Part shown: in pieces, positions 1 through 64,000 of the stretch | How positions within the stretch are numbered: position 1 is the first letter of the stretch | Layout of the letters: every line of letters begins with the position of its first letter | Assembly (NCBI GenBank): GCA_964016885.1 | Contig: OZ024743.1 | Coordinates: forward strand, 124,000,001-124,064,000 | Reading direction: 5' to 3' | DNA: 64,000 nucleotides | Origin: Eledone cirrhosa | Lineage: Eukaryota | Translations under genes and position numbers: made by a program | The notes under the pieces: generated by a model | Databases searched by the model: none | Told to the model about the DNA's origin: nothing | The model's input: only the letters and a program-made list of their open reading frames with translations

Positions 1-1115
1 TCGCTTCATGTGAAAAAGACGCCTTTTATAGAGCAGAAAGTCTATCAATTACATACGCCGCTTTCACAGGAGTTGGTCAAGCCGATCTTAAAATTAAACT
101 GGCAGACATCGCTGATAGATACCTATGGGTTTCTAAATTCAAAAGGCTGATAGCTGATCTTGAAGGTGTCACCCGTCAAAAGGCCATTCTCACTAAAGGG
201 CACAAAGAGAACAAGATTGAAAACATCTCTCAAGCCGAAAGAATTGTGTTTGAAACATGGAATGCCATTCCAGAAACTTATATGAACACGAATATGCTTT
301 TAGAGTCCTGTTGATCTTTGGATCAACGTAATTATGGGAGCAGGTTTTCTCAAACATGAACATAATTAAATCCAAACATCACTCCCGCCTCACAGACGAC
401 AACCTGTAGTCGCGTGAGAAGATAAACATAACATCTTACAGCTCTGACATAGAGAAGATCTGCAGTGATGTTCAAAAGCGGAAGTCACATTAACAGATGA
501 GAACAGTATAATTTGATAAGCTATTATTTTAGAAAAAATTACCTACATATATATATACTACATATACGCATATTACATTATTATAGCTATTTAGTATTAT
601 GCGGTTGTGTTTTATATTTAGGTGCATCGGTTGAGTGAAATTTTTGGTTAAGGAAAACAACAGAAGATGAAAGCATTTTTTATCTAATTTATTTCTAAAT
701 ATGCGAGTGAACTTTTTCACCTCTTCAAAAGAGTAAAATGTTTTCCTTCTTTTACAATAAATATAGCTTGTGTGTACAACTATATATAAAACTTTCTAAT
801 ATTTGTATGAAATATGCAGAGTCCGCTAATAAACTGAATACACACTTCTAAAAAAGAAAATCTATATAAATATTTTAAATGTATTCAATGTTGCGGTACG
901 CCGTTTTGTTGAGAGAAAAATTCATTTCCATAAAGTTCATGAAAGTGGAATTTATATTTATAAAGGTATTTAGACAAGATAAATATCTATACAAGTTTTT
1001 CTGATCCTAAAAAGGGTATAAATTTATTCGGCTGATTTTGCGGCTCTTTAAGACCTCAATTTGGTGAAAGAGGGACTAATGCGACTCCCTTAACTATAAA
1101 GGTTGCCGACCCCTG
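1..1115 (+). mobile_element. 3' part of a decayed hAT (Charlie/SPIN, GTF2IRD2-like) DNA transposon: transposase C-terminus plus right TIR
   Basis: Manual + strand translation gives ...FETWNAIPETY...IFGST*LWEQVFSNMNIIKSKHHSRLTDDNL...QKRKSH* (stop at 491-493), the hAT dimerisation-domain pattern with stops and a frameshift. AGGTTGCCGACCCCTG at 1100-1115 resembles Charlie/SPIN TIRs. Confidence 0.8.
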
Positions 1116-1269
1116 GTCTATTTTATAACGCCATTGTGGTATCACAGGTTTATGATGTTTGCTGTATTCTATGTTCGATCCCTTGTGGCTAATAAAGAAA
1201 TCATCATCATCATCATTATTATTATTATCGTCATTGTAATTATTGTTATTATTATTCTCAACATCGCAA

Positions 1270-1490
1270 GGGCGGTGGATTGGCCGTATCGGTAGAGCAT
1301 CAGACAATATGCTTCGAAGCATAGAGTTACCGCCCTATACGATCTGAGTTCAAATTCCGCCGAGGTTAGCTTTGCTTTTCATCATTACGGGGTCGATAAA
1401 ATAAAGCACCAGTAATGCAATGGGGTCGATTTAATCGATTTTCCCCTCACCCCTCAAAATTGCTGGTCTTGTACCTAAATCAGAAACCAT
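1270..1490 (+). mobile_element. tRNA-derived SINE with Deu/Nin-like central domain
   Basis: A-box-like TGGCCGTATCGG, B-box GAGTTCAAATT, core TTTCATCATTACGGGGTCGATAAAATAAAGCACCAG and AAT-rich tail; more than 15 related copies in the window. Confidence 0.85.
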
Positions 1491-1659
1491 TAATATTATA
1501 TTCGTCGTCATTATCGCCATCATCATCATATTCTGCGTTAGTAAAGAAAGAACAGTTATATAGATATATATACTTAATTTGCCAGTAGGTTGTGTAATGT
1601 TTCCTTTCACTTACCGATCAGAACAGGCAATTGACAGGGAAAGAATTATTCGCCATTTA

Positions 1660-2000
1660 TTATGGCTTTGAAAGGATAACGGGCAAAGTTAACCTCGGTA
1701 GGATCTGAACTCAGAATATAAGGGGCCAGGGAAAATACTGTAATTGCATTTTATCCTACCCTCTACTAATTCTACCAATCTACCTCCTTTCCATGGCGTT
1801 AAAATACTGATTCCTGATTTAGATGCAAGGTAAAGTTGATAAAATCAACCCCAGTACTTAACTGGTACTTTATTTTATCGACCCCGGAAGGATAAAAGGT
1901 AAAGTTGATCTCGTTGAGATTTGAACTTAGAATATGAAGAGCCAGAACTAATACCGCACTTGTATTTTATCGGTCGCTCTACCAATTTTGTCAATCCACC
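1660..2000 (-). mobile_element. two degenerate copies of the same SINE family
   Basis: Reverse-strand matches such as CTGGTACTTTATTTTATCGACCCCGGAAGGAT...TTTGAACT. Confidence 0.65.
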
Positions 2001-2999
2001 CCACTTACATGGTTCTGAAATATTGGTAACTTTTATAAGAGAATAAAAAAGAAATGAATATAAAGTAGTTTATTCTTGATTTAAAGTTTCTTGTCTTCAA
2101 CTCAATTTATTATTCAGTGATGTTGTTGATAACAGAAATATTGGTGCCAAGTAAAGCTCCAGGCGCCAAAATATTCAGAACTATCTCTGTAAAAAACATC
2201 AACGATTTCATTATGACGCCAGATTAAAATAGAAAATGGAAAATATAAAAATACTTTAATTCTATCGGCGAGTGGTGTTCCGTAGTGTCGTCATGGGTGT
2301 GGAGTTCGTTTTCAATATCTCTTTTCTCAACAAAGTCATATCATCTTTCAAAGATCGATAAAGTAAGTATCAAGGTATTACTGTTGCCGATTCAATTGCC
2401 TTCGTCCCATCCTATAGTGTTTTGTGGTCTGGAGTCAATGTGAGAACTCCTTATGTGGTTGTTTAACCCTAGGTCGGTCATGATTGAGCAGACCACTGAT
2501 CAAAAGCGGTTGAAACTCGATCATCATGAATCTTTTCATGCTAGTATATCTTCGACTAAATAATTATTCAAATGTATCTTTCCCCTTTTTAATAAGGTAA
2601 TGTGTGATCGAGGGAGAGTTGGTTGTTATTTCTTGCAGTTCAAGCAACCGCGTAGGTGCTCCCTTTAATTCTGTATTGTCGATGATGTTTGACCCCAAGT
2701 CAGCAAGATTGAGCAAACCTGCGATAAATGACATTCTAGCGATCTCCACCCCATGTTTTAGAAAGTATGTAGGACTATAATAAGACAGAGTGGTGTAATT
2801 AGATTTTCGCAACTATTTCCAAGAGATCTTAATGGTGAAGCCCGATGCCGATCAACTTATGTGTTCTCATACTACGTAATTCAGCAGATGTGTCTATCAA
2901 GTATATTATATACTGACTGTTTAAACTATAATTTATACTTTCCTTTCTATATGTATATGACAGTCGATTGACTTTCGTCAAATCGGACCGAGGAAACAA

Positions 3000-3172
3000 T
3001 GTTTCCATTGGTCTTTCCAATTGCTAATCTTTCGGTCGCAACTCCAGGTAGAAGGACCAACGTGAAATAAAGTGTCTTGCCCATGGACATAACGTATCGC
3101 CTGGTCCAGGAATCGAACTCACAACCTGACGATTGAGAGATCAATTCTCTTACCACTCAGCCACACGCCTTC
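3000..3172 (-). mobile_element. second tRNA-derived SINE family (5' part)
   Basis: Minus strand GGCGTGTGGCTGAGTGGTAAG (A box) ... GAGTTCGATTCC (B box) ... GGGCAAGACACTTTATTTCACGTTG; homologous to 34503-34790. Confidence 0.7.
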
Positions 3173-3180
3173 ACAATATG

Positions 3181-3214
<34 letters not shown>

Positions 3215-3308
3215 ACTGTTTAATTTTGCTTCCTGTGTTTTGTTTTATTTCATTTATTAACTATATGTGTGTGTGTAAAAGATATATATATATATATATG
3301 TATGTATG

Positions 3309-3372
<64 letters not shown>

Positions 3373-3431
3373 GGTGCCCCAGCATGGCCTCAGCCGGATG
3401 GCTAGAACAGGTAAAAGGGTAAAAGAATATA

Positions 3432-3468
<37 letters not shown>

Positions 3469-3588
3469 TAGTAAATGAGGTTTTTTTTCCAAAATGAAAA
3501 AGACCAGATGTCCTACACGAGTGAAAGTATAAGGAAAAAAGATGAAATCGAAAATGTAACTGGAGTCTTTTTAAGAATATTTATTTGG

Positions 3589-3628
3589 TTCCTTTACCGG
3601 TTTCACAGTTCTTATGCTTTTCAAAGGT
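3589..3628 (-). ncRNA. degenerate type I hammerhead motif (U3-A8 core) next to a (TA)n tract
   Basis: Minus strand CCT-TTGAAAA-GCATAAGAACTGT-GAAA-CCGG-TA-AAGG; palindromic helix III; helix I off by one nt. Confidence 0.45.
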
Positions 3629-3648
3629 AGAATTGAGATGGAAGGTTT

Positions 3649-3711
<63 letters not shown>

Positions 3712-3775
3712 CAAATAGTTATATATAACAAATGGCTCTACATGGCTGAATACAAAAAAATGTAAATCTGAGTTA

Positions 3776-3926
3776 TTAATAATAATATTCGATTCGTTTT
3801 CAATTATGCAAACAGCCTCTTAAGCCATGTAAGTAGAATGGCATAGCAAGAATGACGAGGTCATTCTACTCACATGGCTTAAGAGGCTGTTGCCTAATTG
3901 CAAACGAATCGAATATTATTATTAAT
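3776..3926. repeat. ~65-bp imperfect inverted repeat (fold-back), related to 21690-21950
   Basis: AATATTCGATTCGTTTTCAATTATGCAAACAGCCTCTTAAGCCATGT... versus ...ACATGGCTTAAGAGGCTGTTGCCTAATTGCAAACGAATCGAATATT. Confidence 0.75.
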
Positions 3927-4059
3927 ATTTGAAAAACTCAGATTTAACCATGAATCTTTAAATAACTCCCCGCCGAAGTTAACAAAGAACTTACTAGATC
4001 TACCAAATCATAATATTATAAAATTAAATCAAATTGTTTAGATCTACAAGTGAAATCAA

Positions 4060-9560
<5,501 letters not shown>

Positions 9561-10120
9561 TCACATCCACCAGTGACCCCCCCCCCCCCCCCTTCTTTTT
9601 GATTCACTTACTTTATATCTTCACAATTTTACATATTTTACTTCCCCATTTTCTTCCACTACCTGATATCACATGTCACTTGCGTTTTCAACTCCACATA
9701 TATTCTGTTGTCTCTCATCCTTCCCCCTCCCCCTCCTCCCCCTCCTTGCCTATTCTTCTGTGACACTTTCCCGGGTTTTTCTCTCTTTTTTCTTTATATT
9801 TTACAACTTTACATTCCATTCTTTCTTTACAATCTAAATATTCCTTTTATTTCTATTAAACTGTATTTACATGATATATTCCATAAATAAAATTTCAAAC
9901 TTTAATCCTTATCTATCGACCAGTGGATGTAAACAAACAATCTTATGTTTATGAAATATTGAGCGAATTATGAATTTCTAGCTTAAATATAACTGCCTGA
10001 ATACAGGTGTTTTGACTGAGTAATTGTCGAATAAGTTCTTCGTACTTTAAAAACTTCCTTTCAAGTACCTACTTCATATAGCCTTTACATGGCATAATTG
10101 GTTCATCAATGCCCCCCCCT

Positions 10121-10163
<43 letters not shown>

Positions 10164-10399
10164 TATATATATATATATGTAAACACACACATACACATAC
10201 ACAGAATATAATCTCATTTTTATGAAGCGTTGAGCGAATTATGAATTTTGAATGTGTGTTAGCTTAAAGTTAACTGCTTCAACGCAAGTTTTTGACTATG
10301 AAAAATAGTCGAACAAGTTGGACATATAAGCCTCTAGAGACAGAAAGAAATGGACACCATCGCCTGTGAGGCTCGAATTCCCTCCTAACAAATAGCTAA

Positions 10400-11530
10400 G
10401 GCTTAAAATGACGGGAAATTTTCTCAGCTTTACAGCTGACGACATTTGAGCCTAACTAGATAAAGCTAACGGCTCCTCTGAGCTTACCATTATTTGCAAA
10501 TATTCCATTATTGTTATCAATGTTTAAATACATGTACTCAGTTTTTGTGACGTTTAGTTCCAGGCTAACAGTGTGTGCTTCGCATATTATGAGATTTAAA
10601 TGATCTTGTGTATTCTGTATTGAAGGCACAATTAAAACAATGTCATCTGCGAATAGCAAGTTTGATAACTTGATACCAGATGTGAGCTCAATGCCGTCTT
10701 CGGGATGGGCTGTTGCTTTTAGAATGTGGTCGCTAATGATGACAAGTATTTCCTTGTAATATGCCTTTCGTTATATTACATTCGGAGGATTGTTTTCTAT
10801 TGATACTTACTACAACCATTTGATTAACGCACAGGCATTCAATTGCAGCAATTATTTTCTCTTTGAGGCTGGTGCCTCGCAAGATTTTAAAGATTGCAGT
10901 TCTGTCCACACTTTCCAAAGCCTTCCGGAAATCGATGAATACAGCAACTACCGGATGTCACCATTGTTCATGTATTTCAAGTAAACATTTTAAAGTATGT
11001 ATTTGTTCAGTGCAGCTTCGAGATGGCCTAAGCCTACTGAGTGTTGCCAATGTCACTATCAAGGCTTCCTCTTAGTCTATTCAGCGGCAATCGGTTGTAC
11101 AGCTTTGCAGCCTGGTTGAATAATGATGTGCCCCTATACTTTGACATGTTACGCAAGTCACCTTTCTTGGACAGAGGCACTATAATGGACTTTCTCCAAT
11201 TAACAGGACGTGACACAGACTCAAGAACCTTATAGCATATATTTAAAAATATTGATTTCACTAAGGGGCCTCCATATTTTATGGCTTCGTTAACTAAAAC
11301 CGTGTCTGGACAAGTCATTTTTCTCTTTGGTGTTGGTGTTTTCAACACCTTCAACAGTTTTTCATTGGAAAAAGGAGCTGTACTTACTTGATGTGCACTG
11401 TTGTAGCCAAGACAGCAGTCTGTAAGCAGAGGTGATGATCTGTCTCATTTAGAGAGTAGCCCTTCAAAATATTTGCTCCACGCCGTTAATCTATCTTGTT
11501 CACTATTGAACCCCTAACATTTTCGTCTGT
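10400..11530 (-). mobile_element. decayed RTE-type LINE reverse transcriptase fragment
   Basis: ORF pieces WRKSIIVPLSKKGDLRNMSKYRGTSL, FIDFRKA.ESVDR, KGILQGNT, LFADDIVL, LNVTKTEYM. Confidence 0.85.
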
Positions 11531-11699
11531 AATGCCTTTTTGACGATTGCCTGGTTTTAAATACTTATTACTCTATATTCCTCTCTGATTTTATGATTAT
11601 TATGAAGGGTTTGCATGTTTTCACACCTGACTTTTCTACTGATTACGGAAAACACAGGAAATTAAAGAGATGGTGGTCTAACCACCACTCCCAAGCCTA

Positions 11700-12425
11700 A
11701 CTAGTTGTCCAAGCGGAATAGACGGTGCTACATCAGTATGATGTATTCACATGGAAGCCATTATGGAAATGTGATAGATCCTGCCAAAAACTACCAAAAA
11801 TATCATCACCCTATAACTTGCAAACACTAATGAAGTGTGGTAAAATCGACCAATTAATCCGAGGTGCAGAAGCCCAGAAAATTGACATTATAGCAGTCCA
11901 AGAACACTTATGGAGAGGTTCCAATGAACAAAATTCTATCTTATTGCAGAATGGTACCTGGCTCTCCTGTTAAAATAATTGTTTCTACTTTTGGAACAAG
12001 GGCAGCAATTATCCCAGTGTATTACTGGTACTTTATTTTATCGACCCCGTAAGGATGAAAGGCAAAGTTAACCTCGGCGGGATTTGAACTCAGACCATAA
12101 AGGGCCGTAACTCTTTGCTGCAAAGCATTGCGTCAGACCTTCTACCGATACTGCCAATCCATGTTAAAATAATTGTTTCTACTTTAGGCACAAGGCCAGC
12201 AATTACCCAGTGCATTACTGGTACTTTATTTTATCGACCCCAGTAAGGATTTGAACTCAGACCGTAAAGGGACGTAACTATGCTGGAAAGCATGTTAAAA
12301 TAATGCTTTGCCAAATGGAAGTGGAGGAGTCGGTGTCATAATCAACAAGCTCATGTATCACAACATGTCATCCGTCAAAGGATGCAGCGATCGAATACAG
12401 CACACTACCTTCAATGGCAATCTTC
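11700..12425 (+). mobile_element. LINE apurinic endonuclease N-terminal fragment interrupted by two SINEs
   Basis: YNLQTL..IDIIAVQEH (ORF 11725-11973), continuing after the SINEs as NGSGGVGVIINK..SDRI. Confidence 0.7.
11980..12292 (-). mobile_element. two tandem Deu/Nin SINE copies with a shared target-site duplication
   Basis: SINE core present twice; TGTTAAAATAAT at ~11968, ~12162 and ~12293. Confidence 0.85.
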
Positions 12426-12621
12426 CCTCAGTAGGCCTTTTTTCTTCCAGAGAAGGATAGAAAGTGAGAGGAAGTGAGAAAGAGATATAGAGGAAGAATC
12501 GACCCCAGTACTTGACTGGCACTTTTTGTTATCTCTCTCGCTCTCTCACTATTTCTCTCACTCTCTCTATCTATCTTTCTATCGATCTATCTCCCTCTAT
12601 CTCTCTCTATCTCTCTCTCTC

Positions 12622-12727
<106 letters not shown>

Positions 12728-12803
12728 AACTCAAAGAGCAGAAAGCCGGAACGAATACCACAAAGCACTCTAACCGACGTTCTAACGAATCTGTTAATTT
12801 GCT

Positions 12804-12921
<118 letters not shown>

Positions 12922-15865
12922 GTAATAATAATAAATGCGAAGACTAAAATCGAAAGAGGGCTCGATAAGGATAAATATACATCAAATATATAAGAACCCT
13001 AGAGCAAATATTTATCAAAATAACAGATTAAAGTTTAAGCAAAGAATCGCTGCTTTCACCCTTAACGGGATCTTCTGAAACTAAAAAAAAAATCAATCTG
13101 TGAACGCAGAAGTAAATATTTCGAAAAACGTTGCAACCGAAGGGAAACAGGAAGACGATACTTTGGTTCGTAAAGACGTTCCCTGGCAATGAACGGAAAA
13201 AAGCGAAGATAATACGTCGTTATGTGGATCGGTGAGAACAATTACATGCAAAGACAAAACCACGTTTACGGTATAAATGGAGTCATTAGACTAATATTCT
13301 ATTTAGGAAACCGAATGAATCTCGGCTTCGGAGTTAAGAATAATGTAAATAAGTTAGTTGAACGAAAATGACAGAGGTTATTAAAATAATAAAAGTAATA
13401 ATAATTAAATATATACACACATCTAAATACGTACATACACGTGCATAGGCAAAACACACGCCATGCATGCAAATACATGCACGTACACATAAAAACATGC
13501 ACACGTACGTAAACTGGCACGACACATATACCCGCACACATGCGAACGTATACACCAAATATACATATAAATATATGTGTGTGTGTGTATATACATATAA
13601 TTATATATACGTATATAAATATACACACATAAATGCGTATATAACGCACACACACACACACATACCTACAGGCAAATACACATATATTGACGGTTAACCC
13701 TATGTAGGCCCTACTAGACGTGGGTGTGTCGACCTTACATTTGTAGACAATGTTACTGGAGAGGAATTTCCCGGATAGAGGGCAGTCAACCCGATTCCTA
13801 CAATTTCTCTCCCTTATTAAGAAGCATTTCCCCTCAGCACATAAATATAATAAATATTTTTTAATAGAAATACCATTAAAATATCCCACTCCACGACTCC
13901 TAACTTTGCACAAAACATCACTGCTTCACATGTAGCTAAATTACCTAGCCGTAGTAACACGTGCAACCCTGTAACTATTACTAACTGCAATTGTAGGAAT
14001 CGGGTTGACTGCCCTCTATCGTGGAAATGCCTCTCCGGTAACATTGTCTACAAATGTAAGATCGACACACCCACGTCTAGTAGGGCCTACATGGGGTTAA
14101 CCGCCAATAGATTCATGCAGCGTCTTTACATGCACACCCATTCTTTTCTTAACCCTTTAAGAAGGAACATGACGTTACTTTCAGCTTATATCTGGAGTCT
14201 AAAAGACAACCACACCCATTATAGGTTACACTGGGAGATCCTAGCTAAAGCTAGATCGTATAACGGAAATAAAAGACCATGCGGTCTTTGCGCCGCTGAA
14301 GCCTTGGAAATACTCTACGCCAATGATCACAACTTAAACAAAAAATCTGAGACAATTTTTGCTTGTAAACACAAATTGCATAAACCTTTCCTGAATTACA
14401 GCCCCACATTATACCCTAACGAATAGTACGAACAATACGCGGATAATTTACGTCTTGATGTTGTAGCTAAGTATATTTTATGTTTATACCATTACTTATT
14501 TGTATAGGTAAGTATATATTAACTGTATGTTTTGTGAAGGTACGTATATTTTCTCGTACGCATATAAGCTTGTATATGTCATAGGAGTATATATTATATA
14601 TATTGGTATGTGTATATATGGTTATGTGTATATGTGTATTTCGTGTTTGTGCGTGTATATTTGTATGCGTATATGTGTGTATATGTGCATGCGTGTATAT
14701 ATGTATTTGTGTATATTTATGTATATTGTATACTTGTGTATATATGTGTGTATATATATATGTATATATATATATATGTGTGTGTGTGTGTGCGTGGAGG
14801 GTTGTGTGTGTGTGTGTGTGGATGTATGGGTATGCGTGTATGCATATGTGCATGTACGTGTATTATATTTGTTTTGCGTGTGTGGATTTATATATATATA
14901 TATATATATATATGGGTGTTTATGTATATGTATGTATGCGTGTACATATGTATGTGTATATTTTTACATGTATATGTATGTGTGTGTTTGTATGTGTAAA
15001 TGTGTATGTGTATATATATATGTATATATATATATGTTTATATATATATGGATTATCGTTGGGTATGTGCATGTATTGCTGTATGTTTTCTATATGTATA
15101 TATATAGGTTTGTATGAGTGTGTATGTGTGTTTGCACGTATGTATGGTGCGTAGTTGTGTACATAGGTTTTGTTATATGTACTTTGGTGAACATATGTGT
15201 ATTTACTGTAGGTATGTGTGTGTATGCATTATATACGCATTTATGCGTGTATATTTATATATGTATAAATAATTATATCTATACACACACACGCACACAC
15301 GCACACACTCACACACACATATTTATATGCGTATTTGGTGTAATACGTCGTATGTGTGCGGGTATATGTGTCGTTCCGGTTTACGTACGTGTGCATGTTT
15401 TTATGTGTACGTGCATGTATATGCATGCATGGCGTGTGTTTTGCGTATGTAGGTGTATGTACGTATTTAGATGTGTGTATGTATATATTTAATTATTATT
15501 ACTTTTATTATTTTAATAACCTCTGTATTCTCGTTCAACTAACTTATTTACATTATTCTTAACTCCGAAGCCGAGATTCATTCGGTTTCTTAAATAGAAT
15601 ATTAGTCTAATGACTTCATTTATACCATAAACGTTGTTTTGCATTTGCATGTAATTGTTCTCACTGCTCCACGTAACGACGTATTATCTTCGCTTTTTTC
15701 CGTTCATTGCCAAGGAACATCTTTACGAACCAAAGTATCTTCTTCCTGTTTTCGTTCAGTTGCAACGTTTTTCGAAATATTTAGTTCTGCGTTCACAGAT
15801 TGATTTTTTTTAGTTTCAGAAGATCCCGTTAATGTTTAAAGCAGCGATTCTTTGCTTAAACTTGA
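12922..15865. mobile_element. head-to-head Penelope-like insertion E: minus arm ~12922-13805 (internally deleted), plus arm ~13805-15865 with GIY-YIG
   Basis: CNCRNRVDCPLS.KCL..NIVYKC; ORF 14091-14426 (MGLTANRF..CGLCAAE..LNKKSETIFACKH); arms are reverse complements; same family as 30291-32942; both ends abut microsatellites. Confidence 0.9.
13032..13082 (-). ncRNA. type I hammerhead, U4A core variant (other copies 15812-15862 + degenerate, 32782-32832 +)
   Basis: AGTTT-CAGAAGA-T CCC GTTAA GGG T-GAAA-GCA..TGC-TT-AAACT; CAGAAGA in all three copies. Confidence 0.7.
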
Positions 15866-17354
15866 TAAATATATATATATATAGATAGATAGATCAACGC
15901 ATTCTATATGTATATATAAATATATATGTATGCATGTGTGAGCATCAGATTTATCAATTTAGCTCTTTTGTTAATACAATTAACTTCAGTTTCTTAAAAT
16001 CTAGCCCCTAGCTTGTAATTTAACCCCAATTTGAATAATCTAGCTCTTTTTTTTTTTTTTTTGACATTTTCCACTTATACAAGACATAATAAAAATGTAT
16101 ATGAGTGCATTTGTAATGAGTTTTGAACATGTTCAGTTTCTTTATGCGATAGGCCCTGATGGCGCCTGGCAGTTCACTCAGCGCGTTTGTACTGTTGTTT
16201 TTAACATGCCAATTTGACTTTTTTATCGTGTCAGTTTCACTTTGTCAAACTGTAGCTGGTGCGGAAGAATTTTTGTCTCTGCACTGCAGTTAGTATGAAG
16301 GAATTCTGTTGTTGTTGTTGTTGTTGTTGTAGTTGTAGGAGATGTTTTTTTTGGTGCAATTAATAATTATTGTTAGTGTTATTTTTGTTGTTCATTTTGA
16401 TCAAACAACACACAAAATATTTTAATTGCTAACGAAAATTGTCTCTTTTAACAAGAACATCAACAACTACATAAAACTAACAACATTAGAATGAACAAAA
16501 CCAACACAAAAAATAATTCTTAACTACTCGAAAAATAACCTCTATGACCTATAAAAAATAAAAAAAACACATCAAAAAAACAAAAACCAACAAAAACAAT
16601 ACAATAAATAAACTAAAAAAGTAAAAGAGTAAACAATAATAACAACATAAAAATAATTATTTTCATTGCTAACAAAAATTATCCCTTCTGACAAACAATA
16701 ATGCAACAAGAAAAACGTACAAACATTTAATAGTTCTAAAAAAGTGGTAATCAAGTTGGCCACAGCGTAGCGTCAAGCACCAAGGAAAACATTCTTCCGC
16801 GGTTTATCTCTTTTGATTTCAGACCACCTTAAACCGCCCATGCTTCTATGATATAAAATTGTTCGTTTTTAAGTGTTTATATTAATCGAAAAAAAAGCTT
16901 CCATCGTAATTTTTATGCAAGAATATTCGTTAAGTTATTGAGAAAATTAGTTATATTACTAAACCGCTTCAAATTCGTGGTTATTTTCAAAATTAAATGA
17001 AAACCATTGGCAGTGTTTTTCATCAGAGATATGGTAATGGAAGGATTATATATAGCAATCTAACAAACTGAAACTAGCATGTTATAACCAAAATTACCGT
17101 GAGTTATTAGAATAATTTAATTTATTATATCTTTCTAAATGAGTAACCATTTGAAGACACTTCAGAAATTCGGATAAAAATGATTAAATATGAAGCTATT
17201 TAGTAAGTGATAATATCAAATTCTGTAGGTGTGATATTGTAACAATGTATCGCCTGTTAATGAAATATCCATCCATCCATACGCCCTTAAATACTGATAG
17301 AGTCGTTGTGGTGACGTCATGACATGCGGCGTATCGCAGACTATATATATATAT

Positions 17355-19735
17355 AAAACATAAAAACAATCAAATCTTAGTTTAATACATTTAATTGCTG
17401 ACAATTGTTTCTTCCAACGAATGTCTGGAATCATCGGAGCATACACAATGTTTAAACAGGTAATTAAAATCCTAGTCTTCAGAATATTTATATAGCTATA
17501 TAACTATTGACAGTATCAGTGACATCATATAGAAAAGCAGGAGTTACAAACAGATGTTATGTTACAGATATCACAGTATAAGGAGCAATGGTGAAAAGTG
17601 AAATATTGAGCATATTATATATAAAGATATTCTTTAAGGTAATACATGTGCAAAAGATACAAGCAAAAAAGGTGTAAGAGAAGATAGATAAAAGATATCA
17701 TAGCATTGAAAAGCAGGTAATGTTAAGGGTATATAATGCAAAAATTAATAAAGGCATGAATGAGGTAAGAGTTATAAAATGAATAAATCAAGCATATTTC
17801 ATACAGAATATTAAAGCATGTTAAAAGTGTTTAAAATGTTAAAAATGGCATGCAATATGGTAAAGAAATATGTGGTGATAAAGTGAATAAATGTTGTGTA
17901 ATGTATAATGTAAAAAATGTAAGTAAATAACATTGGTAATTGTCATTCAAGAATGTTTATATTAGAGTTCGTGTATAAATGTATATGTTGGGTGTAAAGC
18001 AAATGTACTGTACATGGAATGTTTTTAATTTTAGTTGTAATGTGTTTGAGATGTGTACAGTTTAAAAATATATGTGTAGTAAAGATTAATTCCACTGTAT
18101 TACTAGCCATGTTAGTAGGGGAAATATATTATACAGTGCATTCCTATCTTTAAATTTTCTATTAAAAAGTAGTTCACTTTGCTTTATGTGCGAGTTCTAT
18201 TAAGAGTTATTAGACGAAGTCTAATGGTAAAAATGTCGTTAAATTGTTTTAACGTTATGAATTTTAAAAAAATAATTTAAAAAAAAAAAAATAAATAAAG
18301 GAAACGATATTCATAAGGGGAGTTAATAACAAAGGGAGGTAATTAAGGAAGTATTAAGGTTGACAATAATAGAAGGGTTGTTTTATTATTCTAAATTATT
18401 GTTTATTATCTATTGCAAATTATCATTCATTAAATTGTGTTATAAATTAATATTTATAAATTATAAAATATTATTAATGATTATTTATCAATTATATATA
18501 AAAGTTATTTGTTATTCTTATTTATTCAGATTGTGTAAAGAGAGTTAAATTATTAATAACAAGATAGTGATTTATATAATATATTGCGATGTATAATGGA
18601 GTAATTAATGTTGTGGACACTGTTGTCAGCTATTAGTGTTATATATTATTTTAGTAGTAAGGATGGAGAGCATATTAGGGTGTCTAAATTGGTTATTTAT
18701 TTATTTGGTTATTAAGAAAAATTTGATTTCTACTAGATCTAGGAAGGAGTTTATTAATATATATGTATGTTATTGTGATAATTTTGATAATTAATTAAGA
18801 GAACAGGATATCGGATAGGATGTAGGTTGGTGTGGATTGTTAAAGTTAAGGTGTAGTTATATAATTACAAAAAGCTAATGAAATAAACTTAAAGGTAGTA
18901 GTAATATAGTAATATATCAGACATTGTTATATATTAGTTATTTGGTTTGAATAGTAGAAAGAATATCTGTGGTAATATGGACACGTGGAAAATATCTGAT
19001 TTTCTATTTAGCAGGTTGAGATTTGAATGAATAATGGTGCGAGACTCAAGGAGGCAAAGGTTTCAAAGTTTGATTTGTGGTTTATACGAAGCGGCCTTAA
19101 CTATTACTCCCCATTCTAGGGTATTTGATATATTACTTGTTTTTAATGAGTTTATGTATGTGGATATTGAAGTTGCATTACTAAGTCTAGGGTTTCTAAA
19201 CAAATAGAGGTGTGAGTTATATCTGGTTTTAAAACTATTCGATGTTGAACCTATATAAACTTTCGAGATTTGATTAACAGTGACAATACAGGAGTAGACA
19301 ATGTCTTTAATAAGGCATTTATTACTTAATAGACATGTTCTATTAGGTCTACAATTACAATTGTTATGGTTAGTAGTATATTGGTTAAGGGGGTATGCTG
19401 TTGAACGGTTATTACTGTTTATACTTCTAGTATTAAGATTATGGTAAGTATTAATGTCATTATTATTGGTATTATTACTATTATTTGCAATATAGTCCTG
19501 TACTGAGTTATTATTAAGGTTATTTCTATGTTGGACATTATTAACTTGGTGTAATTTGAAGTATTTACTAATCTTCTTTTTGTTACTGCTAGCTATATGG
19601 TCCGCAATGTTAGGTGTGGTAGAGTAAGAGATTTTAATAGTATTTTTGTTAAATAGATTATGGTATTTATGGTTAATGGAGAAGTTTTTATCTATAATTG
19701 AGAAGAAAGCTTTAGGTATGTTGGTGGAGACATTT
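17355..19735 (-). mobile_element. 5'-truncated decayed Penelope-like element D (linker, GIY-YIG, long AT-rich 3' UTR)
   Basis: Manual minus translation: FFSIIDKNFSINHKYHNLFNKNTIKISYSTTPN, NCNCRPNRTCLLSNKCLIKDIVYSC, KVYIGSTSNSFKTRYNSH; (TA)n at both ends. Confidence 0.8.
17396..17441 (-). ncRNA. minimal type I hammerhead, U4C core variant
   Basis: TGCT-CCGATGA-TTCCA GACATTCGT TGGAA-GAAA-CAATTG-TC-AGCA; palindromic helix III; ~40 nt from the element 3' end. Confidence 0.75.
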
Positions 19736-20099
19736 ATTTATATATATATATATATCTGTTACATAGTCACTCCATCTGTCTGTATCTCTCTCTCTCTCTC
19801 TCTGCACACACTCACTCTTTCTTTCTCACTCTGTCTATATATATGGTAGTTGAAGGGGAAGTGGTGGTGGTGATATACCGGAAGTTGAAATTTGAAACTT
19901 TTAAAAGAAGTGAACCTTGAAATAAGTAATACATTAAATTATTTATGTTTAATCATGTGTTATAAAATTTAGTAGATAAATTACATAATATTCATTCATT
20001 ATTTATTCAAAGTAATCCAACTTATTTTACTAACGGGATAAAAAAAATATAAAACGGACGCTGTCCCGAACCCTCCCTTTATTATATTATAGATACCAG

Positions 20100-21300
20100 T
20101 ATTGTGGTTGGAGTTGATAATGGATTGTATGAAAAGTCGAATAGAGAAATTCCACCCTTAACTCTAATTAAGTTTGTTTGCTATACAATGCAATTCGTAA
20201 TGGCTCACGTTTCAGAAGCATCTCTTTCAGGAAACTTAGAATTTTTAGTTGCTGAAACATAAGTGGTTTTCACCCTTCGTCTAGACTAGCAACTTATATG
20301 TAGTTGGATGGAACTATCAAAAGAAATTCTATTTCTCTGGAAATCTTGAGAAATTATGCAAATTGTTCAATTGAAACTGCTGTAGATTGAATCGTAAACC
20401 AGTACTAAGAGCTAAAACCTCACTTTAAATAAAAAAATGTTATACAACTCTAATTCTGCATATGTATAACGATGATAAAGATTTGTTGAGTTTTTGTATT
20501 CCAGACTGGTTCAAGTTCAATAAGTGAATGAAGTGTCTGGATGTAACAGTGTAAACAAAACTAAACTGTTTACAGATCTTTCTCCCTTGATTAATACTAT
20601 TGTCAAAATATTAGTACTGTCAACCAACATACTGGACCCTCTGCATTCTGATATATACTGAAATTTAGGTTACGAACTATATCCTGGATAAAGGTTTGAA
20701 GAAAACGTTGCCAAACTAAATGACCTTAAAGAAAATAATCCAGGATTATAGAATTAATGTAAGAAATAAATCGAAAAAATTCCTTCTTTGACTAGTTCGA
20801 CAGCTTAAGCAGAGATTCCTCAAGTACATAAATGTTTGAAATATACATCTTGCTTTTCTTTTGAAAATACATTAAAACGCTTAAAATAACCTATTGATCC
20901 CATTTTAGATATGATGTCCAGCACGGGGGAAGAAATCGTTACTGCTGAGTACCAATAGAATAGTATTCATTTAAATAAAAGAAGATATATACGGCATACT
21001 GAACAGTTCTAGACAGAAGTAAATGAATATGAAGATATTTCAGGAATTAATCTCTTCAAAGAAATTTCTATCTGAGCTATAAAGTCACATTTATTGCTAA
21101 ACTCGAATACTGAAATTGAGAGAGTGTTTAGTCCTACGAATTTAGTAAATAACAATTTAAGAAAGTCAATGAACCTGTACTTGCTGAAAATTTATTCTGT
21201 CGGTAAAGGATGACCTCAGGCGCAATGTTGAATGTTACAACCATATCCCATTACTAGCATCTGCAATAAATTCAATAGGGAAAATAGCTGCATACAGTAA
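20100..21300 (+). pseudogene. highly decayed hAT-superfamily transposase remnant
   Basis: Around 21090-21180: LLNSNTEIERVFSPTNLVNNNLRKSMNL, resembling the hAT C-terminal ERxFS motif; many stops; boundaries approximate. Confidence 0.5.
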
Positions 21301-21689
21301 AAAAAAAAATTTTTTTAAAGCTGAAAATGAAAGTTATAAAGAAGAAAACATTGTTGATTTCGTCAACGAAGAAGATATTTTCGACCATTAACTTAGCATT
21401 TCAAAATTCATCTGGACTTGACGTGTTGGACCTTCTAGCTTTTCCGGATTTTATTACCATTGCTGTCACTAGTTTTTGTAAATATATGCTAAATGTTAGC
21501 AACATATTAACAAAAGGAAAAATTTACAAATTCGTTATTGAATGTCAGTGCAGTGATTTATTTAATGTGAGGAAATCATCAATACAAGAGTAATCGTATG
21601 AGGCGTTTTATATAATATAAAATTGAAAGTAAAAACAAAATTTGTTTTCGATCTAACATAGTGGATACCTAAATGTATTCGTGGGTGAA

Positions 21690-21950
21690 TAATAGTAATA
21701 TTATTATTATTATTATTATATTAAGATTTGGTTTGTTTGCAAGCAAACAGCCTCATTAACGCCATGTATGCTTTCTAGATGACCATGTCATCTTTTTGTT
21801 CCAACGATAGCTGAGAGAAAACACTCGACAATTGTTTCGGTGTTGTGGCTCCTTATAGAGACTGTGTATCATCCTCGCTGCTACACGCTGGCTATTTGCT
21901 TGCAAACAAACCGAATATTAATAATATTATTATTATATTATTATTATTCA
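21690..21950. mobile_element. fold-back Penelope-like 3'-end fragment with hammerhead 3' half
   Basis: Arms GGTTTGTTTGCAAGCAAACAGCC / GGCTATTTGCTTGCAAACAAACC; minus strand contains CACC-GAAA-CAATTG-TC-GAGTG (~21822-21842). Confidence 0.55.
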
Positions 21951-22129
21951 TTCACGAATACAAATTGAGGGTGCCATGGTCAATTACCAATTCAAAACAT
22001 AGAACTGTGCAAGTAACTGTTGAGGGTTTGTTCACTACATATCTGCAAGAGTTTATTTTGTGACAAATATACAAATGTTTTCATTTTTTTTTTTTTCTTC
22101 AATCATATTTTCTGGCTACGATATTGATT

Positions 22130-22310
22130 TCTAATTTAAGCAGATGGCCAGTAATTTGAGAAGAGGAGAAAGTCGATTACGTTGACCTCAATACATCACT
22201 GGTACTCTACTATATCGACTCTGGAAGGATGAAAGGCAAAGTTAACCCCAGCTGAATTTGAAAAAAGCATTTTTTCCAATGCTCTAACGATTCTACCAAT
22301 CCACAGCCTT
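22130..22310 (-). mobile_element. degenerate Deu/Nin SINE
   Basis: CTGGTACTCTACTATATCGACTCTGGAAGGATGAAAGGCAAAGTTAACC. Confidence 0.65.
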
Positions 22311-22875
22311 CTTCTGACTAAGATATTATAAATTATAAATCATATAAAGATTAAAATGTATTTTGTAATGTGTTTGTTAAAGAAAATTACCAAGATCTCA
22401 TTGTCTATAAATTATATTAGTATTTGTATTGCATGTATGGTTTATTCAAAGTTGTAAATAATTCACGGAAGAATACAAAAGGCTAAACTATAAAAGGTAA
22501 ACAAATTTCAGGTTTGTTTCGCTATATTTTTACGTACCTGTAATTGAAGAACACCACAATTTTAAACTGCATGTAAACACATTTGAAAGATATTTGTAAA
22601 CTTGTAAATATGTATTACTTCTGAGAAAAAGAACTCAATACATAAGTATAGTACGTTGTTCTTCGTGTTATTTGTTGTTGTTTTTTTATTTCTTTGTTTG
22701 TTTGTTTTTTTTGTTTTTGTTGGTGGGGTGCATCATTTTTATTAGGTGTATACAAGCTAGAATGTCTCACATTTAGTAATCAGTTCCATTTGACTGCTCC
22801 AGTTGTTAATGAAAACAGCTGTATATGTTTTAGTTTGTCAGTTCAATGTGCGTATCTGTCTATGTATATATCTAA

Positions 22876-22978
<103 letters not shown>

Positions 22979-23464
22979 TGGTCGTAGAAACAGGAAAAAT
23001 AAAATTCAATTCATAAAGTGATTCTAAGTGATGCTTAAGTGATAAGTGCTTTTATGTGAGTGAGTGCGTGTGTGTGTGTACGCGCGTGTGTCTGTGTGTC
23101 TGTGTCTGATTGGATGTATAATATGTATAATAAATATCTTTTTAGCCTCGCTATGAGATTTTTTAATGAGTTGTGAACGTGTCACCTCTATCTCGGCAAC
23201 AAAGTGAAAGAACCGACGGCACCGTTTCTGGATTATTATCTTTCTTCGAAGGACTTACTTCTTTGCTGCTTTGCTTATGAATATCGGCTGATGATGGTCA
23301 TTTGCATACAGAGCAAAAACTAACCGGCTCAAATTAATAAGCAGTAGTATTAGCACTGACATAGCGTGATTCATAATAGGGTTGTATATGAAAGCATATA
23401 CGGTATGTTTATGCATATGTATTTATGTGTACATATACATATATGTATGCGTGTGTGTGTGTGC

Positions 23465-23513
<49 letters not shown>

Positions 23514-23569
23514 AATATGAGAATAAACGTGCTGCGTGGTTGCAAATGGGTTACGTATGAATAAAGTTG

Positions 23570-23671
23570 GTCCTTCATCAGTGATCTTCCAACCATCCTC
23601 GGTATTTCTTCGCTTTAAAGACCATATACCTCCGGTTGGTGCGAGCAACGGCTAAAGAAAGTCGTTGGGAC
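23570..23671 (-). ncRNA. candidate reverse-order (pseudoknotted) hammerhead ribozyme, copy 1
   Basis: GTCC CAACGAC..GCCGTTG CTCGC A CCAACC GGA GGTAT-A-TGGTCTT TAAA GCGA A GAA-ATACC GAGGAT GGTTGG AAGATCA-CTGATGA-A GGAC; covariation against the other copies. Confidence 0.65.
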
Positions 23672-24204
23672 ATGTAAATAAAGGGAACAGCGAGAGTGTA
23701 AACAAACAAAGATGGTGAAGCAACGAAAAATGAGGAAGAACGAGTCAAGTCCCAAATTTCCATGAATATAAGTTCGGTGAAATCGTGAACGAGAGAGAAT
23801 AAAGACCATCAAACCTGGTTGAAATGTGAGCAAGGAAGGAATTCCACACAGGTCAAACGGGAGGAAGAAGGAGTCTAGTCAGTGGATTCGGTTAACATAA
23901 GTTCTGTGAAATCGTAGACGAGAGAGAGAAAAAAGGGGAACCGGCCTGGCCAAGCGTGCGAAAGAAAAGAATTACGCACAGGTCAAACGGGAAGAAGGAG
24001 GAGGAGAGGTAGTAACAGAGAGTGAGTGAGTGAAGGGTGAGGAAGAGGCTAACAGAGAGAGTGACTGTTAGAGAGGGTAAAGATACAGAGAAAGAGGAAG
24101 CAGTAAGAATGAAATAAACGGGTCACAGCGGGGGAAAATATATGTGTAAATATGAGAATAAACGTGCTGCGTGGTTGCAAATGGGTTACATATGAATAAA
24201 GTTG

Positions 24205-24306
24205 GTCCTTCATCAGTGATCTTCCAACCATCCTCGGTATTTCTTCGCTTTAAAGACCATATACCTCCGGTTGGTGCGAGCAACGGCTAAAGAAAGTCGT
24301 TGGGAC
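24205..24306 (-). ncRNA. candidate reverse-order hammerhead, copy 2
   Basis: Apparently identical to 23570-23671, offset by 635 bp. Confidence 0.65.
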
Positions 24307-24365
24307 ACGTAAATAAAGGGAACAGCGAGAGTGTAAACAAACAAAGATGGTGAAGCAACGAAAAG

Positions 24366-24985
24366 TTATTAAATAAATGGAAACTATATTTATAAAACCA
24401 TATTTATTCTATTATATATATTTCAAGGGTACCAACATTTTGGTACACTATCATCAGATAAAATACGAAGTCTGTTTTATAAATTTTGACATAACCAAGG
24501 ATAATATACCTTAACGGTTCAAGTTATCCCTGGAAAGTGAAGGGAAGAGAAAAAAAACCATATTAATAATTTTAAGTATCTGGTTTTTTCTCTTCCCTTC
24601 ACTTTCCAGGGATAACTTGAACCGTTAAGGTATATTATCCTTGGTTATGTCAAATATTTATAAAACATTTTGTATTTTATATGATGATAGTGTACCAAAA
24701 TTTTGGTACCCTTGAAATATATATAATTGTTTCTACTTTTGGCACAAGGCCATCAATTACCCATTACATTACTGGTACTTTATTTTATCGACCCCGTAAG
24801 GATGAAAGGCAAAGTTAACCTCGGCGGGATTTGAACTCTGACCGCCAAGGGACGTAACTATGCTGGAAAGCATGGCGTCTGATCCTCTACCGATACTGCC
24901 AACCCACCGCCCTCCTTGAAATATATATAATAGAATAAATATGGTTTTATAAATATAGTTTCCATTTATTTAATATCATTGAATA
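24366..24985. mobile_element. fold-back Penelope-like 3'-end element with one HHR per arm; right arm interrupted by a SINE
   Basis: ~195-bp arms around a 20-nt spacer (24561-24580). HHR at 24405-24465(-): TATTTTAT-CTGATGA-T AG.GTACCAA..TTGGTAC.CT T-GAAA-TATATA-TA-ATAGAATA. Confidence 0.85.
24728..24913 (-). mobile_element. full-length Deu/Nin SINE with 18-bp TSD
   Basis: CCTTGAAATATATATAAT at 24710-24727 and 24914-24931. Confidence 0.9.
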
Positions 24986-25037
24986 TATATAAGTACTAAC
25001 TTGGTCATTTGCAATTGGAACACATGTATACTTATAT

Positions 25038-25640
25038 ATGTGTTCATCCCTCTCATATATCCAATTATATTACACGGCTTGGAAAGAGCTATTTAATTGT
25101 AAAAGACTATTTTGAGTTTATAACTCAATCTATGATATTCTCGGCTCCGCATGTAGAGCTAACCTTAGTCTCATAAACCCAGCTGCTATTTTTAGCGGCA
25201 TGAGTATGAGATGCGCTAGGCGCTGCGACATGTGCGTTTATACCAGCATATCTCTCAGTCTTCTTAGATCCTTTGAAGTGAAAGGTACGAATTTCCTGGA
25301 TACCTGCAGATGAGCACAGGAATTCTGGCTTTCACTTAATAATTCTTGCAAAACAGAATTTGGTCTGCCCGGGTATCAAAGGCTATTGCTTGATATAGGT
25401 TTGTTATTTTTATTGATTTATTACTTTAAATCGAGTCAGGCAAACCATATTGTTTTAAATTAGTATTTTTTCAACCTAGCTAACTTGGTATACTTGTATC
25501 GGTGTTTATCTAAATGTATACTTGTATTGGTGTTTATCCCTCTCATATATCCAATTATATTATACGGCTCAGAAAGATTCCCTTCTTTGAGCTATTTAAT
25601 TGTAAAAGTCTATTTTGAGTTTATAACTCAATCTATGATA
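25038..25640 (+). repeat. two diverged ~110-bp direct repeats (~25038-25137 and ~25530-25640)
   Basis: Shared ATCCCTCTCATATATCCAATTATATTA...GAGCTATTTAATTGTAAAAG.CTATTTTGAGTTTATAACTCAATCTATGATAT. Confidence 0.75.
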
Positions 25641-25691
25641 TATATACCATCTTTGAGTGTTTACAGTCTCGCTCGTTCCCCTTATTTACGT

Positions 25692-25793
25692 GTCCCAACG
25701 ACTTTCTTTAGACGTTGCTCGCACCAACCGGAGGTATATGGTCTTTAAAGCGATGAAATACCAATGAAGGTTGGCAGATCACTGATGAAGGAC
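25692..25793 (+). ncRNA. candidate reverse-order hammerhead, copy 3
   Basis: GTCC CAACGAC..GACGTTG CTCGC A CCAACC GGA GGTAT-A-TGGTCTT TAAA GCGA T GAA-ATACC AATGAA GGTTGG CAGATCA-CTGATGA-A GGAC. Confidence 0.65.
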
Positions 25794-25974
25794 TAAATTT
25801 ATTCATACGTTACTATTGGTTCACCAACTTGAGCACTCGATGTATGGGTGAGTTCTGTTTTAGTAGAGTATGTGGCATTGTACATTTGGTGTTATACTAT
25901 GGTCAGTCTCCTTTATAAGCAGAGGATACTTTGACGCCTCGTTCCTGGTAGTATCCGTAGCGCGTCATACAACA

Positions 25975-26125
25975 TGCATTGCGGCATAGAGTTATGGCCC
26001 TGTGCGTTCTGAGTTCAAACCCCGCCGAGGTTGACTTTTCTTTCACCCTTACGGGTTCGATATATAAAGCACCAGTAATGCACTGGGGTAATTACTGGCC
26101 TTGTGCAAAAATAGAAACAATTATT
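25975..26125 (+). mobile_element. 5'-truncated Deu/Nin SINE (another at 29220-29328)
   Basis: B box GAGTTCAAACC, core and AAT tail. Confidence 0.75.
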
Positions 26126-27413
26126 TTCATTATTATATGTCTGCCCCCAGGCATAGTTATCCTGACCTTCAGACAACAGTTTTATAGAATTGGCGTCAGA
26201 GCTAGCAGTATATTGCTCTAATCAAGAATTGTCCCTATTTACTGATAGTTAAATTAAATGTATCTGTCAACGAAGTGACAACTTATTTGTTAGTTATCTG
26301 AAAAAAACAAGTAACAGCCAGCCGGTGTTATTACTGTAAAATCTAGTTGATATTTTGGTTCAAGTTTATTTACTAGTAACTAAGCTAGGCCTTAAATTAC
26401 CTTAAATTACAGTCAGGAGTAGAGATTTGATTTACGTAAAATATTCAGATTTCTTGGTATTATAGAGTTTGTGGTGAGGATTATATTTCATGTATTTATA
26501 GTGGAATAGGTGAAGTGGGTGATTACTATTTATTATGCAATGTAATGGGTCTACGTTTGTCTTAGGTACGTATATGTGTTCCAGTGGGGATCATGGGGCT
26601 GTCTGCGTGGATTGATATTTCTGTAATGGTGTGCTAGGATGAATGTTGTCGTTTTAATGTGTTGTCGTTTTAATGCCGCTATCGGGGAAAATGTTGTAGT
26701 ACGTACCTATTTATGAGTACATGTATATGACTGAAGTGTTGGAATGTGCAGCTTGGGTAGGTGCGAGATGAGGTGCTTATGCACATATGTAATTAATTTC
26801 TATAGGCCTGTTGTCTGGACGTCACGATAACCATGCTTGGGGGCTGACATACACACACACCCAATAAAATAAATAAAATTCCACCTCCTCTCAATGATTA
26901 TTCTATCTCAAGTTGAAGAGACAGATACAGTCAGATGTGCGCATAGGCACACACATGTATATATACACACTCACTAAACTAGGTATCTACACGTAGAACC
27001 AATCCCTAATAAAAATTTAAAAAAAATAAAAATTAACACTTATATGAAAAGAATTTACAATTGGATAAATAACATAACCTTATTTGGATATACAGCTAGT
27101 AAACCGCCATGCCCTTCGGCAAACAGTCAGGAACTAGCTGTTGAAATGGCAAGAGCTCAGCCGTCGGGTCCCGACTTTTTATTATATAACCATGCTCACT
27201 ACCCCATGTATCGAGTACTCTGTTGAATAATGGACTAACCAGCTTCAAACTGATTCCATCCCGATATATATATATATATATACATACATATATATATACA
27301 TATATATATATATATAAGGGAACGGGCGAAGGCTTCGAAAACATCATCTTCGTCCGTTCCCTTGTCGTTTTAATTTGGATTGCCTCGAGAACGTAACATT
27401 ATTACGTAATAGA

Positions 27414-27488
27414 GCTGTCTGATGAGATCATGGCACTGGTTAAGCGGAATCTCGTGGCCCCTGTCGTCATTGAAATATGTATCACAGC
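27414..27488 (+). ncRNA. type I hammerhead in a short Penelope-like 3' fragment (27316-27541) flanked by (TA)n
   Basis: GCTGT-CTGATGA-GATCATGGCA..TGTCGTCATT-GAAA-TATGTA-TC-ACAGC; 16-bp fold-back at the left end. Confidence 0.8.
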
Positions 27489-27616
27489 CTTATCAATAAA
27501 CGACTTTAACATCTGTGCAACTACTTCGCATTTTCTTATTCTATATATATGTGTGTGTGTGTGCTATATGTTTGTCGTCGTTTTAATTGTATACTGTTTT
27601 ATTGTTCTGTCAATTG

Positions 27617-27824
27617 GGTAGATAACAGAAGTTTTTAGGGTGTTTTCATTGACGTTTTTATTACCTACCATCTGTCTTATTATTTTTCGTTTCTAACTGT
27701 TAATTTTATTTTCAATATTTTTTTTTTTTTTCTATTTTTAGATTTTTAGATTTTAGACCATAAAAACAAAATGACAGATGGCAATAAAAATGAAAACGAA
27801 AACAACTCAAACCCTGTTATCTAC
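27617..27824. mobile_element. MITE-like fold-back element
   Basis: Terminal GGTAGATAACAG / CTGTTATCTACC and inner CCATCTGTC / GACAGATGG. Confidence 0.5.
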
Positions 27825-27985
27825 CAACAGTAAATATATATATATTGGTTGACCCAGAATTACGCTAAATGAACTTGGGGGCTATTTAAAACTACAAAAT
27901 TATCCCTTGAATTTAATATGCGACAGGGCTTTTTTTTTAAGAAAAGGAATTGGACAAGTCTCAGTTTAGAATACTTAGTTAAGGA

Positions 27986-28276
27986 CAGGGGCCTCGTTTG
28001 CCTTAAAAATGTGAGGGGGACAAACCAACATTTGTTGATTCTTAAAGGAGCATAAATTGCTTATGGTGCCTTTCCCTGGACCCTATCACATAAGTAAAAT
28101 TTTACGCTAATTAAATTAAATATATTCAAATGAAGTTCAGATATAAAAAGAAATAAGCTTAGAAAGAATTTATTATATCAAATAAACAAAAATCAAAAGA
28201 TGGTTTGCCCCCCGTTCCTGAAAAAATGGGGGTGGGGTGACTTGTCCCCTGGTACCCCCCTGAAACAAGGACCTTG
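27986..28276. mobile_element. possible hAT-type MITE
   Basis: Imperfect TIR CAGGGGCCTCGTTT / AAACAAGGACCTTG and subterminal GGGGGACAAACCA / TGGTTTGCCCCC. Confidence 0.45.
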
Positions 28277-28880
28277 GTTCAGGAGGATATGTTTGTGTCT
28301 ATCATCTTTAATGGTGCAAGAATGTCAAACATATTTTTGGTTAGGGAGTGGTTGTGTGTGTAGATATCTAGCTTAGTGAGTGTATATATATGCATGTGTA
28401 CGACTATGTGTGCATACGAGTGTATCTGCCTGGTCAATTTAGAATAATCGTTAAGAGGGGTGGAATTTTATTTATATTAGGGTGTATGTCTTCCCCCAGG
28501 CATGGTTATCGCGACCTTCAGACAACAGGTCTAAAAAATGGTGAGCTGATTGAACAGCCTAGATTGACTGTTATTTCAAACCTACCAATCGTGTCCCGAA
28601 GACAGAAACACAAGATTTAGTGACAGAAAGCTCAATCATCAACAGTAAATTCCACCCGAAGAATATTTTAAAAATTCTGACAAGGGAAAAATCCATATCA
28701 GAAAATGATTCTGAATTTTCTATAAAAAATTTCTATAAAAATCCTATTTCTTTTTATTATAAGTTGAGCCAACTTATGCAGCTTCATATGCAAATGAGAT
28801 TAACCACCTCATTTGCACAGACGAGAAATGTATATATTCTCGTCTGTCTTCTAGTCCAGCAGTCGCAAACGGTGGGAGGG

Positions 28881-28924
28881 ACCGTCCTGACGAAGGCCAG
28901 TTAAGCCTGAAATGCATAGACGGT
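28881..28924 (+). ncRNA. canonical minimal type I hammerhead with palindromic helix III
   Basis: ACCGTC-CTGACGA-AGGC CAGTTAA GCCT-GAAA-TGCA-TA-GACGGT; helices I and II fully Watson-Crick; ~150 nt upstream of a TA tract. Confidence 0.88.
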
Positions 28925-29656
28925 TGTCCCCCTTGCTTCTGCTGGACATCACCAGAGGGCGTTAGCCCCCCGGTGTTTGCATAGCTACGGCTTCCTAAAA
29001 CCGTATTTCCTTGGAGATACGAAATATTTATACATATTGTATAAAGCTATGCTTGAAGCGAGCGAAATCCTATTTCTATATATAGAGAGAGAGAGATGGA
29101 GTAAAGACAACAAAATGGGAGCTTGGTGAATTTGAGGCATCCGATCTCCCTGTAAAAATAGATGTCAGAGGATTTATCGGAAACAAGGGTCTTGGACATG
29201 CGACAAAAGAAAGAAAACAATCCCACCGAGCTTAACTTTGCCTTTCATCCTTACGGGGTCGATAGAATAAAGTACCTGTAATGTACTGGGTAATTGCTGG
29301 CTTTGTGCCAAAAGTAGAAACAATTATTAGAGGCAGAAGAGAAATTGAAACAGGCTAAAGAGAGATGAATGGTGCACCTGATATATTTAGATGGGTTGAG
29401 ATATCTCACCCCGAGTTACAACATAAGCTAACTACTTTCATCCTCTTGTGACGCGTTGCGTTCGACGGAGACGCTTGGTCCGGAGTCATAACATTTAAAT
29501 GTGTGCTATCGTACAGGAGTTTTGACGCTTACATCGGTGTGTGGCCCCGAGTAGCTCTGGTCTCACGGTAGGAGGGATCGAAGCACCTGCAGAATTCCTT
29601 CACCACATGATGAGATATCCACCCTGCATTCGGTGACGGGGTTCAGCATTACCCTC

Positions 29657-29730
<74 letters not shown>

Positions 29731-29733
<3 letters not shown>

Positions 29734-30290
29734 AGAATGAAAAATGGCGTGTTGTGTTGTTGCAAATCTGATATACAAATTAAAATGAAGAATTAGAAAT
29801 AGAGGCCAGGACTATCCATCATCAGTGGTCTTCTAGCCATCATAGGTATTTCTTCGCATTAAAGACCAGATACCTCAGGCTAGCGCGAACAATAACTAAA
29901 ATAAGTTATTGGGATAAAAAGAATTGGGTGGAGAAAGAGAGACAGGTAAACAAACACAAATGGTGAGGCAACGTAAAGAGAGGAAAAAATGAGAAAATCA
30001 AGTCTATGATTCATTTGAACATAAGAACTTGAGAATATTGACGAGAAGACGAAAGACACATCTTAACCGTGCGAAAGTAAGCGAGGAAAGAATTTCGCAC
30101 GGTGTGGGACGATGGGGGAAGTGATAGAGAGGGTGAGTAGCAGAGAGTGAGTGAGTGAAAGTGTGAGGAAGAGGCTAGCCGAGAGAGGATGACTAGCAGA
30201 GAGGGTGCATGAAAGTAAGAGGGACAAGGAGAGAGAAGGAGAGGGAGAAAGAGGATAGCAGTAAGGGAAGAGAAAAAGACAGGTCATTGC
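29731..30290 (-). mobile_element. diverged copy of the ~635-bp non-coding unit, joined head-to-head to Penelope-like element C
   Basis: Collinear with 23511-24140 (e.g. GTAAACAAAC..ATGGTGA.GCAACG, GAGAGTGAGTGAGTGAA.GTGAGGAAGAGGCTA); 3' end at (TG)n. Confidence 0.75.
29814..29915 (-). ncRNA. candidate reverse-order hammerhead, copy 4 (diverged, supplies the covariation)
   Basis: ATCC CAATAAC..GTTATTG TTCGC G CTAGCC TGA GGTAT-C-TGGTCTT TAAT GCGA A GAA-ATACC TATGAT GGCTAG AAGACCA-CTGATGA-T GGAT. Confidence 0.68.
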
Positions 30291-32942
30291 GAAGGAGAAA
30301 GCATAATCCTCAATGCCCGTAAGTCGGTGATTAATTTCGACGACTCTATTTGGATTAGAAAATCTAATATTACCCCATTCGACGTGAGTATGGGCGCCGG
30401 CGATTCTGCGGAGGTTACTGATCTTATCGGCCTTTTCCTTCTTTTCTCTATCAAGGAAGAATTCCCCAACGTGGGCGGTGGTTTGTACCGTGATGATGGT
30501 CTTTTGACCATGACTAAGTGCGGCCCACGTGCTTGCGACAGGTTCAGAAAAGAACTCACAGCCTTCTTTAAAGGCTTCAACCTCTCCATACAGGTTGAGG
30601 CCAACCTCTCGGTCGTTAATTACCTCGACGTTACCCTCAATTTATCGAATGGATTGCATTACCCGTATAGAAAGCCGAATGATACGCTTAATTACATAAG
30701 TAAGCATTCTAACCATCCTGCCAGCATAACCAAGAACCTGGTAAGAAACGTTTCTTTGAGGCTTTCCCGTCTATCTACTAACGAGCATATTTTCAACGAC
30801 CATTCCACATATTACAATGAAGCTCTTTCTCGGAGTGGATTTGTCGATAAGCTAGCATATACAGAGTACGAGAATAGACCTAGAAGAAATAGATCCCGAC
30901 GCATTATATGGTATAACCCACCATATAATATGGAGGTGACTACACCATTAGCTAACATCTTTCTCTCCCTTATTATGAAGCATTTTTCCCCTACACATAA
31001 ATATAGTAAAATGTTTAATAGAAATACTATTAAAATTTCTTACTCTACGACTCCTAACCTTGCACATAACATCACAGCTTCAAATTTAGCTAAACTACCA
31101 AGCCGTAGGAACACGTGCAACACTGTAGTTAGTACTAACTGTAATTGTAGGAATCGGGTTAACTGCTCCCTAGCCGGGAAATGCCTCTCTAGTAACATTG
31201 TCTACAAATGTAAGGTTGAAACACCCACGTCCCGTAGGGTCTAATAGGGTTAACCGCCAATAGATTCAAATAGCGTTTTTACATGCATACCCATTCTTTT
31301 CGTAACCTTTAAGAAGGAATATGACGTCACTTTCAGCTTATATCTGGGGTCTAAAAGACAACCACACCCAATATAAGTTACACTGGGAGATCCTAGGTAG
31401 GGCTAGATCGTATAACGGAAATAAAAGACCATGTGACCTCTGCGCCTCTGAGGCCCTAGAAATACTCTACGCCAAAGACCACATCTTAAACAAAAAATCT
31501 GAGGCAATTTCGGCTTGTAAACATAAATTGCACAAAACTTTCCTGTATTACAGCCCCACATTATACCCTAACGGATAGTACGAACTATACGCGGATATTT
31601 TACGTCTTGATGTGGTAGCTAAATATATGTTATGTTTATACCATTACTTGTTTGTATAGGTAAGTATATATTACCTGTATGTTTTGTGAAGGTACGTATA
31701 CTTTCTCGTACGTATATTTGATTGTATATGTTATGGCGTATATATTATATATTCTGGTTCATATGCTTTTGGTTATGTGTATACGTGAGTTTTGCGTCTG
31801 TGTGAGTATGCGGGTTCGTACGTATGTAGGGTGTGTGTATATGTGTACTTTGTGTTTTGGTTGACGTACGTGTCCGAACATATGTGTATTTACATGTAGG
31901 TATGTGTGTGCGCTTGTTATAAACGTATTTATTTATTTATATACGTTTATTTAATTATATGTATACACGCACACACACACACATATATATATATTTTTTT
32001 TTTATATATATTTGTATGTGTATTTGGTGTATACATTCGTATGCGTGCGGGTACAGGCGATGCGTGGGTTCTGTATGTGCGTGCGGGTTTTTTTGTTTTG
32101 TTTTTTTTGTGTACGTGCGTGTATTTGTATACCTATGGCGAGTGTTTTCGCGTATGCGTATATGGATGCGTGTATGTATTTATTTAATTTCAATTACCTC
32201 TGTATTTTATTTACTTTATTCTTAACTCTGAAGCCGAGAATCATTCGGTTTCCTAGTTAGAATTATAGTCTACGACTTCTGCTATACCATTTACGTGGTT
32301 TTGTATTTGCGTGCAATTGTTCTCCTCGCTCGACATATGACGTATTATCTTCGTTTTTTTCCGTTCATTGCCAGAGAACGTCTCTATGAACCACCTAATA
32401 GAATATTAGTCTACAACTTCTTTTATACCATAAACGTGGTTTTGTCTTTGCGTGTAATTGTTTTTCACCGCTCCAAATAATTATTTCTACTTTTGGCACA
32501 AGGCCAGCAATTTTCCCAGTGTATTACTGGTACTTTATTTTATCGACCCCGTAAGGATGAAAGGCAAAGTTAACCTCGGTGGGATTTGAACTCAGACCAT
32601 AAAGGGCCGTAACTCTTTGCTGCAAAGCATGGCGTCCGACCCTCTACCGATACTTCCAATCCACCGCCCAAATAATGACGTATTATATTCGTTTCCACGA
32701 ACCAAAGTATCGTCTTCCTGTCTTCCTCCGGTTGCAACGTTTTTGAAATATTTACTTCTGCGTTCACAGATTTACTTTGTTAGTTTCAGAAGATCCCGTT
32801 AAGGGTGAAAGCAGCGATTCTTTGCTTAAACTTTAATCTGTTATTTTAATAAATATTTGCTCTACAGTTCTTGTATATTTGATATATATTTATCCTTATC
32901 GAGCCCTCTTTGGATTTTAGTCTTCAAATTTATTATTATTAC
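30291..32942 (+). mobile_element. 5'-truncated Penelope-like (Naiad-type) element C: RT C-half, GIY-YIG, 3' UTR with HHR (32782-32832) and SINE insertion (32480-32667)
   Basis: ORF 30327-31244 FDVSMGAGDSAEVTDLIG, GLYRDDGL, NYLDVTL, IIWYNPPY, CNCRNRVNCSLAGKC; ORF 31321-31578 CDLCASE..LNKKSE; ends at (TA)n. Confidence 0.92.
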
Positions 32943-32960
32943 TATATATATATATATATA

Positions 32961-32995
<35 letters not shown>

Positions 32996-32996
<1 letters not shown>

Positions 32997-33715
32997 CTAT
33001 AAATTATGTCCTTAGAATCATTTGATAAGATATATACTAAATTTCCTCTCGCAATTAGCATAATCAACCACACAAAAAACCAATTAAACCAGGCTATAAG
33101 ATTAAAAGGCATCTGTGAAGAAATAATAGATAAATAAACGATAGCCATCTATTCGCTATCAACAGTCATAGAATATTTACTCACCATTTCAATAGCGCGT
33201 GGAAATCGATTAAATATATCGTCAACCATACAGAATTAGGTATAAAATTAAAGTTAGAAGAAAAAATGCATATACACATACCAGGATTACGTTTCTTCCC
33301 TTTAGGGTTTCGTTCGCTTTCGGAAATATCCGATCAAGGATAAATTCTCGAGCTTCGAACTCATCAGGAAACAAACTCACTTGGACAAAGATTTTTCTTA
33401 AATGATCCCTGCCAGAAACGAATTCAAAATGGCTAAGAACTGTGACGTGGCAGTGGTCAAGTCAGAAAGAGTGTGATTGGTGCTTTACAGCCAGTAGGCT
33501 GGTTGCTAGAAAGCGCAGCCTAATATTGTTTTGTGTGGTTGATTATGCTAATTGGGAGAGGAAATTGAGTATATATCTTATCAAATGATTCTAAGGACAT
33601 AATTTATAGTATATTGCTCTGATTATTTAATTTATTAATTCATCATTGAGCCACATCGTGAATATGGTAGCCAAAAACATATCTATGACTTTGTCTAGTT
33701 TGGGTATATGTAAAT

Positions 33716-33718
<3 letters not shown>
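32996..33718. mobile_element. fold-back Penelope-like 3'-end element between (TA)n tracts with a degenerate HHR
   Basis: Arms ~32996-33078 / ~33528-33611, right arm extends ~105 nt further. 33291-33372(-): GTTTC-CTGATGA-GTTCG..CGAAC-GAAA-CCC TAAA GGG-AA-GAAAC (cleavage U lost). Confidence 0.75.
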
Positions 33719-33793
<75 letters not shown>

Positions 33794-33814
33794 TCATATA
33801 TATATATATATATA

Positions 33815-33850
<36 letters not shown>

Positions 33851-33851
<1 letters not shown>

Positions 33852-34247
33852 AGGGGAATGACACAGAAGAGTGCGTTTTTCTTTACAGGAATTTCAAACC
33901 ACCTGGTAGTGCGGACAATATCGGCCTCCCACATGCGGACGACCCACAGGGCCGAATTGGAACCCACTTAAATGGCGAAACATTCTCGTGGTGAGTGTGT
34001 ACATGTGTGTCTTAGGTGAGGTTGGTTTCTCAATTTAATTTATACTTTTAATTTTAATTTTTCCAATGCCTCTAGTAGCTTATATTCTCTTCACGCTGGT
34101 GGTTTGAAATTCCTGTAAAGAAAAACACACTCTTCTCTGTCTTTCCCCTCTGTATATTGTATTTTAGAGTGCCCAGGAAAACTCTTTCCTTTGAGCTCAT
34201 TTAATTACAGGATTAAACGCGAGTCCTTTGCTCCGTTATTTTACTGT
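33851..34247. mobile_element. fold-back Penelope-like 3'-end element with HHR-like motif (U4G core) at 33930-34007
   Basis: Arms 33851-33903 / ~34097-34150 plus ~95-nt tail; CACATG-CGGACGA-C CCA..TGG C-GAAA-CAT..GTG-TA-CATGTG. Confidence 0.7.
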
Positions 34248-34267
34248 GTATATGTATATTTATATGT

Positions 34268-34307
<40 letters not shown>

Positions 34308-34454
34308 TTATGTATATATGTATATGTATGTATATGTATATATGTGTATATGTATGTAAATGTATATATACATATGTATATGTGTATATATATATATATG
34401 TATATGTATATATATGTATATATATATGTATATGTATATATATATATATGTGTA

Positions 34455-34500
<46 letters not shown>

Positions 34501-34502
34501 TG

Positions 34503-34790
34503 AAGGCCCGTGGCTTTGTGGGTATCCGGCTCACAATCGTAAGGTTGTGAGTTCGATTCCAGGCGTTGACACTTTATTTCACGTTGCCCTAGTTCACTCA
34601 GCTGGCAAAAATGTGTTGTACCGGTCCAGCCACGTCACATTCTATGTTACGCTGAATCTCCCTGAGAACAACGCTAAGGGTACACGTGTCTGTGGAATGC
34701 TCAGGCACTTGCGCATTAATTTCACGAGAAGGTTGTTCGGTTGATCAGATAAACCGGAACACTCGTCCCTGTAACCGACGGAATGCCAGT
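34503..34790 (+). mobile_element. tRNA-derived SINE (second family)
   Basis: GGTTGTGAGTTCGATTCC B box followed by ACACTTTATTTCACGTTG; matches 3000-3172(-). Confidence 0.7.
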
Positions 34791-37777
34791 TATATGTGAA
34801 TATGTATCATTTCTTAAAGGAAGTAACTCTTAACAATAGATTTATTGAGTTATTTCCCTTACATATAGCTCAGAAAAACATTCGGTGAGTGTTTTTACTT
34901 CACTCTCCCGTTTGTGTGACGACAATCTTATCTAGTCTTCTAGCTTAGCTCTACTCTCCTGCTCCATAAAACGATTCGATTTACTATTGCTCATTTTTTT
35001 AGTGTTCCATTTGTTTCCTTTTTACTCAACCGCTGTTTTTACTTATGAGTTCTTTTTATTTTTTTTCCTTTAACTAAACAAATGCTTTAGTAAAAAAAAA
35101 AAACTACTATTAATATATTAGATTCTTACACTAACTCTGCTTTTTACTGTGAAAAAGAAATTAATAATGTTTCCCCAGGGACTCTGTTAGAAATTATTTG
35201 AACATCATCAGGGGTCTTACCTACCGGTCTCAACTACGGTGGCGATACGTGCCCAAACTAGATATCTCTTTTCAAGTAGGGTAACTTACTCATGTGGGAG
35301 GCCTCAAGTGACACATTCTCCAATGTCAACCTTGTCGCTTTGGTCGCAAACTCGAACACAGCCATCCGTAATACAGAGGAGCGAGTGGAGGGTAACTAAA
35401 TTTCAAGCTATGATTGACCGTCTCTTTTTGTGCCAATTGCCATTTTGTGCCAAATGGCAGACCCTTGACTGCCTTTTTTCTCCGCAAATTCGGAAGGAGA
35501 GAATCTCACCGAAGGAAGGAGCCTCATTGGGAAGACTAGCTGAATGTACCACCCAGGAAAGGATGCAGAGTTTTCCTCTTCCCCATCACCCCTCCTATTT
35601 TATCTCCCCTCCTTTTTTCCATCAGTTCCTGTTTGTAAATATATGCAACTGAATATAAAATTTCAATCAATAAAATTCATTTGATGTTATTATTTATTTT
35701 TTATATTATGCATTAACCTTTTCATTACCATATTTCTTATGAAAGGCACTGCCTATGATTTTCATATCATTTTGAAAATAATCAAAATTTTGCAGATTTC
35801 ATAATAATGAAGCTGGTGTTTTAAACATAAATTTACAAAGATTTTCTCGTAAACTTATGATACTAGGTTTTTAGATAAATATAGCCACTTTAAAACAAAC
35901 AATTAGGTATCGTAAAACCAGAGCTGAATTTAGGTTGTTTGATATAAAAATAAATAAGATCCCGCTATTACTGCGCTTAACGCAGGTAGCAGTCTTACTT
36001 ACTTATATTCTTTTCCTTTTGCTTTCTAACGCTCATAGATTCCGCACACCTATCCCCACCCTGGCCCTTCCCTTTAAATTCCCCTTTTAAAATCTTATGT
36101 TGCTGCTTTACACCCCTAAATGGAATATAGCATCCACTTTCGGAATGACTAGTGTAAAGTCACTTCAACCAAAAACGTGTTAAGGGAAGTAACTCGTGCA
36201 AGGTTGGACTAAATACTTAGGGTATTTTCCCTTTGACTAGAAAGTGTTTTAGTTTTCTTACAAAAAGAAAAGGGGGCAAAAATCTAACGTGTTCGATTTT
36301 TTTTATATACAAATTCTGATTTTATGAAATGGAATAGAAATGAGAAATGTTTTCTAATTAGCTGTGTGTTTGAAATTGATTCAGTAAAAATTTGAAATGG
36401 TTTCCGAATATCCTATTACTAGAAACTCAATCTAATTTACACCGTCCTTCCTCCGATGACATATATTTGTTAAGCTATATAAATTCAACTTCTGTTCAAA
36501 TTGGCTTTACTTGTTTACCCTTCCAGGGGTCGATAAAATAATAACAATCACTAGACAAACTCAATTAACATATTTCTGGCCGTAAGCTAATATTATTCAA
36601 AATTCCCACATCCTGGATGTTGTGACGAAAGTGAGAGTCAAAATATCTGTTACTAAACGGAATAACATTCAAAAGTACCAGGAATTATCAACAAACATTT
36701 TTTTTATTTTCACCCTGTGATAATCGAAACATTTGAAGGAGCTGAGTTACTGGTAATGAAGTTCTTGTTATTGTTGACGGCTCCATTATCGATGAAACAA
36801 ATGATGTTCACAAGGGCGCTTGGCTCTTCCCGCGCTTTAACCACCCTACCACCCGCAGCAATGCTGCATGTGTGTTGGCTTGCCTTCAAAATTATTAAAG
36901 AGAAACTCCATCGCCCCCTGTTGTCCTGTATGAAGTACGGGTCATCCGGGATTCTTTTCTTTTTTGTTTATTTTCATTCTATTTTCTTTCTCTTTCATTA
37001 CTTTCTTATTCCATATTGTTAACCTTTTGGTAATTTATGTAATTCAAAATTAATAAATGGTGGTGGTGGTGGTGGTAGTGGTGGTGGTGAGTAGCCCCAT
37101 GTAAGCCCTGAATGAGTATACCATCCCAGCAATTATATCGACTAGTTTCCGACAATAAAATGAAAGTGAAAAAGAAAATGTTTATTTACTTTCATTTTAT
37201 TATCGACTTTCATTGGAAATTTTTAGTTTAATTGAAAGTTGTTTATATACTTTTAGTTTATTGTTGATTTATATAGGAATTTAATTGTGGGTGTGGTTGC
37301 GTTCATGACATCAATTTTCAACAACAAAACTTTGTAGATTGCCCAACAATCCCAATATACAAACACAAATTATCGATTTCTAATTTTGATGCGAGGCTAA
37401 GTACATACATAAAATATTGAGAATACATGACAGTGGGAAAAAGAAAAGCTAATGCGCCAAACCGGTATATTTATAGATATATTCAATTCATAGATGCACG
37501 AATTATTATGGTATTATTTTACACATATGATAGATTCTATTCATACAATTTAACAACGTCTACTCACGTAGAAATATGTTGAATTTTATTAATTGTTCTT
37601 TCTTTAAAACTTGTTTACGGTAAGATTTACAAAAAGAGAAGAATTCACATAGAAATCAGTGCTAATTTTGTTTCATTTATTTTCACTATTTTTTTATTAT
37701 TAACCATACTAGACTAAATTATCTTCGACTATTCCTTTTCAAACAGTTTATTACAGTCTATATTATCTGATATATCA

Positions 37778-37903
<126 letters not shown>

Positions 37904-38571
37904 AGTGCGTGCGCGTGCGTGCGTGCCTGTGTGTGTGTGTGCGTGCGCGCGCGTGTGTGTATGTGTATGTGCGTGTGTGTAGTTAGAGAGAGATTTGGCT
38001 GCCCAAGTGACCACTTAGCGGTTCCTAATAAATGTTGGTGGTGGCTATAACATACATGTTATTGTAGTGTGGTATGTAGTTTTACAATAAATACATCTGG
38101 CTTCTACAAATGTAACTGGCTTTCATGTTTGTATCAATTGACGAATGCAGACAGTAGGAAACAGAAATTAGAGAGTTTTCTTGCTATACATGAACATTTC
38201 TTATCTACAAAAGGAAAGGGAATGAAAATAATTGGAGAAGTGCAGCTGGCTTGTAGAAAAAGAGCAACCGCCTTTTACAAGTGCATCCGGCTTCACTATT
38301 TATATTAACTGTGTAATCCATTATTTTATGGACAAAATAAATCATATCCGCGTTTTCCATCAAACTTTAACAAAGCCATGTTTGTGGGTTTTACATATCA
38401 GTGAGTGCATGTGTGTATAGAAACTGCGTTGTACGACATTTCCATCCTGATAACATCCCTCAGCCCCATACCAGTAATTTTAGCAGGCTTCTTATTTTAA
38501 TGAGAGGGATGAGGCATGGTTTTGAGGGACGTGTTTGAATTTAATATATGACCGTGTATGGTAGGTAGGGT

Positions 38572-38645
<74 letters not shown>

Positions 38646-38649
<4 letters not shown>

Positions 38650-39032
38650 GGAAAAAAATGAAACGAAATTTCATTTCCCACTCTTCGTACGGCTGTTACT
38701 TAAATATAAGTATGTATACGTACATACATATATGTATACAGACGTACAGTAGTATGTATATATATATATATACATACATGCACACACATATATATATGTA
38801 CGTATGGATTCACCGAACATTTATTATAATGCTCGGTGTGTTTGTAAACAAACATCCCGAATTAAGCCGTACAGTGTCTAGCAACCATCGTTGCTCATTT
38901 GTTCAACATTGACAAAGGAACGCTGTACTAGTTTCAAGTTTATTTGCTATCGTCAGCAACGTATACCTTCCTGCCAGATGATTGAACGTCTGAAAGTATA
39001 TACTTTCCTTATGCATATTAACGGCTGAGCAG

Positions 39033-39034
<2 letters not shown>
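38646..39034 (-). mobile_element. diverged single partial copy of the 466-bp HHR unit, between (TA)n tracts
   Basis: Collinear with the 45308-48667 array unit; HHR 38920-38962: ACGTTG-CTGACGA-TAGC..CTT-GAAA-CTAG-TA-CAGCGT. Confidence 0.85.
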
Positions 39035-39092
<58 letters not shown>

Positions 39093-39094
<2 letters not shown>

Positions 39095-39588
39095 ATCATC
39101 ATCATCATCATCATCAGGTCGAGCTTGCTCGGCTTTCTACGACACGTTTCCTCCATCCATCTCTGTCTCTCATAGCGTTTGCCAGTTCTTCCGCAGTGCA
39201 TCCAGTATCGTCCTCAAGTTCTTGACGTATGTCTTCTTGGGACGAGCAGCGTTTCTTGGTCCATGAGATGGACTCCATAATAACACATCACCTGATATTT
39301 CTTTCTTGCTGCGCCAACAGTGGCCAGTAAATCTGAGTCTCTGTCCACGTATTGACCTGCTGATAGGTGGTATATTGCCATAGAGATCCTTATTTGTTGG
39401 GTGCTCCCTCAAAGACACGTTTAAAGCAGCGCGGAGCATACGTGTGTATGCCCCGTCTAGCTTTTTCTCCAGTTTCGACGTTAGCGTCCAAGTGACAGAG
39501 CCGTAAACAAGCACAGATTCCACAGCAGCTCTGAAGAAATTCCTTTTCAGCTTGGCCGGCAGGTTTGATTTCCATATCTTTTCCATTG
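39093..39588 (-). mobile_element. 3' end of an RTE-type LINE with (TGA)n tail
   Basis: [41 protein letters not shown]; (TCA)n at 39093-39115. Confidence 0.85.
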
Positions 39589-39610
39589 CATTATATATAT
39601 ATATATATAT

Positions 39611-42638
<3,028 letters not shown>

Positions 42639-42664
42639 TATAGACTTATACTGTATATATATAT

Positions 42665-42730
<66 letters not shown>

Positions 42731-42756
42731 TATAGACTTATACTGTATATATATAT

Positions 42757-42822
<66 letters not shown>

Positions 42823-42859
42823 ATATATATATATATAGACTTATACTGTATATATATAT

Positions 42860-42929
<70 letters not shown>

Positions 42930-42945
42930 ATATATATATATATAT

Positions 42946-42985
<40 letters not shown>

Positions 42986-43215
42986 CACCCAATGACATGA
43001 CCTCCACCCATCTTAATCAGCACACCTTCCTCAACTTCCAGAATATGTATAAATATCACTATATCTCATTGACAGTCGGCTTTCCTGGTGATTTCTTTCG
43101 AATGAAACAGTTCTAGTCCTGTAGAAGCCATTTCTATATTTAAAATATATATATGTGTGAGTGCGTGTGGGGGGGGGGGGCGTGTGTATATATGTTTGTA
43201 TATATATATATATAT

Positions 43216-43985
43216 TCTTTGCGTTTGCTCGATGGGGCTGGGATCATCCTAGATCAGTGATACCAGAGGCGCCATCGTGCGTAGAGCCGACCTGGTCCAC
43301 CAGTGACCTCCATCGCTGGCGGCCCTGTGCTAGCCCCTCTGGATCTTCCAATGTGACGTCGAGTCTCTGGAGTCTTCCTTAATCACATCCAGCCATTTGT
43401 TGCGGGGCCTGACGGGGCTTATTCCAGCCCACAACTGCTGTATCGAACGAAAGTAAGGCTGAGGGCTGATGCACGCGTGCACGCAGCTCTTTGTTAGAAA
43501 CGTGGTGACATCATCTGATGTTCTTGATGGTCTTCTTTGCTAGGGGTCTTCGTGAGAGGCCACGTTTCTGCTCCATAACAGAGAACAGAGAGAATCGATG
43601 CGTTGTAGATACGGAGCTTTGTTTTCAGGGAGATGAGCAGTGGTGCCAATGGGGCTTCCATAGGGAGTGCATGGCCCCTGGTGGTCAAACTACATCTACG
43701 GTTGATCTCTGGGGCCAAGTCTCCATTGGTGGAGACTATGGAGTCCAGGTAAATGAAGGAGCTGACTAACTCCACGACGCAGGGGAGGATCTGGGCCTTC
43801 GCTGACATACTTCGCCCAGCTCACCTGAAGGCCAAGCTTTACTGATTCTTCTCGGCATATGGTCAATACGTCCCTGAGCTGATCGATCGAGTTGCTGGAC
43901 AGAGTATTCGAAGTCGGTAAGGTGATAGTTCCCGAAGGTAACGTCGGAAACTCACTCACAGACCTTGGTCATCAGATAGTCGATG
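43216..43985 (-). mobile_element. decayed RTE-type LINE 3' region
   Basis: LGLQVSWAK, FIYLDSIV, ISLKTKLRIYNASILSVLCYGAETWPL. Confidence 0.8.
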
Positions 43986-44064
43986 GCACACACACACACA
44001 CACACATACACACATACACACACATACACACACACATACATGTATGCATGCATACATACATACA

Positions 44065-45240
44065 TGATGGCTGCCCCCTCGTTATCGAGTATGGCCATTG
44101 CACGATATACCATTGTTAATAATTATTAATTAGTTCTATCGTGCAATGCCTGTGCGTGAAGATATTTTTTAAAGTGAGGAAAGACTGTGCACTGAGCCAG
44201 TCCAACTCTCTAAGCGACAGTAGCTATAACCCGAAAAGAAGAAAAGATCAACATCATCGGTAACTACCGAGCCGCAGGTTTTGTATCGGAGTTATCCCAG
44301 TTTCCTGAGTTGCCTTCTCCTAGAAGAATGCCCTGACAAAGGTTAGGGGTCCTTCACTCCCAGTGGTTTAACCGCGCGATCGGGTGTCCAGCCCGACTAT
44401 TTCTATGTCCCCGCGCATATACATACACATGCACCCATGTATATACACATATACATATACATACATATGTACATGTGTATATACGTATTTACACACTTTT
44501 GGATGGCCGTTGACTCTTATGAGTTCTTCGGCCCTTTCTTATGTTTTGTTTTTTGTCCTGCAGGGTATCCAAATTCACCCTCCTCACCAAGTAAACTTGG
44601 TGGGGTTGCCGGTTTAGTCGGCGACGACCCGACCATGCGACAGGTTGTACTGGGTTATATGTTACCAGTAGCACTCAAAGAGTGACCCGACATATATACA
44701 TATATACATACATGGTGGCTGAAAACTCTGTTAAGAGTATTGCAATCGCTTGTCAGATTACAGAAAATGGTGCACCTTTAGGCTATAGCCAGCCACACGA
44801 ACCTGTAACATAACCTGAACAAGCAATACCTATACTTTGAAGGTCTTTTAAGTGGGGAAAAGCCTTACACTCGACCAATCCCATTCTCTGAGCATTGAAA
44901 ACACTACCTGAAAAGGAGAACTGGTCAACATCATCGGATTCTTCCGAAGTCGCAGGGTTTTTTTTTGGGGGGGGGGGGGTCCCTCTCCTAGAAAGGTGTT
45001 GTGATAACTGGGGGCCTTTCACTCCCAGGACAAGAAAAAAAAAAGTACTATTTGGATGGCCATTGACTGAGTTCATCCGTCTTTTGCCGGGTCTTGTATT
45101 CATCCCGCATGGTGTCCAAATATCACCCTCCTCACCAAGCAAGCTTGGTGGCTTTGCCGGTTTAGTCGCCGACTACCCGACCATGAGACAGGTTGTACTG
45201 GGTTACATGTTACCCGTAGCACTCGAGAGCGACCTGACAT
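44065..45240 (-). mobile_element. cluster of SINE or LINE-5'UTR-like fragments including two diverged ~190-bp copies (44498-44692, 45050-45240)
   Basis: Shared TTTGGATGGCC.TTGACT...TCACCCTCCTCACCAAG..CTTGGTGG..TTGCCGGTTTAGTCG...GTAGCACTC; 44065-44410 and 44710-45030 are also mutually similar. Confidence 0.55.
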
Positions 45241-45274
45241 AACATACAAACATACAGACATACGTACGTGCATG

Positions 45275-45307
<33 letters not shown>

Positions 45308-45310
<3 letters not shown>

Positions 45311-48300
45311 TATGCATGTATACGTACATACATATATGTATACAGACGTACAGTAGCATGCACATATATATATATATATACATATATACATACATATGCA
45401 TACAGGTACACATACATATATGCACGTATCAGTTTAGCGGCGCTAACGTCGCTTTGTTCGTTTGTAAACAAACTGAACAGCCTGAATTTATGCCATACGG
45501 TGTTAAGGCAACCACGTCACCTTTTTGTTCAACACTGACACAGGAACGATGTACTAGTTTCAAGCTTGTTAGCTATCATCAGCACCGTTTACCCATCTGC
45601 CAGATAGTTGAACGTTCGAAAGTATATACTTTCCTTATGAAAATTAACGGCTGAGCAGCCTAATTTGCATATTGAGTGAGTTAAATCGGTCAGGCATACC
45701 GAAAACGATAAATTGAAACAAAATGAAAACGAAATTTCATTTCTCACTCTTAGTATGGCACTTACTTAAATGTAAGTATGCATGTATACGTACATACATA
45801 TATGTATACAGACGTACAGTAGCATGCACATATATATATATATATACATATATACATACATATGCATACAGGTACACATACATATATGCACGTATCAGTT
45901 TAGCGGCGCTAACGTCGCTTTGTTCGTTTGTAAACAAACTGAACAGCCTGAATTTATGCCATACGGTGTTAAGGCAACCACGTCACCTTTTTGTTCAACA
46001 CTGACACAGGAACGATGTACTAGTTTCAAGCTTGTTAGCTATCATCAGCACCGTTTACCCATCTGCCAGATAGTTGAACGTTCGAAAGTATATACTTTCC
46101 TTATGAAAATTAACGGCTGAGCAGCCTAATTTGCATATTGAGTGAGTTAAATCGGTCAGGCATACCGAAAACGATAAATTGAAACAAAATGAAAACGAAA
46201 TTTCATTTCTCACTCTTAGTATGGCACTTACTTAAATGTAAGTATGCATGTATACGTACATACATATATGTATACAGACGTACAGTAGCATGCACATATA
46301 TATATATATATACATATATACATACATATGCATACAGGTACACATACATATATGCACGTATCAGTTTAGCGGCGCTAACGTCGCTTTGTTCGTTTGTAAA
46401 CAAACTGAACAGCCTGAATTTATGCCATACGGTGTTAAGGCAACCACGTCACCTTTTTGTTCAACACTGACACAGGAACGATGTACTAGTTTCAAGCTTG
46501 TTAGCTATCATCAGCACCGTTTACCCATCTGCCAGATAGTTGAACGTTCGAAAGTATATACTTTCCTTATGAAAATTAACGGCTGAGCAGCCTAATTTGC
46601 ATATTGAGTGAGTTAAATCGGTCAGGCATACCGAAAACGATAAATTGAAACAAAATGAAAACGAAATTTCATTTCTCACTCTTAGTATGGCACTTACTTA
46701 AATGTAAGTATGCATGTATACGTACATACATATATGTATACAGACGTACAGTAGCATGCACATATATATATATATATACATATATACATACATATGCATA
46801 CAGGTACACATACATATATGCACGTATCAGTTTAGCGGCGCTAACGTCGCTTTGTTCGTTTGTAAACAAACTGAACAGCCTGAATTTATGCCATACGGTG
46901 TTAAGGCAACCACGTCACCTTTTTGTTCAACACTGACACAGGAACGATGTACTAGTTTCAAGCTTGTTAGCTATCATCAGCACCGTTTACCCATCTGCCA
47001 GATAGTTGAACGTTCGAAAGTATATACTTTCCTTATGAAAATTAACGGCTGAGCAGCCTAATTTGCATATTGAGTGAGTTAAATCGGTCAGGCATACCGA
47101 AAACGATAAATTGAAACAAAATGAAAACGAAATTTCATTTCTCACTCTTAGTATGGCACTTACTTAAATGTAAGTATGCATGTATACGTACATACATATA
47201 TGTATACAGACGTACAGTAGCATGCACATATATATATATATATACATATATACATACATATGCATACAGGTACACATACATATATGCACGTATCAGTTTA
47301 GCGGCGCTAACGTCGCTTTGTTCGTTTGTAAACAAACTGAACAGCCTGAATTTATGCCATACGGTGTTAAGGCAACCACGTCACCTTTTTGTTCAACACT
47401 GACACAGGAACGATGTACTAGTTTCAAGCTTGTTAGCTATCATCAGCACCGTTTACCCATCTGCCAGATAGTTGAACGTTCGAAAGTATATACTTTCCTT
47501 ATGAAAATTAACGGCTGAGCAGCCTAATTTGCATATTGAGTGAGTTAAATCGGTCAGGCATACCGAAAACGATAAATTGAAACAAAATGAAAACGAAATT
47601 TCATTTCTCACTCTTAGTATGGCACTTACTTAAATGTAAGTATGCATGTATACGTACATACATATATGTATACAGACGTACAGTAGCATGCACATATATA
47701 TATATATATACATATATACATACATATGCATACAGGTACACATACATATATGCACGTATCAGTTTAGCGGCGCTAACGTCGCTTTGTTCGTTTGTAAACA
47801 AACTGAACAGCCTGAATTTATGCCATACGGTGTTAAGGCAACCACGTCACCTTTTTGTTCAACACTGACACAGGAACGATGTACTAGTTTCAAGCTTGTT
47901 AGCTATCATCAGCACCGTTTACCCATCTGCCAGATAGTTGAACGTTCGAAAGTATATACTTTCCTTATGAAAATTAACGGCTGAGCAGCCTAATTTGCAT
48001 ATTGAGTGAGTTAAATCGGTCAGGCATACCGAAAACGATAAATTGAAACAAAATGAAAACGAAATTTCATTTCTCACTCTTAGTATGGCACTTACTTAAA
48101 TGTAAGTATGCATGTATACGTACATACATATATGTATACAGACGTACAGTAGCATGCACATATATATATATATATACATATATACATACATATGCATACA
48201 GGTACACATACATATATGCACGTATCAGTTTAGCGGCGCTAACGTCGCTTTGTTCGTTTGTAAACAAACTGAACAGCCTGAATTTATGCCATACGGTGTT

Positions 48301-48865
48301 AAGGCAACCACGTCACCTTTTTGTTCAACACTGACACAGGAACGATGTACTAGTTTCAAGCTTGTTAGCTATCATCAGCACCGTTTACCCATCTGCCAGA
48401 TAGTTGAACGTTCGAAAGTATATACTTTCCTTATGAAAATTAACGGCTGAGCAGCCTAATTTGCATATTGAGTGAGTTAAATCGGTCAGGCATACCGAAA
48501 ACGATAAATTGAAACAAAATGAAAACGAAATTTCATTTCTCACTCTTAGTATGGCACTTACTTAAATGTAAGTATGCATGTATACGTACATACATATATG
48601 TATACAGACGTACAGTAGCATGCACATATATATATATATATACATATATACATACATATGCATATATGCGCCGCTAAACTGATACGTGCATATATGTATG
48701 TGTACCTGTATGCATATGTATGTATATATGTATATATATATATATATATGTGCATGCTACTGTACGTCTGTATACATATATGTATGTACGTATACATGCA
48801 TACTTACATTTAAGTAAGTGCCATACTAAGAGTGAGAAATGAAATTTCGTTTTCATTTTGTTTCA

Positions 48866-48868
<3 letters not shown>
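45308..48868 (-). repeat. tandem array of ~7.2 apparently identical 466-bp hammerhead-containing units plus inverted terminal segment (48668-48868); retrozyme-like
   Basis: Identical ORF translations at 466-bp spacing. HHR AACGGTG-CTGATGA-T AGCT AACA AGCT T-GAAA-CTAG-TA-CATCGTT at 45545-45589 and six times +466 (last 48341-48385); (TA)n at both ends. Confidence 0.9.
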
Positions 48869-48913
<45 letters not shown>

Positions 48914-48916
<3 letters not shown>

Positions 48917-49162
48917 AAGAAATTAAAAGATGGTTAAAAAAGTTCCATGTATTTTATTATGCGCATTTATTCTATCTGATGAGAACGCAAATATCGTCCT
49001 TAGATGATATTTGTTTTTGAAATGCGCATAATAAAATACATGGAACTTTTTTAACCATCTTTTAATTTCTTCTTATATATACTCCAGTCCAATAAACTGT
49101 TGAGTGCTACTTATCCGATATTTGCATTGCTTTATTGTGCTACAATAAAACTCACCTCCTAC
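48914..49162. mobile_element. mini fold-back Penelope-like insertion built around one hammerhead (48968-49038 +)
   Basis: ~54-bp arms 48914-48967 / 49020-49074 plus ~88-nt tail; TATTCTAT-CTGATGA-GAA.GCAAATATC..GATATTTGT.TTT-GAAA-TGCGCA-TA-ATAAAATA. Confidence 0.85.
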
Positions 49163-49185
49163 ATATATATATATATATATATATA

Positions 49186-49271
<86 letters not shown>

Positions 49272-49632
49272 ACAGTAGAAAATGTTGAAGAGATTTTTTT
49301 CAGTGAGATATCAAAACATTAATTTATTTACAATACCGGTTTCAGCATTATGTGCATTGTCAATTGCGGATATGCAGAATATTGTATATTGTTAAGTTGC
49401 ATATTTGTACATCCTACTCTGCTTCTGCTTATAGCAGAGTAGGATGGACAGAGAAATGAACTCTCTTCTCTGAATGAACATGTATGTGAAATCTAATTTA
49501 TCTTCTTAATTTTTCTTAATTATTATTATTATTATTTTCACTATCTGTACAAATATGCAACTTAACAATATTCTGCATATCCGCAATTGACAATGCATAT
49601 AATGCTGAAACCGGTATTGTAAATAAATTAAT

Positions 49633-55209
<5,577 letters not shown>

Positions 55210-55351
55210 TTCTTTGACTTATAATGATCGTGTCTCGGTTGAAGGAAAGCAAAGCTCGCGCCGTTCCGCTCGGGATGAGGTGCGAAGTTTCTGTTTATGG
55301 AGATATTGCAAATTTTGGTATGAAGTCTCTATATTGCATATGGATGATAAC

Positions 55352-55611
55352 CAGGGCCAGATTAAGTCATTTTGAGGCCTTAAACACTTATAAAATTATC
55401 GTGTGACCCAACCACACACACACGCACACAGTACCAGATTTACCATTGTGCTTAGGTGTGCTTAAGCATAGGGCCCCGTTGGCCGGGTGCGGAGGTGGGG
55501 GGGTTGCATCCCCCTGCCAGCCCCAAAAATTGTTTAACTCCTTTAGGGACCAAGTAAATGGCCTCATAACTGAACAAGCATAGGGCCTCATTTGTCCTAA
55601 ATCCGGGACTG
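55352..55611. mobile_element. possible hAT-type MITE
   Basis: Imperfect TIR CAGGGCCAGATT / AATCCGGGACTG; inner ATTTTGAGGCCT / GGGCCTCATTT. Confidence 0.45.
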
Positions 55612-55677
55612 CACACATACATATAAGAGGTGGAGAGGGAAGAGCAGCGTAAGGGCAGTCGACGGCAGGAAAATTGA

Positions 55678-57968
55678 ATGCCGAGGTCGCAGCGAGGTGG
55701 AGATGGCGGTACGGGGAAGGAAATAAGGCTTTCTGCCATCGTAGTTGACAACGTGGTGGATGGGATCGGCGTGGTTATGGGCATGGCGGTGGCGCAACCC
55801 ACGAAGAACAAGGTGAGGCCGGTGCTGGACTTTCGGGAGCTGAACGAGCACGTGTCATGCCACACGGGTGGCGAGGTCACGGATGTCTGTGGGGAAACCC
55901 TGCATGAGTGGAGACGCATGACGGGGGGTTCAGCAATCGTAGATCTAAAGTCGGCATACTTGCAATTGCATATAGATGAGAAGCTCTGGCAGTATCAGCT
56001 GGTCAGGTATAAGGGCCGGACATATTGCCTGACCAGGCTCGGTTTCGGGCTGAGCTCCGCACCGAAGATCATGGCGGCGGTCCTCAAGACCATTCAGGGA
56101 AAGGCCGACAAGATGAAGGGGGCCACTAACTCCTACATTGACGACATCCTAGTGGACGAGTCTGTAGTGTCGGCGGCGGAGGTCACGAGCCATTTACAGG
56201 GGTATGGATTGGCTGCGAAGCCGTCAGAAGCGTTGGAGGGAGGAGCCGCGCTGGGACTTAGGCTACGGCGAGACAGGACGGGCGTCTTGGTATTCCAGAG
56301 GGGAAATGAAGTTCCAGAACTGGGCCCAAGTATGAGTAGCCGGGAGCTTTTCTCGGTGTGTGGAAATTTGGTGGGTCACTACCCGATTGTTGGGTGGCTC
56401 CGGAGGGCATGCAGCTATGTCAAGAGACGAGCGGGATGGGTGACTTGGAGTGACAGAGTGGGAGAGAGGACGGTGGCCATGATGCAGGAGATCGTGGAGA
56501 GGGTGAAGGCCGACGACCCAGTGCGGGGACGCTGGTATGTTCCCAAATCGCAGAGCGGGACCGTATGGTGCGATGCCAGCAGCATAGCGCTGGGTGTCAC
56601 GTTGGAGATAGGTGTTGAGGTCGGGGATGCAGCCTGGCTTAGGAAGAAGGATGACTGCAACCACATCAATGTGGCCGAACTGGACGCAGTGTTGAGAGGG
56701 GTGAACCTCGCCCTGAGGTGGGGACTGCGCACCATCGAGATACGCACCGACTCGGCTACTGTACTCGGATGGGTGAGATCAGTGCTCACCAGTGAGAAGA
56801 GAGTGCGAACGAGAGAGACGGCGGAGATGCTGATAAAGCGCCGCCTGGGAACTTTAGGAGAGCTGGCCACCGAGTTAGACCTGAGGCTGAGCGTAGTTTT
56901 CGTGCCCTCAGAGAAAAATAGGACAGACGTCTTAACCAGGGTGAAGAAAGCCTGGATGGAAGCGCCGGAGGAGGTAGAAGATGAGATAGCTGCCGTGTGT
57001 CGGCTGACCGAGTCGGATCTGAAAGGGTTGCATGACATGCACCACATGGGAGTGGATAGGACCCTGTTCCTAGCCAGGAGAATCGACTCGGACGTTAACA
57101 GACACAGTGTTCAAAGGGTGGTTAGAGGCTGCGTCCGATGTGAGTCCATTGATCCCGCCCCGGTGTGCACGAAACGGGAAGCCTCCCGGTGGATCGCGAT
57201 TGGAAGCGATTGGCGGTGGATGTAACGCACTACCGACAGGGAACGTACCTCTCGATGGTCGACTGTGGACCAGGACGGATGGCGATATGGGGGGAGATGA
57301 AGACTGGAACGGCCGAGGAAATCATGCGGACGTTGAGAGAGGTGTTCTTGGAGCGGGGCCCTGTGGACGAACTGCTGGTGGACAACAGCGCGGCGTTCCG
57401 CTCGGAGGCGCTGAGGGAGATGCTCGATGGATGGAAGGTGGACCGTTTCTTCAGAGCAGCGCACAGGCCGAGCGGGAATGGAATTGTAGAGCGACACCAC
57501 CGGACGATCAAGGCAATGGCGGAGCGGGGCCATATCTCACTAATGGAGGCAGTGTTCTGGTACAACATGTCCCCTCGGGTGGGACAGGTCGAGGAATCGG
57601 TGCCACACAGAGCAGTATTCAGATACGAGTGGCGGCACCCGTGCACGCCACCACAACGGCTAGTGGGGAGAGAGAATTCATTCGTGCAGGTGGGCGAAGA
57701 AGTCTGGGTTAAGCCCCCAGATGCACATTGCACATCTCAATGGGGAAGGGCAACGGTGACGGCCGTAAATTCCCAGAACAATGTGTCCGTGGACGGAGTA
57801 CCACGTCATGTCCTGGATGTCCGTATAATCACTGTGTCAACGGACTCCGAGGAAGAGGAAACTCAAAGTGCCGCCCCAACACTGCGGAGATCGCAAAGAA
57901 GTCGCAAACCACCAACCTGGACAGCAGACTTTCATATGCAGAAGGACGAGGGGGAAATTGATCCTTGA
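55678..57968 (+). pseudogene. pol: Ty3/Gypsy pol (protease remnant, RT, RNase H, integrase) with a frameshift near 57170
   Basis: KVRPVLDFRELN, DLKSAYLQ, LGFGLSSAP, YIDD, WCDAS..HINVAEL..RTDS, HHMG..C..C, LAVDVT..MVDC..VDNS..GNGIVERHHRTIK; RT-RH-IN order. Confidence 0.92.
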
Positions 57969-57989
57969 GATCAGGGGTGTGGGGGGGCG

Positions 57990-58259
57990 TGTGGGTATGG
58001 TGCGGTGTGCGGTGGCCGGAAGCTGGGGAGTGCTCGACCGGAAGAGTGCTTGACCGGAAGGGTACTTGGCCGGAAGGGTGCTCGATCGGAAGGGCCAGCA
58101 GATCGGTCTCTCTCTAGTGGTGACCAGGAATGGTGTGGACGCGAGCTTGGCAGCTCCTGGGTGTTAATGAGTTGGACGCACGTGGAAGAGGAGAAACCAG
58201 CCTTGGGATTTAGCGGCGCCTATGAAAAGCGGTAAGTGAGATAGCTTTTTCGAACCACA
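57990..58259 (+). mobile_element. 3' LTR of the Gypsy element
   Basis: G-rich polypurine tract at 57973-57989, then TGTGG...CCACA termini; no matching 5' LTR in the window. Confidence 0.7.
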
Positions 58260-58620
58260 ATTTTAACAGTATATTTCGTTTAAAACAGCTGCTGTTTAGC
58301 TATTGATATTTTCTAGCACAGGCTGGTAAATAGGTGTTGGTCGTGTATGACCTCGATATGCTAGCAAGTTTATAACAAACTAACTCGATATTGTAGATAC
58401 AACTGATCTGCAGACTACTACCACTTTCACTTTCTTGTGAATTTTTAAAAACATAGCAAATAGTTTTGCGACGCCAGAGCTCTTACCATCTCCTCCCCTT
58501 TCCGTTCTGTTTCTTCTTTCTTTCTCTTTTTTTCTCTATATTTCCTTATTCTTTCTTTCCCCTTTTTTTTATTATTGCTGTAATTATAGTTGTCATTAAA
58601 AGTAGAAAAAGTAGAAAAGT

Positions 58621-58654
<34 letters not shown>

Positions 58655-58658
<4 letters not shown>

Positions 58659-59448
58659 GAAACAATTATTATGAGTTCAAATAGGGCGGTGGATTGGCAG
58701 TATCGGTAGAGGGCCGGACGCCATGCTTTGACGCATTCCGAGTTCAAATCCCGCCAAGGTTAACTTTGCCTTTCATCCTTACGGGGTCGATAAAATAAAG
58801 TACCAGTAATGCACTGGGTAATTGCTGGTCTTGTGCCAAACGTAGAAACAATTATTATGAGTTCAAATAGGGCGGTGGATTGGCAATATCGGTAGAGGGT
58901 CAGACGCGATGCTTTGCTGCATAGAGTTACGGCCTTTTATGATCTGAGTTCAAATCCCGCCGAGGTTAACTTTGCCTTTCACCTTACGGGGTCGATAAAA
59001 TAAAGTACCAGTCACGCACTGGGGTCGATTTAATCGATTTTCCCCTCACCAAAAATTGCTGGCCTTGTGCCTATATAAGAAACAATTATTATGAGTTCAA
59101 ATCCTGCTGAGGTTAACTTTGCCTTTCGTCCTTACTGGGTCGATAAAATAAATAACCAGTAATGCACTGGGTATTTGCTGGCCTTGTGCCAAAAGTAGAA
59201 ACAATTATTAATCCCGCTGAGATTAACTTTGCCTTTCATCCTTACTGGGTCTATAAAATACAGCACCAGTAATGCACTGAGATAACTGCTGGCCTTGTGC
59301 CAAAAGTAGAAACAATTATTATTAAAGTACCAGTAATGCACTGGAATAACTGCTGGCCTTGTGCCAAAAGTAGAAACAATTATTATTAAAGTACCAGTAA
59401 TGCACTGGAATAATTGCTGGCTTTGTGACAAAAGTAGAAACAATTATT
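58655..59448 (+). mobile_element. head-to-tail stack of about 7 full and truncated Deu/Nin SINEs
   Basis: Repeated ...AGTAGAAACAATTATTA tails; ATTATTATGAGTTCAAAT occurs three times at junctions. Confidence 0.9.
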
Positions 59449-59694
59449 ACTGTTCTATATTATATTCTATTCCTACAGTTATACTGAATCACGTGCAGCA
59501 TTATGCTAAATACGATATAGACAGAGAAATTTGAAATGGGAAGAGTCCCAAATGTAGAAAAAAAACGGTAGTATTAGACGATCACTATAAGTATTTTAGA
59601 AAATTCAGTAAATAACTGAGAAGAACCTCTATCCACTTTTTCCGTCTCTAAGGGTAATTTATCCTATTTTTTCAACTATATATATATATATATA

Positions 59695-59750
59695 GGAAAA
59701 AGTATAACCCCGACGGCAGAGCTCAAGCCGTTTCGACGGCTATTTCTGTT
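59695..59750 (-). mobile_element. ~55-bp fragment of element B (hammerhead 3' half) between TA tracts
   Basis: Reverse complement of 5303-5355 (CAGAAATAGCCGTCGAAACGGCTTGAGCTCTGCCGTCGGGGT). Confidence 0.8.
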
Positions 59751-59785
59751 GTTATATATATATTTCCTTTGTTATATATATATAG

Positions 59786-60068
59786 TCTGAACAGCACCCT
59801 TATTACTCCACCAGGAGTTAAGGCCCTTTTACCGTTTTATTACAAAATGAATATTCTTGCGAAGAATATCATGTCTAAGTATCGAAGCGCTGGGGATGTT
59901 TGAAATTTGAAAAAGTAGGACATGATATTCTTCGCAAGAATATTCATTTTGTAATAAAACGGTAAAAGGGCCTTAACTCCTGTTCAGATTCCTAGAAAGT
60001 CTTGGGCATTTTAAAACGTGGTGGAGTCCATCCCTCACCAGGTCAGAACACAGCCAATTTCTTCTTCT
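59786..60068. repeat. fold-back with ~64-bp perfect arms (59813-59876 / 59919-59982) and an asymmetric tail
   Basis: CAGGAGTTAAGGCCCTTTTACCG...ATCATGTC versus GACATGAT...CGGTAAAAGGGCCTTAACTCCTG; left end at (TA)n. Confidence 0.8.
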
Positions 60069-60385
60069 TCGAGAGAGAGAGGGAGAGAGAGAGAGAGAAA
60101 GGGGATTGACTCAGTACGGGACTGGTATTTTATACATCAACCCCGAAATTATAAAATATTATAAAATGCACAATAGTTTAAAAAAGATCTAATATTATAA
60201 GACATGAAAAACACTTAAGGCTACCCAAACACAGACAGATGAGAACTCACTATTTAAGTTGTGTCAGAGCACTCCACATTTCTGCTCACCCTCCACACAT
60301 TATACTCGTTTGGGGGATCACCAAAATCACAGGCAAGCAGTTCTTCTGGATCAATGATTAAAAGGCTCATGTCTTCTTTTATATA

Positions 60386-60714
60386 CAGTGTACCCCCAGC
60401 ATTCGCAGCCCTGGCATTCACAGTCCTGGTTATTCACGGAATTTTCCTTACAATCTAACTTGTAATTCGCGGTATATTCGCGGAATCGTAAATATCTTCT
60501 GCAAATTTTTTATAGCTTCTTTCGTGGCAATACATATTTTTTCTTGTTTTTAACGCTAAATTATTAATAACAATATACCGTATTTGCCAGCCTATATTTT
60601 ACATTATATTTTGATGTTAATAGGCATTTTTATTACTATGTCCAATATTCGCAGTTTTTCATTCTTCGTGAGTGCTCTAGGAAAGTAACCCTTGCAAATA
60701 CTAGGGGACAACTG
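60386..60714. mobile_element. Tc1/mariner (pogo/Tigger-like) MITE
   Basis: TA-CAGTGTACCCCCAGCATTCGC ... GCAAATACTAGGGGACAACTG-TA. Confidence 0.65.
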
Positions 60715-61554
60715 TATTTCTTTTGTTGTTAAAACCAAAAGTCTGTCTTTCAGGGTTTCTTGGTAAAGTGTCCCCAACTGTCAGTTCACCCTCATGGTTT
60801 CAATTTCAAGTACAAGGTCAGCAATTTTGACACGAGGCCAGCAATTCTGGCTCATGACCAACAGTTTGCTGCAAGGTCAGCAATGTTGGCACAATTCCAC
60901 CAATTTTGAATTATGTATGCAAAAAAATCCATTAAGAATCATCAATAATAGAGAATAAAGTTACTTCATCATCACTTTTTTTCACTTGACACTAATGCAT
61001 TGATTTAATGGAGAACTAATAAAATTCTATAACTAACTACATGATCATACTCAACCAAACAATCAAATTGTATCTTAAACAGATAGTGATTTAAGCCATG
61101 TTCTCTCCATAAAATGAGAGAATTTTTGAACTCCAGTTAGAGGGATGACAGTTAGAGCATATCTCCATGTCTTTCCATCTCACTTAACTTTTGAAAATCA
61201 TGAAACTGTGAAACTGGTAAAGTTATTGTAAATAAATCTTCTTTCTTAAAGACTCTAAGTGCATTTTGACTTCTTTTCTTTATATTCCTACCCATGTAGA
61301 ATTTTTTTAAATCCCCTCCCTTTCTCTCTCTATATATATATATTTCAAATTTACCATCCATTATCAATGTTGGGGTTCGTAGGGTGGTCTTTGGGGAGAT
61401 CAGAGATTTCCTTCCTGGCTGCTGTTTATTTTTTATTTAAAATAATAAACGACCTGCCCAAACCGTGATAGCATGGAAAAGCAGGCATAAAATGATGATG
61501 ATAATTGTTTCTACTTTTGGCACAAGGCCAGTAATTATCCCACTACGTTATATA

Positions 61555-62360
61555 TATGTATGATGCTACATGGCAGTGAGACATGGGCATTACGTGCAGA
61601 AAACCTGCGTAGACTGGAAAGGAACGAAGCATGCATGCTCCGTTGGATGTGTAATAGTAATATACGTGAACGGCAAAACATAAATGAACTAAGTGAGAAA
61701 TTAGAAATAAGAGGGATCAGATGCTGTTTACTCGAGAGAAGACTACGTTGGTATGGCCACGTGATGCGCATGAAAGACGACAGCTGTATAAAAAAGTGCA
61801 GGGCGATCAAAATTGATGGTAGATACGGAGTAGGTAGACCCAGAAAAACCTGGGACGATCTGATAAATTCCGACCTTGCACACTTGCACCTCTCTAAGAC
61901 AATGTCACTGGACCGAGATCTTTGGCACTACGCAGTAATAGAGAAGACCCGCCTTGCCTATGTACAAAGCGAAACCTACAGTCAGTAGGCACCTCTTAAC
62001 CAAATATACACCCCAATCCACTACCCTCCCACTCCCACCAACACCACCCTCTCTCTATAAAGTTGGTACCACAACATCCAGTCCAAATAAATGAGATCGA
62101 GATCGTGTAGGTGTCACGAGAAAAAAACACACAGTCCACGCTGTAATGTGGCCGTGTAGGTAACACAGTAAAAAGTTCCCAGTTCCACACTGTAAATGTG
62201 GTTGGTGTTAGGAAGGCATCCAGCCGTAGAAAACCTGCCAGATAGTCCTATATGAGCGAGACATGGTCACCCGACCAACCTTGCCTCAAGTGGGACAACT
62301 CCCGTCTAACCCATGCTAGCATGGAAAATGGACGTTAAACGAAGTTGATGATGATGATGA
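61555..62360 (+). mobile_element. 3' end of an RTE-like LINE with 3' UTR and (GAT)n tail
   Basis: ORF 61560-61988 MLHGSETW..MLRWMC..RRLRWYGHVMR..GRPRKTW; related UTR-only copy at 62525-62833. Confidence 0.85.
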
Positions 62361-63019
62361 CACACCATATATATATATATACACAGACACATACATTTCA
62401 ATATATATTATTTATATCCTGTTTAACTGGCACTCCTGTTTTGTGACATAAACTTCTAAAAACGCTCTGAATGTTTATTGGAAATAGTACATAGCTTTTC
62501 TTATGCATTTGCATAATAAAAGTGGTCGTATAAGTGTCACAACAAAACAGCACCCAGTTCACACTGTAGAGTGTTGTGTAGGTGTCACGATAAAAAGGCA
62601 CCCAGTCCACACTGTAGAGTGGTCGTGTAGGCGCCACAGTAAAAAGGCATCCAGCACTCACTGTAAATGAGGTTGGTGTTAAGAAGGGCATCCAGCTGTA
62701 GAAACCAAGCCAAAATCAGTTCTGTATGAGCAAGACATGGTCACTTGACCTAGCATTGCCCACAACAACCCATCTAACCAATGCTAGTGTGGAAGAATGG
62801 ACGTAAAACGGTGAAGATGATGATGATGATGATGCCTTCATTAGCAGTTGTAGTATTGTAGTCAAAGTGGAAACAGACTGAAAGTTCAGAGAGCTGTTAT
62901 CTTTACTTTGAACAAAGAGTGTCTCTCTCAGAATGAAGAACAAATTGTATGATGTTTGTGTTTCACATGCTATGTTGCATATAGTGGGTCTTGAATACAA
63001 AGGATTTCTGATTTGTGGG

Positions 63020-63340
63020 AAGAAATTTAGCATGCATGCTCTTTTGGATGTGTATTGTTATTGAACATGAACAATGGTGTATGAGTGAATTGAAAGCAAA
63101 GCTGAGTATAAGAGGAATCTGATGTGGTGTGCAGGAGAGATGACTGTGCTGGTATGGGAATGTGATGTGTATGGAGTGAGTGAAAGTTGTATAAAGAAGT
63201 GCTGTGTATGGAACCTGTGGAAGAGGGAGTCCAAGAAAGACATAGGATGAAGTTGTGAAGAAGCATCTCGAGAAACTGAAACTCACAAAGGAGATGACAC
63301 AGGACTGTGTTGACTGGTGACTTGCTATGCTAGAAAAGAT
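63020..63340 (+). mobile_element. more decayed copy of the same LINE 3' ORF region
   Basis: GCATGCATGCTC..TTGGATGTGTA, ATAAGAGGAATCTGATG and TGGTATGGGAATGTGATG align with 61629-61900. Confidence 0.65.
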
Positions 63341-63549
63341 CTACCCACCAGTACAAGCACTGTTACACTAAAAGTAAATGTGTTGAAGATGGAGATAGAG
63401 ATCAAAGATTTAATCACAACCTTCTCTTCTATGACCTTGCTATGATACCCCCTACAACATGCTGACTGATTTAGGAGGAAGTAGGATGTTTGATCCCTCT
63501 GCCTCTATCCAATTTGTCCCCTACCCTTCTTCTTCTTCCCCCACTTATT

Positions 63550-63960
63550 CCTGAGACGGTCATGGGGGAAGAGTCCTCAAACACTCCCTCCAGCAGGTCC
63601 TGTCAGAAGCAACCATCTTTAACTGATCCGGCTGGATCCCCAAAGGAGACCAGCTAAGATCATGGATGTTATCCAACCATCTTCCTCGGGGTCTTTTCCT
63701 GGGTCTCCTGATGGCTGGTTTTGCCCGTAAAATCTGTCCAGCAACTCTTTCCTGAAATGTTCTAACCACATGCCCATAGTATCGTAGCTGTGATCTCTCA
63801 ATTCAGAGAAGTAGTGACTCTACCTGGAGTGAATCTCTGATCTCTGAGCTACGCAGTCTATCAAGTAACGTTACTCCAAAGACCCTTCGGAGGAACCCCA
63901 TTACAGTCACTTGTATTTGCGATCGATTCTTTCAGGAATTACCCAAGATTCATGACCCAC
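63550..63960 (-). mobile_element. decayed RTE-type LINE 3' ORF fragment
   Basis: HESWVI.., GFLRRVFGVTLLD, SQLRYYGHVVR, RRPRKRPRGRWLD. Confidence 0.75.
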
Positions 63961-64000
63961 CACTATTATATATCTTAACTTGGCAAAGGCTAAATTCCTA

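Follow-up and report, generated by a model that had tools for sequence, protein, structure and literature searches.

A two-armed hammerhead array in Eledone cirrhosa, probably a retrozyme inserted by Penelope-like machinery from a circular RNA

The array and its surroundings

The window, by which we mean the whole 64-kb stretch of DNA that was analysed, contains no N bases and holds a tandem array composed of a long arm and a short, inverted arm, with a (TA)n tract on either side. The features of this locus and two neighbouring copies are listed below, with the strand where one applies; unit bases (u) are counted from position 45307.

45278..45308: left (TA)n target tract, following the (ACAT)n tail of a SINE-like repeat at 45051-45277; read from the sequence
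45307..48664, minus strand (RNA sense is minus): long arm of 7.2 identical 466-bp units; from period search, unit comparison and arm parsing
45307..45440, minus strand: (UA)n/(UG)-rich part of the unit with a predicted long hairpin (fold z = -7.8)
45546..45588, minus strand: minimal type I hammerhead, first of 7, repeating every 466 nt to 48342-48384; from motif search
48665..48667: arm junction with 3 extra nt (TAT), completing the palindrome GCATATATGC, which occurs once genome-wide
48668..48871, plus strand (RNA sense is plus): short arm, unit bases 402-466 followed by 1-137, without a hammerhead
48869..48914: right (TA)n target tract; from sequence repeat search
38644..39036, minus strand: one-armed, older member of this family (78% identity), with its start at unit base ~402 and both ends in (TA)n
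48914..49165, plus strand: two-armed end fragment of a different Penelope-like family, with helix III AUGCGCAU; from sequence comparison

The perfect period-466 run in the window sequence is 3,358 nt long (7.206 copies), and its seven full units are a single distinct sequence with a GC content of 36%. We infer that this arm is a cDNA that started at unit base 1 and was truncated at its 5' end at base 96 of the eighth unit. The inverted arm measures 204 nt, differs from the direct units solely by one extra TA, and ends in the "tail" (unit bases 402-466, at 48807-48871). The two arms stop at unequal points, base 96 for the direct arm and base 137 for the inverted one, so that the inverted piece does not mirror the end of the array. 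Because both ends of the array lie within (TA)n, no target-site duplication is readable. The stretch 45307-45440 is the site of most of the length variation, and of most A>G changes, among relatives of the array.

A preliminary description of this DNA had reported a 466-bp unit present in about 7.2 identical copies and containing a minimal type I hammerhead ribozyme with an ACUAGU helix III, an inverted copy of about 200 bp, and (TA)n at both ends; our analysis recovered all of these. It had also likened the architecture to that of nearby Penelope-like insertions, and the neighbour at 48914-49165 does have the same layout as the array, with one short start and one tail start; it is a separate insertion into the same (TA)n hot spot. 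The diverged monomer to which it had ascribed a preserved core and a compatible helix I is the copy at 38644-39036, which amounts to about 0.85 unit and keeps the CUGACGA core and a 6-bp helix I.

The array is non-coding: its lone stop-to-stop frame of at least 150 aa is of low complexity and enters from the flank. A tblastn search with five protein pieces of Penelope-like elements (PLEs) gave zero matches between 45.3 and 48.9 kb, and an open reading frame combining reverse transcriptase (RT) and GIY-YIG, as in an autonomous PLE, is absent from the array.

Several other repeats lie in the window. A repeat pair at 44498-44713 and 45051-45261 includes the SINE-like repeat to the left of the array. 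A SINE-like repeat of ~190 bp is found at 11970-12250, 24712-24931, 25946-26127, 32475-32669, 49621-49819, 52337-52531, 55021-55209 and 58653-59449, and is tandemly rearranged at 58.7-59.4 kb. The stretch 55678-57968 (+) is GC-rich and resembles the pol gene of an LTR retrotransposon, with weak Pfam matches to RT and RNase H and an integrase-like second frame. Fragments resembling the 3' part of a LINE open reading frame were recognized by eye at 39170-39580 (-), 43240-43980 and 61491-61988 (+), with zero Pfam matches for the one that was scanned. At 49314-49637 there is an inverted pair, 91% identical over 99 nt, which contains GAAACCGGUA; CUGANGA was looked for upstream of GAAACCGGUA in this stretch and not found, and the pair is possibly a decayed two-armed PLE end.

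The array belongs to a family dispersed over many loci, from monomers to multimers. The exact hammerhead 33-mer has 10,608 matches in the 3.0-Gb genome and the relaxed hammerhead core 26,644, while a 31-mer of the young subfamily occurs at 4,461 places and a 36-mer of the old subfamily at 5,003; reversed-pattern controls for these motif counts gave 0. The loci sampled for comparison were drawn from the first 100 places of each motif search, mostly on contig C1, and are biased toward copies holding the searched motif. The modal 466-nt unit of the window array is also that of three other arrays (L041, L082 and L094), one of which has 17 full units. The window array carries no private mark, and its own template is therefore unreadable from this locus.

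On the minus strand all seven units carry the motif ACGGUG-CUGAUGA-U AGCU AACA AGCU U-GAA-ACUAGU-A|CAUCGU, which was not obtained in any of 20,000 dinucleotide shuffles of the unit. Helix I has 6 bp (ACGGUG/CAUCGU), helix II has 4 bp (AGCU-AACA-AGCU) closed by U·U, and helix III is the palindrome ACUAGU. The CUGANGA, GAAA and NUH elements of a type I hammerhead core are present, and the predicted cut, GUA|C, falls between 45552 and 45551 (u246/u245) and then every 466 nt. The G10.1-C11.1 pair, counted as highly conserved in hammerheads in the available text of PMC4209133, is replaced at the closing position of helix II by U·U, and a scan of the window at the Rfam gathering threshold gave no match. 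The same U·U followed by AGCU/AGCU is found in 26 of the 28 readable rows of the old subfamily. A hammerhead lies in range in 28 of 30 old-subfamily rows picked by a motif outside the ribozyme, and the differences that recur in old copies affect N7, loop II and a single base pair of helix I, whose pairing is preserved. The third pair of helix I is G·U, A-U or U·G depending on the subfamily, in copies again picked through a motif outside the ribozyme, a compensatory change that involves one position only and few independent events. The pair A15.1-U16.1 is absent from the predicted monomer fold, and two ACUAGU helices are predicted to form a 6-bp homoduplex (-4.8 kcal/mol), a short palindrome that suits dimer cleavage. 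The hammerhead of the array is predicted to cut itself as a dimer. Minimal hammerheads cleave weakly in vitro (PMC4209133, available text), and 8 of 9 Xenopus dimers did not cleave according to the accessible part of bioRxiv 10.64898/2026.07.22.740005. For the Poseidon element PAc, the hammerhead is dispensable for insertion and unprocessed RNA is the main substrate (PMC11167929). Like the U·U closure of helix II, these reports speak against the rolling-circle reading proposed below. Type I hammerheads of other families occur in the window at 28887 (+), 42417 (+), 39801 (-), 24457 (-) and 48976 (+), with helices III AUGCAU, ACCACUGGU, AUAUAUAU and AUGCGCAU.

Two start sites and a candidate helper

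Family members have their outer ends at one of two fixed sites, u~461-1 or u~402, and (TA)n almost always precedes them; TA-rich DNA precedes 96 of 115 parsed arm starts, a count that includes a few false starts. The two sites are 65 nt apart, and the stretch between them is the tail. Automatic pairing of back-to-back copies gave 32 pairs, and in 31 of them the two arms use different start sites (p = 1.5e-8 if each arm chose freely); in the remaining copy, L052, which carries an internal deletion, the real start lies at u402. Starts were mixed in all 14 further two-armed loci, found among 20 stretches, so that in 45 of 46 two-armed copies one arm begins at base ~1 and the other at base 402. 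In the available text of PMC8557442 the PLE tail is described at one end only, and in the in vitro reaction of Poseidon, which cuts and extends both strands, it is flanked by two RT start sites (PMC11167929). The tail and start-site layout of the unit is thus PLE-like. The second arm was likely primed from the other DNA end at the second fixed start site, as the pairing of starts suggests.

The "fold-back" end of the preliminary description gave way to a second arm on this evidence. Fold-back of a single cDNA was rejected on the different bases at which the arms of the window array end (96 versus 137), and symmetric turns were found in only about three loci (L037, L046 and L062). Of the 32 pairs, 21 have arms that overlap by 1-6 nt, some of this overlap being due to chance, and most junctions between the two cDNA ends involve a short stretch of common sequence. 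The inner ends are spread evenly over the unit, with 1 of 114 falling within u240-250, that is, within 5 nt of the cleavage site. A linear monomer template with run-off at the cut was rejected on this count, in a sample chosen by motifs inside the unit and hence enriched in arms that cross the site. In the paired-arm set an arm may run through as many as 7 cleavage sites, and in the 20-stretch set through many more; no recurrent indel or scar was seen at the cleavage site among the full units listed. The spread of inner ends and the lack of such an indel indicate that linear monomers were not the template.

In loci L054, L056, L038 and L064, retrozyme arms are joined to other repeat or PLE sequence without (TA)n, and the pairing of a short start with a tail start still holds in L054 and L056.

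PLE fragments in the window and in the sampled loci have an RT followed by a CxCx5C linker and GIY-YIG-like motifs. This is the Hydra layout, which goes with a (TA)n preference (PMC8557442, available text); a Pfam scan did not recognize the GIY-YIG pieces, and the assignment rests on the motifs and on that source. The family with a AUGCGCAU hammerhead at its 3' end is of Hydra type and young, with 97-100% identity among the 150 matches listed, about 50 of which, by manual count, have an 821-aa open frame. Its sequence is joined directly to retrozyme arms, without (TA)n, in L054 and L056. These joins may reflect template switching or later deletion and are no more than a lead to the helper. No similarity was detected between the unit and the sampled ends of this family at 5 loci. 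The AUGCGCAU family is therefore proposed as a candidate helper of the retrozyme and not as its parent. PLE open reading frames beside arrays in L033 and L035 were considered as parent or helper and rejected, as they are separated from the arrays by (TA)n or other repeats. In the young Hydra-type PLE (L168-L179), some copies lie about 3.9 kb apart in tandem and the tail runs into the 5' end of the open reading frame. Fragments of several Hydra-like PLE families, some as inverted pairs, lie in the window at 4951-5304, 6984-8497, 9011-9566, 13031-15863, 18982-19737, 30219-31845 and 41298-42417.

We hold it nearly certain that PLE machinery inserted the array, and that the array is an ordinary young copy within a very large family of retrozymes. 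By its testable features, it belongs to the metazoan non-LTR retrozymes.

The template of the array

The preliminary description had taken unit identity as evidence of a circle. This argument carries little weight, since three other arrays have the same modal unit and 4,461 places match the young 31-mer. The modal unit of the window is not unique, and support for a circle therefore comes from other copies. Among 21 young arrays of at least 4 full units there are 18 distinct modal units. Within the 385T lineage, where arrays were selected for carrying 385T or 236G, each of the 10 arrays has a modal unit of its own, the differences lying mostly in (TA)n length. Marks present on both arms were found at 236G (L066), 13C (L093), 59C (L091), 121C (L151) and 409A (L142), and the pair 409A+425A is near-private, being present in 2 loci only. 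As private marks 385T and 236G were rejected; they have 471 and 98 matches, respectively, and mark lineages. Array-wide marks favour a circle, because 5'-truncated copying of a linear multimer would not be able to spread a change in one unit.

Clusters of A>G changes on one strand, in or near a long hairpin, are a mark of ADAR editing. In L136 (contig C1:160404000-160413000) two unit types, A and B, alternate strictly as a dimer for 6 rounds. Relative to the 385T lineage there are 11 changes outside microsatellites, and every one is A>G in the RNA sense, with U as the 5' neighbour at 7 sites, A at 3, C at 1 and G at 0. The second arm and the tail are in register with the dimer, and the 11 full units contain no private substitutions. 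An editing pattern belongs to one molecule, and six exact repeats of it therefore point to one dimeric circle; L136 is likely a copy of such an edited circle, although it could also be an edited dimer later duplicated as DNA. Its five-edit pattern occurs elsewhere in only two places, both fragments of the old subfamily that have A>G clusters of their own, and for this reason no donor of L136 was found. Two old-subfamily stretches, L157:3478-3600 and L156:3360-3622, have dense A>G clusters at the hairpin sites of L136, and three A>G changes are common to both arms of L032. Read-through of the cleavage sites, the array-wide units and marks, the dimer of L136 and the changes in L032 are four results at family level in favour of a circle. 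Across 122 loci there is no family-wide excess of A>G (120, against 115 U>C), and without the three edited loci the count is 100 against 115, so that the evidence for editing comes from few loci. The clusters on the hammerhead strand in L136, L032, L156 and L157 indirectly indicate passage through RNA.

Not all arrays are homogeneous, which speaks against the circular reading. In L147/148 a block of 10 units recurs with nested variants in common, a pattern resembling duplication at the DNA level; L082/083 has a recurring two-unit pattern, and L087 has blocks. In L144 (contig C2:328964000-328969500) the change 252C, which alters the hammerhead core (A15.1>G), is found only in unit 2 and on both arms, suggesting that both arms copied one multimeric RNA in register. 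These four cases require multimeric templates or DNA-level duplication. The L147/L148 array (contig C3:180041500-180058500) has about 28 units, many of which carry 251C, a change that breaks helix III.

Could the same two-ended PLE insertion have used a long, linear, uncut multimer transcribed from a homogeneous donor array, with no circle at all? A donor of sufficient length exists, given that the modal unit of the window is shared by an array of 17 full units; unit-specific marks in L144 and L082 stand at matching or near-matching rank on both arms; and the hammerhead is weak, unprocessed RNA being the main substrate of PAc in vitro (PMC11167929). Yet 5'-truncated linear copying can only shorten arrays, which sits poorly with the own modal units of 18 of 21 young arrays, among them every one of the 10 arrays in the 385T lineage; in a linear multimer each unit should acquire its own set of edits, not one that recurs with period 2 six times over; and a monomer bottleneck would still be required in an earlier generation. 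We regard this route as unlikely, if the most serious competitor. Less probable again, in our estimate, is a Penelope-type insertion of one or two units that unequal crossing-over or slippage later expanded in place as a minisatellite. The preprint by Li et al. (bioRxiv 10.64898/2026.07.22.740005) prefers this explanation, and the 10-unit block of L147/148, repeated about 2.7 times with its nested variants, and smaller patterns in L034 and L087 speak for it. Such graded or nested sharing of variants among units is absent from the window array, however, and is seen only in a minority of relatives such as L147/148. Moreover, seven units identical even in (TA)n leave no time for about six rounds of growth, both inverted arms are multi-unit with marks in common in many loci, and the units of the old array L058 differ mostly by private changes on one haplotype, with no graded blocks.

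An assembly or library artefact, such as a fold-back read or a collapsed or polished repeat, might be suspected from the perfect identity and the inverted end of a locus read from the assembly alone. The junction is nevertheless asymmetric (96 versus 137) and unique in the genome, there is no N in the window, and the inverted arm ends in (TA)n at the fixed base-402 start of the family, as in dozens of loci. Contigs of the independent sequencing run X2 have TA-rich loose ends at the base-402 start (47 records), although contigs of runs X1, X2, X5 and X6 are of a kind unable to show ends or circles. We consider an artefact very improbable.

Weighing these alternatives, we think that a circular RNA was probably the template of this array. 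Of the rolling-circle insertion put forward in the preliminary description, we retain the single PLE-type event, the retrozyme-like nature of the unit and, as most likely, the circular template; the fold-back and the appeal to unit identity are dropped. With reasonable confidence, we propose that the array is a recent retrozyme insertion into (TA)n, in which a Penelope-like RT/GIY-YIG protein rolled on a 466-nt circular RNA from both cut ends. An existing array would be transcribed on the hammerhead strand, as the A>G clusters in relatives suggest. Neighbouring hammerheads would pair through ACUAGU and cut, and a host ligase would close the monomer, by analogy with the available account in PMC7229834. 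The endonuclease would then cut both strands in (TA)n, the target seen here, in the manner of PMC11167929. Priming would begin from one DNA end at unit base ~461-1 and from the second at ~402, the two starts that are seen, presumably on the same RNA molecule. Each RT would roll past the ligated cleavage site and stop at random, here after 7.2 and 0.4 laps, and the two cDNA ends would be joined, mostly over a few shared bases, as the junctions record.

A more specific version, toward which we lean only slightly, concerns how Penelope-like elements integrate. In it, a protein dimer primes the two ends of a single DNA break on the same RNA circle, at two fixed positions separated by 65 nt, and both RTs roll. 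The genome would then hold heritable DNA records of individual RNA molecules, among them a dimeric circle that had undergone A-to-I editing and was copied six times. If true, the genome itself would prove that rolling-circle retrotransposition occurs in animals, and one step would account for both the PLE tail and the inverted arm.

Significance and relation to known systems

The step from retrozyme to tandem array, the one-sided tail of PLEs and the inverted arm are presented as open questions in PMC11167929 and in the available text of PMC7229834, PMC8557442 and bioRxiv 10.64898/2026.07.22.740005. Copying of a circular RNA into tandem cDNA by a PLE is the proposal of PMC7229834 and of that preprint, and reverse transcription of a circle over more than one unit was proposed in 2014 and 2020 (PMC4209133, PMC7229834; available text in each case). 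The pattern of the relatives described here indicates that this long-proposed rolling-circle step likely took place. The family offers countable footprints: the rule of one start per end, read-through of cleavage sites, units specific to one array that appear on both of its arms, and an edited dimer repeated six times. The value lies in these family-level footprints, the window locus itself being an ordinary young member. The presence of a young, intact PLE family in the same genome makes the circle-to-array step testable in vitro with defined parts.

As described in the available text of PMC7229834 and bioRxiv 10.64898/2026.07.22.740005, metazoan non-LTR retrozymes resemble the array in having a non-coding tandem unit of a few hundred bases with low GC, one type I hammerhead per unit, thousands of dispersed copies and co-occurring PLEs. 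They are described there as head-to-tail tandems, whereas we find back-to-back arms, two fixed starts, (TA)n targeting and edited repeats; positions 10.1-11.1 are U·U here. For the retrozymes of coral, mussel and axolotl, the available accounts report cleavage and circles, while the present family is known from sequence. In the literature available to us, mostly non-subscription and in part incomplete, we found no two-armed retrozyme insertions, no one-start-per-end rule and no edited repeats.

EN+ PLEs of the Hydra clade share with the array the partial tandems, the inverted 5'-truncated copy, the tail at one end, the insertion bias for (TA)n and the palindromic helix III (PMC8557442, PMC4209133; available text). 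The array differs from them in having no open reading frame and a tail of 65 nt, against the 30-40 nt given for PLEs in the same available text. In the in vitro reaction of Poseidon PAc (PMC11167929), as here, both strands of AT-rich DNA are cut and extended and two internal RT starts bound the tail; its protein is a predicted dimer and its template is linear. No start-site difference between the strands was seen in that reaction, whereas one of each kind is found here in 45 of 46 two-armed genomic copies.

In L1 twin priming, two primers at one target give rise to an inverted 5' piece joined by microhomology. The second priming site of L1 is variable and internal, whereas in the family described here it is fixed, and both arms can be multi-unit.
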